Source of the DNA: a virus
Length of the DNA stretch: 64,000 nucleotides
IMG/VR virus record: IMGVR_UViG_3300014627_000002
Coordinates: 1-64,000 of that record
Reading direction: 5' to 3' (one strand)
Every line of letters begins with the position of its first letter. The first letter of the stretch is position 1. The notes under the pieces are model-generated. The model was not told the origin of the DNA. It was given only the letters and a program-made list of their open reading frames with translations, and ran no database searches. This document shows positions 1-64,000 of the stretch, piece by piece. The position numbers and the translations under genes were made by a program.

Positions 1-648
1 AATCATGATGCGCTTATATTACCTCCTACCAATATCCCTACCAATAATCCGACATATTATCAGGGCGCTGATAAACGTGTACTCACTGTCTGTCTTGCAC
101 CTTCAGATGGCCTTACATGCGCTGTATTAGGGGATTGCCAATCAAGTGAAACTATTCCTACAAATGTGCCTGATGTTATAGCTGATCGTTATACCCACTA
201 TTATCTATCATGGATTCAAGAAGAAAACGGCGTACAAACAACAGTAACAGCTAAAAAATACTGGACCATTAATGAACGTGCGTTAAGAGGGCTGTTTAAT
301 TCAATCATTGCAATGGGGGGATTGTCTAAACTCGGTGAAAGTAAGAATGGTGAAACACCCGAATACTCACTCTTTACTATGGTAGATGGTCAGTATATTC
401 AAGGTTTTGATAACACCAATACTTTTGAAAGTTTTTATGGATGCATTAAACCCGGGAACTTTAGACCGATGAGTATTAACTTTATTCCAACACCACTTGA
501 TAAAATTACAGAGCTATCGGGTAGCGAGCCTTATGTAGACTACTATCAGCATATTAACAGCTCGAAGAAAATTAAAACTTGTGGTTATCAACCAGTAGTC
601 CACATAGTTGATAATGGAATGGACTATTCTCGCTATCCAGATATTTAA
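1..648 (+). CDS. 3-prime part of a larger virion gene (probable tail fibre / receptor-binding protein); 5-prime end lies outside the window
   Basis: Frame 1 is open from base 1 (NHDALILPPTNIPTNNPTYYQG...) and runs into the listed 166..648 ORF. It ends before a hairpin plus T-tract and lies next to baseplate genes. Confidence 0.5.
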   Translation, partial: NHDALILPPTNIPTNNPTYYQGADKRVLTVCLAPSDGLTCAVLGDCQSSETIPTNVPDVIADRYTHYYLSWIQEENGVQTTVTAKKYWTINERALRGLFNSIIAMGGLSKLGESKNGETPEYSLFTMVDGQYIQGFDNTNTFESFYGCIKPGNFRPMSINFIPTPLDKITELSGSEPYVDYYQHINSSKKIKTCGYQPVVHIVDNGMDYSRYPDI

Positions 649-671
649 TCTGACATGAAGTAGAGATAGAG

Positions 672-697
672 AAACCCGCAGAACAGCGGGTTTTTTG
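672..697 (+). terminator. rho-independent terminator
   Basis: ACCCGC-agaaca-GCGGGT stem-loop followed by TTTTTT. Confidence 0.75.
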
Positions 698-702
698 TTT
701 CA

Positions 703-747
703 GGAATAAGAAAAAAAGTGAAGATCAATAATATTTAAGAATAACTT
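703..747 (+). promoter_or_regulatory. late-operon box (copy 1)
   Basis: GGAATAAGAAAAAAAG at 703. A -10-like AAGAATAA begins exactly 34 nt later. The next ATG is 70 nt from the box start. Confidence 0.5.
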
Positions 748-772
748 TATTCAATTCTCTTGAGTCACTGTT

Positions 773-1309
773 ATGCCACACGAAACTACTATTTTAGAAA
801 ATGAAGTCGGTATTCAATACCAGGGCGTTAAAAATTCGAGCAGTACCCCTAGACAGACTTCAATTGGCGGCTTGATCGTTGGTAAATTCAAACGTGGGCG
901 CTTAGATCGGCCCATGACCATTACTAATGAAAATATCCGTGGTGAACTTGGTCATGACCCTGAAAACCCGCATTACATCGCTGTTCAGGATGCTTTAGCA
1001 TCTGGTGTACCAAGCGTACAAGTACTACGAATATTTGAACCAGTTAATGCACGCTTTTGCGTTAATATCGAGTACTACCGATATGGTTATGACATCCAGG
1101 CTCTTAATAAAAGAGCCGTTTTTGATAGTCTACAAGTTAAAGTCGGCGGCGTAGATTATCCGGTGTATAAAAATTCAATGGATGGTGGCCCGGGAGTTTA
1201 TGCTTCATTAAATGATGGTGGGGTATTAAGCTTATTTGTCAATGTTGAAGGCAGTCCCATCATTATCTGTGCTGCTGAAGAATTTGAAGTCTTAATTAGA
1301 CCTACCTGA
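773..1309 (+). CDS. virion protein with tail-sheath-like N-terminal module (short paralogue A)
   Basis: The first ~90 aa are roughly half identical by eye to ORF 27750..28736 (LENE.GIQ..GV, GL.(I/V)G.FKRGR.D.PMTIT, RG.LGHDP.NP, SGVPS..VLRI). The pattern resembles sheath N-termini. The C-terminus is unrelated. Confidence 0.4.
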   Translation: MPHETTILENEVGIQYQGVKNSSSTPRQTSIGGLIVGKFKRGRLDRPMTITNENIRGELGHDPENPHYIAVQDALASGVPSVQVLRIFEPVNARFCVNIEYYRYGYDIQALNKRAVFDSLQVKVGGVDYPVYKNSMDGGPGVYASLNDGGVLSLFVNVEGSPIIICAAEEFEVLIRPT

Positions 1310-1329
1310 TAATCAGCAGGCTTTAGTTT

Positions 1330-1374
1330 GGAATAACAAAAAAACCTAAATTACAGATAACGCAAAATAGAGCC
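1330..1374 (+). promoter_or_regulatory. late-operon box (copy 2)
   Basis: GGAATAACAAAAAAAC at 1330; AAAATAGAGCC begins at +34 (1364); ATG at 1397. Confidence 0.6.
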
Positions 1375-1396
1375 ATATCTTAAAAGAGTTTGAGCT

Positions 1397-1933
1397 ATGG
1401 CTAAAAAGTTTGTACTTGCTGAATTGTCAGATCAGCATGAGTTTCTTCTTAAAATCAAAGAAATCCTTTCCAAAGCAACACAGCAGATGGTTGCTTTTAT
1501 CGCCGTGGACAAAATGACAAAGAAATCTGGCGTTGCAGTCAAAACGACACATTTTACGTTTGAAGAAGGCCAAGTACTTAGTCTGGTTTTCCGTACCGAC
1601 GGCGATGTAATTCAAACCCGGCTTAATAACACCGTTATTCCACTTTCAAAAGTCATGGATTACGACAAAATGAGTGACTTTAATGCCGGGCTTGAGGATC
1701 TGGCACTCAAGCTCAAGGGAAATCAGGAAAAGTTCAATATTAAGCGCCAGTCGGCCCGCGTCATCATTCCACGGGCTAAAACGCCGTCACTTACAGTTAA
1801 AAAGCGTATTGAACTGACACGCCAGGCATTAGATGAAGCGGCGCAAATCATTGAGAAAAAGAAAGCCCTAATCTCTCAAAAAACTCAGGATCTTCAAGTT
1901 TTAAAGCAGAATGATATGGCAGGTGCGGCATGA
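1397..1933 (+). CDS. hypothetical late protein
   Basis: 178-aa ORF directly behind a late box, with a coiled-coil-like C-terminus. No motif recognised. Confidence 0.6.
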   Translation: MAKKFVLAELSDQHEFLLKIKEILSKATQQMVAFIAVDKMTKKSGVAVKTTHFTFEEGQVLSLVFRTDGDVIQTRLNNTVIPLSKVMDYDKMSDFNAGLEDLALKLKGNQEKFNIKRQSARVIIPRAKTPSLTVKKRIELTRQALDEAAQIIEKKKALISQKTQDLQVLKQNDMAGAA

Positions 1934-2295
1934 AAGTTGATCTAACCTTACTTTATTTATTTATCACTGGAATGGGTGTAATTAATTACGGGCTTTGTCG
2001 ATGGAAATTAGGCCGTGGACTGGCAAAGTATTTTCATAATTTCAGACGTAGCCCGCAATTAAATAATTTTTTTCAGAAAAATGGCTATGAATATATTGTT
2101 GCTCAGGTATGGGCAATTATGGGCATAGTCATCGTTGTATTTAGCGCATTCCGGCTACTTTTCTTACTCGATCTACTAGGTGTGGATACTGGATGTATCT
2201 TGGGCGCTCTCAGCATCCTCTACGCAAAAGATATGCTGTTATGTGCTACAGCGGATTTTGTATTCAAGCGTACTCATAATGAGGTCCCCGGATGA
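1930..2295 (+). CDS. hypothetical membrane protein
   Basis: ATGA overlap with the upstream gene; several hydrophobic segments (LLYLFITGMGVINYGL, VWAIMGIVIVVFSAFRLLFLL). Confidence 0.55.
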   Translation: MKVDLTLLYLFITGMGVINYGLCRWKLGRGLAKYFHNFRRSPQLNNFFQKNGYEYIVAQVWAIMGIVIVVFSAFRLLFLLDLLGVDTGCILGALSILYAKDMLLCATADFVFKRTHNEVPG

Positions 2296-2615
2296 ATTAT
2301 GTGTTTAGCAGCGAAATAATTAAGCGGATTATTGAGCACTGGCTGGCTACCCCGCCAAACGGCTATTTAGGGTACCGCTATGGTCGTAATCTTGCCGAAT
2401 TGCTGTTTCACCCGATGAATGAAGACCGGGCAGATATTCTATTGTCCTGGATAAAGAAGGATATACCTATTTTTCGTAATGCTACTGACGGCGAGCTAAG
2501 TGTCGTGAGTGAAGCAATCGGTATTGACCAAAAACGTTATTACATTCAGTTCGGTGAAATTCAAGTACTGATACCAGACAATCAGGGGGCACAAAAAAAT
2601 GCCGAGTCTTTCTAA
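2292..2615 (+). CDS. baseplate wedge protein, gp25/GpW-like
   Basis: 107 aa and coupled to the J-like gene. HWLATPPNGYLGYRYGRNLAELLFHPMNE resembles the GPW_gp25 core (T..GeR...p.fG..l..llf.p). Confidence 0.5.
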   Translation: MNYVFSSEIIKRIIEHWLATPPNGYLGYRYGRNLAELLFHPMNEDRADILLSWIKKDIPIFRNATDGELSVVSEAIGIDQKRYYIQFGEIQVLIPDNQGAQKNAESF

Positions 2616-4059
2616 ACTTAAAGATATGACGCTCACCACATTACAAAACTATCCGGATATAGCAGCCCGTTATGCAGCTGGGGACCCGACCATTGTTGCG
2701 CCGTTACATGCGATGCAGCACATGCTGGCAGAATTAAGTCGTGAAGTGGATATTTCAGAAATTGAACCATTCGTAAAAAGTCGTGAAGCAACTATTCTGG
2801 CCGATGCAAGTAATAAGGGGATTTTGCCACGTGCTACTCCAACACAGCACTATATTCAAATAGCGAATAAAGGGACTCAGAACGTTGTCTTGCAAAATAA
2901 CCGTGTTATTGAAGATGGCCAGGGGCGGCCGTGGCGTTTGCTTCAGCATGCTGATATACCGGCAGGCGCAGTAGATGTGCAAGTACTGGCTGAACAATCA
3001 GAGATCAGAACAATCAGTTATACGGCTACAGTTTCAGAGCCATTTCATCAATTTCGTTTACCACTTCAAGATGACCTGTTTCTTCACAAATTAAGCGTAA
3101 AAGATCAGGATGATAACCTCTATCAATTTGTTACGCGGTGGATGAATACGGCAGCTGGCCAGCAAGCGATTGTCCTTAAAACCAATACTATGCGCGAAAT
3201 TATATTGGAATTTGGGGACACTGAACGTCTTGGCCGGACCCTGGAAGCAAATACAACACTTAGCATTGATGTGATTGAAACATACGGTGAACTCGATACA
3301 ACCCAGCTCAGAGAAGCCAGCCTGCAGCGGATAAATCTAGCCCATGAAGGTAAGCTGAGCATTAAGTTTAAAAGTGGTGGATTGGTCCGTGCGGGGGCAG
3401 ATCCGCTTAGTATTGATCAGCTTAACTTGCTCGCATCGTATCCGACCCATGATGATAACGCCGTTTTCTTAGGAAACTTTGATGCACTGGTGCGTAAGCA
3501 TTTTATGGCCAGAACTAGCTTTTCTAATGTCTGGAATGAAACGATTCATGAGAAGTATTTTGGTCCGAATATAAAAAACATTAATCACTTATTTGTATGT
3601 GTTCAGCCGAACTATGCAAATGAACTGACTATGATACAAGAAGATATACGGCAGCTAATTAGCTTGGCGGACAACCTCTATAGTGATGACAAAATTGTTT
3701 TTATGCCGATGGTAGAGCGCCCATTCAAGATATTAATTGAAGGTACTTTATCGTCTATTCATGACAAGGAAGCGGTACAAGAGCAGATCAGGACCTTACT
3801 GTTAAGTACCTATGGACTTGGAAAACTGGCCACCAGTTACCATAGCCCCAATGGATTTAATATACAGGCACTTAGCAAGCTGATTACCCGCAATATTGTC
3901 GCCTTTCAGGACCGCCAGAGTGATTTTAAAATCTATGGTGAGGATCTGGCTGCTAATCCGGTCAAGCCCAATGAATGCCTGTTCATGGATAAAGACAGTA
4001 TAACTTTTAAAATTGAGCGCTCTAGTGAAACGGGGGGTAATCTATGGACCGTTCTTTAG
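2599..4059 (+). CDS. baseplate J-like protein
   Basis: 486 aa, placed between the gp25-like and I-like genes. The segment SREATILADASNKGILPRATPTQHYIQIANKG...IPAGAVDVQVLAEQSE fits the J-family pattern. Confidence 0.6.
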   Translation: MPSLSKLKDMTLTTLQNYPDIAARYAAGDPTIVAPLHAMQHMLAELSREVDISEIEPFVKSREATILADASNKGILPRATPTQHYIQIANKGTQNVVLQNNRVIEDGQGRPWRLLQHADIPAGAVDVQVLAEQSEIRTISYTATVSEPFHQFRLPLQDDLFLHKLSVKDQDDNLYQFVTRWMNTAAGQQAIVLKTNTMREIILEFGDTERLGRTLEANTTLSIDVIETYGELDTTQLREASLQRINLAHEGKLSIKFKSGGLVRAGADPLSIDQLNLLASYPTHDDNAVFLGNFDALVRKHFMARTSFSNVWNETIHEKYFGPNIKNINHLFVCVQPNYANELTMIQEDIRQLISLADNLYSDDKIVFMPMVERPFKILIEGTLSSIHDKEAVQEQIRTLLLSTYGLGKLATSYHSPNGFNIQALSKLITRNIVAFQDRQSDFKIYGEDLAANPVKPNECLFMDKDSITFKIERSSETGGNLWTVL

Positions 4060-4667
4060 ACTTACTCTCCCATTATAAAAATTCTTTTACCTACGATGAG
4101 GATAGCCGTCAGTTACAAAGTATTTTTGTTGACTTATTTGACCAGATTTTCGGTGAGCAAATGAGTGATCTTCACTACTATGGCATGCCACATTTAGGCA
4201 GTCCTAAAGTGGTAGAACGCTTTACAAAACAGGATGGTTTAGTGGTTTTACGCCGTCCTACGTCTAGTGATCTTATCATGCGTATTATTTACGCGAACTG
4301 GAAGTCTTTAGCATCAAAACGGGGGTTAGGGTTTTTAGAGTTTGTATTGCAAATGCTGATCGGTGATCAGTGGGAAATACACCGGCTTTATCACAGTATA
4401 GAGCGTGCTGATGTTTATCCCAAATTGGCTATGCCTTACCAGACAGCTAACTCATTCTTAACATCAAGGATTATGATTGATCTTGATCAAGATGTAGATA
4501 TTGAAGAAATCCTTGAGTTTGCGCCTATTTTATTCCGCTTGGTGCCAGCTAATATTGTGCCGACTTTATCTTCAAATGTTGGAATTGAAGACATGGAGCC
4601 ACTTCATATCGGAATTGGCTGTATTCCTTATATGACTGCTAACTTTGCTAGTTTTAGTGATAATTAA
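4044..4667 (+). CDS. tail/baseplate protein (P2 GpI-like by position)
   Basis: 207 aa; overlaps the J-like gene by 16 nt, matching the usual J-I order. No strong motif. Confidence 0.4.
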   Translation: MDRSLDLLSHYKNSFTYDEDSRQLQSIFVDLFDQIFGEQMSDLHYYGMPHLGSPKVVERFTKQDGLVVLRRPTSSDLIMRIIYANWKSLASKRGLGFLEFVLQMLIGDQWEIHRLYHSIERADVYPKLAMPYQTANSFLTSRIMIDLDQDVDIEEILEFAPILFRLVPANIVPTLSSNVGIEDMEPLHIGIGCIPYMTANFASFSDN

Positions 4668-4688
4668 AACTAATGGCTGACGTTATAT

Positions 4689-4696
4689 AAAATTAT
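4689..4696. repeat. target-site duplication (left copy) of IS insertion
   Basis: AAAATTAT immediately outside the left inverted repeat; identical to 6680..6687. Confidence 0.85.
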
Positions 4697-4749
4697 GGCT
4701 CTACGGAATATGATGTGTAAATCTACTCCCTAGAGCATGGTTAAATTTC

Positions 4750-6108
4750 TTAACTTTGTGTGGAATTTAATTCCCCTTTAAGTAACTTATCAAAGCAAGA
4801 ACTACAGTAGCCAAGTCCTATACCAGATACCCCGCCTACAGGCTTGGCTGAACAAATCCGACATACATGAGATTGCTCTATTACTGCAATCAACTCTTCC
4901 TCAGACAAGAAACCTGAAGGTTTAATAATGCTACCAATAATTTGCCTATGGTTATCCTTGAACAATAGTTTGGCTCTTAACATTTCAAAGCTATAACCAC
5001 GACCTTGCCTATTAATAACCTTAGCCACACCGTTCATGGCTTCTGTATAACCATTTGTTAGCGGCTTGTCGAAGTATGCAAGTATTTCCTCTCGCCAGTT
5101 CTTAACTGCTGTTACTAATGGTTTAAAGTCTTTGGCTGTTTTTTTCATCTCTGGCGGGATGATGTCTAGCCATTCATTAAGCACTTGCTCTGCATCTGCC
5201 CGATTGTCTTGGTCGTAGATACAGTAGAACAGCTCTTTAAGATTGTGTGCTATTGCTACGTGTGGTTCGTTTGCAAGCCACATATCAGTGTTATACAGAC
5301 CATGTTCATCTAGGTCTTTGTAACGCATACGAAGCAGTGATTTACGACGCATCCAGTCCTTGCCAATCGCTTTCGTACGATCTTTTGATAATTGAATACG
5401 CACACCATCCATAGCTTGGTTTGCCATGCGGACAACGTGGAACTTATCAACAATGATCGGTGTATTTGGAAATACAGCTCGAATAGCATCTTTGTAGGGC
5501 TTCCACATATCCATGACAAAGCCTTCAATATGTGCATTCCTGTTGCGTTGCAGCCAGTTGGAAACAGCAGCCTTATCGCGTGTATCAAACATGTCGATAT
5601 ATCTACGTTGTTCAACATTCACAACTACAAAGCGTTGCTTGCCATCAATCATGGTTTCGTCAATGCCGATCCAGCCACTTAAATCAGGCTCATACGCTTC
5701 ATTTAGGCGATTAACGTACTCATTTGCTATGGAACGTATGGTCTTATCATCACAACCTATACGCTTTGCAATGTTTACAAAGGTATCGGTAAAGCATTCA
5801 TTTTGAATAATCTCAACGCAACGCTCTGTCATGCGTGTATTTGGCTCAATACCATCAATAGGCTGAATGAACGTACCACCGCAATCTCTGCAACGGTATC
5901 GCTTCAATACAGCCTGAACAATGACAGGTGAGCCACGCACTGGACCATCACGATAAGCCACGGTCTTTGGACCGTGCTTGTAGAAGTGTTCAGAACCACA
6001 TTTTAAACAGCAATCAGGCTGTACCAAGTATTCAGCTTTGATAATTAACTCTTTACCATGCTCAACACTTAATACAGCCCAATTTGAAAGAGCTAGGATG
6101 TCAGTCAT
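4750..6108 (-). CDS. ISL3-family DDE transposase
   Basis: N-terminal zinc-finger (CLKCGS...CRDCGGTF). WIGIDETMIDGKQRFVVVNVEQRRYIDMFDTRDKAAVSNWL resembles the DDE_Tnp_ISL3 core. The gene lies inside the IR-bounded element. Confidence 0.85.
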   Translation of the reverse strand: MTDILALSNWAVLSVEHGKELIIKAEYLVQPDCCLKCGSEHFYKHGPKTVAYRDGPVRGSPVIVQAVLKRYRCRDCGGTFIQPIDGIEPNTRMTERCVEIIQNECFTDTFVNIAKRIGCDDKTIRSIANEYVNRLNEAYEPDLSGWIGIDETMIDGKQRFVVVNVEQRRYIDMFDTRDKAAVSNWLQRNRNAHIEGFVMDMWKPYKDAIRAVFPNTPIIVDKFHVVRMANQAMDGVRIQLSKDRTKAIGKDWMRRKSLLRMRYKDLDEHGLYNTDMWLANEPHVAIAHNLKELFYCIYDQDNRADAEQVLNEWLDIIPPEMKKTAKDFKPLVTAVKNWREEILAYFDKPLTNGYTEAMNGVAKVINRQGRGYSFEMLRAKLLFKDNHRQIIGSIIKPSGFLSEEELIAVIEQSHVCRICSAKPVGGVSGIGLGYCSSCFDKLLKGELNSTQS

Positions 6109-6112
6109 TAAA

Positions 6113-6601
6113 TCAGCCTTGAGCCTCTAATATTGCTGACTTAGCCTCATCCTCTGTATTAAATAGTTTAAATTTCCAAGCTGTACCATATGATGTTTCA
6201 ATAACACCCCAAGCACCATAAAGCTTTTCAGTAGAAATATGAGCGCTGGTATGCTTGTTCACAATCATGATTTCATCATGATCTATGCAATCACCGAGAG
6301 CATCCAGATCATCGCAGGAATTGCAGAAGTTCTCAGGCTCGTTATCATCCTGATAGAAAGAATTAATATTTTCAGAGTTTACTAAAACAAAACCTTCTAA
6401 TTGGTTTTGAGCGTGATCACGACGACCGCAAAGCTCACCAAACTTAATCGCCTTTGTAATGAGTTCTTCTAGCTCATCTTCTTGTTCAGGATTCATGTAA
6501 TGGTTTTCTGAAATAAGAGATTTAAGGTTTTCAATCTCATGATCAAAAAATTCTATTTGATCATTAATTTCGTTATTTGATGTTTGTACAAATGTATTCA
6601 T
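6113..6601 (-). CDS. acidic passenger protein of the IS, N-terminal domain homologous to phage ORF 41793..42275
   Basis: HEIENLKSLISENHYMNPEQEDELEELITKAIKFGELC aligns with SEIDSLKAAFEAAHYLTNTEVEELEEIIDKAIKLGELY. The ORF is co-directional with, and 4 nt upstream of, the transposase. Confidence 0.6.
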   Translation of the reverse strand: MNTFVQTSNNEINDQIEFFDHEIENLKSLISENHYMNPEQEDELEELITKAIKFGELCGRRDHAQNQLEGFVLVNSENINSFYQDDNEPENFCNSCDDLDALGDCIDHDEIMIVNKHTSAHISTEKLYGAWGVIETSYGTAWKFKLFNTEDEAKSAILEAQG

Positions 6602-6679
6602 TATTAATTATTCCACACGTTATTCCGAAATAAGAATATAACACACCTTAATTAATTACACACGTTTTTCCGTAGAGCC

Positions 6680-6687
6680 AAAATTAT
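6680..6687. repeat. target-site duplication (right copy)
   Basis: AAAATTAT immediately outside the right inverted repeat. Confidence 0.85.
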
Positions 6688-6694
6688 AAAGTCA

Positions 6695-6739
6695 GGAATA
6701 TCAAAAAAAGCTCATTTCTAACTTTGTAAAAATATGGCT
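6695..6739 (+). promoter_or_regulatory. late-operon box (copy 3)
   Basis: GGAATATCAAAAAAAG at 6695; AAAATATGGCT at +34. The inverted repeat ATGGCTATA (6734-6742) / TATAGCCAT (6755-6763) includes the ATG at 6762. Confidence 0.6.
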
Positions 6740-6761
6740 ATACCCTTAGTGAGTTATAGCC

Positions 6762-7382
6762 ATGCTTCAAAATTTTATGCCCACACTACGCGATTACGTG
6801 AATGATGAAATCGCTATGCGCAGTTTGGGAGCTGCAATGTTGCAGTCAAATGCCATGATGGTTCCTGAATGTGCTCCCGAACTTGCTTTATTGATTACCA
6901 ATTTTCAGCGTCCCGTTATCACATTCAATGAATCTGCTGATTTCAATGTTGCTGGCGGTGCACAGTTCCATGTACCAGGTGCACCGAAAAACCGCTATGA
7001 AGGTCCGATTCAGATGATTGAAACGGATTTCGGACAGGTGACAGCACTTTCCGAGCTGTTAATGACGATGGGGTCTACAAACTGCATTATTTATGATGGG
7101 CGTCCTGATCGGTACACACAGGCTTATGAGTTGCGTAATTGTAGCTTTACATTTGAACCGCTGGATATTGATGGGGAGGGTGTAAGTAGCATTGTTCGCG
7201 CTTCTGCAACCATGAAATATAACTATACCGGTATTAATGCAGAGCTTGGGTCAGTTGATACTCTTGGCCGTATTATTGGTGCAGATCAGGGTACTAAAGC
7301 GTTATTTGAAAAGGCAAAACAATATCTTGACCTAATTTATGCGGGTAACACCATTATGAATGCAATTAAGGATCTTTATTAA
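6762..7382 (+). CDS. virion structural protein (tail tube or baseplate component, unassigned)
   Basis: 206-aa ORF behind a late box in the tail/baseplate cluster. No diagnostic motif. Confidence 0.4.
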   Translation: MLQNFMPTLRDYVNDEIAMRSLGAAMLQSNAMMVPECAPELALLITNFQRPVITFNESADFNVAGGAQFHVPGAPKNRYEGPIQMIETDFGQVTALSELLMTMGSTNCIIYDGRPDRYTQAYELRNCSFTFEPLDIDGEGVSSIVRASATMKYNYTGINAELGSVDTLGRIIGADQGTKALFEKAKQYLDLIYAGNTIMNAIKDLY

Positions 7383-7825
7383 TGACGGTTTTAAAACCAG
7401 TTCTTAATGGCATTTATCAAAGCAGTGAAGCGGCCAGTATCGCTTCACTGGCTGATGCCTTATTTGCCGAATATGGCCTGCTGGGTTATTCATTGGTCCC
7501 TGAAGATATTTGTACGGCGCTTATCAATGACATGCGATTTTATGCAGGTTGGGAAGCGACTGAGCAACAGGATTTAGGCAAAACAATTAAATTAGATGAA
7601 AACTATCCTGTCGCACTTCATGAATGGGCAGTACTTGAACCGGTCATACGTGCGCACTGTGATTTTATTCACGCTCAACGTATGGAATCTGCTGGCTCAC
7701 AAGGTATGGAACGATTTGGATTGTCTGCCAGTGAAGCAAGCCAAAGTTATCAAAACGCAAAGCTGGAAATGAAAAAAGAAGCTTTTGTTGAACAGCCATT
7801 TACTTTTGACTTTGACGTTAAATAG
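7382..7825 (+). CDS. hypothetical virion-module protein
   Basis: TAATG coupling to the upstream gene; 147 aa. Confidence 0.55.
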   Translation: MTVLKPVLNGIYQSSEAASIASLADALFAEYGLLGYSLVPEDICTALINDMRFYAGWEATEQQDLGKTIKLDENYPVALHEWAVLEPVIRAHCDFIHAQRMESAGSQGMERFGLSASEASQSYQNAKLEMKKEAFVEQPFTFDFDVK

Positions 7826-7832
7826 GTGATCT

Positions 7833-8729
7833 ATGCGTATTACACTGGCAAGCGGTGAAGCGATAGGACAGGACCGTTTAATCACTGGTGTTTTACGCTA
7901 TGACGGTACACCAGTGGTGGCCAGTTTAGAGTTTCAGTGCATTCTAAACGCTGAGTATGACCAAGCCTTGCAAGAAGGAAGTACTCTATTTATTGGTGAT
8001 CAGTATGTAGAGTTCGTGATTATCAAGCGGGCAGGGGTCAATTCTCAATTCATTAAGGATGGCCAGCCGCTAAGTGTGGGTGCCTATATCGCTATATTGA
8101 GTGGTTGTGAAAAATTAATTGTACCTGCTGCTAAAGCAATCATGCTCAAGGATTCGAGTATTGGCTCAGCATTGCGGGCCAGTGGCAATAAGATCAAGGT
8201 GATTGAAGACGTTCCAATTATTAAATATTTTTGTGCGGTTGGAGCTACACCGACTTATGAAATCGCCCGAAAAATGCAAGAAGAAGCGGCTATTCCCTTT
8301 TTGAACACTGAAGGAGGAATTATTATACGGCGTTTGTCTAATGTGATGGATGCAGAACCCAAGCTGCAGGTAAGTGCATCATCTGTTAATTGGGTAAATA
8401 ACACTACCGAATTAAAACATACCATTCCTAATTACTTGTCAGTCAATGCAGATGGTTCAACCATAGAAGGCGAGTTACAAGGCGGGGTTAAAACTGGCTT
8501 CTATCCCAATATGGACGCACGCAGATTAAAGAATCTTAGGACCGTTCTGGTGACACGTGGCACTATTATGCGCTCATATATGCCCAATCTGATGACAGGT
8601 AATGTAATCGCCGTAGATGGCAAGCGCTATTGCATTCTGACAGCAGCACATCGCTATGATACGGGTGTTTTGGGTGGACCTACTGTTTCAGCTTCAAAGT
8701 TATGGATTGCAGAGGTTTTTAACGCATGA
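7833..8729 (+). CDS. baseplate hub-type protein (by position upstream of spike)
   Basis: 298 aa; ATGA overlap with the spike-like gene. Hub then spike is the usual Mu/P2 order. Confidence 0.35.
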   Translation: MRITLASGEAIGQDRLITGVLRYDGTPVVASLEFQCILNAEYDQALQEGSTLFIGDQYVEFVIIKRAGVNSQFIKDGQPLSVGAYIAILSGCEKLIVPAAKAIMLKDSSIGSALRASGNKIKVIEDVPIIKYFCAVGATPTYEIARKMQEEAAIPFLNTEGGIIIRRLSNVMDAEPKLQVSASSVNWVNNTTELKHTIPNYLSVNADGSTIEGELQGGVKTGFYPNMDARRLKNLRTVLVTRGTIMRSYMPNLMTGNVIAVDGKRYCILTAAHRYDTGVLGGPTVSASKLWIAEVFNA

Positions 8730-9265
8730 ATAAAACTTTTTCAGGCGATTATGCCGCGACAATCATAAATTATGACGGTGATAGCCGAACTGCACATATT
8801 TCCATACCAGGTGTAACCGATGGGCTAGATGAAGGTATTGAAGCCACGTTTGCTTATCCAGTTGGCGATGATGACAAGGATACTGAACGCGAAATTCTAC
8901 CAGGTGCAGAATGCTATATTTTTTTCCTGCAAGGGGACCCAGCCAGCCCGGTAATTTGGGCCTATCGTTCACATGGTACCGGTGCCGTAACTGATTATCG
9001 CCGTATCCGGCAAAAGAATATTGAACTGTTGGCCAAAGCAAACATTAGTTTGAAAGCAGAAGATGAAATCGCTTTAAATGCTAAAACTGTTCGTATCGCT
9101 GCTGATACTTTAATTATAGATGCCAAGACTGAGATTTTACGCGCCTTAGACGTTATAGGCCCTTCTAACCTGCAAGGTGAAACGGAAATCGAAGGAAGGA
9201 AGTTCCTGGAACATGACCATGATAAAGTTCAGAGTGGTAATTCAAGGACGGGTAAAGTAGTTTAA
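8726..9265 (+). CDS. baseplate central spike, P2 GpV-like
   Basis: The N-terminal OB-like part is followed by IFFLQGDPASPVIWAY. The repetitive middle ends in EHDHDKVQSGNSRTG, like the HxH metal-binding apex of GpV-type spikes. Confidence 0.6.
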   Translation: MNKTFSGDYAATIINYDGDSRTAHISIPGVTDGLDEGIEATFAYPVGDDDKDTEREILPGAECYIFFLQGDPASPVIWAYRSHGTGAVTDYRRIRQKNIELLAKANISLKAEDEIALNAKTVRIAADTLIIDAKTEILRALDVIGPSNLQGETEIEGRKFLEHDHDKVQSGNSRTGKVV

Positions 9266-9310
9266 GGAATATCAAAAAAACTCATTATTTTAAAGCCGGA
9301 AAATAGAGCC
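9266..9310 (+). promoter_or_regulatory. late-operon box (copy 4)
   Basis: GGAATATCAAAAAAAC at 9266; AAAATAGAGCC at 9300 (+34). AGCCTA (9307-9312) / TAGGCT (9327-9332) plus T6 lies just before the ATG at 9339. Confidence 0.6.
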
Positions 9311-9338
9311 TAGTTATAGACATAATTAGGCTTTTTTA

Positions 9339-10901
9339 ATGAGCAAGGTCGGAACATTTTTATCAGACATATTCTCAAGTCGCCAGGTTGTCCAGCGTAG
9401 TGAAGGCATAGCCACGGTCAATGATATTAATGAGGTTTATGAAAATTTTGAACCTTATTCATTGGGCGTCTATTACGGTGAGCAGTTAAAACGCCGTGAT
9501 CGCAAGACCATCTATACTGAATATAAGATGATGATGCAGGACCCGACCATTCATGCCTGCTTGAATATGCTGGTTGCCGCTGCTTTAGGCGGTCATGAGT
9601 CACGCGGGGAAGTTATCTTTATCCGTCCGGCTGACAAGCTTATGGGTCCAGGTATTCGAGCGAAAGAATTAAGAAAAATGGTGGAAGCGGAAGCGGAACA
9701 CTTACAGAGCTTGATTAATAGAGTGATCTTTTCTTTTGCACGTAATGGCATCGGCTATGGTGATTCATTTGCCCGGGTGTACCCGCAGCGTGGTTATGGA
9801 CTTGCTCATATTTTATGTGATGAAACAGTAGATCCACCATTGATTCAGGCTTTTGAACAAGCTGGCCGGACGGTAGGTTTCCATATTCTTGAAGTCAGTG
9901 ATTATGAAACTCGCCGGCTAACCAAACTTGGTCTACACCAGATGGTCAGAATGAAAATGCAGCGTGTATCTCCATTACCTCAATTTAGGATTGATCACGT
10001 ACTGCACCAGCAACTACTTCAAGAAGATGATTTAACTAGGGTGCCTATTATCCCATCGCCGGTAGGCGGTTCATTTTTGCAAGCGGTTGAGCCCGCATGG
10101 AAAGAATGGATGCTGAGTTTTGCTGCATTAAACAGTCAGCAGATTGCGGATAGTGTAAATAACCAGTTTTTCTCTATGGACGTGTCTGCGATGCCGAAGG
10201 CGGCACGTGAAAAATATAAAATTGGATTACATCAATCACTTTCAGCACTACATGAGAAGGTTAAGAAGGCATTGCAAGGCGGGGAACCCTTATGGCAAAC
10301 GAATTATACGTTTTTGCCATCGTGGGGAGAAAAACAGGTGCTTAATTCATTAGGTGATCTGACCAAACGTGCGGCGCCGTTAAATATGGAACTGGCACTT
10401 ACACATTTAAAGCGGGGTGTTGGTGCACTCGGGCTAGATTTATCCTTAACAGGCTTTATGGAGCTGATTAGTGGCGGTTTAGGCGATGGTGCGACTTTCC
10501 ATACATCTGCTCAGGTCATGCAAAATAGTATTCTTATTCGTCAGGCTGTGACTGATCCTATTATTGATCTCTGTCTTATGCATTTCGCCTATAAATATGG
10601 AACGGTCTATAAACGGGGTGATCTGCCCTTTAAAATTGAGTTCTATAGCGATATTAGTGCGGCTGCAACTGAATCACTCAATAATAAAAATATACGTGCT
10701 AATAACTTGTCTATGACGACAGGGGCCATTCTAGGGCTTAAAGAAATTGAACTGGATGAACATTCAAATTTCCTGCTGTTAACCAATACATTAGGTATGG
10801 ATGATAGCGAAGCACAAGCTCTTTCCAAATCATTAGCGAGGGGAATCAAGGCTAAACAGGATGAACAAAACAATGGCCATGAAGATGATGAGGAAATTTA
10901 A
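9339..10901 (+). CDS. portal protein (probable)
   Basis: 520 aa with an acidic C-terminus (HEDDEEI). YTEYKMMMQDPTIHACLNMLVAAALG resembles the conserved portal N-terminal motif. Preceded by a late box. Confidence 0.5.
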   Translation: MSKVGTFLSDIFSSRQVVQRSEGIATVNDINEVYENFEPYSLGVYYGEQLKRRDRKTIYTEYKMMMQDPTIHACLNMLVAAALGGHESRGEVIFIRPADKLMGPGIRAKELRKMVEAEAEHLQSLINRVIFSFARNGIGYGDSFARVYPQRGYGLAHILCDETVDPPLIQAFEQAGRTVGFHILEVSDYETRRLTKLGLHQMVRMKMQRVSPLPQFRIDHVLHQQLLQEDDLTRVPIIPSPVGGSFLQAVEPAWKEWMLSFAALNSQQIADSVNNQFFSMDVSAMPKAAREKYKIGLHQSLSALHEKVKKALQGGEPLWQTNYTFLPSWGEKQVLNSLGDLTKRAAPLNMELALTHLKRGVGALGLDLSLTGFMELISGGLGDGATFHTSAQVMQNSILIRQAVTDPIIDLCLMHFAYKYGTVYKRGDLPFKIEFYSDISAAATESLNNKNIRANNLSMTTGAILGLKEIELDEHSNFLLLTNTLGMDDSEAQALSKSLARGIKAKQDEQNNGHEDDEEI

Positions 10902-10904
10902 GAA

Positions 10905-11609
10905 ATGGCATTTGATCTAAAGAATTTTAACGAGGTTAATATACTTGGCCAAGCAAAAGACAAGCTGGCCAAGACTGTTAATAAACAGAAAGATCGGCTG
11001 AGCCGAATTGCTCAGGAAAAGTTAGAAACGATTTCAACCCAGGCCATGAGAAAACAGCAATGGTTTGGGCACTCAGCTGAAGACTTCAAACAGCTCTATT
11101 TAGAAATTTATGGATTAGGCCAGCTGTTAAATGCCAATTATTTTGTAGAGTTTGAAGCCTATGAGGACAATGCTACTGCTAATTTACCCTTATTTGCTGA
11201 TGGATTAAGCGGGTACCTGGTCAGTCAGACCAATTTAAACCTACTTCAAGCTGAATTTGAACAGGTCAAAGTGGGGACCATGCAATCTAATCATTTTGTA
11301 GGGATAAGTGAACCTGATTTGCAATTAAGCCTGATTGAAACAGCAGATGCCCGCTTCATGAATACAATCATGGACTGGCGGGATCTTATGGTCAATCCAG
11401 ATGGCACAGCGAATGAACCGGCAAACTATGCCATGATCATAACAATTGGCATGTTTTCCCGTGATTTTGGCCTGCAATATAAGCCTTTTTCACGGCGTTT
11501 TATCGTTGGACCGTCACAGTCCAGCAAAGATGATTTAACCGGACAGGGAACCAGTGAAGTTGCAGAGGTGCCATTTACTTTAACGGTCCTTCGCAATTTC
11601 ATGGAATAA
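10905..11609 (+). CDS. hypothetical head-module protein
   Basis: 234-aa ORF 3 nt after the portal-like gene. Confidence 0.55.
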   Translation: MAFDLKNFNEVNILGQAKDKLAKTVNKQKDRLSRIAQEKLETISTQAMRKQQWFGHSAEDFKQLYLEIYGLGQLLNANYFVEFEAYEDNATANLPLFADGLSGYLVSQTNLNLLQAEFEQVKVGTMQSNHFVGISEPDLQLSLIETADARFMNTIMDWRDLMVNPDGTANEPANYAMIITIGMFSRDFGLQYKPFSRRFIVGPSQSSKDDLTGQGTSEVAEVPFTLTVLRNFME

Positions 11610-11647
11610 CAAAAAATACCGGCTTTTTAATGCGCCAGAATACTCAA
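11603..11647 (+). promoter_or_regulatory. late-operon box (copy 5)
   Basis: GGAATAACAAAAAATA overlaps the stop codon of the upstream gene; AGAATACTC at +34; ATG at 11673. Confidence 0.55.
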
Positions 11648-11672
11648 ATAAATGCATTAAAAGGCCCCAACC

Positions 11673-14600
11673 ATGTTAGAAAACACCCACTTTGTAATTG
11701 ACCATAAAACTGGTGACACAATAAAGCTCATGACACCAGATGGTGTGCTTCTTGACTCATGCGATGCCAATATTGGCCAGTTAAAAGGAGAGCATCGCCA
11801 ATTAAAAGCCATTCTATGTGATGGCGCTTTGCCTTCAGATCAGTGGCAAGTTATGAACGTGGTCAGCGATTCAGGTATGTTTCTGGACCATGTTGCTGTA
11901 AAAGGCGCCGTCAGTGCCGAACAAGCTGAACGTTTATGCACTAAATATCTGCTATCACATGGGACCACGGCCAAGCTTCAGCAGCCTGTATCATTATCAG
12001 ATAGCGGCTTAAAAATCTTTCTGGACAGCGCAACCACTCCAACCGGTACCGCCTATTTGTTAAAAACTGATGCGGCTATCTATGATTCTATGTCTACCTC
12101 AACTAAGGTCCAGTGGAGTGAAGATAATCATGTGCTATCTCATGATGGCCAGTTGTCTAATGTCATGTTCGACATGGCACGCTATGACGTAAACAAAGAA
12201 CTTCTTACCAAAGTTACCCCTCAAGACATTGCCGGCTTGCTGATTGATGATCAGTGTACGATGTTCATGTATGACGCAATGGTCCTGAAATATCGCCAGC
12301 TGGACACGGCCATGCAAAAAATTGCCGAAGCCCTAAAAGCGGCTGGCCATGAAGAATTTTTCGTAAAAAATGTCACACCAATTGAACCATTCAAGCGGCA
12401 AGGCGTGGTCAATGTCGGTGCTATTTTTGAAATGTCGGATACACAGACCGTTACAGTGCTCTTTAATAATCCTGATACAACACCAGCAAAGCTTACTGAC
12501 AGTGATGTGATTACGAGCTGGAAATGGATTTTAAATAAACGTGATGTAACTGCTGTATTGCAGCCACGGGCGGTAGATGCAAAGAAATATCCAATGATTG
12601 CAGGACGTATTTTCCAGCTTCTTGCAAAAAACCATAGCCGTTTTAAGCGAGCTCAGGCAATCCGGGCCAAAGATGAAGCGTTACTCAGTGAGTTAATGAC
12701 CCAGCTTGATGCAACACAGGTTGAGTCACTTACCCTGGATGAACAGCTGAAAAAGCTTAATCAGGAAATTGATCAGATTGGGATCGATAAACAAAAAAAT
12801 ACTGAAGTACTCAAATCTGATAATCCAGGTACTTCAAAAGGAGATCCTGAAAGTAATCCAGATGAAACAATCTATATTTTAAAAAGTTCTAATCCACGTG
12901 CACGGAAACCAGCAGGCAGCATCAAACTAAAAAATAAGAATGGCATATATGATGTGATGTTACAGGACGGCACCGTAGGCGGTGAGTTTATCGGGAATAT
13001 AACCGCCGTGAAAAACTGGCTAATAAGCCGTCTTGCTTCTTTAGGTGATGCGATTGGCGAAAGTGCATCATGGGAGAAAGTTGTAGCACGATTAGAGCTT
13101 AAAACTGGTAATGATGTACTTGATATTGCTGAACAGGCGCCAGAGCTAACAGGTGACGAGTTCGGTGAATTTGATATTGACTTGCCAGAAGATAAAAAAG
13201 CGCTGCGTGAAATAGTGAAGACAGCACTAAAAGAGATGGTGGGCCAGTCTTTCCCATGCCCTGCTTTAAATGCGAATGTTGAAATTCGTACTAATGGGGT
13301 TAAAAAACTAATCAGTATGAGTGGGGATGCGCGCAAACTACAAGCTGTAGCGGCATTAAAAGAGCTTCTGGCAATTGCATATAAGGTAGATGAAAGAAAA
13401 TCTTATGCTGAGCTCACGGAGCGAAATATTGTTGCCTATCACATTATGAGTGCGCCGTTAAAATTAGATCAAGAGTCTTTGAACGTGCTATTTGTGATTC
13501 GTGAGGATGACAAAGGCCACTATCACTATGATCATAAAATTGAAAAATCTGTAGTACAGAATGTAAAAAGCCCGCTATTAGACGGGCTTCTCACAGTAGC
13601 TTTTCCAACGGCGGGAGTGTCACAAGATGATCTTGCTGGACTGACCCACTTAGCAAGCTACCGGCGTAATGACAGTATAGAAAGTGATCATAATATTGTC
13701 AACACCATGTTCGATGATGCGAACGCTGATGATGCCGAAGTGCTCAATATGTTCATCATTGCCGAAGGTCAGGTTGCTGAACCGGAAGATGTGCCTGAAC
13801 CTGCACAGGTGCCAGAGGGCTTTAATCTGGTTAATCCTTCAGATGGTTACTGGCAGCTACGCCGTGAAGGGGTAAACCGCTTTGTAGTCATTATGGGGGA
13901 CAAGAACGGCTATCAGGCCCAAAGCCAGAGCGCGTCTTCAACCATTGTTAAAAGCTTGGATTCAGCAATTGCTTGGGGCGTTACCTTGTTAAACGACCTT
14001 CATCAAGACCTTATGGCCAAGAATGAGCAAGAACAGGATCTTATTAATAACTGGCGTGATCAAATTCCTGCAAATCTTGATAAAGAGCTATTTTTAAAGG
14101 CTTTTGATATGGTGAAGGACCATACCGTTAAACATGAATGGAACTGGAATGATGCCACGATCTTTAATTTCTTGGTTAAATCCTTCGAGCGTTTTGAACA
14201 GGCTCATGCATCTGTCGGTTTTTTCTTTCAGCTATCAAATGAAATTCTAAATAACGGGGTTAATGAGCTAAGCCGCAAGCTATACGCCTTATATACCAAT
14301 GGTGATGTGGTATTAGCTGGCCAAAGCCAAAAAGCAGGTAAAGAACGCATGCAGGAATATGCAAAAACCGTCTTTACTCAAGATCAGCTTGATCAGTATG
14401 AAGCGGATAAGATTCAAGCTGAAAAAGATGAAATCGAAGCAAAAAAAGCAGCTTTAGAACAGGAATTGCGGGAGTCAGTTAAAGTTATCTGGATGAGTAT
14501 ACCGGCAGGTGATCGGGGGATGATGCAAGGCTGGCTTAACAGTGGTTATGACATGGTTCGGGTGAAAAAGGGCGCAACCTATCGTTATCAATTTACCAAT

Positions 14601-14984
14601 CCAGACGGCAGCGCCTACCGGGTCCAAAATCATCCATCTTATAAAAAAGCTGAACAGGCCGCCAAAGCCGCCGATGCTACCTATGGTTCATTGCGTAAAG
14701 CCCTGACTGAATTAGGCATTATTGAGCTGCCTAAAGCTACTGAGCCAGTAAAAGACCCTATTGAAAAGGAAACTAATGCCAATACAGAAACTTCAAATCC
14801 AGAAAATGAAAGCCTGGCATTCCTTAATTCAGTTATTGCCGGTGAAGTCGATTTAAGTGCTGATTCAATTGGTGAACGTCTGGAAAGTATGGCTGAGAAT
14901 CTGGACCCATCCTTAGAACAATTATTTGAGCAAGCTGCTGATGCCTACGCTCAATTTGCAATTAAAAACGCTCAAAGCGTATAA
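11673..14984 (+). CDS. 1103-aa virion-associated 'polyvalent'-type protein, function unknown
   Basis: Huge ORF behind a late box, next to the portal. The segment NVEIRTNGVKKLISMSGDARK...NIVAYHIMSAPLKLDQESLNVLFVIREDDKGHYHYDH recalls domains seen in phage/conjugative polyvalent proteins (recollection, unverified). Confidence 0.45.
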   Translation: MLENTHFVIDHKTGDTIKLMTPDGVLLDSCDANIGQLKGEHRQLKAILCDGALPSDQWQVMNVVSDSGMFLDHVAVKGAVSAEQAERLCTKYLLSHGTTAKLQQPVSLSDSGLKIFLDSATTPTGTAYLLKTDAAIYDSMSTSTKVQWSEDNHVLSHDGQLSNVMFDMARYDVNKELLTKVTPQDIAGLLIDDQCTMFMYDAMVLKYRQLDTAMQKIAEALKAAGHEEFFVKNVTPIEPFKRQGVVNVGAIFEMSDTQTVTVLFNNPDTTPAKLTDSDVITSWKWILNKRDVTAVLQPRAVDAKKYPMIAGRIFQLLAKNHSRFKRAQAIRAKDEALLSELMTQLDATQVESLTLDEQLKKLNQEIDQIGIDKQKNTEVLKSDNPGTSKGDPESNPDETIYILKSSNPRARKPAGSIKLKNKNGIYDVMLQDGTVGGEFIGNITAVKNWLISRLASLGDAIGESASWEKVVARLELKTGNDVLDIAEQAPELTGDEFGEFDIDLPEDKKALREIVKTALKEMVGQSFPCPALNANVEIRTNGVKKLISMSGDARKLQAVAALKELLAIAYKVDERKSYAELTERNIVAYHIMSAPLKLDQESLNVLFVIREDDKGHYHYDHKIEKSVVQNVKSPLLDGLLTVAFPTAGVSQDDLAGLTHLASYRRNDSIESDHNIVNTMFDDANADDAEVLNMFIIAEGQVAEPEDVPEPAQVPEGFNLVNPSDGYWQLRREGVNRFVVIMGDKNGYQAQSQSASSTIVKSLDSAIAWGVTLLNDLHQDLMAKNEQEQDLINNWRDQIPANLDKELFLKAFDMVKDHTVKHEWNWNDATIFNFLVKSFERFEQAHASVGFFFQLSNEILNNGVNELSRKLYALYTNGDVVLAGQSQKAGKERMQEYAKTVFTQDQLDQYEADKIQAEKDEIEAKKAALEQELRESVKVIWMSIPAGDRGMMQGWLNSGYDMVRVKKGATYRYQFTNPDGSAYRVQNHPSYKKAEQAAKAADATYGSLRKALTELGIIELPKATEPVKDPIEKETNANTETSNPENESLAFLNSVIAGEVDLSADSIGERLESMAENLDPSLEQLFEQAADAYAQFAIKNAQSV

Positions 14985-14993
14985 GGTGACGTC

Positions 14994-16301
14994 ATGCTAA
15001 CAGCAGTACAAAAGATTAAATTATCGCGTGAGAGCGTTAGCTTGGTGGCTCAATTAGCTGAGCTAAAGGGCATGGCCAAGATTAAAGCAGCTCGCCGCTT
15101 AAATGAAATTACTGTATTGCTTGGGGGCGGCCAAAAGGCCGACCCATTAACCAAGCAAGGCGCTGATGAATTTCATGAAAATCTGAAAACGGCGATTGGT
15201 CAAGATTCAGGGGTGGACCTCACGCCATTTGAACGGATTGTTCAGAACAATGAAATCACGATTGAAACACTGACAGGTGCAGTGGCATCAACTAAAGCGC
15301 TATTAAATAGCGTAAGTACACCGCCTATTTTTTTGGAAGCTGTAAAAACGGTTACAGCCAAGCTAGAAACGGGTGAGCTCTATGACAGTTTAGGCCATGC
15401 CGCTGTTAGCTTGGCCAATGACATTAATAGCATTATTCAGATGCATGATGTGCTTGCTCAAACGGCCGCAACCAGTGAGTTAAATACAGGGGTAGAACCG
15501 ACTCAAGAGCAGCTGGAAGCAAATCAATATCAAGTCGCTCATATCAAGATTGCAGGCATGGATATAGCTATTGAAAATCCAGCCGGAAGTATCCGCCGTG
15601 GCGTAGATCAGGATGGCCATGCTTGGGAAACTACTATGTCAGCCCATTACGGATATTTTGAGAATACTATGGGTGCCGATGGGGATGAACTTGATGTGTT
15701 TGTCGTACCAGGTATAGATGCAGATTATGATGGCCGTGTATTTGTGGTCCATCAAATTGACAGTAAGGGCAATTTTGATGAGCACAAGATTATCTTGGGT
15801 GTAACATCAAAAGCTACAGCGCTGGCACTTTACCAGGCGCATTATGATGAACATTTTAATAGTGTCGGCAGTATTCATGAATATAGCCTTGAAGATTTTA
15901 AGGCCAAGCTTCAGCAGCCTACTGCACTATTTGACTCATTGCGGCCAATGTTGCTTGATTCATGGGTGAACGATGGCCGTTTTGACCTGTTGCCCATTAA
16001 AAAACTGGACCTGAATGGCCTAGATGATGGGGCTAAAGAGCCAAAGCCTTCAATTAAAGAGCCTATTGTAGTTTTACTGCACGGTAGCAAGTATCTGGTA
16101 ATTCATGGCCGAAAACGTATGGAACTGGCTTTTAAAAATTCTGAGTCATTTATCCCGGCTATTGTGTTTGCTCAAGATCAGGGTTACACCAGAGCTGACG
16201 TGCAAAAGGCGATGAAACAATGTGGCAATGTGGTGCATGCTGAAGCGCTGGCGGCATTGATTGAACATAATGCTGCCAAAAGACTAGAAGCCGCCATATA
16301 A
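14994..16301 (+). CDS. inorganic-pyrophosphatase-fold domain fused to ParB/Srx-like domain
   Basis: IAIENPAGSIRRG...HYGYFENTMGADGDELDVFVV...FVVHQIDSKGNFDEHKIILGV fits the family-I PPase core (DGDPLDV-type). The C-terminal LHGSKYLVIHGRKRMELAF fits the ParB N-domain DGxHR-type motif. Confidence 0.6.
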   Translation: MLTAVQKIKLSRESVSLVAQLAELKGMAKIKAARRLNEITVLLGGGQKADPLTKQGADEFHENLKTAIGQDSGVDLTPFERIVQNNEITIETLTGAVASTKALLNSVSTPPIFLEAVKTVTAKLETGELYDSLGHAAVSLANDINSIIQMHDVLAQTAATSELNTGVEPTQEQLEANQYQVAHIKIAGMDIAIENPAGSIRRGVDQDGHAWETTMSAHYGYFENTMGADGDELDVFVVPGIDADYDGRVFVVHQIDSKGNFDEHKIILGVTSKATALALYQAHYDEHFNSVGSIHEYSLEDFKAKLQQPTALFDSLRPMLLDSWVNDGRFDLLPIKKLDLNGLDDGAKEPKPSIKEPIVVLLHGSKYLVIHGRKRMELAFKNSESFIPAIVFAQDQGYTRADVQKAMKQCGNVVHAEALAALIEHNAAKRLEAAI

Positions 16302-16305
16302 ACAT

Positions 16306-16332
16306 AAAGCCCGCGAAATGCGGGCTTTTTTA
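16306..16332. terminator. bidirectional rho-independent terminator
   Basis: AAAGCCCGC-gaaat-GCGGGCTTTTTT between convergent genes. Confidence 0.8.
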
Positions 16333-16346
16333 TAACTAAAAACTAC

Positions 16347-16661
16347 TCATGCTGGGCGGGTTATAAGATTGTAAGTAGAAAGGTAACTCATATTGGTGTA
16401 CCCGTTTTTGATGAACATATCTTCATGCTTATCGATGAAATACTGTCTTGCCTGAAGGCGTTTTAGCTCGATACTAATATGATTGCGGCTAGATTGTCTT
16501 AACTGCTCATCTTGTAATTTTGTCTGCAGGTCTTTGATCAGGTTTTTATGATGAGCTCTTATTTTCTCAATAAATGCTTCTCTACTTTCTGGTGTATTAG
16601 AACAAACGAGATCCAAGATTACCTCATTGCAGATCGTAAAAAATAGTTTTACCTGGTTCAT
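16347..16661 (-). CDS. hypothetical protein, reverse-oriented
   Basis: 104-aa ORF divergent from the giant gene, with a TGAACA array in its upstream region. Confidence 0.5.
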   Translation of the reverse strand: MNQVKLFFTICNEVILDLVCSNTPESREAFIEKIRAHHKNLIKDLQTKLQDEQLRQSSRNHISIELKRLQARQYFIDKHEDMFIKNGYTNMSYLSTYNLITRPA

Positions 16662-16700
16662 TTTATTTTCCTGTTATGTCATGCCAATAAATATACAAGC

Positions 16701-16736
16701 AAATGAACAAATGAACAATAGAACAAATGAACATTT
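16701..16736. promoter_or_regulatory. TGAACA-repeat array (class A, locus 1)
   Basis: AAATGAACAAATGAACAATAGAACAAATGAACATTT in the divergent intergenic region. Confidence 0.6.
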
Positions 16737-16749
16737 ATAAAAAAGTTTA

Positions 16750-16794
16750 GGAATATGGAAAAAACTGGAAATTTCTACTTCATAAAATGGGGGT
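16750..16794 (+). promoter_or_regulatory. late-operon box (copy 6)
   Basis: GGAATATGGAAAAAAC at 16750; AAAATGGGGG at +34 (16784); ATG at 16821. Confidence 0.55.
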
Positions 16795-16820
16795 GGTTCA
16801 ACCATAAAACAGAGTAGGCT

Positions 16821-19800
16821 ATGCCATTCAACAATACTGCCCGTGCGGGTTTGCAAGTTTTTTCAGATGCTTTATCAGCACTGAAAAACAAAGTTTCCCC
16901 ATCTCATGCACCAACTGGTGTATATGAATTTCAAGATGAGAAAATTACGCCAACCAAGCGCCAGAAGGCAAACAATGCGGCCGTAAGTCTGTTACGGCAA
17001 TTACAGAATGAATCGGGGTTAAAGGCGACAGCTGAACAGAAGGTCACTTTATCGCGGTACACCGGTAAAGGGGGAAATTTAGAAGTAGAAGGGGTAAAGG
17101 GGAGCCAATATGAATACTACACACCGGTCCCTTTAGCTAATGCACTGTGGGACCTCTTAAAAGAACATGGCTTTGACGGCGGCGCCGTACTCGATCCTTG
17201 CGCGGGGACTGGTATTTTTGCAGCTGGCCGACCTGAATCAGTGGTGATGCAGTCCGTAGAGCTTAATGATGTTTCTGGCGGTATTAATGCGTTGGTAAAT
17301 GACCAGGCAAATCACAATGTCATTGTAAGCCCTTTTGAGAAAATCGCTTCTCAGACGCAAGACAATGTTTATGATGCTGTTATTACTAATGTGCCGTTCG
17401 GTTCACGTGGAGATCGGGGCGATAATGCCCGCCATGATATTTATTCAGATGATGATTTAGACTCATACTTTGTTAAACGGTCAATTGACAAATTAAAGCA
17501 CGGTAAACTGGCCGTATTTATTGCTCACCCAAAATTACTTACGGGTGCCGGTCATAAGAAGTTCCGTCAATATATTTCTCTACGTGCTGAACTGGTGGGA
17601 GCATACCGCCTGCCTAACAAGGTATTCCAAGCTACAGGCGCAGATGTAGTAACTGATGTTCTGGTATTTCGCAAACATACTGAAGAACTGACACAGAAAA
17701 TTGAAAACCTATATGACAATGGTTCACTTCAAGTACTTCAAGATTCCCGCATTCTGGATGCCGATATAATTGACGGTCGATATTACAAGGCTGAAGGTCA
17801 AAAAAACGTACTTGGCCAAAGTACGATAGTCAAACATGCAAAATTTAAAACAGATGTAGAAGCTGTTTTAAGTGATGAAAGCCTGCCGAATATCTTAAAA
17901 CTGATTCGCCGTTTTCCAGACAGCCGTATTAATTATGGGATGCTGGAATTAACAGAAATGAAGCCAGTTTTACCGATACAAGAAGGTGATATTCGTGTCA
18001 TCGGCGGCACTACATTTGAATATCAGGATGGTAAATGGATTAGCACAGGCCAGACAGCCACTTATAGTAATGCTGAAAGCTTTAGTAAGGCCCTCACAGC
18101 TTTTATGTCAGGCATGACTTATGTTGATCTGATGGCTTATCAGAGTCATTGTGTGGCATCACATTACAAGTTATCTGCATGGGCTGGCCAGTTAATTGAT
18201 GTAGTACAAAGCACAGGTGTAGAAACTTATGCACACTGGCTGGTCCAGTTTGCACTGTATGAAGCTTTACAGGCCGAAGCCTATAACAGCTATGCTCAGA
18301 ACTATCCTAAGCTTACAAGTGCTTTAAAGGGCATCGCGGGGCAAGTTGGTAAAAAACCATATAAACATGCTTCAGTTAAGACCCTGGTAACGTTTAACAG
18401 TAAGGCTTTCGATAAAAATTCAGCTGATGGCCTGTCAGCCTATTGGTATGGCAGCACTATTGAAATTGCACAGGCACTAGATGCCAAAGGCGCTTATGAA
18501 AATGCAATTTATATGGGTCGTGCTAAAGACTTTATGGTATCCGTTGATGAAATCCGGCAGACCGATCCTAATTTTGACCCATTGGCTAATGAAGATTATG
18601 CAATTTCAGGGGACGGTCAGTATGTCACGTTAAATCGGGACTATTACACGGGCAATCACGGCGAATTTTTACAGCAGATTGATGCACAGATTGAAGCCGC
18701 AACAGATCCTAAAATACGTGCAAAACTGGTCCAGCAACGTAAAAAATCATTTGAGCATGTTGATTATGTCGATGTGGCCAATATTAATTTAGGTTTACGT
18801 GCTACCAACATTGATATACAGGTCAAAAGTGATTTTCTAAGCCTGTATGGTGGGGATGCAGTGACAGTCGATGAAGACGGTCGCATTCGCTTAAAAGACA
18901 AGCAAGAGCCATTAGATCGCATTATCCGCATTATGAAGCGGGACGGGGTGCAAGGTGCTCAACATCGTTGGGTTCAAACGTTCTTCTTAAACCGTATCTT
19001 GGATTCAGTTAATAACAATGTCCGCCTAACATTGAAGGCGAATAAGGATGAAGTATCTAAGCAGGATCATGACCTGGTATTTAAGGCTTTTTTAGAATAT
19101 GCAAATGAGCTAGATGCAACCTTTAGTGCTTATCTAAAAGCCAATATCGGGTTTATGGAAGACCTAGATGCAAAAGTAAATGACCCAATGCATAAAGAAA
19201 TGCAGAGTGAGCTAGATACTTCACCAGTAGAGGTCAAAGGCTTTGCACCTAAGTTTGCAACATTTAAAGCGATGCAGACTTATCAAAATGCAGAAGTACG
19301 CCGTTTAAGTCGCCGTTTTGAAGGAATTACCGGCTTTGATGTAGGTTTGGGTAAGACACTCACTTCAATTGCAGCTGCACAAAACCTGCATAATATTGGC
19401 GTTAAAAAGCGTACCTTGTTTGTGGTTCCATCACATACGATTTCTAAATGGTATCGTGATATGCAAATGTCGTTAGATGATTACAGTGATGTATTAGTCA
19501 TCGGCTTAAAGGGCAATACACTAAGTTCGGTCAATAGTAGCCATTACGGTGCTGACTTAAACCTATTGCTTAGTGAACCCTATCGCAAGATCCTGATTAC
19601 TAGTGATGCTTTCACTATGATTCCGCTACGTGACCGCACCATTGAAAAATATTATGAAAGTAAAAAGGCAAAAATCGATTTTTCAAAAGATAAAGACCGA
19701 GAAAAATGGAACGCATTTATTGGCAAGAAAAAAGAACCACTTCAAAAAGATGTAGGCCGCCTACCATTTTTTGAGGACCTGAATATTGATAGCATCATTT

Positions 19801-22800
19801 TTGATGAAGCGCAGATGTTTAAAAATGGCGATGCCAGTGAAGGTTTTGGAAATTTCCAGTCTATTAAGGGCCTTTCATTATTAGCAGAAGCACAGTTATC
19901 GGACCGGGCAATTTCGGCCAAAATCAAGTCTGAATATGTTCGGGGTACTAACCCGCTTAAAGATGGTGTTGTATTGCTAAGTGCTACACCTGTAACCAAT
20001 AGCCCGTCAGAAATTCTAACCATGCTGTCACTGGCCATAGGTGAGAAGAAAGCTAAAAATATGCTCGGTGGGGCTGCCATTGATTCTGTAGATGACTTTT
20101 TAAGTACTTTTGCTCATACCGAGTCAATTAGTGGGGTGGACCTGCTGGGTGCCGAACGTGCAGATGAAACCTTTACCGGATTTAAGAATGTCGAATTGCT
20201 TAAAAACGTTTTGCATAGTGTTGGAAACATTCAGACAGCGCGGGAAAATGATTTAAAAATTCCGGCTCAAGAAGATGTTAAAACAAATGTCAGTTTAGGT
20301 AGTGAAGACCGCCAGACGCTTGCTGATCTGAAACGTGCATACAACATTGCCCGTCAAATGGGTAAAGGTGGGCCAGTCCTGGCAGATGAAGACGATATTA
20401 AGTTTTTGCATGAAATGATGGGGAAACTTGGCGAATCTGAAACTTTGATCGGGCATCCATTTAACCTGATTACCAAAATGCAAGATTTGATCTTGATGGG
20501 AAGTGAGTCAGTACTTTCCCGAGCGATGTATGTCAATTACCTGCCTGAAGATCAAGAAAAGGCTCAAAAGGTTATTGATGACTTTAACAAAAAGCCAGTG
20601 AAGGTAACGTCTACTCGATCCTTTCCATTGGTTGATAAAGCAGATGTAAAAATCAAAAAACGGGGAAAAACCATAGGTGATGCAGATGAACTTGAGATTA
20701 CCGTTCGTGCTTTCCTTGATGAAGAAAATAACCGCATTGGCTTGACTGCAAACGATACAAAGGCAATTGCAGGACTAATGACCCTGGCAGATAAGGCTAA
20801 ATTAGCCCTTAAACCTAAGCTGTCATCTAAAATGCAGGCACTTATTGATAATGTAAAAACAGAAATGGCTACGCCTAAACATAATGGTCACGCCAAGCAA
20901 ATTATTTTCTGTGACACATTGGCCATGCATCACATTATCAAGCAGGCTTTGATTGAATACTGCGGAGTAGAAAAGTCCCGTATTGCAATTTTAAATGCTG
21001 CAATCAAGCCAGATGGCAGTAACGGCGCTGTTAAAAGTGAAGATGTTCAGGATATTCAGGACGGCTTTGCTACTGATAAATACACCATTGTCATTGCTAA
21101 TAAGAAAGCTGATACCGGTATTGATCTGCAAAAAGGCACCCAGGCTATTCACCATTTAACAACCGGCTGGACACCTGATAGCTTGCAACAGCGTAATGGC
21201 CGTGGTGTACGTCAAGGTAATGAGCAAGAGCGCGTTAATGTGTATATGTATTCAGCAAATGGCTCATTTGATGAATATAAATTGCATGTGATTAATGGTA
21301 AATCAGACTGGATTAATCAGTTAATGAATAAGGGAGCTACCGTATCTGGCACGCTGCAGGTATCTAGTGAGCTTACAGATGATGATTATGACCTGATGAT
21401 TCAGGCAGACAGTGCCGAAGCCATTGAAGGGCTTTTAAAACAGCGTCAGGAACGCGAGAATCAAGCACGTCATGACCGGGCAGTTAAACATACTGATCTG
21501 TTAATCAAAATTGCAAAAAAAGCAGCGTCACAGGCAGACCGTACAGAGTCTAGTGTTGCTCAGGAAATCATTATTAAGGATTACGAAAAGTACATCACTT
21601 TAATGCGCCGTGATGCTAAGGCAGAGGACGCGGCTGAACGTAACCAGATCCTAGAGCAAAAGCAGGCCATTGTAAGTCAGTATGATAGTTATCTGAAAAA
21701 TAACAGTGTTGAAAATTGGGATAGGGGTTTAAAGCGCAAGGCAGAGGAAAAAGGCCAGGCATCACTTTGGTTGTCTTCATTACATCATTCTGGTTTTGAA
21801 GTCGCTGCAACAGAGTTCAGTAAATTAGATGAGCAAGTTTTAAATTCTGATACCTCACTTTCAAGCCGTGCAAAAGCTAGTTTTCAGTCATTAAAACGTA
21901 TGGCAGACAGTACACGTGAACAGCTTTTAAAATATGCAGACAGTCCATTTACTGATGAAGAACGGGCCATGTTACTTGATGGTACCGCCGTTCTTGATGA
22001 GAACCAGCAAATCTTAAAGCATGGTGATCTTTTAAAGGCAGAAGGAAGTAACGGCGCTATATACGGTATGCGTGTTATTGCTGAATCTCAAGACTACTAT
22101 ACTTTCACTGAAAGCTTTGTCCGTAATAGACAACCAATTGAACCGCATGAGCGTGATGCAGCAATTCAAAGCTTTATTGCTTATGAAACACAGTTGCTAA
22201 AAAAGAATGAGGTGTTCAGTTACGGTAGTTTAAATAGCGAAACATTAAACTCAAATAAACGCTTTAGCCGGGTTTATCCAGAGATCCAGACAGCAGTTGA
22301 AGAACAGTTGAAGGCAGAGCATGATAACTGGATTCACCAGAGTAGCGTATACAACAGTCCAGGACTCCAATTGAAGTCCAACCATGCTCTACACTGGCCA
22401 GAAATTACCTTTCCTCAATTCTTTAAAAATAACTTGCAGCTGGCGACTGTTTTTAATGCGCCATTTTCAGGAATCATTGAAAGTATTGAACTCGGTGATG
22501 CAATTGCTCGAGTCAAAATTCCTAACACTAAAGCGGACTTGGTGCAGCGTAAATATCCGATGAATCTAACTCGCTTGGCTGAGCAAATTTTTTCAGTAGC
22601 TGAAACAGAAAAAATTGCGGTAGATTTACAACATGCTGAATCTATTATCAATAATGAATTTATGTATTACTTTGCAGAGAAAGTAGATAAAGCTTTATCT
22701 GCATACTATAAGGGAAGTTTAAAGCTGCTTTATCCGCATCATACAGTCTTGACTGATGACCAAAAGGTAGAGATTGCAGAATATATTTTAGAACATGCTT

Positions 22801-23174
22801 TAAATGGCTTAGTAAGTTCTTATACACATCTAATGGAATGGGTACAGGAAAAGTCTGCATTTAAAGGAATTCTAAAGCTATATGCATTAGATGATAATGA
22901 CCCCGAAGTTATTGTAAAACAGCATGTAAAACTACACGGCGGCATGGGTAAATTTAAGAATATTAAAATTACTGGTGTAGCTTTCTTGGGTACCGGCAGT
23001 TTTGGAGCAGCTTTCAAGTCAACCTATAAAGATGATATGAAGGCGTATGCTGACTCGATCCGTAAGCGTTGTGCTTGGGACAACCGCAATACCCGTTGGG
23101 TAGTTGAACCTGAAGTCATGGTATGGATGATGAAACAGGACTGGTTTAATATGAATGAAGTAGAATTTTACTAA
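16821..23174 (+). CDS. 2117-aa DNA methyltransferase - SF2 (SNF2-like) helicase fusion, P1 DarB-like
   Basis: MTase motif I LDPCAGTGIFAAG (~17190) and motif IV ITNVPFG (~17382). Helicase motifs: GFDVGLGKTL (~19335), IIFDEAQ (~19795), LLSATPVTN, QQRNGRGVRQG (~21185). A late box lies upstream. Confidence 0.75.
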   Translation: MPFNNTARAGLQVFSDALSALKNKVSPSHAPTGVYEFQDEKITPTKRQKANNAAVSLLRQLQNESGLKATAEQKVTLSRYTGKGGNLEVEGVKGSQYEYYTPVPLANALWDLLKEHGFDGGAVLDPCAGTGIFAAGRPESVVMQSVELNDVSGGINALVNDQANHNVIVSPFEKIASQTQDNVYDAVITNVPFGSRGDRGDNARHDIYSDDDLDSYFVKRSIDKLKHGKLAVFIAHPKLLTGAGHKKFRQYISLRAELVGAYRLPNKVFQATGADVVTDVLVFRKHTEELTQKIENLYDNGSLQVLQDSRILDADIIDGRYYKAEGQKNVLGQSTIVKHAKFKTDVEAVLSDESLPNILKLIRRFPDSRINYGMLELTEMKPVLPIQEGDIRVIGGTTFEYQDGKWISTGQTATYSNAESFSKALTAFMSGMTYVDLMAYQSHCVASHYKLSAWAGQLIDVVQSTGVETYAHWLVQFALYEALQAEAYNSYAQNYPKLTSALKGIAGQVGKKPYKHASVKTLVTFNSKAFDKNSADGLSAYWYGSTIEIAQALDAKGAYENAIYMGRAKDFMVSVDEIRQTDPNFDPLANEDYAISGDGQYVTLNRDYYTGNHGEFLQQIDAQIEAATDPKIRAKLVQQRKKSFEHVDYVDVANINLGLRATNIDIQVKSDFLSLYGGDAVTVDEDGRIRLKDKQEPLDRIIRIMKRDGVQGAQHRWVQTFFLNRILDSVNNNVRLTLKANKDEVSKQDHDLVFKAFLEYANELDATFSAYLKANIGFMEDLDAKVNDPMHKEMQSELDTSPVEVKGFAPKFATFKAMQTYQNAEVRRLSRRFEGITGFDVGLGKTLTSIAAAQNLHNIGVKKRTLFVVPSHTISKWYRDMQMSLDDYSDVLVIGLKGNTLSSVNSSHYGADLNLLLSEPYRKILITSDAFTMIPLRDRTIEKYYESKKAKIDFSKDKDREKWNAFIGKKKEPLQKDVGRLPFFEDLNIDSIIFDEAQMFKNGDASEGFGNFQSIKGLSLLAEAQLSDRAISAKIKSEYVRGTNPLKDGVVLLSATPVTNSPSEILTMLSLAIGEKKAKNMLGGAAIDSVDDFLSTFAHTESISGVDLLGAERADETFTGFKNVELLKNVLHSVGNIQTARENDLKIPAQEDVKTNVSLGSEDRQTLADLKRAYNIARQMGKGGPVLADEDDIKFLHEMMGKLGESETLIGHPFNLITKMQDLILMGSESVLSRAMYVNYLPEDQEKAQKVIDDFNKKPVKVTSTRSFPLVDKADVKIKKRGKTIGDADELEITVRAFLDEENNRIGLTANDTKAIAGLMTLADKAKLALKPKLSSKMQALIDNVKTEMATPKHNGHAKQIIFCDTLAMHHIIKQALIEYCGVEKSRIAILNAAIKPDGSNGAVKSEDVQDIQDGFATDKYTIVIANKKADTGIDLQKGTQAIHHLTTGWTPDSLQQRNGRGVRQGNEQERVNVYMYSANGSFDEYKLHVINGKSDWINQLMNKGATVSGTLQVSSELTDDDYDLMIQADSAEAIEGLLKQRQERENQARHDRAVKHTDLLIKIAKKAASQADRTESSVAQEIIIKDYEKYITLMRRDAKAEDAAERNQILEQKQAIVSQYDSYLKNNSVENWDRGLKRKAEEKGQASLWLSSLHHSGFEVAATEFSKLDEQVLNSDTSLSSRAKASFQSLKRMADSTREQLLKYADSPFTDEERAMLLDGTAVLDENQQILKHGDLLKAEGSNGAIYGMRVIAESQDYYTFTESFVRNRQPIEPHERDAAIQSFIAYETQLLKKNEVFSYGSLNSETLNSNKRFSRVYPEIQTAVEEQLKAEHDNWIHQSSVYNSPGLQLKSNHALHWPEITFPQFFKNNLQLATVFNAPFSGIIESIELGDAIARVKIPNTKADLVQRKYPMNLTRLAEQIFSVAETEKIAVDLQHAESIINNEFMYYFAEKVDKALSAYYKGSLKLLYPHHTVLTDDQKVEIAEYILEHALNGLVSSYTHLMEWVQEKSAFKGILKLYALDDNDPEVIVKQHVKLHGGMGKFKNIKITGVAFLGTGSFGAAFKSTYKDDMKAYADSIRKRCAWDNRNTRWVVEPEVMVWMMKQDWFNMNEVEFY

Positions 23175-23186
23175 GGCGGTACTACA

Positions 23187-23627
23187 ATGATTAATAAATT
23201 TTTGCCAGATATTGAAGGCTTAAAAGATATAACCGCTAATGTGCGTAGCACGCTGGCCAGCCGTGGTATTACTGATGAGATCAGCACGGTAGTTGCAAAT
23301 ATGCAAAAAAATGCAGAGTTGCAGGCAGTAAAGGGAATAGATACCTGGTTAAGCTACGGTGTTTATTTGCCTGCTGTTGAGCGTGTGATTGCACTTAATT
23401 CGGGTGAGTCTGAAGAAGATTTCTTTGCACGTACGCAATATCCCGTCAATGTAGTGGAAGCCTATACAGTAAAAGAAGATAGTCTGGCGACTTTAATAGC
23501 CGCTGATCAATACAGTCAGCTACATAAAAGTACTATGCCAAAAAATACCGCAGTATGGTGCCTAGATGAAGATGGACAGCACTATATTAACTTGCTTGAA
23601 TATGAAAACCGTATGAAAGCAATCTAA
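23187..23627 (+). CDS. hypothetical protein
   Basis: 146-aa ORF 12 nt after the giant gene, followed by a terminator. Confidence 0.6.
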   Translation: MINKFLPDIEGLKDITANVRSTLASRGITDEISTVVANMQKNAELQAVKGIDTWLSYGVYLPAVERVIALNSGESEEDFFARTQYPVNVVEAYTVKEDSLATLIAADQYSQLHKSTMPKNTAVWCLDEDGQHYINLLEYENRMKAI

Positions 23628-23638
23628 TATTAATCTCA

Positions 23639-23668
23639 GGAAAGCCCGTATAACACGGGTCTTCTTTT
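23639..23668 (+). terminator. rho-independent terminator
   Basis: GAAAGCCCGT-ataa-CACGGGTCTTCTTTT. Confidence 0.65.
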
Positions 23669-23670
23669 AG

Positions 23671-23695
23671 GTTTAAATGAACAAATGAACAAATA
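23671..23695. promoter_or_regulatory. TGAACA-repeat array (class A, locus 2)
   Basis: GTTTAAATGAACAAATGAACAAATA immediately after the terminator. Confidence 0.55.
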
Positions 23696-23814
23696 CTCAT
23701 TCTAAAGACTGATGGTTAGATTCTAACAATGTATATTAAATCATCAAGGCAGGGATTACGGCCCTAGACCTTTTATAAGCACTATCTAAGCGCTAGCAGA
23801 AAAAGGAAAGGTCA

Positions 23815-23859
23815 GGAATAGTAAATTTCTGGCTTTTTTTAATATGTTTAAATGTTCAA
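23815..23859 (+). promoter_or_regulatory. late-operon box, weak copy
   Basis: GGAATAGTAAATTT lacks the A-run; TAAATGTT at +34; ATG at 23887. Confidence 0.3.
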
Positions 23860-23874
23860 TTGAACAAATGAAGG
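23844..23874. promoter_or_regulatory. TGAACA-repeat array (class A, locus 3)
   Basis: ATGTTTAAATGTTCAATTGAACAAATGAAGG; contains the perfect 14-bp palindrome TGTTCAATTGAACA (23853-23866). Confidence 0.55.
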
Positions 23875-23886
23875 AATAAACAAATT

Positions 23887-24171
23887 ATGCGTGAAGCGAA
23901 AGATCATCCTAATTTTAGTGAGATCCTTCAGTATGGCCATACTGTTGAAGCCGACATTGCAATGTTTATGAATGGCGAATTTTGGCAGTATTACAAGCGG
24001 GGGGACTTTAGCACTAAAAACTATTGGTATTGTCTACCAGTACGCAACGGGCAGGCTCTTGGCTGGCGAAATGGCTATGTTGCATGTATGAACCAGCTAA
24101 AAGATTTTTATATAAATATGGGTAAAAAAGTTGAGCTTATAGAAATCAGGAATAAGGAAAAAACCTCATAA
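23887..24171 (+). CDS. hypothetical protein
   Basis: 94-aa ORF with RBS-like AAGGAA upstream. Confidence 0.55.
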   Translation: MREAKDHPNFSEILQYGHTVEADIAMFMNGEFWQYYKRGDFSTKNYWYCLPVRNGQALGWRNGYVACMNQLKDFYINMGKKVELIEIRNKEKTS

Positions 24172-24193
24172 GGTAAATAGACAAAAATAGCCC
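24149..24193 (+). promoter_or_regulatory. late-operon box (copy 7)
   Basis: GGAATAAGGAAAAAAC at 24149; AAAAATAGCCC at +34. AGCCCTA (24189-24195) / TAGGGCT (24204-24210) plus T-run abuts the ATG at 24216. Confidence 0.6.
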
Positions 24194-24215
24194 TATAAAT
24201 TAATAGGGCTTTTTT

Positions 24216-24989
24216 ATGGCTTTTATAAAACCGAAGATTGTGAACCAGGCTAAGCCAAGTACACAGTATGAAAATAAAAGCGATTGGGGGAACTTGTCAG
24301 ATGTATACAAGATGCGCATTCGCTTATGTGATAAAGAGGGAAACCTACTTGATCAATACGCTCAGCAAATCGTTGGAGTCGCCGTAGATGGCGATATATC
24401 CATAGATAATCAGTACAGCACACCATTTGAAAATTCAAATCCTGAACATCGATTACCTACTATGATGGGGATGCTGCAATCTGGTGATTGGGTAAATACG
24501 CTAGAGATCGGCTTATCAAATGTATTTGGCATAGAGCTTAGCCAGGATAAGAAAGAATCTATTAACGCATTAGAAGGCCGGAGCAACTTAACTAAGGTTA
24601 ATTCTACTCAGATATTTGTTGCAACCCAGCCAATTACAATTTCTACCACACTGTATTTTTCAGCTTGGCGTAGCGCAAAAATAGAAGTCGAACAGCAAGT
24701 AGCCTTACTTAAACAGTGGGCTTTACCCAACAAATTAGCTGACGGCAGCATTTTAGCCAGTGCGCTAGAAGATAAATCATTACTTTCATTATTTCCTTCT
24801 GAAGTACCGCCGTATGTGTCGATCTACTACGGAGGTAAGAAATATACCCCCTTATTAATTCAAAGCGTATCTGAACCATTAGTCGTGCCTATGACTGAAG
24901 ACGGGGACCGTCTAGCGCTGCAGGTACCAGTCACATTTGTATCCCGTACAGCCTGGGATAAAGACAATATTTCTAAAATTTATTTATAA
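24216..24989 (+). CDS. hypothetical virion protein
   Basis: 257-aa ORF behind a late box. No motif recognised. Confidence 0.55.
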   Translation: MAFIKPKIVNQAKPSTQYENKSDWGNLSDVYKMRIRLCDKEGNLLDQYAQQIVGVAVDGDISIDNQYSTPFENSNPEHRLPTMMGMLQSGDWVNTLEIGLSNVFGIELSQDKKESINALEGRSNLTKVNSTQIFVATQPITISTTLYFSAWRSAKIEVEQQVALLKQWALPNKLADGSILASALEDKSLLSLFPSEVPPYVSIYYGGKKYTPLLIQSVSEPLVVPMTEDGDRLALQVPVTFVSRTAWDKDNISKIYL

Positions 24990-24998
24990 GGTGAATCT

Positions 24999-25715
24999 AT
25001 GGCTTTTCCATTATTAACAATTGGCAATGAAAAATATCAGCTAAATAATATCCTGTTAATGGACTTATTGGAGCTGGCAAAACTTAACCCCCAACATTAT
25101 GAACATCAACTTACTCAGATTTTATCTACAGCTGTGGGGGATATTAAACAAGTCCAATCCATGACTGTGCATGAGCGTTATGCAGTATTTTTAAAATATT
25201 TATCAAAGACTGAAAAACACAGTTTAGATAGCTCTATTAATATTGATGATTATTTAGTAAAGGATTTATCTGATTTTAATCGAAACCGGGTAACTGGAAA
25301 AAATAATGTTAGTGTCCGTCATTTAACTGGTGTAGATGCAGAAGCTTTAGAAATAGGCTGTGAATATACAGATGATTGGATACTTGGTGAAATGGCTATC
25401 ACTATTGGTTGCGATTATCTGCCTGCCCTAGATATTGAATATTCAGTAGATTATGCAGGAAATATCATACATAACCGCATAGAAAAATTAAAAAAACTAG
25501 ATATAGATGAGTTTAATGAACTCATGGATGATTATTTAGAAGCAAAGGATCAACTTAAAAAACTGGTTAATATTAGTTTTGATGATGGCATTGTTTTAGA
25601 CAAAATTAATGGGGGTGCAGATGACGCTCCTGTTCGATTTCGCCCTCATACCGCCCTCTCAGGACACGCAAGAAAGCTTTTATCAATTGCTATTAAAGCG
25701 CGCTCAAAATCTTAG
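24999..25715 (+). CDS. hypothetical protein
   Basis: 238-aa ORF, 9 nt after the previous gene. Confidence 0.55.
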   Translation: MAFPLLTIGNEKYQLNNILLMDLLELAKLNPQHYEHQLTQILSTAVGDIKQVQSMTVHERYAVFLKYLSKTEKHSLDSSINIDDYLVKDLSDFNRNRVTGKNNVSVRHLTGVDAEALEIGCEYTDDWILGEMAITIGCDYLPALDIEYSVDYAGNIIHNRIEKLKKLDIDEFNELMDDYLEAKDQLKKLVNISFDDGIVLDKINGGADDAPVRFRPHTALSGHARKLLSIAIKARSKS

Positions 25716-25920
25716 TATTGATTCTGATATTCCATTAAATGAAGTTTTGAAGATGCCTTTTTGGTTTTTAGATTCATTTTATAAAGATGGAGCTTGGAAT
25801 ATCAAAAAAGTGCATAAAGAAAATCATGATCAAATCGTGGGTAATGTTTTTCAGTACCTTCAAAATATACAAGGACTACTGAAAAGCGTTTCTATTTCGT
25901 TTTCAAGGAAACCGCGATGA
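25621..25920 (+). CDS. hypothetical protein overlapping the 3-prime end of the previous gene
   Basis: ORF in another frame from 25609. The second ATG at 25621 is preceded by GGGGGTG. ATGA overlap with the following membrane-protein gene. Confidence 0.4.
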   Translation: MTLLFDFALIPPSQDTQESFYQLLLKRAQNLSIDSDIPLNEVLKMPFWFLDSFYKDGAWNIKKVHKENHDQIVGNVFQYLQNIQGLLKSVSISFSRKPR

Positions 25921-26426
25921 TTGGTCGTATTAGTTGGATGTATAGTTTGCTGTGGCGGTTACTGTGGTGCGCGTTTCCATTCGTCACTGAATACGCTTCA
26001 GCAGCTATAAGCGCGTCCCATAACACATCTAATGTGAGTATGTTGAGCAATGAAAGTGTGCGCAACATAGCAAGCAATTACAGTGACAGTTTGCTCACCC
26101 TGGCATGTATTTTTTTCTTGGGTATAGGGACTATGGTGGGTTATTTTCACCCTACTCCCAAGTATGGTTTAAAGCCCTACCCCAAGTTCATAAAAGTCCT
26201 TATATCCGTAGGTATGGGGAGCCTTGCTTTTTTATATTATCTCGAAACTAACCAACAAATTACGCCTGCCGTATGCATTTATGTGGCAGGCGTTTCTTTT
26301 GTAGGTCCCGCAATTATTCACTTAATCCATGCGGCTGCAATTAAGGGCACTAGTCTTAATACTGGTGTAACTGATGAAGACTTGGACCGCATTAATCGAA
26401 GCTTTCAAGATGAGGACCCAAAATAA
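25917..26426 (+). CDS. holin-like membrane protein
   Basis: About three hydrophobic segments and a charged C-terminus (DEDLDRINRSFQDEDPK); two genes upstream of the endolysin. Confidence 0.5.
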   Translation: MIGRISWMYSLLWRLLWCAFPFVTEYASAAISASHNTSNVSMLSNESVRNIASNYSDSLLTLACIFFLGIGTMVGYFHPTPKYGLKPYPKFIKVLISVGMGSLAFLYYLETNQQITPAVCIYVAGVSFVGPAIIHLIHAAAIKGTSLNTGVTDEDLDRINRSFQDEDPK

Positions 26427-26695
26427 TGGAACTCAAAATATTTCTTTGTTTGGCGGTTATGCTTTTCACAGTAATTGCACTCTTTATACCCGATAAGATT
26501 ATCAATACTGTTTCTTATAACCGCAATCTTGCTGCTGTTTTAATCATTCTTGCGTCATCTGCATTCTTAGTAAATATGAATATGACGGGATTTGTATTAA
26601 CGCTAATCCTGGCATTTGGATGCTGTATTCACTGGCTTAGTTGTTTTGTTGCTAACACCGGTAAAAGTAAGGAATTTAATCATGACAGACATTAA
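26426..26695 (+). CDS. holin/antiholin-like small membrane protein
   Basis: 89 aa with three hydrophobic segments and a basic C-terminus (GKSKEFNHDRH); overlaps the endolysin start. Confidence 0.55.
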   Translation: MELKIFLCLAVMLFTVIALFIPDKIINTVSYNRNLAAVLIILASSAFLVNMNMTGFVLTLILAFGCCIHWLSCFVANTGKSKEFNHDRH

Positions 26696-27584
26696 TAAGT
26701 CACTTAAAGAAATCCAAAAACTTTTAGGTTCGATAGGATTATATACGGGAGCAATTGATGGTTTTTGGGGATGGGGTAGCTATAATGCGATTTTAACCCT
26801 TTCAGCCCTGTGTAAACCTAATTCTAAGTCTTCTAAAATCAAGTCCAGTGATATTAAAAATATTTCTAAAGAGATACAAAAAATATTGGTAGAACATCAT
26901 CAATATTTTGGTGTTATTGATGGAATATTCGGAAAAAACTCAATTGCCGGTTTAAATAATCTTATTCCAGCGCCTAAAGTTACTGAGGAAAGTTTAAAGA
27001 AAATCTATAAAAACTGCTCACCAGGCTTTGCTGATTTTATTAATTCTTTTGCTGCACAGTATCAGTTGAACACTAAAGCGGATCTATGTGCTTTTCTGGC
27101 CAATAATATTCATGAGTCATCTGGCTTTACCAGCTTGCGTGAAAATATGAATTATCGCCCTGCCCGCTTATTAGAAGTTTTCCCGAAGTATTTTAAAACA
27201 CTGGCAGAAGCGACAGACGTAGTAAAACGTGGGCCTATAGCTATTGCTGACGTGGTATACGGTGGCCGCATGGGTAACGGACGTAACAATGGAGATGGAT
27301 ATAAGTACCGTGGTGGCGGCTGTAATCATTTAACCGGTTTAGATAACTATACCCTTTGCAGTATTGGTATAGGACTAGGTAATCAGCTTGTTGATAATCC
27401 GGATCTTATTACCCAGCCTGAATATGCGGTTAAATCAGCTTACTGGTTCTGGAATAAAAACCGCTGTAGCCGGGTAGCTAATCAAGGTAATTTTGAAGCA
27501 GCTTGCAGAATTGTAAATGGTGGAACTAACGGTCTGTCTGAACGTCATGCCCTACATATTAAAGCCTGGTCTGTCCTGTTTTAA
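26682..27584 (+). CDS. endolysin: two PG_binding_1 repeats + glycoside hydrolase family 19 (chitinase-like) domain
   Basis: LGSIGLYTGAIDGFWGWGSYNAI and YFGVIDGIFGKNSIAGL are PG-binding repeats. FLANNIHESSGF...GNGRNNGDGYKYRGGGCNHLTGLDNY...AYWFWNKN...VNGGTNGLSERH is GH19/COG3179-like. The ATG at 26682 has a TAAGGAA RBS. Confidence 0.85.
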   Translation: MTDINKSLKEIQKLLGSIGLYTGAIDGFWGWGSYNAILTLSALCKPNSKSSKIKSSDIKNISKEIQKILVEHHQYFGVIDGIFGKNSIAGLNNLIPAPKVTEESLKKIYKNCSPGFADFINSFAAQYQLNTKADLCAFLANNIHESSGFTSLRENMNYRPARLLEVFPKYFKTLAEATDVVKRGPIAIADVVYGGRMGNGRNNGDGYKYRGGGCNHLTGLDNYTLCSIGIGLGNQLVDNPDLITQPEYAVKSAYWFWNKNRCSRVANQGNFEAACRIVNGGTNGLSERHALHIKAWSVLF

Positions 27585-27624
27585 GTTTCTGAAAGCTAAG
27601 ATTTATCTGTTTTTTTCAAATTAG

Positions 27625-27660
27625 ACGTGAACCGACCGGATGGATGGTTCACGTTTTTAG
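27625..27660 (+). terminator. rho-independent terminator
   Basis: ACGTGAACC-N13-GGTTCACGTTTTT. Confidence 0.75.
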
Positions 27661-27661
27661 C

Positions 27662-27679
27662 TTATGCGTATTTGCATAA
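27662..27679. promoter_or_regulatory. TATGCG/GCATA palindrome (class B operator-like, locus 1)
   Basis: TTATGCG-TATT-TGCATAA. Confidence 0.5.
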
Positions 27680-27749
27680 TAGAAATATTGATATTCATGT
27701 CTTTTTTAAATCAACGAAACTGCTATAAGTTTCAAGGTAGTTTAGAGCT

Positions 27750-28736
27750 ATGACATACACAACAGAATACTTAGAAAATGAAGCCGGTATACAAAATAAC
27801 GGTGTCACCATACTGAATGATCAAAAAATTGAATTACAAGTTTCTGGCTTGGTCATTGGCCAATTTAAGCGTGGCCGCTTTGACAAACCCATGACAATCA
27901 CAAGTGCAAATGTACGCGGTACTCTTGGCCATGATCCACGCAACCCGTGGTACCAAATTATTGTTGATGCCATAGATTCAGGTGTACCAAGTATTGAAGT
28001 TTTGCGTATACCAGGTAACTACTACAATTATGAAGATGTTGAGCCAGAACCAGAACCAATCTGGCAACCGTGGCAATTTGACCAAGAAATTTCTATTAAC
28101 AGCAATATGGCGAGATATACAGCTTCTAAAACCAACGGTAAGCAATTAGCAAGCAGTTATGCCGAAATAGATTTAATAGCTGCTCTGGTACGCTCATTTT
28201 CTGATATAGATATGCAACAGTGGCAAGCTGTGAAAGATGCAGCAAATCAATTGACAGGTGTGAATGATTGGGTTTTAGATCCGGCGAATAATCGCGTTAA
28301 ATATTATGAAAAAGTAAGTACTGGTAAGTATGGCTGGGTTGAAGTTAATAATGATACTGATCCCAAACACATTTCAGCTACTCTTGCATGTCAATTTTAT
28401 GCTTCTAAACTAAAAAGAACGTACGCTCGAACTTATCAATTTTCTGATCGAAATGCGTTTTGTTATGATGTTAAAAATGATCTTTATGTTCAATTAGCTC
28501 GTACTCTTCAACCCCCGATTGTTGAAGAACAAGAAAGATATTTACCTCTCGATGTTGTAGCGCAAAAAGTCATCTCTAATGCTGAGTCACTGGACCAGGG
28601 TATTTCTCTTTTAGCAGAAACCTATATAGAAACCGTCGCGAAAAGTATTTTTAACAGTGACCAGTCAAAGCAATTTGTGAAACAAGATGATCTGGTATTG
28701 CAATTTGAAGAAAACAAGGTGATTGAAAATTTATAG
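27750..28736 (+). CDS. virion protein with tail-sheath-like N-terminal module (paralogue B, 328 aa)
   Basis: The N-terminal ~90 aa are shared with ORF 773..1309. The C-terminal 240 aa are unrelated to it. Confidence 0.4.
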   Translation: MTYTTEYLENEAGIQNNGVTILNDQKIELQVSGLVIGQFKRGRFDKPMTITSANVRGTLGHDPRNPWYQIIVDAIDSGVPSIEVLRIPGNYYNYEDVEPEPEPIWQPWQFDQEISINSNMARYTASKTNGKQLASSYAEIDLIAALVRSFSDIDMQQWQAVKDAANQLTGVNDWVLDPANNRVKYYEKVSTGKYGWVEVNNDTDPKHISATLACQFYASKLKRTYARTYQFSDRNAFCYDVKNDLYVQLARTLQPPIVEEQERYLPLDVVAQKVISNAESLDQGISLLAETYIETVAKSIFNSDQSKQFVKQDDLVLQFEENKVIENL

Positions 28737-28750
28737 AAACCTAGAAAGAC

Positions 28751-28784
28751 AAAAGCCCTAAATGGCGGTCATTTAGGGCTTTTG
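28751..28784 (+). terminator. rho-independent terminator
   Basis: AAAGCCCTAAAT-ggcggtc-ATTTAGGGCTTTT. Confidence 0.75.
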
Positions 28785-28940
28785 AAGTCTGTATTCAGCG
28801 ATAAATACAAACCTAACAAGACGAGAGAATTTTATCACAGAAAACAAAGATGTAAACGTTATTTTTTGTATGAAGCGACAACAGAAGTCGTACATTTCTA
28901 AAAGAGGTTTTAATATTTCATAGGCTAAAAAAAAACCATT

Positions 28941-28968
28941 CGCATAATCATTATGCATTAATGCATAA
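28941..28968. promoter_or_regulatory. class B operator-like palindromes (locus 2)
   Basis: CGCATAATCATTATGCATTAATGCATAA (GCATAAT-C-ATTATGC). Confidence 0.45.
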
Positions 28969-28974
28969 AAGTAA

Positions 28975-29100
28975 GAAACCTTTATTTCTATTTTAGCTGC
29001 TATTTAATACATGTTATTCAAGTTTTAAATTTAAATTTAAAAAAATAATTGGCTTTTAATATAATAATAGCTTTTGTAGTATTTTAAGTCCGCTGTAACC
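28975..29100. other. A+T-rich segment of plasmid origin (oriV)
   Basis: Long A/T runs (TTTAAATTTAAATTTAAAAAAATAATT...) immediately upstream of the iterons. Confidence 0.5.
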
Positions 29101-29127
29101 CTTGTGCTGCAAAGCTTACAGGATATT

Positions 29128-29201
29128 AAAAGATAGTTTTTCCGAGTTATAAAGATAGTTTTTCCGATGTGGATAACTCATTAAAAGATAGTTTTTCCGA
29201 G
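29128..29201 (+). repeat. oriV iterons (3 direct copies, starts 29128, ~29150, 29183) upstream of rep
   Basis: AAAAGATAGTTTTTCCGAG occurs three times (the middle copy ends CCGAT), spaced 22 and 33 bp. Partial or inverted copies GATAGTTTGTAGA and GACTATCTTT follow at 29208-29231. Confidence 0.85.
29168..29176 (-). promoter_or_regulatory. consensus DnaA box
   Basis: TGTGGATAA is the reverse complement of TTATCCACA; it sits between iterons 2 and 3. Confidence 0.6.
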
Positions 29202-29279
29202 CAGCAGGATAGTTTGTAGATTGACTATCTTTCAAGGTTAATTTATAAAGGATCTAAAAATGAAGTACACCGGATAAAA

Positions 29280-30203
29280 ATGAAAATGCAGAGTCGGCTT
29301 GTAGTTAAAGATAATGCACTGATAGATGCAAGCTTTAACTTAACCCTTATTGAACAGCGTTTAATGCTATTGGCTATTGTTGAAGCCAGGGAACTATCAA
29401 CACTCACCCCATCTATACCCGTAGAAGTCACTGTAAAGAGCTATATTGAACAATATAAAGTAAAAGAGAGCACTGCATACGAAACATTGTTTGATGCGTG
29501 TAAAACGCTAAGACGGCGTGAATTTAGCTATATAGACCGTTATAAGAATAGTGATGCTGTTTCTACTGCAGGTTGGGTGAATAAAGTCACTTATGTAAAG
29601 TCTAAGGGCATAGTGGTTTTATATCTAAGTGAAGAAGTGATCAGCATGATCAGCCGGTTAGAAGAACAATTTACTCGTTACCATTTAGAGCAGGTTTCAG
29701 ATTTTAATAGTAAATATAGCATTCGACTCTATGAAGTGGTTATCAAGTGGTTAGCAGCTGGTAAAACTGGAAAGATTGCTATCAATGATCTACGTGCACG
29801 GCTGGGACTGCAAGATACTGAATATAAAACCATGAGCCTGTTTAAAACTAATGTGCTTGATAAGGCAGTTGATGAAATTAACGCTAAAACAGACGTGCGG
29901 GTAAAGTATGATCAGTATAGATCAGGCCGAACAATTAGCCATTTTTCCTTTACGTTGAAAGAGAAACGTGTAATTAAAACAGTTAAGGATGCTAAACAGT
30001 ATCAGTTTGAATTATCAGCAAAACAGGTTGATTTTTTTGCAAATAAACTTGCTTCTGACCCTAATTTCGGTAGCCAGTATGCAAAAGTTGGGGAAAGCGT
30101 TGAAGACTTTGAGATCCGAGTAAAAGGACAGTTAGCTCAAAAGACCTATTGTGCTAAGTATTCTGAGCATTTAATTCGTTTAGGTTATATCGAAAAAACT
30201 TAA
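29280..30203 (+). CDS. Rep_3-family plasmid replication initiator
   Basis: LVVKDNALIDASFNLTLIEQRLMLLAIVEARE is the typical Rep_3 N-terminal signature; the gene is flanked by iterons. Confidence 0.85.
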   Translation: MKMQSRLVVKDNALIDASFNLTLIEQRLMLLAIVEARELSTLTPSIPVEVTVKSYIEQYKVKESTAYETLFDACKTLRRREFSYIDRYKNSDAVSTAGWVNKVTYVKSKGIVVLYLSEEVISMISRLEEQFTRYHLEQVSDFNSKYSIRLYEVVIKWLAAGKTGKIAINDLRARLGLQDTEYKTMSLFKTNVLDKAVDEINAKTDVRVKYDQYRSGRTISHFSFTLKEKRVIKTVKDAKQYQFELSAKQVDFFANKLASDPNFGSQYAKVGESVEDFEIRVKGQLAQKTYCAKYSEHLIRLGYIEKT

Positions 30204-30250
30204 ATTAATTTTTGGTTAAAAATCTTTTTATATCAAAAAGATTGCTTGGT

Positions 30251-30317
30251 AAAAGATAGTTTTTCCGAGTAAATAAAAGATAGTTTTTCCGAGTGAATAA
30301 AAGATAGTTTTTCCGAG
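30251..30317 (+). repeat. second iteron array (3 tandem 24-bp units) downstream of rep
   Basis: AAAAGATAGTTTTTCCGAG at 30251, 30275 and 30299, identical to the upstream iterons. Confidence 0.85.
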
Positions 30318-30333
30318 TGGATTTAAAGCCGTT

Positions 30334-31023
30334 TTAACTGTCTTTGTTTAGCAGATTTCTATTAAGCACCTGCTTCACTGTTTTTGCATACCAGAGCCCG
30401 CCATGCTTGCTTTTAATAGCCTGTTTATTCAGTGATGATGCTATTTTTCTATATCCAAAACCCTGTTGTTTAAGCTCAAGCATAAGCGTTATGGTCTGTT
30501 GTTCATCCGGGTTCTGCACCAGGTTATCTTCTTCTTTGTCATATCCATACGGCACATGCGAGTACACCTTGTCATTTGCACGTAAATAGTCAATAACCAG
30601 CTTTGTACGCTCAGATATTTGGTCGCGTTCAAACTGGTTGAGTACTGCCAGAATGCTAAATACCATTCTGCCCGTGGCGCCAGTAGTATCAATATTTTCA
30701 GATAGGCTAACCATATCAGCGCCAGTTTTATTGATGTACTCAGCTATTGATAAGGTATCGATAGTATTACGGCTAACCCGGGAAAGGCTATAAAAGACAA
30801 ATACCATGTCTTTCTCTAATGAATTTAAGGCTTCTTTTAATTTTGGCCGGTTAATAACTTTCTTTCCTGAAATCCCTTCATCAATAAAAATCTGGACCAA
30901 TTCATAATTATGAAAATTGGCCCATTGTTTGATTTTTTCAGTTTGTGCTTCTAATGAAAGTCCATCTTGTGCCTGTTTCAGTGTGCTCACACGTACATAG
31001 CCGATAGCTTTTCTCTTAATCAC
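30334..31023 (-). CDS. serine recombinase (resolvase-type, probable multimer resolution)
   Basis: AIGYVRVSTLKQAQDGLSLEAQ is the catalytic-serine motif. The C-terminal PYGY...QQGFGYRKIASSLN is recombinase/HTH-like. 229 aa. Confidence 0.8.
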   Translation of the reverse strand: MIKRKAIGYVRVSTLKQAQDGLSLEAQTEKIKQWANFHNYELVQIFIDEGISGKKVINRPKLKEALNSLEKDMVFVFYSLSRVSRNTIDTLSIAEYINKTGADMVSLSENIDTTGATGRMVFSILAVLNQFERDQISERTKLVIDYLRANDKVYSHVPYGYDKEEDNLVQNPDEQQTITLMLELKQQGFGYRKIASSLNKQAIKSKHGGLWYAKTVKQVLNRNLLNKDS

Positions 31024-31027
31024 GTCC

Positions 31028-31309
31028 TTACTGTCCCTTATATTTCTCTAATCCATCTTTCAAGAACTGGTTAAGCGCTTCTCTACGAGTCTTAAATTTA
31101 CGTGAATTAACTACGAACAGGTCCAGTTCCTGTTTTGTATCTGCATCACAGTCCCAATTCACACGGACCGTTTCTGCACTAGCTGCGGCCTTTTTACTTG
31201 GCGCTGTAGTGTCTTCAGCAGGGCTATCGTTTTGTGCAAACTCTTTAGCTTCTGCAAAACGGTTTTTAGCACCTGGTTTAGCAATTGCCTGGCGTGGTTT
31301 TGTCGTCAT
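31028..31309 (-). CDS. small ParG-like (ribbon-helix-helix) partition/centromere-binding protein
   Basis: 93 aa, immediately downstream of parA. It has a disordered basic N-terminus and an RHH-like C-terminus (VRVNWDCDADTKQELDLFVVNSRKFKTRREALNQFLKDGL). Confidence 0.45.
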   Translation of the reverse strand: MTTKPRQAIAKPGAKNRFAEAKEFAQNDSPAEDTTAPSKKAAASAETVRVNWDCDADTKQELDLFVVNSRKFKTRREALNQFLKDGLEKYKGQ

Positions 31310-31314
31310 GTTTA

Positions 31315-31959
31315 CTACCCTTGTTTAAGTGCCTTTAAAACTTCTTTACCAAAGTCTTGAAACTGTTGTTTAGCTTTCTGGTGATTATGAATCAGTGCAT
31401 GTTTTCCAAGTCCAATGACTTCTTCATAAGCTACATAATTTGAGATCGGGACCGGTATTTCTGGATAACCAAAAGTTTCTAATGCTGCTTCACGTATCTC
31501 GTTAGATTTAGACGTGTTTTTAAACCTATTCCAGACAATACGCAAATTAACTTTTTTGTCTTTAGCTTCTAGTGCCTTAGTAATAAGTTCAGCCATATCA
31601 CTTACTGCCCACAGATCAGGGGAAGTGGCTGCCATAGGAAGTAATACCAGGTCGCTGATATAAAGGATCGCGTTCATGATTTCAGCCATACGCGGCGGTG
31701 AATCAATTACTACATAGTCATACTTGCCTTCAGCAGCTTCAAGAACCTGCATAAGTTCATCAAGATTACGAGCTGTTTCACAGGTCAGTTTTGGATGCTC
31801 AAACATACTGCACCAGGCAGACAATGTACCTTGCGGTAAGTCGGCATCAACTGCCAGAACTGTCTTTTTCTTTTCAAGAAGGAACCCGCATAGATTCGCT
31901 GATAAAGTGGACTTACCGGCCCCACCCTTTAATTGTAAGAATGAAATATATTGTGTCAT
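31315..31959 (-). CDS. parA: ParA/Soj-type partition ATPase
   Basis: Deviant Walker A LQLKGGAGKSTLSANL, and VVIDSPP. The ATG at 31959 has an AGGGAA RBS. The listed start at 31998 is a TTG inside the repeat array. Confidence 0.85.
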   Translation of the reverse strand: MTQYISFLQLKGGAGKSTLSANLCGFLLEKKKTVLAVDADLPQGTLSAWCSMFEHPKLTCETARNLDELMQVLEAAEGKYDYVVIDSPPRMAEIMNAILYISDLVLLPMAATSPDLWAVSDMAELITKALEAKDKKVNLRIVWNRFKNTSKSNEIREAALETFGYPEIPVPISNYVAYEEVIGLGKHALIHNHQKAKQQFQDFGKEVLKALKQG

Positions 31960-31967
31960 GGGTTCCC

Positions 31968-32025
31968 TGTTTATTTGTTTAAATGAAAAAATGTTCAAAT
32001 GAACTAAAATTCATTTGAACATTTT
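31968..32025. promoter_or_regulatory. TGAACA-repeat array (class A, locus 4): candidate par operator/centromere
   Basis: TGTTTATTTGTTTAAATGAAAAAATGTTCAAATGAACTAAAATTCATTTGAACATTTT. It contains the perfect inverted repeat ATGTTCAAATGAA-N6-TTCATTTGAACAT (31991-32022). Confidence 0.6.
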
Positions 32026-32058
32026 AGGTGAAAAAAAACGAAATTACAAATTAGGAAA

Positions 32059-32961
32059 TTATATCTTCAAGAACTCCGTAAATTCTTTATAAATTTGAGT
32101 AAGTTGAGCGTGTGTTAAGGTTTCAAATGAAAGATTACGATTCTTCAAAACATCACTCAAACGGTTATTATGCGGTCTCATAAATTCATCGACTTTATTT
32201 TTAAAGCTGAGTGAAGCTAAGCGATTTTCTGATTGTGGCGGCGGTGCATTATGCTGATTGTTCTGTACTTCATTTTCATAATGATCTTGACCATTATCAT
32301 GAGTTGTTTCAGTTGGAATAGAAAATGACTGCAGGTAAAGATACTTTTGAGCCATTGAAGCCGCTTTTGATGTAGCTTTATCGCCACTATCATTAGCTTC
32401 ACCAGTAAACATGCATTCAATTCTGGACCCATCTTCAGCTGAGAAAAAAATGAATCGAATTGAAAGGCAGGTTTTAAAAATAATATCACCATACTTGTTC
32501 TGGTATTTACTCACTGTCATTTGCTCAGTATGTGGAATACAAACAAGTTTATGCTCAGCCATAAGTGGCGAAATTACGTTATAAAGATCATCAATACTGC
32601 GATAGCTAAAGTCATATTTTTTATCATTGCTATTTGACTTTTTAGTACCGTTAGTAGAATTAGTACTCTTAGTAGGATTGGTACTACGGGATTTGCTTAC
32701 TCCACCCATTTCAATAATTTTTTGCTGTATTGCATTAAGTGCAGTTAACACAGCAAAACCCTTTTCAAAAAAGAACTTCGGCGCTTCTGCACTTACCAGT
32801 TTAACCATTTCCACAGCTTCATTTGCATTCAATGTAACTGGCTGAGTTTGATTGTTCTTAGCCTGACTATTTATGGCCGGTTGACTTGATGCCTGTTTTT
32901 TTGGAGCTGGAGCATATTGCTGGTCGCTAAATGGATCTGGATATTGGTTATAAGCATTCAT
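32059..32961 (-). CDS. Erf-like single-strand annealing protein
   Basis: LTALNAIQQKI...KKYDFSYRSIDDLYNVISPLMAEHKL...GEANDSGDKATSKAASMAQKYLYLQSF fits the ERF-family pattern. The N-terminus is Q/N/S-rich. Confidence 0.55.
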   Translation of the reverse strand: MNAYNQYPDPFSDQQYAPAPKKQASSQPAINSQAKNNQTQPVTLNANEAVEMVKLVSAEAPKFFFEKGFAVLTALNAIQQKIIEMGGVSKSRSTNPTKSTNSTNGTKKSNSNDKKYDFSYRSIDDLYNVISPLMAEHKLVCIPHTEQMTVSKYQNKYGDIIFKTCLSIRFIFFSAEDGSRIECMFTGEANDSGDKATSKAASMAQKYLYLQSFSIPTETTHDNGQDHYENEVQNNQHNAPPPQSENRLASLSFKNKVDEFMRPHNNRLSDVLKNRNLSFETLTHAQLTQIYKEFTEFLKI

Positions 32962-32975
32962 TATTTTTGATCTCC

Positions 32976-33344
32976 TTATTCAACATCACTTGGAAGTCTT
33001 TTTTCTAAAAAAGCTTGATGCTGTTCAAGCACCATGTCTTGTGCATCGGCTTCAATATCAATGGCACGGCCAACAAGCATAAATAGAACAACAAAAGTCG
33101 CGATGCCTAATGGCACCAGTGCATAACGGCCAAGCCGTTCTAGTTGTTCTTTAGTAGGGATAACCTGACGGACTAAACACAATGAGTAAACCAAAGCATA
33201 TAGCAGCACTATGGCTAAATAAGTTTGAATGTTTTGCGCCCAACGTTTTAAGGCATCACGGCTTGGAGCCGTTTGAATAAAAGCATTCACAAGATTTGCA
33301 CGAATGGTATTAAGTCTTAATTTTTCGTTAGTTAAAGTTTTCAT
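32976..33344 (-). CDS. hypothetical two-TM membrane protein
   Basis: Hydrophobic segments YLAIVLLYALVYSLCLV and LVPLGIATFVVLFMLV; first gene of the leftward operon. Confidence 0.55.
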   Translation of the reverse strand: MKTLTNEKLRLNTIRANLVNAFIQTAPSRDALKRWAQNIQTYLAIVLLYALVYSLCLVRQVIPTKEQLERLGRYALVPLGIATFVVLFMLVGRAIDIEADAQDMVLEQHQAFLEKRLPSDVE

Positions 33345-33376
33345 AACAACCGCCTATATTTTGTCTTGTAACAACA

Positions 33377-33414
33377 TTATGCGCAAACGCATAAAAATAT
33401 GCAATAGCGCATAA
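33377..33414. promoter_or_regulatory. class B operator-like palindromes (locus 3)
   Basis: TTATGCG-CAAA-CGCATAA (33377-33394), then ATATGCAATAGCGCATAA. Confidence 0.6.
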
Positions 33415-33454
33415 AATATTTTATATAAGCTGGTTTATAAGAATAATTCGCATT

Positions 33455-33486
33455 AAAAAAGGACGGTTAAAAAACCGTCCTTTTTT
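33455..33486. terminator. bidirectional rho-independent terminator
   Basis: AAAAAA-GGACGGTT-aaaa-AACCGTCC-TTTTTT. Confidence 0.8.
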
Positions 33487-33509
33487 GTAAATTTATGTAC
33501 TTTGCTTTA

Positions 33510-34295
33510 TCAATACTTATTCGTAACGAATAGAACACGCCCTAAAATCTGGAAAGTTGGGTCATTTTCAGTATTGACAGTGTATTCAGGAAAATTTTCC
33601 TGTTTGGCTCTTACTCGAATGCTGCCATCAGGTTCAAGAAATAAAGTACGCACATATTTATTTTTACCATGCTTAATTACAAAGTAATCACCATTGGTAC
33701 TCGGTGTAACTTCTTCCTCCTTCAAGTTAAAAGTGACAGCTGCGCCGGGTGTAATTTCGGGTGCATTTGCACGATCTTCAGAATAGACAAATCGTAGATC
33801 GTTATGTGAAATATTATCGCTTACTAGCTGAGCCGCTATCATAATTGTTGAATCTCTACCCGCGTTTTTATCTTTGAGTGCATTAGGATTATTCGCATCC
33901 TCATACATGCGCACAAGAATAAAATTTTCGTCAGATATGCGCAAGGTATTATCTTGAACTTTTACAATAATGTCTTGCTGTTCAAGTCCTGCAAGCCACT
34001 CACTATTTAATCCGAGGGCTTTTGCGATATTGGGAATGAAGCGGGATTTCTTGGTTTTCCCCATAATGATACGGCTAATTGTGGCTTGTTCTACATCGGC
34101 TAATTTTGCTAATTCATCCTGCGTAAGCCCCGATTCATCAAGGGCAAGTTCTAATCTGACTGAGGACAATGGACGATCCGTATTGAGTTGCCCAAACCCC
34201 TTTTTAACATAGTCAATAGTCTTGTCATCTTTAATATTTATTCGAGATGACAGAGAAGCCTCATCAACCGGATTCGGCTGTACGTTAATATCCAT
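33510..34295 (-). CDS. cI-like prophage repressor (XRE HTH + LexA/S24-like C-terminal fold)
   Basis: HTH: LTQDELAKLADVEQATISRIIMGKT. The C-terminal GDYFVIKHGKNKYVRTLFLEPDGSIRVRAKQENFPEY...ILGRVLFV parallels the lambda cI C-domain. The gene is divergent from a Cro-like gene. Confidence 0.75.
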   Translation of the reverse strand: MDINVQPNPVDEASLSSRINIKDDKTIDYVKKGFGQLNTDRPLSSVRLELALDESGLTQDELAKLADVEQATISRIIMGKTKKSRFIPNIAKALGLNSEWLAGLEQQDIIVKVQDNTLRISDENFILVRMYEDANNPNALKDKNAGRDSTIMIAAQLVSDNISHNDLRFVYSEDRANAPEITPGAAVTFNLKEEEVTPSTNGDYFVIKHGKNKYVRTLFLEPDGSIRVRAKQENFPEYTVNTENDPTFQILGRVLFVTNKY

Positions 34296-34357
34296 TCTTA
34301 TTTAAACCTCAAAAACCCATACGCAAAAGATTAAAAGCCATGTCATTTCAGGCTTTC

Positions 34358-34473
34358 TTTCATAATTATGCAATAAAAAAATGAAAGTTCAATTAAGCCA
34401 AGAACTACGTCAAGCATCAAAGTGCTTGCTAAAATATTCGCTTGCGCATAATATTTATGCTAATGAGCATAAT
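34358..34473. promoter_or_regulatory. immunity switch region with class B operators
   Basis: CATAATTATGCA (34361-), GCGCATAATATTTATGC (34444-34460) and ATGAGCATAAT lie between the divergent cI-like and Cro-like genes. There is also a CAAGCA-N6-TGCTTG hairpin (34411-34428). Confidence 0.6.
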
Positions 34474-34508
34474 TTAATGATAAGTTAATGTTTTTAGATA
34501 GAGGAAAT

Positions 34509-34814
34509 ATGCGAAAGCGAATTTATGAAATTATTCCGGACATTGGAAAGGCAAAAGTTGATGCCTTCTGTGCCGCTTATAATATTTACTTTAGAAATCA
34601 AAAAGATGCAGGCGATATTTTAAAAGTTGGTCAAGCCACTATTAGCCGGTACTTAGAGGGATCTATTTTGGTACCGATGGAGGTCGCCGTGCGATTTGAA
34701 AAACACACGAATGGCTTGGTCAGTACAGACTCAATTTTCTTTGATTACAAAGAATACAAATATGATTTAAAGCAAAAGGAGAGAGAAATACAAAACCACA
34801 AGAAAAGCGCTTAA
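34509..34814 (+). CDS. Cro/CII-like HTH regulator
   Basis: LKVGQATISRYLEG is HTH-like. The ATG at 34509 has a GAGGAA RBS. First rightward gene opposite the repressor. Confidence 0.5.
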   Translation: MRKRIYEIIPDIGKAKVDAFCAAYNIYFRNQKDAGDILKVGQATISRYLEGSILVPMEVAVRFEKHTNGLVSTDSIFFDYKEYKYDLKQKEREIQNHKKSA

Positions 34815-34880
34815 CAAGATTACCTGTTAAGTACAGGTTGCAACACAAGAAACAAGACAGTTACACAGCGGAAATACAAC

Positions 34881-35918
34881 ATGACAAGTTTAGCGATAGG
34901 CGACATTTTAGGTATGTCGTCAGAACCTTATGCAGCCGATAGTAGACCTAAAAATATTACAAGGGCACTGCATAACCGGGAAAACCCCTATACCTTGCTT
35001 TCAAATAAGTTATTGCGTGATACATCGATCCGTCATTCGGACCGTGGACTGATGGCGCAATTACTATCTTGGTCCGATTATCACAATGTTTGCATTCAAG
35101 CCTTGGTCAAAAAAAGTGTAGAAGGCCGTGATGCTATTCGCGGAATGATAGATCGGCTAATCACTGCAGGTTACATACGCATGCAACAAACAAAAAGTGA
35201 AGATGGCCGCTTTGACAAAGTGGTGTATCAGCTTTTTGAAGAATCTACTGGTGCGATAGTGGCTAACCTGGATTTAACTGGAATAGAAGAAAATCAGGAT
35301 GATCCAGCGGCGGCACAATTAGATTTATTTGAATGCGAGTTAGTAATGATGGAAAACCAGGATAAAACCGGTAATGTGAACCAGTCCGCAAACGGAAAAG
35401 CCGTAAACGGAAAACACGACACTAATAATAACTATGATTCAAGAAATACTAATTTTAATAGTAATAAGCATGAATCTGGATTTGTTGAAAAGAAAAGTGA
35501 AAAGGAAACCAAAGAGAGTCTATTAAACAAATGGCCGTTAGATATTAAAAATTCACAGGTAGTGGCCCGTTTAGGTATGGCAGGTTTGAACTCTTTTGTT
35601 CCTGATCAAGAAACATTGAATCGTTACTTGATTGACTTCAATCAACAGCATGAAAAATATAAAGCTTTAAGTGATTCACAACGTCTGAATAACTTCACTT
35701 CATATTTGGTTCGTATTAAGCACACGCCAGTTGAATACACAAAACATTTAGCTCGGCTTCGTGCTCTTGGCTTTGATGTTCAAATGCCTGTCCGCAAGAC
35801 TGAAAGAAAAGCATCGCAAAGAGTCCAGACTAATCAGGCCAATGTAAATCCATTTCCGGTGAGTTCTAACCAGGCGATTGTTCCCCCAGCTGCACATATC
35901 TCTTTTGAGGGATTTTAA
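34881..35918 (+). CDS. replication initiator/organiser (lambda O- or DnaD-like winged helix)
   Basis: GRDAIRGMIDRLITAGYIRMQQTKSEDGRFDKVVYQLFE is a winged-helix pattern. The gene lies directly upstream of the DnaC-like loader. Confidence 0.5.
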   Translation: MTSLAIGDILGMSSEPYAADSRPKNITRALHNRENPYTLLSNKLLRDTSIRHSDRGLMAQLLSWSDYHNVCIQALVKKSVEGRDAIRGMIDRLITAGYIRMQQTKSEDGRFDKVVYQLFEESTGAIVANLDLTGIEENQDDPAAAQLDLFECELVMMENQDKTGNVNQSANGKAVNGKHDTNNNYDSRNTNFNSNKHESGFVEKKSEKETKESLLNKWPLDIKNSQVVARLGMAGLNSFVPDQETLNRYLIDFNQQHEKYKALSDSQRLNNFTSYLVRIKHTPVEYTKHLARLRALGFDVQMPVRKTERKASQRVQTNQANVNPFPVSSNQAIVPPAAHISFEGF

Positions 35919-35919
35919 G

Positions 35920-36894
35920 ATGGGAGTATCACTTATGAAAACATTGGAATTGAAATGTGAGCTTCACGGTGAATACCAAAAATATATCACTGATGCAGAT
36001 AAAGCTTGTCCGCATTGTAGAAGTGAAATGGCTCAAAAACAGCAAGATCAATATATTGAGAATACCAAGCCGTTAAATGGCCTTTTTCTTGATCTCACGA
36101 TTGCTTGTGATGTGCATGGTCCACAGATCGTACAGGTGCCAAAGTTTCTTGCTGACAAGCTAAGCCATTGTCCTAAATGCGTTCAAGCCAAACGTGAGCA
36201 GAAGCTTCAGAAGAAAATTGAAAAACGAGCAAGTGAAATCATCGAGCAGGCGGGAATACCGTTAAACAGTATTGGCCATACTTTTTCCCAAGCTGACCGT
36301 AGCAAAAGTATTAAACAAACAGCAATTATTGAACGCCTGATTACCTATATTCAGGATATTACTGCCAGAGGTGATAGTACTGGTGCCAAGAATATTATGC
36401 TGAGTGGCAACATGGGTACCGGAAAGACTTATTTTGCTTCAATACTTCTGCAAAATATTATTGTTCGGGCATGTGAAAAAGCATTGAGTGATGAATCGAA
36501 TATCAGATTTAAAGGCGGCTTGGCTATTCAATTTATTAGTGAACAAGCATTGCAATCGGCCATTACTGCAACTTGGTCAGACAAGTCTGAAACAACCAAA
36601 CAACTTTATGAGCGCCTTTCAAGTAAAGCCATTCTATGTATTGACGATGTAGGTACCGTTAGCAGTACTCAGACGCACTTGCTTGATGCATACGCTGCAA
36701 TTCTTGATGAACGTTACAAACGTAACCTGCCGACCATTATCACCTCAAATATGACTCATGAGGGCCTAAAGCTGGCTATTGGGGCCCGAGCAGCTGACCG
36801 CTTTTTAGAAAAGAACAGGGTAATCGTTGCTAACTTTGATTGGCACGGGTACCGGACGGCGCAAGAAGGCACAAACGAAATCGAATTTTTTTAA
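35920..36894 (+). CDS. DnaC/IstB-like AAA+ helicase loader with N-terminal Cys-rich region
   Basis: Walker A LSGNMGTGKTYFA and Walker B ILCIDDVG, plus CPHC...CPKC pairs. The ATG at 35920 has a GAGGGA RBS. Confidence 0.7.
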   Translation: MGVSLMKTLELKCELHGEYQKYITDADKACPHCRSEMAQKQQDQYIENTKPLNGLFLDLTIACDVHGPQIVQVPKFLADKLSHCPKCVQAKREQKLQKKIEKRASEIIEQAGIPLNSIGHTFSQADRSKSIKQTAIIERLITYIQDITARGDSTGAKNIMLSGNMGTGKTYFASILLQNIIVRACEKALSDESNIRFKGGLAIQFISEQALQSAITATWSDKSETTKQLYERLSSKAILCIDDVGTVSSTQTHLLDAYAAILDERYKRNLPTIITSNMTHEGLKLAIGARAADRFLEKNRVIVANFDWHGYRTAQEGTNEIEFF

Positions 36895-36908
36895 ATAAGG
36901 GCTAAATC

Positions 36909-37829
36909 ATGAGTAATTCTTTAAGAAATGAAAAGATTCAAAAGTGGACATTAGCCCGTAAAGGCCGCATGTCGTTACTTGCTTCACTTTTAGAAATGGA
37001 CAAGCAACTGCTATATCGCATGGTTACAGACTTTCGCCTATCAACTCATTTGATTAATGAGATTGAAAAAAAGCAAAAGGAAGTAGAAGGTCTGGAAGTT
37101 GAATGTATTCGCGAGTTTGACTATCTCAAGCGTTTTGCTGCTAAAGGACATGGCAGGATTGCAAAGCTGGCGCAAAAGATGGGTGAACCGACTCATAGAA
37201 TGTATGGACTGGTTAAAGCAACGGGTGATTCACGTTATCTGCTAATCCAGTACGGTACACAGCAGGTTATGAAAGCTGTCACTGAAATCGAACGTGAGTT
37301 TAAAGGCCGTTATAACAAAGGTCAGATAAATATAAAGGATTTTCTAACTAAAGAGGTACGCGGTAAAAACTACACATTAAAGGAAATTGAGTGTCTAGCT
37401 GGAAAATTTAAAGAACACGCCGACTTTGCCAATCATGATGCAGCGGTTATTTGTCAGAAAATAGGTGAAGACAAATACAAGGTCCTATCAATGGGCTTTG
37501 ATACTCAGCTGCCGGAACTATGTCAATCACATATATGCGAAAAGGAAAATCCGCATATTCATGCATTAACAATGGCTGTATTAAACCTGCATCGGGAGCC
37601 AGTTAAAGAAACAGGGGAGCTTATAGCATTTGGCCATAGTGCGCCGTGTCCGTCTTGTGCCAAGCGTCTTAATAAAAGGGGCATTGCTCAAGTCTATTGC
37701 TATTTTGAACCTGAATTACTTGATGGGCTTGTTCTTTTGGCTAAAAACCGAGTCCCCGTTATCAAAATAAACCTAGTAAATTCAACATTTAAACAGATTA
37801 ACAAGGAACTGTTACATGATGCTGCTTAG
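36909..37829 (+). CDS. protein with C-terminal cytidine-deaminase-like zinc motif (catalytic Glu position is Leu)
   Basis: HIHALTMAVLNL followed 27 aa later by APCPSCAKRLNKRGIAQVYCY, compared with the CDA-fold H-A-E-x-x-A ... P-C-x-x-C-a..i...GI..V.y. Confidence 0.4.
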   Translation: MSNSLRNEKIQKWTLARKGRMSLLASLLEMDKQLLYRMVTDFRLSTHLINEIEKKQKEVEGLEVECIREFDYLKRFAAKGHGRIAKLAQKMGEPTHRMYGLVKATGDSRYLLIQYGTQQVMKAVTEIEREFKGRYNKGQINIKDFLTKEVRGKNYTLKEIECLAGKFKEHADFANHDAAVICQKIGEDKYKVLSMGFDTQLPELCQSHICEKENPHIHALTMAVLNLHREPVKETGELIAFGHSAPCPSCAKRLNKRGIAQVYCYFEPELLDGLVLLAKNRVPVIKINLVNSTFKQINKELLHDAA

Positions 37830-37838
37830 GAGAAAGCA

Positions 37839-38144
37839 ATGTTTGATTGTTATTTACGCGGGATTTACAAGGATGCCCTTCACCGGCAACTTGTCGCACT
37901 TTGTGAAGGCATAGAGTCAGCTGAAACAATTGTATTTAACAGTGAGAAAAATTCACGTTATTACGATTTAGAAAATGGCCGTTATGTGTATGCAGTGGAT
38001 GGTGTGGACCAATATGGAGTAACTGTAGTGAGTTACATCAAGAAAGGTTTAGTAAGAAAAGAGGAAAGAATTTTCCCTAACTTGATTGATCTTCACTCAT
38101 TAAAGGCAGCGATTAGCTCATTTAGATTGGCTAAGCGTAAATAA
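37839..38144 (+). CDS. hypothetical protein
   Basis: 101-aa ORF with AGGAGAAAG RBS. Confidence 0.6.
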   Translation: MFDCYLRGIYKDALHRQLVALCEGIESAETIVFNSEKNSRYYDLENGRYVYAVDGVDQYGVTVVSYIKKGLVRKEERIFPNLIDLHSLKAAISSFRLAKRK

Positions 38145-38171
38145 CCTCTAACGGTTTTTTTATGTCCGTAT

Positions 38172-38209
38172 GTTATGCGAATTAGTATAATTTTAACAAT
38201 TCGCATAAC
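38172..38209. promoter_or_regulatory. class B operator pair bracketing a TATAAT (locus 5)
   Basis: GTTATGCGAATT-agTATAATtttaac-AATTCGCATAAC, a perfect 12-bp inverted repeat. Confidence 0.65.
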
Positions 38210-38286
38210 AATGGGGATAAAATTAAAGATATACACAAATTATTTACATAATTTTGCATAAAAACAGTTTTATTAGGGGCTTTTAA

Positions 38287-39075
38287 GTGGAACTGGAAAA
38301 GGAAAATTTTACTTTAATGCATGGTGATTGTCTGGAATTGCTCAAGACCTTGCCAAGTGAAAGTATTGATATGATCTTGTGTGATTTGCCGTATGGAACG
38401 ACCTGTTGCAGCTGGGACGTTATTATACCGCTAGAGCCATTATGGGCCGAATATGAGCGTGTAATTAAACCGAATGGGGCAATTGTACTTTTTGCTGCCC
38501 AGCCCTTTACCTCTATATTAGCCTGTTCAAATTTAAAATTATTTCGCTATGAGTGGATTTACGAAAAGCCAGCAGCTACAGGCTTTATGAATGCTAAAAA
38601 GCAGCCAATGCGTGCTCATGAAAATATCCTGGTATTTTATAAACGTCAGCCTACCTATAACCCTATTAAAACGCATGGCCACAAACGCCAGACAGCGAAA
38701 CGTAGGGATATTGGTTCAGAACATTATGGAAAGCAGCTAAAGATCCAGGCATACGACTCAACTGAACGCTATCCGAGATCGGTCCAGATATTTAGTTCTG
38801 ATAAGCAAAAACAGGCATTTCACCCTACCCAAAAACCCGTCGCTATCTGTGAATACCTTATTCGCACCTATACAAATCCAGGTGAAACAGTACTTGATAA
38901 TACGATGGGCAGCGGTACCACTGGTGTAGCGTGTGTAAACACTGGACGTAAGTTCATTGGTATGGAGCAAAAGCAGGAATATTTTGATATAGCCCATGAA
39001 CGCTTAACAGCTGCAATTGTTGAGCGAGATATAGTTCAGCAGCCGGATCTGTTTGGAGAATCAGCAGTCGCATGA
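38287..39075 (+). CDS. orphan DNA methyltransferase (N6A/N4C, beta class)
   Basis: Motif IV ILCDLPYGT precedes motif I VLDNTMGSGTTGVACVNTGRKFIGME. No nuclease gene is adjacent. Confidence 0.8.
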   Translation: MELEKENFTLMHGDCLELLKTLPSESIDMILCDLPYGTTCCSWDVIIPLEPLWAEYERVIKPNGAIVLFAAQPFTSILACSNLKLFRYEWIYEKPAATGFMNAKKQPMRAHENILVFYKRQPTYNPIKTHGHKRQTAKRRDIGSEHYGKQLKIQAYDSTERYPRSVQIFSSDKQKQAFHPTQKPVAICEYLIRTYTNPGETVLDNTMGSGTTGVACVNTGRKFIGMEQKQEYFDIAHERLTAAIVERDIVQQPDLFGESAVA

Positions 39076-39530
39076 ATATGTCCAATCATCAATTATTCGG
39101 TATGGCAGAAAGCCGTACTGATATATGGGCTACACCGCAAGACTTCTTTGATAAGCTAAATAAGGTTTTCAGCTTTAATTTAGATGTATGTGCTTTACCA
39201 GAAAATGCTAAGTGTGCACGCTTTTTTAGTCCGGCTGAAGATGGTTTAAAACAGGAATGGACTGGCATTTGCTGGATGAATCCGCCGTATGGACGTGAAA
39301 TCATTGAATGGATTCAGAAGGCTGCACATACTGCCAAGCAAGGGCATACAGTCGTTGCACTGGTACCAGTTCGGACAGATGCAAGATGGTGGCAAGACTA
39401 CTGTTTAAATCGAGAGATACATTTTATCCGGGGCCGTTTAAAGTTTGGTGGTTCAACTTCTAATGCGCCGTTTGGGTGTGCAGTTGTAGTCTTTAGGCCC
39501 TGTTTAGATGATGTTGATTGGACCAAATGA
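39072..39530 (+). CDS. phage N6-adenine DNA methyltransferase (small Dam-type family)
   Basis: IWATPQDFFDKLNKVFSFNLDVCA...WTGICWMNPPYGREIIEWIQKA...ALVPVRTDARWW. Confidence 0.8.
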   Translation: MNMSNHQLFGMAESRTDIWATPQDFFDKLNKVFSFNLDVCALPENAKCARFFSPAEDGLKQEWTGICWMNPPYGREIIEWIQKAAHTAKQGHTVVALVPVRTDARWWQDYCLNREIHFIRGRLKFGGSTSNAPFGCAVVVFRPCLDDVDWTK

Positions 39531-39557
39531 AAAGCCCGCATTACGCGGGCTCTTTCT
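39530..39557. terminator. bidirectional terminator
   Basis: AAAGCCCGC-attac-GCGGGCTCTTTC between convergent genes. Confidence 0.7.
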
Positions 39558-39946
39558 TACTTATATGAACATACTACATACGCCAGTTGATCATATCTAG
39601 ATCCTGGTTCGGTATCTAACCAGCCTGTAGATTGTTCCATTCTTTTGAGGACCTTATCTGTAGAGCTAAAAATAGTAAATTTATCCACTCTAAAGCGGTC
39701 ATTTTCACAGTCAAAGCTATTCAGTGAAAGCATATACTGCCCTTTTTTCATTATTTCAGAATCTTGTTCAGCTTTTATCACAAACCAAGCTTGACGCTTG
39801 GTGTGCCTGCCGTCTAAGTATTTCATGTCTTTTAAATTGACAGAATAGTTACTTTCGCCGTCTGAGCCTATTTCCTCCCAGGCATACGCCTGTAATGAAA
39901 CAAAGCAGAGAACCCCCACAAAAATCTTAATTAAAGTTTTATTCAT
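39557..39946 (-). CDS. secreted surface-adhesin-E-like protein (moron)
   Basis: Signal peptide MNKTLIKIFVGVLCFVSLQAYA. WEEIG...YSVNLKDMKY...AWFVIK...LNSFDCENDRF...GWLDTEPGSRYDQLAYVVC fits the small protein-E-like family pattern. Reverse orientation. Confidence 0.5.
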   Translation of the reverse strand: MNKTLIKIFVGVLCFVSLQAYAWEEIGSDGESNYSVNLKDMKYLDGRHTKRQAWFVIKAEQDSEIMKKGQYMLSLNSFDCENDRFRVDKFTIFSSTDKVLKRMEQSTGWLDTEPGSRYDQLAYVVCSYK

Positions 39947-40014
39947 TCGTTTTAGCTATGTCGTTAAAAGCATGAATATGATACTTGGTTAAAAATTAAT
40001 TAAAAAATTCTATT

Positions 40015-40053
40015 GCGCATAAATATGCATTTAAATATACTCTTTCGCATAAG
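40015..40053. promoter_or_regulatory. class B operator-like sites (locus 6)
   Basis: GCGCATAAATATGCAT and TCGCATAAG. Confidence 0.5.
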
Positions 40054-40163
40054 TTTCTAGGAGTTTATGATAATTAGATTATTTGTAATTTTTTATATGT
40101 CCTAATACTTACAGTTCACTATTTAATTAGATTAAACAAAACACCGGATATTCTAATTAACTC

Positions 40164-40207
40164 AAATGTTTAAATGAACAAAAGAACATTTAAACAAATA
40201 AACAAAC
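40164..40207. promoter_or_regulatory. TGAACA-repeat array (class A, locus 5)
   Basis: AAATGTTTAAATGAACAAAAGAACATTTAAACAAATAAACAAAC (TGTTTAAATG / CATTTAAACA inverted). Confidence 0.55.
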
Positions 40208-40449
40208 TTAATGAGATAAGTATGAATCAAGTAGCCGTTTTTTTTCATCATCAATCAAATTTGAATAACGCCCTTCAGGAAAACAATGGCGATGCATATC
40301 GCAAGATTATGATGCAGGCTGAAAAGCCAGTAATTGAACATACTTTGGTTATTTGTCGTGGCAACCAGACCAAAGCTGCTGAAATGCTGGGCTTAAACCG
40401 TGGCACGCTTCGTAAAAAAATGAAAGAACACGGCTTTATGAAGGCTTGA
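40174..40449 (+). CDS. Fis-family small DNA-binding protein
   Basis: The C-terminal RGNQTKAAEMLGLNRGTLRKKMKEHG is a Fis-type HTH. The first ATG lies inside the repeat array, so the true start may be the ATG at 40222. Confidence 0.65.
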   Translation: MNKRTFKQINKLNEISMNQVAVFFHHQSNLNNALQENNGDAYRKIMMQAEKPVIEHTLVICRGNQTKAAEMLGLNRGTLRKKMKEHGFMKA

Positions 40450-40453
40450 ACTT

Positions 40454-41395
40454 ATGTCAATACAGATCAGTGAAGAAGACTATAAACAGGCGGTTGATGT
40501 AATTCGCCAAACTGGTAGCGGCAGCGTGTCCAACCTGCAGCGTCACTTGAATTGGGGTTATGCCCGTGCAGCAGCCTGCGTTGAGCGTATGCAGGATGAA
40601 TACATTGTTAGTGAAATGAGTACTCAAGGCCGCCGTGAAGTTTATCCTGAAGAATTACACGGGTTATGGCAGGAAAACCAGCAATTAAAACAGGAATTAA
40701 CTGGCTTAAAAGATCGGTTGTCTGAACAAGAAAGGACTCAAGAGGGTTCAGAATGGATTTCAGTTAAGCACTATTTACCGCCAGAAGGTGCAGAAGTATT
40801 AATTCACGATTTTGGTCAAGTACGACAAGCGACCCGTGCTTCTAATTTTGCAGGTGGCTTTAAAGAGAGGAATTGCCGTGGTTGGCAAGCAAGCTATAGG
40901 GTATCTCATTGGATGCCTAAAAGCATAAGACTCCCTGAAGAATTTCATTTTTATTATGAAAATGATGAACGGGGAGAAGTCATAGATCATGAAAAAGAGA
41001 TCAAAGCATACGTTATATCGCTAATTAGACGCGGAGTTATATCAGAAGCTGAAATAGGTTTTTCCTTTAATCCTGTATTAAATGCTTTTGAATCAAAACA
41101 CTTATCTGACTGGTTCATTAGACAAATAAATTTTGGCTGGCATGTTTGGAAAAGTGCAAAAGCAGAATATAGCTTGGTGCTTGAACTCGAAAAAGGACGC
41201 TTCATTGAATGCGATCTGAAAGAGCTTTTATTTTCTTCTCTTAAATCATCAAAGATTTTAAAAACCAAACAAAATTGGGTGCACGTCATGCACATGCTTG
41301 CTAAGGGTTCAATTGCTTCACAGCGAATTTGCACGGCATTAAATGTAAATCCAGAAGGTACAAAATTTGAAGCTGAGAGCCCAGCAAATGACTGA
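40454..41395 (+). CDS. FtsK-gamma-like winged helix + DUF551-like domain protein
   Basis: YKQAVDVIRQTGSGSVSNLQRHLNWGYARAAACVERMQDEYIV is FtsK-gamma-like. WISVKHYLPPEGAEVLIHD...SHWMP is DUF551-like. Confidence 0.5.
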   Translation: MSIQISEEDYKQAVDVIRQTGSGSVSNLQRHLNWGYARAAACVERMQDEYIVSEMSTQGRREVYPEELHGLWQENQQLKQELTGLKDRLSEQERTQEGSEWISVKHYLPPEGAEVLIHDFGQVRQATRASNFAGGFKERNCRGWQASYRVSHWMPKSIRLPEEFHFYYENDERGEVIDHEKEIKAYVISLIRRGVISEAEIGFSFNPVLNAFESKHLSDWFIRQINFGWHVWKSAKAEYSLVLELEKGRFIECDLKELLFSSLKSSKILKTKQNWVHVMHMLAKGSIASQRICTALNVNPEGTKFEAESPAND

Positions 41396-41759
41396 ACTTG
41401 AATTAAAGCTTTTAAAACTAAGCGAAGGGAAATCTGTTGAGTTCGCTTCAGAGTACGGCCTTTTGATACCTGAAATTATTAAAACGCTGAATGTGCACAG
41501 TGCTCCGGAAAAATTTGCCCTGGTGCCTATAGAAATGACCAGACCTATGAAGGATGCACTTGGTTTTATGTGCTTTCAACTGATAGGCGTGGCAAATCTT
41601 TACCGTAATTGTGGACACGAAATTGCCCGTAAAGCTGAAGAAGAACAAGCATTTTTCTTGTTTAAGTTCTTATTGCTGGCTGTCGAGCATGGAGAGAAAT
41701 GGCGCCAGGTACTTGATGAAGAAATTAAGGGCATGCTTGATGATCATAAAGATCAGTAA
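41388..41759 (+). CDS. hypothetical protein
   Basis: The ATG at 41388 overlaps the upstream stop; the listed 41367 start is a TTG. Confidence 0.55.
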   Translation: MTELELKLLKLSEGKSVEFASEYGLLIPEIIKTLNVHSAPEKFALVPIEMTRPMKDALGFMCFQLIGVANLYRNCGHEIARKAEEEQAFFLFKFLLLAVEHGEKWRQVLDEEIKGMLDDHKDQ

Positions 41760-41792
41760 GCCTTAATAAACCTATATATAGTGGAATATAGA

Positions 41793-42275
41793 ATGAATAT
41801 TGAAGAAAGTATTAAACAGTTAGATAGTGAAATAGACTCATTAAAAGCAGCTTTTGAAGCAGCACATTACCTTACTAATACTGAGGTAGAAGAACTGGAA
41901 GAAATTATTGATAAAGCTATAAAGCTTGGTGAGCTGTATTCAAAAAATGCTGTCGGACAAAACGGTAATGCAAAATTCTTCAGCCATGATTTTAACGGTG
42001 ATGGATTTAAATATCACGATTCACTAGATGAAGCTAAGGCTGATGCAGAAGCAGGTATTGAGCATTACCGTGATCAAGTCGCTGATGGCCGGCATATTGC
42101 AGAAATGGGCGAGTTTAATGAGCTGTGTTATGGCGTGGTAATAGAAAAATCATACTGGACCGTTAGTGATGTTGTGAATAAAGAACATCATGCGGCTGAT
42201 CAATACACTAAATACGAAACGGGCACTGAAATTTTAGAGCTAGGTTTAGCCGCACCAGTGGAGTCTGAAAAATGA
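41793..42275 (+). CDS. acidic protein, homologue of the IS passenger ORF
   Basis: Shares the EELEE(I/L)I.KAIK.GEL N-terminal domain with 6113..6601. The listed start at 41781 is a GTG. Confidence 0.6.
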   Translation: MNIEESIKQLDSEIDSLKAAFEAAHYLTNTEVEELEEIIDKAIKLGELYSKNAVGQNGNAKFFSHDFNGDGFKYHDSLDEAKADAEAGIEHYRDQVADGRHIAEMGEFNELCYGVVIEKSYWTVSDVVNKEHHAADQYTKYETGTEILELGLAAPVESEK

Positions 42276-42733
42276 TGAGTAAAGAAGCTGATAGCGCTAT
42301 TGCAATACCTGATTTCTTAAAAAAGATGAAAGGACCGGAACGCTGGGAATGGTTTGAGCATCAAAAAGATATTATGGCTAAAACTGTTTTATTAGATGGA
42401 AGTCTTGAGCTTTGGGGAGAGCTCTTACAGGGCTTTGTTTATATGTTGCGGCTTGATGAATTAAGGCATTGTGAATATATCACTATGCATCATAACGCCG
42501 TGGTAGTGGCTACTTGTGCTGTTATTGAAAAAGATAATGATGCTTCTAAGAGCTGGCTTTTAGAAATGCTTAACCGAGCTGATTCTTATAGTTGGCAGAT
42601 ATATGAGAATGCTCAAGAATTTTTCGACAAAAGATATTTACCTCACGCTTCAAGCCAAGCTGAACATCGAGAAAATATAAAGAAGCTCAACTTAATTGAG
42701 CAAGAAGATGCGTTGAAATTTGATGAGTCCTAA
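42272..42733 (+). CDS. hypothetical protein
   Basis: ATGA overlap with the upstream gene; 153 aa. Confidence 0.6.
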   Translation: MMSKEADSAIAIPDFLKKMKGPERWEWFEHQKDIMAKTVLLDGSLELWGELLQGFVYMLRLDELRHCEYITMHHNAVVVATCAVIEKDNDASKSWLLEMLNRADSYSWQIYENAQEFFDKRYLPHASSQAEHRENIKKLNLIEQEDALKFDES

Positions 42734-42881
42734 AAGCATGTTTAATTTACTCCCGCATGAATTGGTGATTGATAATTTTACTGGCGGTGGCGGCACCAGT
42801 ACCGGGCTAGAGCTTGCGCTTAACCGCCCGGTAGATATTGCAATCAACCATGACCCTAAAGCATTGGCTAGTGCAAGCTAA
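42723..42881 (+). pseudogene. 5-prime remnant (52 codons) of a C5-cytosine DNA methyltransferase
   Basis: MSPKSMFNLLPHELVIDNFTGGGGTSTGLELALNRPVDIAINHDPKAL matches motif I (F.GGGG) and the AINHD..A region of phage Dcm-type enzymes. It ends at a stop followed by the 14-bp palindrome CTTCATGCATGAAG. Confidence 0.65.
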
Positions 42882-42937
42882 CTTCATGCATGAAGCTGCA
42901 TTCATGGGCGCTGCCTAGAAAAAACCCTTAACGACAT

Positions 42938-42996
42938 ATTGTTCATTTAAATAATCTATGTTTAAATGAACAAATGTTCAAATGAACAAATAAACA
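42938..42996. promoter_or_regulatory. TGAACA-repeat array (class A, locus 6)
   Basis: TTGTTCATTTAAA-N9-TTTAAATGAACAA (42939-42973), then ATGTTCAAATGAACAAATAAACA. Confidence 0.6.
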
Positions 42997-43011
42997 TAAC
43001 AGGGGGTTAGA

Positions 43012-43329
43012 ATGTTTAATATTGATGAAATGCTGGAATTTGAAAGAAATAACTTTACCCGGGCGCTTTATACCTTGCCTGTTTTGAACGATGGCCAGCT
43101 ATTTCTTTGTGGTAGTTGCGATATTCGTAACGATGTAAAACCGGTGCCTTTCAAGCACGTGTACCAGCGCTCTATAGACCCAAGCACAGGGCAGGGGGGT
43201 GAGAAGTTTGAAACCGTGTATGTATCTGAATGCTGTAAAGGCGATCTGGTGGTATGGGATGCGTATGTTTGTGACTTTGTAGATATTGCACCAGAACATT
43301 ATGTGAGTGACCAGGCGGGTGAGGGCTAA
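43012..43329 (+). CDS. Cys-rich hypothetical protein
   Basis: GGGGG RBS; CGSC and SECCKG pairs. Confidence 0.6.
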   Translation: MFNIDEMLEFERNNFTRALYTLPVLNDGQLFLCGSCDIRNDVKPVPFKHVYQRSIDPSTGQGGEKFETVYVSECCKGDLVVWDAYVCDFVDIAPEHYVSDQAGEG

Positions 43330-43332
43330 AGG

Positions 43333-43539
43333 ATGAAAACTATCTATGCCTTGATCTGTGTAATTAGTGTTTTGCTCGCTGTAAACAAATTTACTGCTGG
43401 CCAGTTAATTGCACCCGGTTATCACGATTTTAGTAATGCGCATTCTTATGAGCCAAAAAGTAAAGGCTTGATGGCTTATGAATGCAATGAAAAGGTTGGT
43501 CAGCTTCTTATGAAGTTACAACCTGCCAATACAGTTTAA
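43333..43539 (+). CDS. small membrane/secreted protein
   Basis: N-terminal hydrophobic segment IYALICVISVLLAV. Confidence 0.5.
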   Translation: MKTIYALICVISVLLAVNKFTAGQLIAPGYHDFSNAHSYEPKSKGLMAYECNEKVGQLLMKLQPANTV

Positions 43540-43548
43540 GAGGTATTT

Positions 43549-43920
43549 ATGACTGCTAAATATCTGGCACTGAAATTGAATAAAAACCTGAAGTCGGTTC
43601 AGGTCAGTGGCCAATGGCTAATCATGGACGGCGACAAGGAAGTGGCTAAGTCTTATTCGCCACAATCCGCATGGAATGATGCCTATAACAAACTTGCTGA
43701 AAAGCAGTTTAAAACGGGTGATCTGGTCGTAATGGAAAACTGCCTTGAAGCATCGCGTTATGTGGATAAGGTTTGGAAATGTCGATCTGATAGTTTTAAG
43801 GCCGCCAGCGGTGATTTCGCCGTATTTCTTGAGAATTTTGGTGGCTATTTTTGTTGTGAGTTTCTACGGCCAGCAACCAGTCTGGAACAGCACAATTTTT
43901 TAAATGGTGGTGAAGCATGA
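43549..43920 (+). CDS. hypothetical protein
   Basis: 123-aa ORF with GAGG RBS. Confidence 0.6.
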   Translation: MTAKYLALKLNKNLKSVQVSGQWLIMDGDKEVAKSYSPQSAWNDAYNKLAEKQFKTGDLVVMENCLEASRYVDKVWKCRSDSFKAASGDFAVFLENFGGYFCCEFLRPATSLEQHNFLNGGEA

Positions 43921-44306
43921 GGCATGGGACCGTAAGTGGTTATAAATATCATCGTTGCAGATGTTCATTGTGTCTAAAAGCGGTATATGACTATAACAAA
44001 AAGCTCAAAGTAGACAGAAAAAGTAAGCCTAAGTTTGTTTATCCAAAGCCTTTAGCTCATGGTACGGCAAATGCTTATAGCTACCATAATTGCCGTTGTG
44101 AGTTATGCCAGGCATTTATACGGGGTTATCGAATGGGGCTGAAAATCAGAAATGCAGAGCCTTCTACTGCTACACCTACGGAACCTGAATACTTTCAGCT
44201 CAAACATGAATGCGGGACAGCAAGCGCTTACTCATTTGGCTGTAAATGTGAGCTTTGTTTAACCCAGGGACGTGAACTCTACCTGCAGTCGGTGAAAGCA
44301 GCATGA
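43917..44306 (+). CDS. triple [H/C]GT-x3-Y-x4-C-x-C-x2-C repeat protein (copy 1)
   Basis: Three repeat units: HGTVSGYKYHRCRCSLC, HGTANAYSYHNCRCELC, CGTASAYSFGCKCELC. Paralogue of 60219..60632. Confidence 0.65.
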   Translation: MRHGTVSGYKYHRCRCSLCLKAVYDYNKKLKVDRKSKPKFVYPKPLAHGTANAYSYHNCRCELCQAFIRGYRMGLKIRNAEPSTATPTEPEYFQLKHECGTASAYSFGCKCELCLTQGRELYLQSVKAA

Positions 44307-44956
44307 AAAACAGATTTTACTTAACGTCATCACATGGCTACTTAGGATCTAACGTGGTGTGGCACCGTCATAATGAACAGGGTTACACCACGGATATTGA
44401 CCAGGCCCATGTATATACCAGAGAAGAAGCACAACAGGCATGGTCTGAATCTTGGGGTGAGTCAGAAGCAATTTCAGCCGATCATGTTGATGCTCTTGCT
44501 GTCTGGAAGGTGGATTGCCAATACATTCCAAAAGTAACACAGCCATTTACTGATATTCATAACACCTATGTTGCTTTTGAAAAGGGGAAATGGGATGGCA
44601 ACGATGTTCACTGGGTAATTTCAGAAAGACTAAGTACTTCTACTGACTTTGATCTGGCTTATGTCATGGGTGTGGACCGTGCTAAAGAGCTTGGCAGCAA
44701 CTTTATTGTTATTCCTTTCAGTATGGCAGATAACGTAAAACGCCGTACTTTTGATCATATAAAAATAAATAGGCGTGTAATGGTCCAGGGTGCGGGGTTA
44801 AAAGCATGTCACAAAATTAAGCAGGACCGGCGACGTAAAGAAAACCCAATGACCCGTTTTCATTGTCCTGCATGCGGTCGTATCAGCTGGCAGCATAATC
44901 CTTATGATTTTGATGGTTGTAAGAACGTTCATTGTAGTGAGTGGTCTACCTTATGA
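44303..44956 (+). CDS. hypothetical protein with C-terminal zinc ribbon
   Basis: FHCPACGRISW...CKNVHC; ATGA overlap upstream. Confidence 0.6.
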   Translation: MKNRFYLTSSHGYLGSNVVWHRHNEQGYTTDIDQAHVYTREEAQQAWSESWGESEAISADHVDALAVWKVDCQYIPKVTQPFTDIHNTYVAFEKGKWDGNDVHWVISERLSTSTDFDLAYVMGVDRAKELGSNFIVIPFSMADNVKRRTFDHIKINRRVMVQGAGLKACHKIKQDRRRKENPMTRFHCPACGRISWQHNPYDFDGCKNVHCSEWSTL

Positions 44957-45666
44957 GCTCTAAAAAACGTAATAAGAAGTATGACCCGAATAAAGGGAAA
45001 CGGTTGGAGCAGGCTAAGGCACGTAAGAATCAGATTGAAGCCAATGAAATATATGAGCTGGAACAAGAATACGTTTCACATGCAGTAAAGGCTTACATAG
45101 AAGCCAAAGAAATTGAAGAACAGGATCTTATTTCCCGTTACCCGAATGCTACGACCTGTCCTTATCACATAACTATTGGTGCTTATAGTTATCAGTCCTT
45201 AGCAATTGCAATCATATTGCAAAGTATTCAGGACCCGATTGCTTATGAAATGGCTGCTGATGTGCACCTTATTCATACCTATAAGGAAGGTGATGAAATA
45301 AAAACGGGTGAGTTAAAAACAGTTGAGTTTCGCCGTGATGTACCTGGTATGAGTTACTTGGAATTTCACAAGGGTAAAGCTGATGCAATTATTCCTTTAG
45401 GGCATGGATTAAAGAAAAAGGGCTGGAAAGGGCTAGATGCCGAAATTGCTGCCGAAATTGAAAGTAGGCCGGATTTGACTGACGAATATTCTATAGAAAT
45501 GATTCAGTCTTATATGAAAGCTGAAGCACGTTTTTTAAGTGTAGAGCGTTATCTGGAATTTAAGGAAGTACTTGAATGGGTTGAGCGAGGAACCGCCGAA
45601 CAAAACCTACGGTCACTGTGGATAGCAGAACAAGAAGCTATAGAGAAGCAAAACCATGACAAATAA
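44953..45666 (+). CDS. hypothetical protein
   Basis: The ATG at 44953 overlaps the upstream stop (ATGA). Confidence 0.6.
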   Translation: MSSKKRNKKYDPNKGKRLEQAKARKNQIEANEIYELEQEYVSHAVKAYIEAKEIEEQDLISRYPNATTCPYHITIGAYSYQSLAIAIILQSIQDPIAYEMAADVHLIHTYKEGDEIKTGELKTVEFRRDVPGMSYLEFHKGKADAIIPLGHGLKKKGWKGLDAEIAAEIESRPDLTDEYSIEMIQSYMKAEARFLSVERYLEFKEVLEWVERGTAEQNLRSLWIAEQEAIEKQNHDK

Positions 45667-45844
45667 CAATCACCAGGTAAATAAGACCAGTTTATTGAAG
45701 GTTAAGCGTATACCGCGGCATGGAATAGCGGCCAGACGTCTTTTAAGAAATGGCGTTAAATGGCCTTGCTGTCCGTTCTGTGGCAGTGACATTCATAGTT
45801 CGGAAATCGGGTTAAAAGGGGAGTGCAAGCATGTCAGTGAATAA
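45656..45844 (+). CDS. small Cys-rich protein
   Basis: WPCCPFCGS...GECKH. Confidence 0.45.
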   Translation: MTNNNHQVNKTSLLKVKRIPRHGIAARRLLRNGVKWPCCPFCGSDIHSSEIGLKGECKHVSE

Positions 45845-46715
45845 GCAGCGGACGGGTCTTGAAGCAATTGGCTGGAATGGACAAGTAATTACGGCACTTG
45901 ATGTATGTGTTTGTGTGGATACTGAACGCGGATCTGGTAATGATTTCTTAATCTATCCAATGTTCTTTTTTGATTCAAATCATCCTGAATATAAGAAGAA
46001 TACTTTTGCCCGCTGTGTGCAGCCACAAATTAGCTTGTATCCGGGGACATATAACGCAGATATATTGAGGAAAGCTGAACCTGAAGAACTGGCCATAGGG
46101 CGCCGTATTTATAAAAACGCTGATGATTTAAAAAAGGCTGCTGGCGTACAGGCTGAATCGGTACATATAGATTGTGATTTTGAAAAGTTGAACGCCTTTT
46201 TTGAAATCTATAAAGACTCTTTGCATTACCAGGCACGTAAAGAAAAACGGCCAGATTGGACGGATATAGCTTTATTTGGTTATTGCCCGGACTCTGATGA
46301 TTTTGTAGACCCTAGAGCCAGTGACGCTTATATGGTGTTTAAGGCGCAACAAGAAAAATTAGACTGGTTATTAGGTGGAATCGAAATGGCTATACACCAG
46401 GCAAAGTCAATTGAGCGCAATGGGGATATAAGCATAAATAGCTATAGAACTATTAAATCTAAGATGCGTTTATATGATTTCTTAATAACACTTCGTAAGA
46501 CCCCAAAAAGGCATAAGAGTAAGTTTGCTGATCTGGTTAGAAGAACTTTAGTTTTAGAAGGTGAAGCGAGAAAAGTACAAACTATTCGAGATAAGCTTTA
46601 CGAGCTAATTTGCCAGTTTGAAAGCTTTGGTATTACCGGGATTAGTGCTGATACCCGTAGTGCTTATTTTGATGCCAAGCATAAAGTTCAAGAACTTCAA
46701 GAAATCTTATTTTAG
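45831..46715 (+). CDS. hypothetical protein
   Basis: 294-aa ORF overlapping its upstream neighbour. Confidence 0.6.
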   Translation: MSVNKQRTGLEAIGWNGQVITALDVCVCVDTERGSGNDFLIYPMFFFDSNHPEYKKNTFARCVQPQISLYPGTYNADILRKAEPEELAIGRRIYKNADDLKKAAGVQAESVHIDCDFEKLNAFFEIYKDSLHYQARKEKRPDWTDIALFGYCPDSDDFVDPRASDAYMVFKAQQEKLDWLLGGIEMAIHQAKSIERNGDISINSYRTIKSKMRLYDFLITLRKTPKRHKSKFADLVRRTLVLEGEARKVQTIRDKLYELICQFESFGITGISADTRSAYFDAKHKVQELQEILF

Positions 46716-46727
46716 AGGGTACGCTGT

Positions 46728-47363
46728 ATGAATCAATTTCAGCCTGGCGATGTGGTTGCTCATAAAGATTCTCCTGGTGAAGAATGGGTAGTTACTGGTT
46801 TTTCAAACAATCATGTTGCGTTTAAGTCTAATGCACAAGGTTATCCGCCCCCGTGTTCATTTTGGACCATATATTCACCTTCAAAAGATTTGAGCCTGAT
46901 TAGAAAAGCAGAAGGAAGTGATCCAGTTGTATTAAGTGAGGAAAATCAGCCGCGGCCTATTGATCAGCAGTTAAGTACATTCCGTGCATGGTTTTTAAAA
47001 AAGTATCCCTATAGCGAAGATTACTTTCAGCTCACTTATTTTAATCATGAGCTCGGTTTTTTTTGTACGGATCAGAAAAATAACCCGGATGCTACAGATG
47101 CAGCTTGGGTCCTTAGAGCTTCGTTTGAGGTATGGCAATATTTGCAATCAGAAATACAAAGCTTAAAAGAGCAGGCTAAAGAAAGAGAGCATGTTATTGA
47201 CCGAACGTTAGATCATGTCACAAGACAAATTGAAAACTTTAAGCAGCTCAAGGAACAAGAATCTAATATGCACATCAGGAATTGGTGGCAAGCGAAAGTG
47301 CTGCAGGTATTAAGACCAGTGAAACGAATGCTTGAGAATACCCTTGGAGGTGATCATGTGTAA
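46728..47363 (+). CDS. hypothetical protein (SH3/KOW-like N-terminus)
   Basis: FQPGDVVAHKDSPGEEWVVTG; coiled-coil C-terminus. Confidence 0.55.
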   Translation: MNQFQPGDVVAHKDSPGEEWVVTGFSNNHVAFKSNAQGYPPPCSFWTIYSPSKDLSLIRKAEGSDPVVLSEENQPRPIDQQLSTFRAWFLKKYPYSEDYFQLTYFNHELGFFCTDQKNNPDATDAAWVLRASFEVWQYLQSEIQSLKEQAKEREHVIDRTLDHVTRQIENFKQLKEQESNMHIRNWWQAKVLQVLRPVKRMLENTLGGDHV

Positions 47364-47434
47364 GCTTTGCGGAAGGTCAAAAGGCGGTCATTGTTGTGGC
47401 TATTGCGGTTGGTGTCCAGGTAGAGGAATTAAGT

Positions 47435-47632
47435 ATGAACAATCCTTTCTCAGTCGGTGATCTGGTAAAGCATGAAGTAGATATTTGGCCAGAACCTCAC
47501 GGTTCCCTTAAAGTAATCCATATCAAGAATGATGTATTAGCCGCCGTAGACAGTAGAGGACAAAAGTTTATAGGCAGTTCCAGTTGCTTTAAATTTATTG
47601 GAAAATTTACAACGCCCCGAGTGTTGGGCTAA
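47435..47632 (+). CDS. small SH3/KOW-like protein
   Basis: FSVGDLVKHEVD...LKVIHIKND. The ATG at 47435 has a GAGGAA RBS. Confidence 0.5.
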   Translation: MNNPFSVGDLVKHEVDIWPEPHGSLKVIHIKNDVLAAVDSRGQKFIGSSSCFKFIGKFTTPRVLG

Positions 47633-47719
47633 CTGATTATTAAATAGCCTAAGCTTAGATTTTATCCTAGAAAATAAAGCCGCAACCAGCGATAAAAACT
47701 TGAATATTTCACCTAAGAA

Positions 47720-47746
47720 AAGACCCGCTATCATGGCGGGTTTTTA
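47720..47746 (+). terminator. rho-independent terminator
   Basis: ACCCGC-tatcatg-GCGGGTTTTT. Confidence 0.75.
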
Positions 47747-47754
47747 TTACCTAA

Positions 47755-47909
47755 CGCATTAAAATATGCGAATTAGCATAATATGTAGGTTATAACCTCT
47801 ATATTATGCATATTGATTAACAAATAGACTACTAAAAGCCTGAATATAGTAAATAAGAATATACAGAATCGCATAAATTAATTAACATTTATACATAAAA
47901 GCATAAAAC
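47755..47909. promoter_or_regulatory. cluster of class B operator-like sites (locus 7)
   Basis: CGCATTAAAATATGCGAATTAGCATAAT, TATTATGCATATTG, TCGCATAAA and GCATAAAAC upstream of the 47921 operon. Confidence 0.55.
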
Positions 47910-47920
47910 TAGGGTAATGC

Positions 47921-48373
47921 ATGCGAAGCAAGCGCCGTTGGAGTTCAAAGGACTTAACCTCTAAACCAAGTCAAGCGAAAAAGGCTACTTTAAATACGGC
48001 GGAATATGCCAGAGCTACAGTGAAAGAAACAAAAATTCAGCAGGGCTTAATTGAGGAATTGGCTTTCCATAAGTACAACGGCAATCCACTGCTTAATTAT
48101 ATTTATGCAATACCCAACGGTGATAAGCGTGCAATTTCAGTGGCCAAACGTTTAAAGGCTGAAGGCGTTAAACCAGGTGTACCAGACCTGCATTGTTTTG
48201 TGGCTAAGCCGCCATATCACAGTCTTTATATTGAAATGAAAACCGAAGTAGGGGACCTGTCACCAGAACAGAAAGAAGTTATTCCAATGTTGCGTGCAGA
48301 AGGCCATAAAGTTGTGGTTTGTCGTAGTGCAGAGCAAGCAAAAATCGAACTCTTTAAATATTTGGGTATATAA
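47921..48373 (+). CDS. VRR-NUC domain nuclease
   Basis: GVKPGVPDLHCF...SLYIEMKTEVGDLSPEQKEVIPMLRAEGHKVVVCRS is the D-ExK pattern of VRR-NUC. Confidence 0.7.
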   Translation: MRSKRRWSSKDLTSKPSQAKKATLNTAEYARATVKETKIQQGLIEELAFHKYNGNPLLNYIYAIPNGDKRAISVAKRLKAEGVKPGVPDLHCFVAKPPYHSLYIEMKTEVGDLSPEQKEVIPMLRAEGHKVVVCRSAEQAKIELFKYLGI

Positions 48374-48375
48374 CG

Positions 48376-49044
48376 ATGAATATGCAGACTGAAGACAAAG
48401 AAGCTTTTTTTGATGAAAAAAGACTGATCACAGTCGTTGGCATCAATTGTTTACGTGCACGGGAAATTGCTGGCTTAACCCGTAAAGAAGCCCAGGCACG
48501 TATTTTTAGATATAAAAACCCGGATATGTTTGCTAACCGGATATGCGAGATCGAAACCGGCAACAAGAAAATTGATCTTAAAATTCTATATCGCATGTGC
48601 GTTGAGTACTCATGCAGTGCTGACTATCTGTTGGGCCTAAGCAATGACTTTGAGCGTAACCTGGCATCGTCTTATTCAGGTATGGTTTTTAATTCGGTCC
48701 GTGGTAGCGTTTTGGAAATGACTGAGCGTGTTTGTACGCAAATGTCAGAGATCGTGCGCTTTCTGCCGCCGTTTCAGGGGGAATTATTAAAAAACAGTGC
48801 CAAGAATACAGTAGATACTATAGATCAGCATTTGCATGATCTGGCGTTTAAGGGCTCTTATCCGGATATTGTTGATGCTTATAATGATTTAAAGGCGAAG
48901 GTTCAGATGTTTGATACCTTCTTTGCTAAGCAGATGCGGATTATGGAGTTAAATATGCTGGACCAGTTAAATCATAAGGATGATGAACTTTCTAGCCGTA
49001 CTATGACCGACTATACTGCATTGCCTGTACCTGAGAAGTGTTAA
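48376..49044 (+). CDS. XRE-family HTH regulator with 120-aa C-terminal extension
   Basis: LRAREIAGLTRKEAQARIF...ICEIETGNKKIDLKILYRMCVEYSCSADYLLGLSND. Confidence 0.6.
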   Translation: MNMQTEDKEAFFDEKRLITVVGINCLRAREIAGLTRKEAQARIFRYKNPDMFANRICEIETGNKKIDLKILYRMCVEYSCSADYLLGLSNDFERNLASSYSGMVFNSVRGSVLEMTERVCTQMSEIVRFLPPFQGELLKNSAKNTVDTIDQHLHDLAFKGSYPDIVDAYNDLKAKVQMFDTFFAKQMRIMELNMLDQLNHKDDELSSRTMTDYTALPVPEKC

Positions 49045-49048
49045 TTGA

Positions 49049-50170
49049 ATGGCCAAGACTCAAGAACCGGATGCGATTAGCAAACGCCATGACACTGATC
49101 TATGGCGTGAAATACGCAAGCTTTATGAGTCAAAGACTAAACCTACTTATGACAAAATTAAGGCAATTCTGGTTGCTGAGTTCCAGTTAGAAAAATTCCC
49201 ATCAAAAAGCACAGTTGAACGCCGTGTGAAAGATGAGGGCTGGAAACGTGCCAGAGTCGGCACAGATCCATTATCAAATCGCTTTGATGAAACCTTCTGG
49301 AAGTGTGTTAAAACCATTTATGAAAGCAATCCTAAGCTGTCATATAAGCAGCTGCGGGACATGGTTCAAAATGAACTTCAATGCTCCGAGTTCCCATCTG
49401 CCCAGGCTATTACCGCCAAAGCCAAGAGAGAAGACTGGAAGTATCTGAATAATCTGGTAAAAATAGCTGACACAGACTTAAAAAAAATCAAAACCATCGT
49501 CAAAAATCAGATAATTCAGGACCGTGAAGATGACGGCGAAGATGATGAAAATTATGATGAAGATCAAGAGTTTAATATCTTCACTGACCCTAAAGCGATT
49601 GAAGCCAGAAAAATAGCCGAATTTGAAAAAGACAAACTCAAAAACCTCACAATGGCGGCGAATGATAAGCGCCAGAAACTTGCTGATGTAATCCTGATTT
49701 CACGGAAACGCATGCGCACGATGAACTATGTAGGGGATATGTTTTCTGATCGTCTGCTAGAACTGTATGTCATGCAGAACAGCGATGCATTTAAAGAAGT
49801 TTGCCCGCCTGAACTAATGGACCAGATTAGCCGGGACCAAAAAAAACTAAGCGGCTTACTGGCTGCATATAACGAGCTGTCATTTAACCGCCGTGAAAGT
49901 ATCAAGTTTGAGCTGTCTTTATACGGCGTACAGATGGATGACCTGCGCGATGCTGACAATGAAGGCCGGATAAAGAACCTTGAAGATAACAGCGCGTATG
50001 AAGCCCAACGTCAGCGCCTACGTGATGAAGAAAAGGAAATTGCTGAACGTATAGCACGCATTGAATCTGGTGCCCTTGAGCATGAGATTAATGAACGTAT
50101 TCAAAAACAGATGGATGAAATGAATGAAGAAGAAGAAATTATAGAAGCTGAATTTCAAGAAATGGAATAA
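49049..50170 (+). CDS. DNA-binding-type protein with tandem ~65-aa repeats (possible small terminase or late regulator)
   Basis: Repeats WREIRKLYESKTKPTYDKIKA...FPSKSTVERRVKDEGWKR and FWKCVKTIYESNPKLSYKQLRD...FPSAQAITAKAKREDWK; acidic coiled-coil C-terminus. Confidence 0.3.
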   Translation: MAKTQEPDAISKRHDTDLWREIRKLYESKTKPTYDKIKAILVAEFQLEKFPSKSTVERRVKDEGWKRARVGTDPLSNRFDETFWKCVKTIYESNPKLSYKQLRDMVQNELQCSEFPSAQAITAKAKREDWKYLNNLVKIADTDLKKIKTIVKNQIIQDREDDGEDDENYDEDQEFNIFTDPKAIEARKIAEFEKDKLKNLTMAANDKRQKLADVILISRKRMRTMNYVGDMFSDRLLELYVMQNSDAFKEVCPPELMDQISRDQKKLSGLLAAYNELSFNRRESIKFELSLYGVQMDDLRDADNEGRIKNLEDNSAYEAQRQRLRDEEKEIAERIARIESGALEHEINERIQKQMDEMNEEEEIIEAEFQEME

Positions 50171-50183
50171 GTTTTGTGAGTTT

Positions 50184-50218
50184 GGCCTAGTTACCTGCAG
50201 TGACTAGGCTTTTTTTTA
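50184..50218 (+). terminator. rho-independent terminator
   Basis: GCCTAGT-N11-ACTAGGCTTTTTTTT. Confidence 0.8.
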
Positions 50219-50219
50219 T

Positions 50220-50264
50220 GGAATAACGAAAAAAGCCAGTGGACCGCACCGCTGATAATTGGCT
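50220..50264 (+). promoter_or_regulatory. late-operon box (copy 8)
   Basis: GGAATAACGAAAAAAG at 50220; GATAATTGG at +34; ATG at 50290. Confidence 0.55.
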
Positions 50265-50289
50265 CAAGCATACTGAATGAGCTGATTTT

Positions 50290-52395
50290 ATGGCACTTAA
50301 CTCCAATGAAAGCGGGTTCCTGATCGGGCAACGGCGTTTAAAAGAAATGTCTGAGGGTATTAGTCAGACAAAAGACAATACCAAACAGATCCTTGATGTA
50401 TTACTGGCCAGCCTGAATGAGCTAAAGGAAACACTAAAGCAGAACAATGCCAGCACAGAGCGCAATCTATCCAGAAATAAACGGCGTAAGGCCCGTGATG
50501 CATCTGGTGAAGATGAACCGGGAGTACCGCGTAGACCAGCACGTAATTCCGAGCAGCCAAGTCCTGAGCCAGCCACTCCACGGCGCCGTGCTATTGATTC
50601 CACTGAACCTGTTGAAATAGATCATCGCCAGCCTGCTAGAGAAGCAGATCAGGATAGTGGTACACGTCCGGGCAATTCTTATAGAGATAATCCTAATAGC
50701 GTACAGAATCGGGCAGCAGCGGCCCGTGAGCGCGATTCAAGAGGTCGCTTTATCGGGGCAAACGGTGAAGAAAAAAGTACCGTTATAAAATCCTTAAAGG
50801 ACCTGCTTGGTAATGTGTCGGGTGGCGGGGACTTTAGTGGTATCGATCCAACTCTGGATGCCCTGGGTGAATTAAAAAGTGTGGTATCCCCGATAGGGAA
50901 TGTATTTTCCCGTATGAGTGCCAAAGCCATAGGCGTGTTTGCTGGTCGTGCACGTAGACGCCGTAATGATGAGGTATTACCGGCAGAGCAGGTAAGAGCT
51001 AATACAGAACAGAGAAGGGGAGATACGCGCCGTAACAAGCTGCTAGAGCGCTTAATTGATGCGGTACGGCGTAATGGTGGCGGCCGGCTAGGTAATCTGG
51101 TCGGTGGCCGTGGCATGTTGGGTATGCTGCTGGGTGGTGGCAAGGCACTCCTTAAACGATTGCCGTTTATAGGTGCCCTGCTAGGTGGTGGCATGCTTGC
51201 TAAGGATTGGGGCAAGTTAGATAGCGGTGAGAAAGGAAAAGGCTTAGGCAAGCTGGTAGGCACTATTGCTGGGGGTATGCTGGGTTCATTGCTCGGTCCG
51301 GCCGGTACTTTTGCTGGGGGTATGCTGGGGAATTATCTCGGCGGCATTTTTGGTGAAAAAGTCGGGGAGTGGACTGATAGCCTGCAAAATATAGATTTTG
51401 CTAAAATTTTTAAAGATGCATTAAAAAGTATAGGGGATTTAAAGGAAAAAGCTGCAAATAGTCCTTTCATGATTCCGTTCCGTGCGGCTGGTCAGATGTA
51501 TGACGGCGCTAAAGGTTATTTGTCTGAAAAGTTTGGTGGTAATGCAGGCAGCCAGGATATGACCGCCGTATCAGGTAAACAAAAAGAACGACAACTGGCC
51601 ATGTATAAGGCTTTGCGAAATGCTGGTTTTAGTCATGAGCAGTCATTGGCTATTGGCGGCGAGATCGGCCGTGAAAATGACTATAGCGATAAGATGTTTA
51701 GTACCCATACTGACCCGGCTAAAGATAGAAATGGAAAAAGCATTAAGAACGGCGGTGTATTGAGCTGGAATAGAGAGCGTTATGCCAAGTTCTCAAAATT
51801 CATGCGGGACCGTGGATTAATGGATGCCAATGGCAAGATGCCTGAAACCCAAGCAACGCTAAACGCTCAAGCCGAATTTATTAAGCAGGAAATGGGTTCT
51901 AAGGAATATAGCAAGGTCATGAAAGACTTTCTGAATAATCCGAACCAAGACCCTAAGAAGGCTGCTGAAGACCTGGCAAAGTATATCGGCTGGGCCCGTG
52001 GACAGACCACAATTCAGGGTGAGCATGGACGTGTACCATTTAATTCCGCCGTACATGAGCGCAAGATCAATGGTTATATCGACTTGGGTGCAGAGATCGT
52101 TAAAAAGGACCAAGCCAAAACCGCAAGTATTGTTGCGCCTACTGGTCAAGCGGTCCCAGCTAAGCAGCTGCCTGCTGCTAAACAGCCAGCCCAATCACCA
52201 CAAATTTTTAAACCTGGCGCCAATCGGCCCGCACCTGTCAAGGTTCCCGCAGTAACACCCGAGCTTACTAAAATCGGCAACCAGTTTAAGTCAGTGTCTA
52301 CGGTTCCTGCTGCAAGTGACGTAAATATCAGTCAAAACGTATCAGACCGCGGAATGGCACATATTTTAAGCGGTGGTTTAGGTTTTGGGGAGTAA
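50290..52395 (+). CDS. 701-aa virion-associated muralytic protein (tape-measure or ejection protein) with Gly-zipper membrane segments and tail-lysozyme-like domain
   Basis: GMLGMLLGGGKALL...GALLGGGMLA...GGMLGSLLGPAGTFAGGMLGNYLGGIFG are the Gly-rich segments. ERQLAMYKALRNAGFSHEQSLAIGGEIGRENDY...GGVLSWNRERY...LNAQAEFIKQEM is lysozyme-like. A late box lies upstream. Confidence 0.55.
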   Translation: MALNSNESGFLIGQRRLKEMSEGISQTKDNTKQILDVLLASLNELKETLKQNNASTERNLSRNKRRKARDASGEDEPGVPRRPARNSEQPSPEPATPRRRAIDSTEPVEIDHRQPAREADQDSGTRPGNSYRDNPNSVQNRAAAARERDSRGRFIGANGEEKSTVIKSLKDLLGNVSGGGDFSGIDPTLDALGELKSVVSPIGNVFSRMSAKAIGVFAGRARRRRNDEVLPAEQVRANTEQRRGDTRRNKLLERLIDAVRRNGGGRLGNLVGGRGMLGMLLGGGKALLKRLPFIGALLGGGMLAKDWGKLDSGEKGKGLGKLVGTIAGGMLGSLLGPAGTFAGGMLGNYLGGIFGEKVGEWTDSLQNIDFAKIFKDALKSIGDLKEKAANSPFMIPFRAAGQMYDGAKGYLSEKFGGNAGSQDMTAVSGKQKERQLAMYKALRNAGFSHEQSLAIGGEIGRENDYSDKMFSTHTDPAKDRNGKSIKNGGVLSWNRERYAKFSKFMRDRGLMDANGKMPETQATLNAQAEFIKQEMGSKEYSKVMKDFLNNPNQDPKKAAEDLAKYIGWARGQTTIQGEHGRVPFNSAVHERKINGYIDLGAEIVKKDQAKTASIVAPTGQAVPAKQLPAAKQPAQSPQIFKPGANRPAPVKVPAVTPELTKIGNQFKSVSTVPAASDVNISQNVSDRGMAHILSGGLGFGE

Positions 52396-52427
52396 AAGTA
52401 TAAAACTTAGCATACAATATACACAAA

Positions 52428-52453
52428 CGCATATTTAACCATTATAAATATGC
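52428..52453. promoter_or_regulatory. class B operator-like palindrome (locus 8)
   Basis: CGCATATTTA-accatta-TAAATATGC, with 9-bp perfect arms. Confidence 0.55.
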
Positions 52454-52469
52454 TAAAAGGTATATTAGT

Positions 52470-52709
52470 ATGAGTGATGAAATTGTTTTTAGTGGCTATG
52501 CGCGGTGTAAGCACTGCCTTAACTACAAGATGACTTACCTAGTCAAAGGCGGTTGCGAGCAATGTAACCGCCGTGAACTGGAATATGGTGTAGTGCATAA
52601 AGGAGATTTTATTCATTACAGTGAATTGCTTCACAGGATAGAGAATGGCGAAGCGTTTATTGACGGCTCTAATTACAGCCTTCCCATAACTAAAAGAAGT
52701 TTTGATTAA
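52470..52709 (+). CDS. zinc-ribbon protein
   Basis: CKHC...CEQC. Confidence 0.55.
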   Translation: MSDEIVFSGYARCKHCLNYKMTYLVKGGCEQCNRRELEYGVVHKGDFIHYSELLHRIENGEAFIDGSNYSLPITKRSFD

Positions 52710-52757
52710 GGTCCATGACGGACCTTGAGTAAGTAAAAAAACAAGCAGAGATCATTC

Positions 52758-53099
52758 ATGAAAAAAGCAGCAGTTGAAGTTAGTTTGAAAGATACCCCTG
52801 AAAATACAGCTTTATCAGTATTTGAGGGCATTATCGCACCACTCATAAAGTCAAAAGTTGCAGCAAGCGGACAAGAGCAAGGTACTGAATTATTCCATGA
52901 TTTGTTTTATGTCCTTGCCCGTTTCTATTTAGACACGAATGGTGCTGAAAGTGCACAGGATCTACACCAGGTCATTGCAAATGCTACTGACGATTTACCA
53001 GCCGATGATGGTGCTCAGCCAAGCGAAGAACCGCAGATGACAGATGAAGTTCAATCTGATGAAGATTTTCATGAGCCCGAGCAAAACAAAGCAAATTAA
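52758..53099 (+). CDS. acidic hypothetical protein
   Basis: 113 aa with a D/E-rich C-terminal tail (DDLPADDGAQPSEEPQMTDEVQSDEDFHEPE). Confidence 0.6.
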   Translation: MKKAAVEVSLKDTPENTALSVFEGIIAPLIKSKVAASGQEQGTELFHDLFYVLARFYLDTNGAESAQDLHQVIANATDDLPADDGAQPSEEPQMTDEVQSDEDFHEPEQNKAN

Positions 53100-53150
53100 T
53101 GATTCATCCCAAAGATCAATTTACGCAAGATTGGGTAGAGGAAATAACCG

Positions 53151-53636
53151 GTGAAAGATACCAATACATTGACCTGCAGCGTGGAACGCATGCTGATCGA
53201 GCTTCACAGTCCAGTGAAGATAGCGGCTTTGCTCAAGCAAATGCCGCCAAACGCAAACTATATCGCCGTAAATCGGTACAAATGCGGCTCAATTTTTTAT
53301 CAAGTCATTGCTAACAGCATCTTGGTTGATCATCTGAATGGCGCCGGCTGGGGTGTGACTAATCAGAAAACAATTGATGAGCTCGATAGTGTGCTTCAGA
53401 AGATTGGTTTTTTCCTGGTCCATATTCCTTTACTCGAAAAAGAACTTTCACTGGTCAATATAGAAAGTAATTTGAAAATCGATAAGTTTTATCTTCTTGA
53501 GCAGCAAGTTGCTACCCGTATCGAAACTGTGAGCTTACGCCGTGATGATGAACGTGAGTGTCAAGAATACTGGCGCGGACAGGTTGATGCATTTGAAATC
53601 ACAAAACACATGATTAAAAGCGCAATGGCCAGTTAA
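53151..53636 (+). CDS. hypothetical protein
   Basis: GTG start with a GAGGAA RBS 6 nt upstream. Preferred over the overlapping 53099..53314 ORF. Confidence 0.55.
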   Translation: MKDTNTLTCSVERMLIELHSPVKIAALLKQMPPNANYIAVNRYKCGSIFYQVIANSILVDHLNGAGWGVTNQKTIDELDSVLQKIGFFLVHIPLLEKELSLVNIESNLKIDKFYLLEQQVATRIETVSLRRDDERECQEYWRGQVDAFEITKHMIKSAMAS

Positions 53637-53656
53637 GGCCGTACAGGGGTTATAAG

Positions 53657-54694
53657 ATGGGATATTCAGTATATGATCAGAAAATTAACGGCGTAGAGCG
53701 TGATGCCGGTTATGGTGTACCAGCATATTGTGATCATCCGGGATGCTTTGAGGTCATCGACCGTGGTATGGGTTATGCTTGTTGCGGTGATCCATTGCAT
53801 ACGGCGAGTTGTGGGGGCTTCTACTGTAAAGAACATAGATACCAATTAGTCTATCAAGATGATCTTCAAGAAATGAGTGATGAAGATCTTAAACGCTTAG
53901 GTATCGATTCACGTGAAGAACGAGCACATGATGAAGATGACGGCATTATCCGCTGTATTCACCAGCCAATTGAACTTAAAACAACTAAAGAGTGGGCTGA
54001 CCATATCGAACAGGATGAATCATGGCAGACATGGCGCAACAAGTTCCCTGAAGATTTTAAAAAGCTGCAAGCTGATGCTGCTTTCTGGCATGCAAAGGCA
54101 CAAGAACAGCATGATAATGACGCCGTAGACCTTTTTGCCACAAAAATGAAGGAGAAGTTAGCCCAAGCACGGGCTAAGGGTCGCAGCGGATGGCAAACAT
54201 GCGAGAAGGACCTTTTCTCAACCATGTTTGTAGAGCATCTATTTAAAAATAATGAAAACAACTTGTTTGACCTGGCTAATCTTTTGATGTTCTACGAACA
54301 CCTGAACGGCGATACACAAGGGCTACTTGAAGAAATCTGTAAGTGTATTCAAGCCATAGCAGCAGAAAAGCCAGCAAAGGCACTTATCTTTAATGTTGAC
54401 CACGGAAATATGTCAATTGGGTTCCGTACTTCTTTTAATGAGCATATAGAGAAAATAGCCCAAATCCTTAAAGAAAAAATTGGTGTAGATGCCGTTCTGG
54501 TGAATAACAATGCCGGCATATTTCAAATAAATGAAACGGCAGTTTTGTCCAAACATAATAATGTTTTTCAAAAGAAGGGAGAGCCTTGTAAACACTATTC
54601 CACAGAAATGTTTCTTAACGGCCAAGCCAGATGTTTTAACTGTGACTGCATAGTGAATGAGAAGCGCGAGATCATCCGGGGTGAGCATGGATAG
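53657..54694 (+). CDS. Cys-rich hypothetical protein
   Basis: N-terminal YCDHPGCFEVIDRGMGYACCGDPLHTASCGGFYCKEH. The C-terminal ARCFNCDCIVNEKREII is shared with the 56033 ORF. Confidence 0.6.
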   Translation: MGYSVYDQKINGVERDAGYGVPAYCDHPGCFEVIDRGMGYACCGDPLHTASCGGFYCKEHRYQLVYQDDLQEMSDEDLKRLGIDSREERAHDEDDGIIRCIHQPIELKTTKEWADHIEQDESWQTWRNKFPEDFKKLQADAAFWHAKAQEQHDNDAVDLFATKMKEKLAQARAKGRSGWQTCEKDLFSTMFVEHLFKNNENNLFDLANLLMFYEHLNGDTQGLLEEICKCIQAIAAEKPAKALIFNVDHGNMSIGFRTSFNEHIEKIAQILKEKIGVDAVLVNNNAGIFQINETAVLSKHNNVFQKKGEPCKHYSTEMFLNGQARCFNCDCIVNEKREIIRGEHG

Positions 54695-54797
54695 TATTTA
54701 TGATGCATGTATTTTGGCTATTGTCTTGGTGCTTATTATAGCGTTTGGCATGGGCTTTCTTGCTTGCTGGATTATGTTTGCTTACGGGCTTATGTGA
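54687..54797 (+). CDS. 36-aa single-TM micropeptide (below ORF-track cutoff)
   Basis: MDSIYDACILAIVLVLIIAFGMGFLACWIMFAYGLM; overlaps the upstream stop and ends 8 nt before the next start. Confidence 0.4.
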   Translation: MDSIYDACILAIVLVLIIAFGMGFLACWIMFAYGLM

Positions 54798-54805
54798 GGG
54801 TGAGC

Positions 54806-55342
54806 ATGAATAAAGATGCATTCATAGCTAAAGTTCTAGCAGTTACTCCAGACCACTTAATTCTTAATGTTATGAAAGGGTATGCAGAGCAAATTGTAGA
54901 TGATAGCAATTATTGGAATTTGCTAGGCACAGCTTGGAAAGTAAGTGGTTCGTTTGAACATCAAGACCAGTGGATTGAACTGTTTCAAAGTAAACGGCGT
55001 AACCGTCAAAAAATCATGAAAACCAGCGAACGTAGAGAGTTCTCAAGACTTCCTAATATTGTAACGGCCTATCGTGCCTACACACATGCAGATGAGTTAA
55101 AGCATTCAATCTGCTGGTCACTGGATCTGGCATTCGTAAAGCAATATGCCGAAAAAACAGGGCGTAAAGTTGCGGTAATGCAATTCAATAAGGCGAATAT
55201 TTTTGCATATTTTAATCGCCGTAAAGAGTCTGAAATTCTGGTATGGCGTGGTATCGATGACTCATTTCCAGGTACACGTCAGAAAGCAGAAGAACATATA
55301 AACAATGGTGCCAGATTGACTAAGCATCAAATAACCTTGTGA
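54806..55342 (+). CDS. protein with tentative ADP-ribosyltransferase (R-S-ExE) signature
   Basis: VTAYRAY ... ICWSLDLAFVKQYA ... FNRRKESEILVWRG, in the order and context of R / S-x-(S/T) / E-x-E-(I/V)-L of R-S-E clade ARTs. The ATG at 54806 has a GAGGGTGAG RBS. Confidence 0.35.
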   Translation: MNKDAFIAKVLAVTPDHLILNVMKGYAEQIVDDSNYWNLLGTAWKVSGSFEHQDQWIELFQSKRRNRQKIMKTSERREFSRLPNIVTAYRAYTHADELKHSICWSLDLAFVKQYAEKTGRKVAVMQFNKANIFAYFNRRKESEILVWRGIDDSFPGTRQKAEEHINNGARLTKHQITL

Positions 55343-55360
55343 AAAATAGGAAAAGTAGTA

Positions 55361-55888
55361 ATGGCATATTTTCAAATAGTAGACGCGGATCTTATGCAGC
55401 AAGTAGAAGCCCAGCTCGCAGAACGTGATGCACTTCAGGAGCGAATTGAGAAATTCGCCAAGTTGATTGGTGTAAAAAGTTACAACATGGAAAATTCGCT
55501 ATTTTCAGGTTTGTACCTTGTCGCTGTTGGTGTAAAGCGTTGTGATGAAAAGGACATAGATTTAACAAAGTGGCGCAAATTGAAAACCAAAAATCCAGAT
55601 TACTTCAAACTGGTACCGCGTAAATCGAATAAAGAGTTTGCCAAACTTTATGAAGACAATTTTCCTGAAGAACAATTTTCATATTGGCCAATGCTCAAAA
55701 TGATCTTAAAGAATAATGATTACTGTCCATTTACCAAAGGTGGCATAGGGTTATTTCATGCACCTGGTAAATACGTGATTCTCGATACAACGGCGCCGTA
55801 TGGGTTTGCACCTGGTATAAAAGAAATTACTGAGAGTGAGTATTTTTCTATTCGTGCTGAAGTGAGTAAGGAACCGGAAAATGGCTGA
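55361..55888 (+). CDS. hypothetical protein
   Basis: 175-aa ORF 18 nt after the ART-like gene. Confidence 0.6.
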   Translation: MAYFQIVDADLMQQVEAQLAERDALQERIEKFAKLIGVKSYNMENSLFSGLYLVAVGVKRCDEKDIDLTKWRKLKTKNPDYFKLVPRKSNKEFAKLYEDNFPEEQFSYWPMLKMILKNNDYCPFTKGGIGLFHAPGKYVILDTTAPYGFAPGIKEITESEYFSIRAEVSKEPENG

Positions 55889-56036
55889 ATATATGGCCTT
55901 ATGGTTCATAGTTGTAGGTACTCTGGCCGCTTTCAGTATCCAAACAGATAAGTCAGGTTATTTCAACTCTTTACTGGTGACATTAACCGCCATATGTTTT
56001 GGCTTTGCTACTTATATTGGGAGCATCCAGGGATGA
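55881..56036 (+). CDS. 51-aa two-TM micropeptide (below ORF-track cutoff)
   Basis: MAEYMALWFIVVGTLAAFSIQTDKSGYFNSLLVTLTAICFGFATYIGSIQG; overlaps both neighbours (ATGGCTGA and GGATGA). Confidence 0.4.
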   Translation: MAEYMALWFIVVGTLAAFSIQTDKSGYFNSLLVTLTAICFGFATYIGSIQG

Positions 56037-56236
56037 GTATGTCTGAGTGGACAGTAATTAAAGTAGTCTGTGTGAAGTGTGGCCACTATTTAACGGGATG
56101 CTATTGTGATCATTTTGGTAAGGATTGTATGCACTTAAATGTTGGTGAGTATGGGAGTAATGGACTGGCTGAGTGCTTTAATTGCAAGAAATGGATAAAT
56201 AAAGATAGAGAGGCTGTGAAAGATTTCGATGATTGA
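56033..56236 (+). CDS. small Cys-rich protein
   Basis: CVKCGHYLTGCYCDH...AECFNCKKWINKDREAV. The start is taken at the ATG coupled to the upstream micropeptide stop. Confidence 0.5.
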   Translation: MSMSEWTVIKVVCVKCGHYLTGCYCDHFGKDCMHLNVGEYGSNGLAECFNCKKWINKDREAVKDFDD

Positions 56237-56483
56237 ACTCCTTATTCAATTAGCTTTGATTCTGTTTCTAGTAATTGCTTATATTCTAGTTGGGCTATAT
56301 TTCAATTACCTTAGAAAAGATAAAGTTTTAAGCGCATTTACATGGATTATCTTCATGGGGGTAATTGGAGGTTATACCCAAACTTTTTCAATTACGGCGC
56401 TCACTGATTGGAATGATTTGTGGTGCATCTTTGCATTTAGTTATTTATTTATTTATGAAGCACCTGATTGGGTAAAGTCGTGA
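56229..56483 (+). CDS. small membrane protein
   Basis: 84 aa with three hydrophobic segments. Confidence 0.55.
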   Translation: MIELLIQLALILFLVIAYILVGLYFNYLRKDKVLSAFTWIIFMGVIGGYTQTFSITALTDWNDLWCIFAFSYLFIYEAPDWVKS

Positions 56484-56722
56484 TGCCAAGTAAAGTAAGA
56501 ACCTTAAATCAAGAAGATTGGAAACGTACACAGCTAAGAATGCCACAAGAGCAATATCAGACAGTGGCTGGTTACGCTGAGAAAAACAATCTTTCCCTTA
56601 ATTCAGCAATCTTAGAGCTGCTGGAAAAAGCTGTAGATTTAGACAGTGATGTGAGTGTAAGCGACTCATCTATTACAAAAATAGCCGATAAGGTTATCGA
56701 GCGTATAAGGGGCCATAACTAA
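56483..56722 (+). CDS. Arc/MetJ-type ribbon-helix-helix protein
   Basis: TQLRMPQEQYQTVAGYAEKNNLSLNSAILELLEKA; TGATG coupling to the upstream gene. Confidence 0.55.
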   Translation: MPSKVRTLNQEDWKRTQLRMPQEQYQTVAGYAEKNNLSLNSAILELLEKAVDLDSDVSVSDSSITKIADKVIERIRGHN

Positions 56723-56745
56723 AATCTGTAAAGAAAGATTGAAAT

Positions 56746-56778
56746 AGGGCCAGTAGAAATACTGGCCCTTTAATTTTA
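56746..56778 (+). terminator. rho-independent terminator
   Basis: GGGCCAGT-agaaat-ACTGGCCCTTTAATTTT. Confidence 0.7.
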
Positions 56779-56823
56779 GGAATAGAAAAAAAACTGATTT
56801 TTCAGCTTCACCAAAATAAGCCT
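56779..56823 (+). promoter_or_regulatory. late-operon box (copy 9)
   Basis: GGAATAGAAAAAAAAC at 56779; AAAATAAGCC at +34. AGCCTTTTA (56819-) / TAAAAGGGCT (-56856) lies before the ATG at 56862. Confidence 0.55.
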
Positions 56824-56861
56824 TTTAGAAGTCAAAGACGCAAAACTAAAAGGGCTATTTT

Positions 56862-57572
56862 ATGACTGGTATATTGATTGTGATTGGATTCTTCTTTGCT
56901 TTATTTATTGGGAGCCGGTTAGGTAAACGTAGCGTTGCGCACGATTGCCAAGATTACGGCGGTTTTACTTATGGCGATTATTTTTATGAGTGTATAGTCC
57001 GTCCGATTGACGAGCCAGAATACGGCCTACCAGACGCTATAGCTGAACACTCAAAAGCAGATATAAACCCATTTGCAGAAAACACACTGGATAAAGTGAA
57101 ATTCTTAAAACAGAGTACTAAAGATAGTCTGGCCAAAGGTGAATCATCCGGTTTGGCCATATTTCCTGATGGTATGTTTACTGATCAAAAAGAAGAACAT
57201 GATTGTTTACACTGTCAGAGTGATGCTAATGAGCTATCACGCCGTATGATTCTATGTAAGGACTGTGGCAATAAACGCTGTCCAAAGGCTCAGAATCATC
57301 GTTTTAATTGCACTGGTAGCAATGTTACGGGCCAGATCGGTAATGTGGATTCTACGGCGGACCAGAAGCGCTTAGACGGCTCTAGTATTGTTCATCAAAC
57401 TGTACTTCACGATATTGGTGCAAGTTCATACCAGGCGAATACATTTAAATCCGATTCAACTTATAAAGATGAACCACGTTGTTCAGGTCCATCTGTTGAT
57501 TCAGGTTCAAACAGTTCTAGTGATTCATATAGTTCGTGTGACTCAAGCAGTTCCAGCAGTTATAGCGATTAA
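56862..57572 (+). CDS. late membrane-anchored Cys-rich protein with Ser-rich C-terminus
   Basis: N-terminal TM GILIVIGFFFALFIG; CLHCQ...CKDCGNKRCP; the tail is SGSNSSSDSYSSCDSSSSSSYSD. Confidence 0.55.
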   Translation: MTGILIVIGFFFALFIGSRLGKRSVAHDCQDYGGFTYGDYFYECIVRPIDEPEYGLPDAIAEHSKADINPFAENTLDKVKFLKQSTKDSLAKGESSGLAIFPDGMFTDQKEEHDCLHCQSDANELSRRMILCKDCGNKRCPKAQNHRFNCTGSNVTGQIGNVDSTADQKRLDGSSIVHQTVLHDIGASSYQANTFKSDSTYKDEPRCSGPSVDSGSNSSSDSYSSCDSSSSSSYSD

Positions 57573-57598
57573 TCTTACTATTTAATGAATGGACCCTT

Positions 57599-57781
57599 AT
57601 GGCTAATACATCAATCATGCGGCCTACTGATGCAAGTCACTTCTTTACAGCATTAAGTGGCCAGACTCGCTACTTCAAAATAGAAGACGGTAAGCTGATG
57701 TGCTGGTATGAAGAACTTCAAGAATGGAAATATCCAATAGCAGCAAACTACCTGATGAAAAACATACAGTTAATCAAGTAG
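57599..57781 (+). CDS. hypothetical small protein
   Basis: 60-aa ORF followed by a terminator. Confidence 0.45.
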   Translation: MANTSIMRPTDASHFFTALSGQTRYFKIEDGKLMCWYEELQEWKYPIAANYLMKNIQLIK

Positions 57782-57804
57782 TCAGTTAAAATCCAGATCA
57801 ATAT

Positions 57805-57829
57805 GACCCGCCGTGTGCGGGTTTTATTT
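57805..57829 (+). terminator. rho-independent terminator
   Basis: ACCCGC-cgtgt-GCGGGTTTTATTT. Confidence 0.75.
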
Positions 57830-57869
57830 CATGTTTAAATGAACAAATAAACAAATGAACAATAAAATC
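57830..57869. promoter_or_regulatory. TGAACA-repeat array (class A, locus 7)
   Basis: CATGTTTAAATGAACAAATAAACAAATGAACAATAAAATC. Confidence 0.55.
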
Positions 57870-57911
57870 TATTTGATATAAATATTCTTTATCGTATTAT
57901 TCTATGTAATA

Positions 57912-57960
57912 TTATGCGCATTAGTATAAAATAAGACATATTTTATAATTTAATGCATTA
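57912..57960. promoter_or_regulatory. class B operator-like sites (locus 9)
   Basis: TTATGCGCATTAGTATAAA (compare TATGCGAATTAGTATAAT at 38175) and the palindrome TAATGCATTA. Confidence 0.55.
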
Positions 57961-57996
57961 TTTTTGCCGTTCTAACGGCGCAATGGAAACAAGACA

Positions 57997-58689
57997 ATGA
58001 AACAGCAATTTATTGCAGCAATGCAAAGCTTGGCAGATGGAGAAACTATTTTTCCTGCTAATAGTGAATTTTGGGAAAAGATTTTTAATGAAATCGATAG
58101 CGGCAAATTAAACAATATTCAACGAGAATGGGATTTGGTGTACCGCACTATTGCTTTTCTTAATCGCACTCACTATGTAGCTGCTAAAGATTCAGCACTT
58201 GAACCCTATTCAGGCCGAAAACCGGTTGAAAATCTTGAAGTAGCCATAAGCCGTATGCTTTTAACGGCTATTGAGTACCGGCTACAACAAAAGAGCGTGG
58301 CAGTTATTTGTGATTCTCATGAAGAAAAACGCCGTTTTCAGCAGAAGTATGAAAACCTTCTTTTAAAAATAGGTTCACAAGAATTAGAAGAATATAGGGA
58401 TGTGAATATTTTAGATGCAAAAGGTGGCATTGACTTTCTGGTCTATCAAGATTCTTTGAAATTTGACTGGCAGCAGATGCGTATACAGGGTTCTTACTGC
58501 ACCTGTCTGGTATCGCCGTTTTTGATTCGTAACCGTTTTTCAAGCCAATTCCACGCTTATAACCGTTTTATGCATTGGCAGGCTCTCAGTCCTTTCGTAA
58601 TGAAAGCAATGTGGTGGGAACACAATCCAAGTATATCTTTAGCTCGTCTTAATAAGACTGATCTGCCTAAAAACGGCGGTGAGGTATGA
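57997..58689 (+). CDS. hypothetical protein
   Basis: 230-aa ORF, first gene of an operator-controlled operon. Confidence 0.6.
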   Translation: MKQQFIAAMQSLADGETIFPANSEFWEKIFNEIDSGKLNNIQREWDLVYRTIAFLNRTHYVAAKDSALEPYSGRKPVENLEVAISRMLLTAIEYRLQQKSVAVICDSHEEKRRFQQKYENLLLKIGSQELEEYRDVNILDAKGGIDFLVYQDSLKFDWQQMRIQGSYCTCLVSPFLIRNRFSSQFHAYNRFMHWQALSPFVMKAMWWEHNPSISLARLNKTDLPKNGGEV

Positions 58690-58898
58690 AATATCAGATT
58701 GACGATAAGGTTGTTTTTAAAAGTAAAAGAAGGACTCCAAAAATCTGGACTGTAAAAGGAGATACAAACTGGCGGCCTAATCATATCTTGTTGAGCAATT
58801 CAGAAGACGGGTTGCTTCATCCCCACCATGAGGACGAAGTACGTCTAATCACAGATGAGGAGCAGAAAGCAGGTAGGCGGTTAGGAGGTAAGGTGTGA
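58686..58898 (+). CDS. small SH3/KOW-like protein
   Basis: ATGA overlap; YQIDDKVVFKSKRRTPKIWTVKG. Confidence 0.5.
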   Translation: MKYQIDDKVVFKSKRRTPKIWTVKGDTNWRPNHILLSNSEDGLLHPHHEDEVRLITDEEQKAGRRLGGKV

Positions 58899-59158
58899 AT
58901 CTAATTGAAAAATGCGGTGGACAAGGCCCAGCCGAAATAATTGCCGCTTTAGTGCTCTCAACTGTTGCATGCCCTGAAGGATATTTCCCTCAATTACAAA
59001 AATACTTTTCTGTAGTTGATGGCCATGTGTACCTCTACCACGAGAAAGAACGTCAATTTCTACCATATATGGATTTAGATAAGGTTTATCTCGACTACGT
59101 GTGGCTGAAAGATCTTAAAGCAGAACTCGAAGCATGTATGCAGGACGGTGCGGCATGA
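58895..59158 (+). CDS. hypothetical protein (MNLIE family)
   Basis: GTG start with a GGAGG RBS. The N-terminus MNLIEKCGG is shared with the truncated ORF at 61916. Confidence 0.5.
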   Translation: MNLIEKCGGQGPAEIIAALVLSTVACPEGYFPQLQKYFSVVDGHVYLYHEKERQFLPYMDLDKVYLDYVWLKDLKAELEACMQDGAA

Positions 59159-60222
59159 ATAAGATTTTATTTGGTGATTGCCGTGAAGTTATGGCCCGGC
59201 TGATTGATCAAGATATAAAGATTCAGACCTGTATTACTTCGCCGCCGTATTATGGCTTGCGTGATTATGGTGTAGATGGGCAGCTTGGACTCGAAGCCAG
59301 TGTAGATGAATACGTTCAGAATATGGTTGAAGTATTCCGGCTGGTACGTGAGCTGCTGCATGATGATGGCACACTTTGGTTAAATCTTGGTGACAGTTAT
59401 GCAGGTTCCGGACGTGGTATGTCGAAAAAGGGGCTTAATGATGGAAAAAACCTTAAAACTAAGGGCTTGATATTACCTAGACAGAATATAGCGGAATCAA
59501 ATTTAAAGCCGAAGGACTTAATTGGTATTCCGTGGCGAGTCGCTTTTGCTTTACAGGCAGATGGCTGGTTTTTGCGACAAGATATAATTTGGCATAAACC
59601 TAACCCAATGCCAGAAAGCGTAACTGATCGCTGTGTTAAAGCACATGAATATATATTTCTTTTTAGCAAAGCTCGTAAATATTTCTTTGATCATGAGTCT
59701 ATTAAAGAACCCCTAGCCGAAAGTTCACTAAAACGTATATCTCAAGATATTGAAAAACAGGCGGGGAGTAGTCGCGTTCCAGGTAAAACTAATGGACCAA
59801 TGAAAGCAGTATTTAGAAGTAGTGGTAACAAGGCTCGCCGTTCCGGGACTGATCGTGGCTGTCCAGAGAATACAGGAAGTAATGTATGTGGCTCAATTCC
59901 CTGGGAGGGCATAACCAGAAATAAACGTAGTGTATGGACTGTCTCCAAAAAACCTTATAGCGGTGCGCATTTTGCAACATTTCCAATAGATTTAATTGAA
60001 CCATGTGTTCTTGCAGGATCTCGAGAGAATGATCTTGTACTTGATCCGTTTATGGGGTCTGGAACCACGGCGGCAGCGGCATTAAAACATGGGCGTAAAT
60101 ATGTCGGCTGTGAGTTAAATGAGCTGTACGGTCAGCTACAACAGGAACGTTTAAAAAAGTTGAATGAGGAAATTAAGTCTATTTCAAAACAACAAGACTT
60201 ATTAGGTGGCATCACTTTATGA
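59155..60222 (+). CDS. orphan DNA methyltransferase (N4C/N6A, beta class, SPPY type)
   Basis: Motif IV ITSPPYYGLRDYG and motif I VLDPFMGSGTTAAAALKHGRKYVGCE. The ATG at 59155 overlaps the upstream stop. Confidence 0.8.
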   Translation: MNKILFGDCREVMARLIDQDIKIQTCITSPPYYGLRDYGVDGQLGLEASVDEYVQNMVEVFRLVRELLHDDGTLWLNLGDSYAGSGRGMSKKGLNDGKNLKTKGLILPRQNIAESNLKPKDLIGIPWRVAFALQADGWFLRQDIIWHKPNPMPESVTDRCVKAHEYIFLFSKARKYFFDHESIKEPLAESSLKRISQDIEKQAGSSRVPGKTNGPMKAVFRSSGNKARRSGTDRGCPENTGSNVCGSIPWEGITRNKRSVWTVSKKPYSGAHFATFPIDLIEPCVLAGSRENDLVLDPFMGSGTTAAAALKHGRKYVGCELNELYGQLQQERLKKLNEEIKSISKQQDLLGGITL

Positions 60223-60632
60223 GAAACCAGAATTTAAGGAAAGAAGTTAGGCACGGGATATTGAGTGGTTATCAACATTATGGCTGCCGTTGTGATCTTT
60301 GTAAAAAAGCAAAAAAAGAATATGAAAAGCAACGTGTCTTGAAGAAAGTGCCAGAACTGGTTGGACCTAAACCTATAAAACACGGGACAGGTACGGCGTA
60401 CTCATATCACGGTTGTCGTTGTGAGGTTTGTTGCGCATATCACAGGGGCTATCAACGGTATTTGTATTTACAGAGGAAATCTCATGAAAACCTGCCAGAT
60501 GAAAAGTTGCTGGAACCCTTAAATGAAATCAATAACCCATGTGGAACTGCTGAAAGTTATTCATTCGGATGCTCATGCAATCAGTGTTTAACAGAAGGTC
60601 GTCAATTATGGTTAAAACAGGCGGTAATGTAA
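60219..60632 (+). CDS. triple [H/C]GT-x3-Y-x4-C-x-C-x2-C repeat protein (copy 2)
   Basis: Three repeat units: HGILSGYQHYGCRCDLC, HGTGTAYSYHGCRCEVC, CGTAESYSFGCSCNQC. ATGA-coupled to the methyltransferase. Confidence 0.65.
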   Translation: MRNQNLRKEVRHGILSGYQHYGCRCDLCKKAKKEYEKQRVLKKVPELVGPKPIKHGTGTAYSYHGCRCEVCCAYHRGYQRYLYLQRKSHENLPDEKLLEPLNEINNPCGTAESYSFGCSCNQCLTEGRQLWLKQAVM

Positions 60633-61168
60633 TGGATTTTCAGAAAGAAACAGAAGCGTTTTTAAGCAAACAACCGAAGGAAATAGCTCGAATATTTTCA
60701 TTAATTGAGTTTTGCGAAAGTTTGAATATTTTTCGTTTTAAAGAAGCCAACACTAAATTGGACTTAGGCGTGGATTTACATATTCTTAATTACGGTTGGA
60801 GTATGTGGCAAGCCAGAGCCCAACCAGAACCGACTCTTTTAGAAAATGACTGCATGATTGATCAGGTATGGTTTATGAAGGGTACGCCAGTAATAAATTT
60901 AATTAAACATGCTGAAGGCGTTTATCAGGCTGAAGTAGCTACTCAAAACTCAAAAATTGAGTTTGGTACTGATGATAATAAAATTTGGTGGGCGCATGAC
61001 GTTCCTTTCTACGGTCGGGTACAGCTAGAGCGTTTTGAAGAACACGGCATGACCGAGTGGGATATTCACTTCAACGAATGTTGGCAGGGACCATTTGACT
61101 CTAAGGCCAAAGCCATAGAGCACTTAGAGACGTGCATTGCAGAACAGCGCCAGGAACAGGGGGCTTAA
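60632..61168 (+). CDS. hypothetical protein
   Basis: TAATG coupling; start taken at MDFQKE. Confidence 0.55.
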   Translation: MDFQKETEAFLSKQPKEIARIFSLIEFCESLNIFRFKEANTKLDLGVDLHILNYGWSMWQARAQPEPTLLENDCMIDQVWFMKGTPVINLIKHAEGVYQAEVATQNSKIEFGTDDNKIWWAHDVPFYGRVQLERFEEHGMTEWDIHFNECWQGPFDSKAKAIEHLETCIAEQRQEQGA

Positions 61169-61170
61169 TA

Positions 61171-61479
61171 ATGAAAGCGACTGAGTTTGTTAAGGAATTT
61201 GGGTGGGAACGTGCGAAAAGAGAAGTTGCATTGATTGGAACGATTGCAGTTATTACAGGTGATCGAAACTGGTTGTCTGACTTAAAACGCCTTGTCGAGA
61301 GTCATGAGCTTGTCATTGTTTGGCGAATGCCTGAAGCCTGGAGCGGGGATTACGATGGGGATGTGAATGGCTTAGAGGGCGCAAATATGTACTTGGAAAT
61401 GTACGGTAATTATGAGTTGGTGGGGGAAGAATTGGAGCGATTTAAACAAGCCATCGCAGACGTGGAGGCATGCCAATGA
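61171..61479 (+). CDS. hypothetical protein
   Basis: The ATG at 61171 has an AGGGGG RBS. Confidence 0.55.
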   Translation: MKATEFVKEFGWERAKREVALIGTIAVITGDRNWLSDLKRLVESHELVIVWRMPEAWSGDYDGDVNGLEGANMYLEMYGNYELVGEELERFKQAIADVEACQ

Positions 61480-61919
61480 TTAAACAATTAGAACCAGCAG
61501 AAATTATCCGTGATCAATACGGTTTTTGGATTCATCCAGTATTCAGTGAATATTTGAATCGTGTAATTGGTGATACTGAGTGTATGACAGGCGAACAGCA
61601 TGAAGAATTAAAACGTTATTTTAATGTTGAATTTTCAAAGGTTGAAATGGAGTTTGATGCTCCAGAAGAAATCGCTAGTCGTTATTGGGATCATGAAGAA
61701 CTTGAAGCAGTCGCTTGCTGGAATCCAAATAAACCTAAAGGAGATTGTGATTGGTTTTTAGTGTCAATCAACGACACAGAGGATGGCCCCGTAGCTTGGT
61801 GGGCTAAACCTAAAAACACTATAGATAGCTTTATTAATGACGGCGGTTTTGACCAAGCATTTAAAGATGTATTTGATTTGCCTGACTCAGTTAAGCAAAG
61901 TTTGAAGGAAGTATCATGA
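61470..61919 (+). CDS. hypothetical protein
   Basis: 149-aa ORF overlapping its upstream neighbour. Confidence 0.6.
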   Translation: MPMIKQLEPAEIIRDQYGFWIHPVFSEYLNRVIGDTECMTGEQHEELKRYFNVEFSKVEMEFDAPEEIASRYWDHEELEAVACWNPNKPKGDCDWFLVSINDTEDGPVAWWAKPKNTIDSFINDGGFDQAFKDVFDLPDSVKQSLKEVS

Positions 61920-62011
61920 ATCTGATTGAGCAATTGGGTGGATATGATTTTGTTAAGGTAGCCATGTTCTGCACAGTAAGGATGAAAACATCCTATAACT
62001 TATTAAAGTAA
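61916..62011 (+). pseudogene. 31-codon truncated paralogue of the MNLIE-family gene
   Basis: MNLIEQLGGYDFVKVAMFCTVRMKTSYNLLK compared with MNLIEKCGGQGPAEII... (58895). ATGA-coupled; similarity is lost after ~10 codons. Confidence 0.35.
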
Positions 62012-62141
62012 GTTGCTAACCATCCCAACCTTCATAAGCTTTGAGGGTTGGCACAGATATATGAGATTGAGCTTTGTAGTTCATTAGCGTATGTCTTATA
62101 AGATATACAGCAGTATATTATAAAAAAATAAAATTTCTTAA

Positions 62142-62399
62142 TTAATAAGTATGCTTTTCTAATGTACTAATTCGTTTAATTAATGACTCTTTAGAAACTT
62201 CTAGCTTAGCTACTATCTCTTCAAGATTGGATATCCTGTTTATTAAACTATTGGACTGATCATTATCTTGAAAAGTTGTTTCAAGCCGCAGAATAAGCTC
62301 AGTAGTTAATGTTCTCCCATTTTCCTTAGCGGCTTGATCCAGCTTATCTTTTAATTCGGCAGGGATTCTAAAATTAACTTGGGGGTCGGTGCGTGCCAT
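62142..62399 (-). CDS. Arc-like ribbon-helix-helix repressor with coiled-coil tail
   Basis: DPQVNFRIPAELKDKLDQAAKENGRTLTTELILRLE closely parallels P22 Arc (PQFNLRWPREVLDLVRKVAEENGRSVNSEI). Reverse orientation. Confidence 0.7.
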   Translation of the reverse strand: MARTDPQVNFRIPAELKDKLDQAAKENGRTLTTELILRLETTFQDNDQSNSLINRISNLEEIVAKLEVSKESLIKRISTLEKHTY

Positions 62400-62494
62400 A
62401 TATAAGTTCTAAAAAAATATAAATAGAATATAATGTGCTATAAAGAAATAGTCAAAAATAAATGTGCACCAAGAATAAACAATTCAAAAAATCA

Positions 62495-62539
62495 GGAATA
62501 GCTTTTAAACGCCGTTTTTATCTTGGCCAGAATATAGTC
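62495..62539 (+). promoter_or_regulatory. late-operon box, weak copy
   Basis: GGAATAGCTTTTAAAC has no A-run after the box; AGAATATAG at +34; start at 62551. Confidence 0.3.
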
Positions 62540-62550
62540 ATCCCATACAG

Positions 62551-63075
62551 GTGATGACTATGTTTAACGTAATCAAGAATCTTAAAGACTCAATAACCCT
62601 TATTTTGGTGCTGGTCCTGATTGGGCTTGTAGTGATTTCAATGACTACATGCTCACATTACAGGGACGCCGTAGCTGATCTTGAAGCTATAGCAAAACAG
62701 CAGATTGAACAAAATAAAGTATTGAAACTTCAATACCAGGCAGAAGCTTTACTTAAAGAGCTGGCTTGGAAAGAAAAGGAACGGCAAGCTTATGAAAAAT
62801 TCACTCAAGAACTTCAGACTATCAGCGCTTACTACACTGGTAATAAGCAGCTTCTTGATCGGTTGCAGTACAACACCACAGAAACCATCAAATATCTGTC
62901 CACAATGGAACCACAAGCCCGTGAGGACTACGTTAAGGCCCAATCAGACGGCGCTATCGAAGGTACAGCCTTACTTGTTGAAGCAGATCGAATTGCAAGA
63001 GAGTACGATGCAGAAATCGAAAGAATAATTAAGAGCTGTTCAAGTGGTGAAGACCCGCCACAAGATCAGGAATAG
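62551..63075 (+). CDS. i-spanin (Rz-like)
   Basis: N-terminal TM ITLILVLVLIGLVVISM followed by a long coiled coil; contains an embedded lipoprotein ORF. Confidence 0.7.
   Translation: MMTMFNVIKNLKDSITLILVLVLIGLVVISMTTCSHYRDAVADLEAIAKQQIEQNKVLKLQYQAEALLKELAWKEKERQAYEKFTQELQTISAYYTGNKQLLDRLQYNTTETIKYLSTMEPQAREDYVKAQSDGAIEGTALLVEADRIAREYDAEIERIIKSCSSGEDPPQDQE
62792..63028 (+). CDS. o-spanin (Rz1-like lipoprotein) embedded in +1 frame of Rz
   Basis: Signal peptide plus lipobox LVISSFLIGC|S. The mature part is Pro-rich (TTPQKPSNICPQWNHKPVRTTLRP). The ORF lies entirely inside 62551..63075. Confidence 0.7.
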   Translation: MKNSLKNFRLSALTTLVISSFLIGCSTTPQKPSNICPQWNHKPVRTTLRPNQTALSKVQPYLLKQIELQESTMQKSKE

Positions 63076-63113
63076 AAAAAAAAGCGATTTTCTGTATCAA
63101 CCACAATAGCCCT
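63069..63113 (+). promoter_or_regulatory. late-operon box (copy 10)
   Basis: GGAATAGAAAAAAAAG overlaps the Rz stop codon; ACAATAGCCC at +34. TAGCCCTA (63107-63114) / TAGGGCTA (63128-63135) plus TTTT lies before the ATG at 63141. Confidence 0.6.
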
Positions 63114-63140
63114 AGATAGAAATTATTTAGGGCTATTTTC

Positions 63141-64000
63141 ATGGCTGGACGTAAAACAAAACCGATTACTTTTAATCTCGCTGATCGTGGTCGCCAGTAC
63201 ACCGGTCAGGACCGTAGTAACGTAAGCCTGAAAGCATGGATTGATGTGTTCAATTCCAATGAAACACAGGAAATGATTGAAACAGGCAGTATGCTCGGCT
63301 ATTACGGTCATCAAGTCCGTATGCTGTTCGGCCTGACACCGCCAGAAACCGTACTGGTAGATGGCAAGTTGATTACCATTAGTCCCGCCGTGCGCACGAT
63401 TGAATTACATGCTGATCAGGACGGCAATGTTACCCATCGTGAAGAATTTTTAGATACGCCAGAGGGTGAATATGCACTACAAAAATATAAGGCTCGGGTA
63501 GGTGGTTTTAGCTTTGCGCATGATTATGTAGGCAGGGGTGGAGTAGTTATCCCGACATCATGCGGGGGCGCTGACTATGTTTTACAGCCCAACTATGCCG
63601 GCAATATCGGTGACGGCGTATTACTGGATGGAGTGCTTAAAGAAGGCTCTATACGCAATCTGATGGAGCTGGACCTGCTTCAGATGTATGACAGTATCCA
63701 TGAAACTAATTTTGCATTGCATTTAGCAGATAGCAATATGATGCGTGCAATCGAAAGTGAGAACAAACTTCTTGAATTTCAGGAAAATGAAAAGCGCCGC
63801 AAACAGTTAGTAGGGCAAAAAGAACAGAACCTACTTGATTCAGCTTTATGTCAAACAGTAAGTCTTGATGAATACATGCAGCATGGTAAAGCCTTCATTG
63901 CAGACGGCGTAAATGTCGTAACGAGTATTGAACCGAAGGAGAGTGAACCACACGACAGTAAGTTCAAGATCCGGACTGGCATTTTCGGTATGTTCGGATA
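63141..64000 (+). CDS. 5-prime part of a head-morphogenesis gene (prohead protease/scaffold-type, tentative); runs off the window
   Basis: Open frame from the ATG at 63141 to the window end (MAGRKTKPITFNL...GSMLGYYGHQVRMLFG...), absent from the ORF track because no stop is reached. Late box upstream; coiled-coil region ENKLLEFQENEKRRKQL. Confidence 0.35.
   Translation, partial: MAGRKTKPITFNLADRGRQYTGQDRSNVSLKAWIDVFNSNETQEMIETGSMLGYYGHQVRMLFGLTPPETVLVDGKLITISPAVRTIELHADQDGNVTHREEFLDTPEGEYALQKYKARVGGFSFAHDYVGRGGVVIPTSCGGADYVLQPNYAGNIGDGVLLDGVLKEGSIRNLMELDLLQMYDSIHETNFALHLADSNMMRAIESENKLLEFQENEKRRKQLVGQKEQNLLDSALCQTVSLDEYMQHGKAFIADGVNVVTSIEPKESEPHDSKFKIRTGIFGMFG

What the first reader, a model, noticed from the sequence alone, without database searches (positions are those of the whole stretch)
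31968..32025. TGAACA-repeat arrays at seven dispersed loci including the parA promoter: candidate scattered centromere/operator set
**Locations.** Units of the form TTTAAATGAACAAAT(G/A)AACA occur only in intergenic DNA. The loci are 16701-16736, 23671-23695, 23844-23874, 31968-32025, 40164-40207, 42938-42996 and 57830-57869. Most lie just after a terminator, at the head of an early or maintenance transcription unit.

**Palindromes.** Several arrays form perfect palindromes:
- ATGTTCAAATGAA-N6-TTCATTTGAACAT (31991-32022, directly upstream of parA);
- TTGTTCATTTAAA-N9-TTTAAATGAACAA (42939-42973);
- TGTTCAATTGAACA (23853-23866).

**Interpretation.** Type Ib partition systems (ParA plus a small RHH protein) normally carry their centromere/operator repeats upstream of parA, and this is the only repeat cluster next to the par operon here. 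The seven loci could therefore act like the dispersed sop centromere sites of phage-plasmid N15, which sit in phage promoters. Alternatively they could be binding sites for the Fis-like protein (40174..40449), or a promoter family.

**Side effect.** The array creates spurious N-terminal extensions (MNIFSFKQIN on parA, MNKRTFKQIN on the fis-like gene).
Basis: partly seen in the sequence, partly recalled or inferred. Interest (0 to 1): 0.7.

Follow-up and report, generated by a model that had tools for sequence, protein, structure and literature searches.

The report
Partition-protein binding arrays scattered over phage-plasmid
Seven short arrays of 8-bp repeats in an Acinetobacter phage-plasmid match the repeats in front of its partition genes, so the small partition protein probably also controls, or uses as extra centromeres, six other phage operons.

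Summary
A phased 4-unit scan finds exactly the seven reported loci (31 hexamers, consensus T(G/A)AACA, spaced in multiples of 8 bp). All are intergenic and all score far above shuffles.

The window is a distant P1-like Acinetobacter phage-plasmid. It carries a type Ib parA, a 93-aa gene and a resolvase. The 93-aa protein is predicted to have a disordered tail plus a ribbon-helix-helix (RHH) domain.

Comparative evidence:
- Each relative carries arrays with the same 8-bp layout, upstream of parA and at 4-9 other operon heads. The 4-bp box differs between genomes: GAAC, ACTC/ATAC, ATCATA, GATC, GATA.
- Boxes learned only from a genome's parA-upstream array find that genome's dispersed arrays and none in genomes of another class.
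- Box type follows the ribbon sequence of the 93-aa protein in twelve loci.
- An integrative relative without par genes has no arrays.

The arrays are not cI operators, Rep iterons or the separate late-promoter-like motif, and the Fis-like gene is not conserved.

Best reading: a ParG/omega-like centromere-binding protein whose operator/centromere boxes are spread across phage operons. No binding, repression or partition has been tested. This is a new variant of a known kind (pSM19035 omega, TP228 ParG, N15 Sop, RK2 KorB).

The parts
31968..32025 (.). parA-proximal array. Seven phased units: TGTTTA, TGTTTA, TGAAAA, TGTTCA, TGAACT, AATTCA, TGAACA. It includes a perfect palindrome with 16-nt arms. 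Candidate par operator and centromere.
   Evidence: The array ends 9 nt from the parA ATG.
32021..32049 (-). Best sigma-70-like promoter candidate for parA (TTGTAA-N17-TAAAAT). Its -10 hexamer overlaps the first array unit.
   Evidence: The same promoter/array geometry appears in WCHA55, L018, L024 and L020.
31315..31959 (-). parA: a small Walker-type (type Ib) partition ATPase of 214 aa, with no N-terminal HTH domain.
   Evidence: Pfam AAA_31, VirC1 and CbiA. Called as 214 aa in sibling contigs.
31028..31309 (-). 93-aa ParG-like protein. It has a disordered N-terminal tail carrying a conserved KP...RF..A..FA motif, and a C-terminal RHH domain with ribbon VRVNWDCD.
   Evidence: AlphaFold2 models. 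The best Foldseek matches are RHH domains. Alignments A1 and A2.
30334..31023 (-). Serine recombinase (resolvase), the last gene of the par operon.
   Evidence: Pfam Resolvase.
16701..16736 (.). Array 1. Four contiguous direct units, 14 nt upstream of a late-promoter-like motif (GGAATAT at 16750) and of the DarB-like gene 16821-23174.
   Evidence: Arrays occupy the same position in WCHA55 (60643) and defluvii (67995).
23670..23695 (.). Array 2a. Three units, directly after a terminator. In sibling elements it has one more 8-bp unit and heads a three-gene cargo module that is absent here.
23845..23882 (.). Array 2b. Includes the perfect palindrome TGTTCAATTGAACA and ends 5 nt before the ATG of gene 23887-24171 (94 aa). 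That gene heads the operon running into the lysis region.
40164..40207 (.). Array 4. Five contiguous units, ending 15 nt upstream of the Fis-family HTH_8 gene (true start 40219).
42938..42996 (.). Array 5. Five contiguous units plus one arm 19 bp upstream, ending 16 nt before gene 43012-43329. That gene heads an operon of unknown genes running to about 47632.
57830..57869 (.). Array 6. Four contiguous units directly after a terminator (57805-57823), upstream of the operon 57997-61919, which includes an N6/N4 DNA methylase.

Best explanation
The arrays are the DNA sites of the phage-plasmid's own type Ib centromere-binding protein, the 93-aa RHH protein encoded directly after parA.

**Proposed mechanism (inferred throughout).**
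- One dimer reads each 4-bp box (GAAC or GTTC, sometimes AAAC). Dimers on neighbouring boxes interact across the 4-bp AT-rich spacers, so an array of 4-7 units is coated cooperatively.
- The array upstream of parA overlaps the -10 and start region of the par promoter. It serves as the autoregulatory operator and as the site where ParA is engaged for partition.
- The six other arrays sit at the heads of other transcription units: the DarB-like gene, a cargo slot, the lysis-region operon, the Fis-like operon and two operons of unknown genes. The same protein binds them.
- These six arrays therefore tie expression of those operons to the level of the partition protein, or provide extra partition-complex sites, or both.
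For: **Shown from sequence or computation.**
- There are exactly seven phased arrays, all intergenic.
- The gene order is parA (type Ib), then the 93-aa gene, then a resolvase.
- The 93-aa protein is predicted as a disordered tail followed by strand, helix, helix. The model of the C-terminal domain has pLDDT 90. Its best PDB fold matches are RHH domains: HicB3, ParD, PrpA and Mnt, with query TM-scores of 0.56-0.74.
- Its ribbon VRVNWDCD shares 4 of 8 residues with the TP228 ParG ribbon KRVNVNFD, including R2 and N4 of the base-contacting positions 2, 4 and 6.
- Hexamers learned only from each genome's parA-upstream array recover 5, 8, 4, 5 and 9 further arrays in the same genome (window, WCHA55, soli, defluvii, oleivorans). 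They recover none in genomes of another box class.
- Ribbon and box change together:
  - ribbons of the form xR(V/E/T)N(W/F)D go with GAAC-type boxes (window, WCHA55, soli, P0012, P0011, P0017);
  - YREVFDAP goes with TGATTA/ATCATA (defluvii and, independently, P0014);
  - IRQSYDCP goes with GCTC/ATAC;
  - GRESWECP goes with GATC;
  - VRFNFQTT goes with GATA;
  - KRLNCDIP goes with ACTC/ATAC.
- The alternating 8+9-bp spacing is shared by the two loci with RRENFD(I/L) ribbons.
- In sibling elements array 2a differs by exactly one 8-bp unit.
- The integrative relative ABMM1 lacks ParA, the ParG-like gene and Rep, but keeps the conserved 222-aa HTH gene. It has no period-8 arrays and no dispersed intergenic 10-mer.
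- The best promoter candidate abuts or overlaps the parA-proximal array in six loci.

**From the literature.**
- TP228 ParG binds ACTC boxes separated by invariant 4-bp AT-rich spacers, in direct or inverted orientation, one dimer per box. The OF operator is also a working centromere (PMC3130281).
- pSM19035 omega has six parS arrays that overlap three promoters, and needs at least 4 contiguous repeats to activate ParA (PMC9499535).
Against: - No binding, repression or partition data exist.
- Homology to ParG or omega is not detectable by sequence: hhalign probability is 0.4% and PDB profile E-values are 0.3-1.4. Foldseek E-values are not significant because the domain is so small.
- Positions 2, 4 and 6 of the ribbon are the same (R, N, D) in the oleivorans protein, although its boxes differ. 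Specificity must therefore also depend on other residues.
- Promoter positions at the six dispersed arrays are ambiguous, so an operator role there is inferred from position only.
- The par-less control is a single lineage.
- About 12 kb of the roughly 76-kb element lies outside the window and was not seen.
Confidence: 0.65

Rival explanations
1. A different phage-encoded DNA-binding protein reads all the arrays, including the one at parA. Candidates are the 222-aa XRE-type HTH protein (48376-49044), which is conserved in all five genomes, or an unrecognised small protein. On this reading the ParG-like protein is not the reader.
For: The 222-aa HTH protein is the only other predicted DNA-binding protein conserved in all five genomes. 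In oleivorans an array lies directly upstream of its gene (11326-11371).
Against: - Its predicted recognition helix, NR(I/V/L)xE(I/L)E, is nearly the same in genomes with different boxes. The one variable position does not follow box class.
- ABMM1 keeps a homologue of this protein but has no arrays.
- Long runs of 8-bp units in either orientation, up to about 900 bp in L019, are typical of RHH coating proteins and not of HTH dimers.
- A conserved late-promoter-like motif is a more natural target for this protein.
Confidence: 0.13
2. The arrays are a promoter family. TGAACA units would act as -35-like hexamers and terminal TAAACA/TAAAAT units as -10-like hexamers, for host RNA polymerase or a phage-specific factor, with no role in partition.
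For: - The arrays sit at operon heads.
- TGAACA matches TTGACA at 4 of 6 positions.
- Units 24 bp apart give -35/N18/-10 geometry: TGAACA-N18-TATAAA at site 1 and TGAACA-N17-TAAAAT at site 6.
- From direct reading of the sequence, TAAACA units tend to close the arrays on the gene side.
Against: - Box sequence switches completely between plasmids of one host genus, which host sigma-70 elements would not do.
- Units occur in both orientations and in variable copy number.
- Four arrays end 5-16 nt from the start codon, leaving no room for a leader if the array's terminal unit were the -10 element.
- A distinct, conserved late-promoter-like motif already exists.
Confidence: 0.07
3. The arrays are dispersed operators of the cI-like immunity repressor (33510-34295), comparable to the many C1 operators scattered over phage P1.
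For: The element is distantly P1-like. From my own knowledge, P1 C1 controls many dispersed operators. The cI-like repressor is present in four of the five genomes by tblastn.
Against: - No array lies in the cI-cro intergenic region of any of the five genomes.
- In the window that region holds different palindromes, GCATAAT..ATTATGC.
- The window's cI has no detectable homologue in oleivorans; that genome instead carries a non-homologous S24-type repressor and nine non-parA arrays.
Confidence: 0.05
4. The Fis-family HTH_8 protein (40219-40449) binds the arrays.
For: An array lies directly upstream of its gene, and the protein is a DNA-binding protein (Pfam HTH_8).
Against: It has no homologue in soli, defluvii or oleivorans, which all have arrays. 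In WCHA55 its homologue is not preceded by an array.
Confidence: 0.03

Closest known systems
TP228 ParF/ParG with the parH centromere and OF operator (type Ib)
   Same: - A small Walker ParA is followed by a small protein with a flexible tail and an RHH domain.
- Sites are 4-bp boxes with 4-bp AT-rich spacers (8-bp period), in direct or inverted orientation, upstream of the ATPase gene.
- The operator doubles as a centromere (PMC3130281).
- The ribbon VRVNWDCD resembles ParG's KRVNVNFD.
- The oleivorans relative even uses ACTC boxes.
   Different: - No significant sequence similarity to ParG.
- The boxes here are GAAC.
- The arrays are shorter: 3-7 units against 8+12 in TP228.
- The arrays are spread over seven loci of a phage genome rather than clustered upstream of the par genes.
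pSM19035 delta/omega with multiple parS arrays
   Same: An RHH centromere-binding protein acts as a global regulator. Several arrays of short repeats, in mixed orientation, overlap the promoters of different operons and are also the centromeres. At least 4 contiguous repeats are needed (PMC9499535).
   Different: - The period is 7 bp (WATCACW), not 8 bp.
- Only three promoter types are targeted, all for plasmid maintenance.
- The host is a Firmicute plasmid, not a phage.
- The proteins are not detectably related.
N15 SopAB with the four dispersed IR1-4 centromere sites
   Same: A phage-plasmid whose partition-protein sites are scattered through phage regions (PMC7205306). The Sop system is reported to affect late gene expression (Ravin et al. 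2008, known here only from its title as cited in PMC11652158).
   Different: N15 has a type Ia system: an HTH ParB (SopB) that binds single 16-bp palindromes, with no arrays. N15 is a lambdoid siphovirus.
RK2/RP4 KorB (own knowledge)
   Same: A partition protein that binds about a dozen operators dispersed over the replicon and acts as a global repressor.
   Different: KorB is a ParB-family HTH protein that binds single 13-bp palindromes on a conjugative plasmid.
Phage P1 C1 repressor operators and Lpa late promoters (own knowledge)
   Same: A related virion module. In P1, many dispersed regulatory sites sit at operon heads.
   Different: The arrays are absent from the cI-cro region. They also differ from the late-promoter-like motif GGAATATC(A/G)A(A/G)AAA found here.

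Membership tests
Type Ib plasmid partition system | A small Walker-type ParA without an N-terminal HTH domain | tested here: met
   214 aa, with Pfam AAA_31, VirC1 and CbiA. The Walker A motif starts at about residue 11.
Type Ib plasmid partition system | A small centromere-binding protein with an RHH fold, encoded directly downstream of parA | tested here: met
   The 93-aa gene starts 6 nt after parA ends. AlphaFold2 gives strand-helix-helix, with pLDDT 90 for the domain. The top PDB fold matches are RHH domains with TM-scores of 0.66-0.74, although their E-values are not significant.
Type Ib plasmid partition system | An array of short repeats upstream of parA that overlaps the promoter | tested here: met
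   Seven phased units at 31968-32021. The candidate -10 hexamer overlaps the first unit.
Type Ib plasmid partition system | The protein binds the repeats, stimulates ParA and stabilises a plasmid | not testable with these tools
   This needs EMSA or footprinting, ATPase assays and plasmid stability assays.
ParG family (TP228) | Detectable sequence homology to ParG | tested here: not met
   hhalign of the family profile against ParG (1P94) gives the expected register but a probability of 0.4% and E = 0.14. A PDB profile search returns no ParG hit.
ParG family (TP228) | Sites made of 4-bp boxes with 4-bp AT-rich spacers, tolerant of orientation | tested here: met
   31 units of the form T-box-A-WW at an 8-bp period, in both orientations. 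Compared with PMC3130281.
pSM19035 omega-type global regulator | Several arrays at the promoters of different operons | tested here: inconclusive
   Seven arrays lie at operon heads. Overlap with a promoter is well supported only at parA.
pSM19035 omega-type global regulator | 7-bp heptad repeats (WATCACW) | tested here: not met
   The period here is 8 bp.
N15-type dispersed Sop centromeres | A type Ia ParB/SopB that binds single palindromic sites | tested here: not met
   The ParA is type Ib, the partner protein is an RHH protein, and the sites are arrays.
P1 C1-type immunity operators | Sites present in the repressor's own control region | tested here: not met
   No array lies in the cI-cro region of any of the five genomes.
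Rep iterons | Repeats adjacent to the rep gene or origin that match the iteron sequence | tested here: not met
   The iterons are 22-bp repeats, AAAGATAGTTTTTCCGAG, at 29125-29201 and 30248-30317, and are unrelated to the arrays.

The most novel reading that the evidence does not exclude
In this group of Acinetobacter P1-like phage-plasmids the partition protein may be a master regulator. Its concentration, and therefore plasmid copy number and partition state, would set the expression of phage operons for antirestriction, lysis-region, recombination and accessory functions. Its ribbon and all 6-10 dispersed arrays would switch specificity together, creating distinct partition and regulatory incompatibility types. 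If so, one small protein would couple plasmid inheritance to phage gene control. The group would also offer a natural series for reading an RHH ribbon-to-box recognition code and for studying how many dispersed sites change in concert.
Probability: 0.35. Interest if true: 0.72.

Novelty: new variant of a known kind. Interest (0 to 1): 0.58.

Why it matters
**For annotation.** The finding gives a testable function to a protein family currently annotated only as 'hypothetical protein' in A. baumannii and A. nosocomialis. The elements that carry it are common in Acinetobacter.

**For phage-plasmid biology.** The partition module may be wired into the control of phage genes, not just into inheritance.

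**For protein-DNA recognition.** At least five natural ribbon/box pairs share one scaffold (GAAC, ACTC/ATAC, ATCATA, GATC, GATA). This is the kind of series needed to work out RHH recognition rules and to build orthogonal repressors.

**For plasmid incompatibility.** It predicts partition and regulatory incompatibility groups among co-circulating Acinetobacter phage-plasmids.

Tried and rejected
**Searches that found nothing useful.**
- Megablast of 16 kb against phages found nothing. Against plasmids it found only short matches to one relative. Relatives had to be found by protein search with the portal protein.
- The word-indexed protein search returned only the query itself. The exhaustive search returned 17 proteins (E up to 0.001), about 14 of them true homologues.
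- Rfam and tRNA scans of the window found nothing.
- Look-ups of three other window proteins, intended to reach the unseen ~12 kb of the element, failed. A metagenome scan with the sequence at the window's end also failed.
- The paper on N15 Sop and late gene expression (PMC2394991) is not held in the library.

**Structure and homology tests that were weak or negative.**
- Foldseek with the full-length model gave no PDB hits and only noise in BFVD. Only the trimmed domain model recovered RHH folds.
- Profile searches of PDB sequences and hhalign against ParG were not significant.

**Promoter scans.** Consensus promoter scans were not enriched over shuffles and did not fix promoters at the dispersed arrays.

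**Hypotheses rejected.**
- Host-factor site, because the box changes within one host genus.
- Fis-like binder, because the gene is not conserved.
- cI operators, because no array lies in the cI-cro region.
- Rep iterons, because their sequence is different.
- Late-promoter family, because a separate motif was found.
- Arc-like 85-aa RHH protein at 62142-62399, because it is not conserved and has no array upstream.
- pac site, because pac should be unique.

Full report
**1. The observation**

All seven loci are present as described. I built a weight matrix for the 6-bp unit from the arrays and scored four units in 8-bp phase along the window. Exactly seven loci stand out, with scores of 24.8-38.8. 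The best score in 20 shuffles was 17.9, and nothing else in the window passed even the mean shuffle maximum of 12.9.

The arrays contain 31 phased hexamers with consensus T(G/A)AACA, in either orientation. Each hexamer is followed by two A/T bases, so a unit is a 4-bp box (GAAC, GTTC or AAAC) plus a 4-bp AT-rich spacer. Spacings within arrays are multiples of 8 bp, apart from one arm at 42940 that lies 19 bp away. Tandem Repeats Finder reports period 8 or 16 at four of the loci.

No array base lies in a coding sequence, although the window is 91% coding. The chance of that is about 4e-8.

The three palindromes are correct. The one next to parA has 16-nt arms.

Two details of the finding are overstated. 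Only three arrays follow a terminator-like hairpin. At least one array heads a late gene rather than an early or maintenance gene.

**2. Context**

The window is most of a phage-plasmid of roughly 76 kb. Sibling contigs are 73-77.6 kb.

- The portal protein is 23% identical to the P1 portal and 48-69% identical to the portal proteins of four complete Acinetobacter plasmids.
- The maintenance region holds a Rep_3 initiator flanked by two clusters of 22-bp iterons.
- Next come the operon of parA (214 aa, type Ib), a 93-aa gene and a resolvase, then ERF, a cI-like S24 repressor and a cro-like gene.
- The six other arrays precede:
  - a 2117-aa DarB-like methylase/helicase;
  - an empty slot that in sibling elements holds three cargo genes;
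  - a 94-aa gene at the head of the operon that runs into the lysis genes;
  - a Fis-family HTH_8 gene;
  - two operons of genes with no known family, apart from one DNA methylase.

**3. Relatives show that the arrays belong to the par locus**

I loaded four complete relatives, whose proteins are 20-69% identical to those of the window. Each has arrays with the same layout upstream of parA and at several other operon heads. The box differs between genomes.

| Genome | Box or unit |
|---|---|
| WCHA55, A. soli | GAAC (WCHA55 alternates 8- and 9-bp spacing) |
| A. oleivorans | ACTC/GAGT, mixed with ATAC and ACAT |
| A. defluvii | ATCATA/TATGAT |

I took hexamers only from each genome's parA-upstream array and searched all five genomes with them. 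This found 5, 8, 4, 5 and 9 further arrays in the cognate genome (window, WCHA55, soli, defluvii, oleivorans). GAAC-class sets cross-detected each other. No set found an array in a genome of another class.

Several positions are shared across genomes. Arrays lie upstream of the DarB-like gene in all three genomes that have it. They lie at the head of the operon carrying the homologue of window gene 24216-24989 (257 aa) in the window, WCHA55 and defluvii, and upstream of ERF in five loci.

A motif-blind period-8 detector finds 3-7 arrays in the par-bearing genomes. The exception is WCHA55, which is missed because of its 8/9 spacing. The same detector finds none in phage ABMM1, a relative that integrates and has no ParA, no ParG-like gene and no Rep. 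ABMM1 also has no dispersed intergenic 10-mer.

**4. The protein**

- *Family.* The 93-aa protein has no Pfam family. An exhaustive search of 1.8 billion cluster representatives returned 17 proteins (E up to 0.001), about 14 of them true homologues. Public records name them only 'hypothetical protein'.
- *Fold.* AlphaFold2 predicts a disordered tail, then a strand (residues 47-55) and two helices. The isolated C-terminal domain models at pLDDT 90. Its best PDB fold matches are RHH domains: HicB3, ParD, PrpA, Mnt and M. tuberculosis ParD1. Query TM-scores are 0.56-0.74. The E-values are not significant for so small a domain.
- *Similarity to ParG.* Sequence comparison with ParG gives the expected register but no significance. 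I therefore do not place the protein in the ParG family.
- *Ribbon.* The ribbon is VRVNWDCD, against ParG's KRVNVNFD. In RHH proteins positions 2, 4 and 6 contact bases (PMC3413123).
- *Tail.* The tail carries a conserved KP...RF..A..FA motif with a nearly invariant arginine. From my own knowledge this recalls the arginine-finger tail of ParG.

**5. Ribbon and box change together**

I fetched the genomic context of further family members and compared each ribbon with the boxes upstream of parA.

| Ribbon | Locus | Boxes or arrays upstream of parA |
|---|---|---|
| SRVNWDCP | P0012 | ten GAAC/GTTC units |
| RRENFDLD | P0011 | 14-mers at 17-bp spacing, as in WCHA55 (RRENFDIP) |
| YREVFDAP | P0014 | TGATTTTATGATTA, as in defluvii, which has the same ribbon |
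| KRTNFDCP | P0017 | degenerate G(A/T)(A/T)C |
| IRQSYDCP | P0002 | GCTC/ATAC |
| GRESWECP | P0006 | GATC, in about 900 bp of 8-bp tandem repeats |
| VRFNFQTT | P0013 | GATA |

The first three rows were predictions made before I looked at the DNA, and all three held. In L018, L019 and L023 the local box type again appears at other intergenic sites.

The one imperfect case is oleivorans. Its ribbon has R, N and D at positions 2, 4 and 6, like the GAAC class, but it differs at positions 1, 3 and 5.

**6. What the arrays are not**

- *cI operators.* The cI-cro regions of all five genomes lack arrays. In the window that region holds GCATAAT..ATTATGC palindromes instead.
- *Rep iterons.* The iterons have an unrelated sequence.
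- *Late promoters.* A separate conserved motif, GGAATATC(A/G)A(A/G)AAA followed about 25 nt later by AAAATAG..C.TA, precedes structural genes in genomes of every box class examined except A. oleivorans, and looks like the late-promoter family.
- *Sites for other window proteins.* The Fis-like gene and the Arc-like gene are not conserved among array-bearing genomes.
- *Sites for the 222-aa HTH protein.* This protein is conserved, but its recognition helix does not vary with box class, and it is retained in the array-free ABMM1.
- *An RNA.* No Rfam family matches.

**7. Likely mechanism**

- *At parA.* The best promoter candidate is TTGTAA-N17-TAAAAT, and its -10 hexamer overlaps the first array unit. 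The same arrangement recurs in WCHA55, L018, L024 and L020. In L023 the array overlaps the -35 hexamer. This fits autoregulation by promoter occlusion, as at the TP228 OF operator, which is also a working centromere (PMC3130281).
- *At the dispersed arrays.* They hold 3-5 contiguous units. In pSM19035, arrays of 4 or more units are enough to activate ParA, and the arrays overlap several promoters (PMC9499535). Four dispersed arrays end 5-16 nt from a start codon. One lies 14 nt upstream of a late-promoter-like motif.
- *Inference.* I infer that the protein coats these arrays and modulates the adjacent operons, and that they may also serve as extra partition-complex sites. The dispersed IR1-4 centromere sites of N15 are a precedent (PMC7205306).
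- *Status of the evidence.* Binding, the direction of any regulation and centromere activity are all inferred, not shown. Promoter positions at the dispersed arrays remain uncertain.

**8. Verdict**

- *Novelty.* This is a new variant of a known kind. It works like TP228 ParG and pSM19035 omega, with N15 Sop and RK2 KorB as functional parallels. The protein family is unannotated and not detectably homologous to those proteins. The site set also reaches into phage operons and has diversified into at least five box types.
- *Prior description.* I found no description of this system in the searchable literature.
- *Limits.* There are no experiments. There is only one par-less control lineage. About 12 kb of the element was not examined.

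Noticed in passing
window 6695, 9266, 16750, 25796 (+ strand); possibly 14354, 26922, 62494: A second conserved intergenic motif: GGAATATC(A/G)A(A/G)AAA, then about 22-28 nt, then (C)AAAATAG(A/C)NC(C/T)TA, just upstream of structural and virion genes. It is shared by WCHA55, defluvii and soli regardless of their array box type, and is probably the late-promoter family of this phage group. The conserved 222-aa HTH protein (48376-49044) is a candidate activator.
   Followed up: partly
window 29125-29201 and 30248-30317: Six 22-bp Rep_3 iterons (AAAGATAGTTTTTCCGAG) lie in two clusters that flank the rep gene (29280-30203). A DnaA-box-like TGTGGATAA sits at about 29168.
   Followed up: partly
window 34354-34377, 34440-34470 and 28942-28956: Palindromes of the form GCATAAT(N)ATTATGC occur in the cI-cro intergenic region and again upstream of the small ORF next to the replication origin. 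They are candidate operators of the cI-like repressor, so one of them may link immunity to replication.
   Followed up: no
window 4750-6601 (- strand): An ISL3-family transposase (452 aa) and a 162-aa ORF are inserted in the packaging/head module. Neither is present at this position in the four relatives.
   Followed up: partly
window 23696-23844; L011 17260-18905; L014 13811-15456: The gap between arrays 2a and 2b is a variable cargo slot. Sibling elements carry three extra genes there (60, 248 and 194 aa), and their array 2a has one additional 8-bp unit.
   Followed up: partly
L019 7659-8565: One relative has about 900 bp of nearly pure 8-bp tandem repeats upstream of parA: AAAGATCA about 20 times, AATGATCC about 25 times, and AATGATCA. 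This is far larger than any other centromere-like array in the family. Its partner protein has the ribbon GRESWECP.
   Followed up: partly
window 62142-62399 (- strand): A second RHH protein (Pfam Arc, 85 aa, ribbon PQVNFRIP) with a C-terminal coiled-coil-like tail. No TGAACA array lies upstream, and it is not conserved in most relatives.
   Followed up: partly
L003 (WCHA55 record 62545-62567 and 63205-63236): Two GAAC-type arrays in WCHA55 lie inside an annotated 810-aa coding sequence (62342-64774). These are the only clear intragenic arrays seen.
   Followed up: no
L002/L003 (WCHA55), e.g. record 2627, 2675, 13471, 16127, 50964: The 10-mers AA(A/G)CGCCGTG recur nine times each across WCHA55, often near operon boundaries. 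Their meaning is unknown.
   Followed up: no
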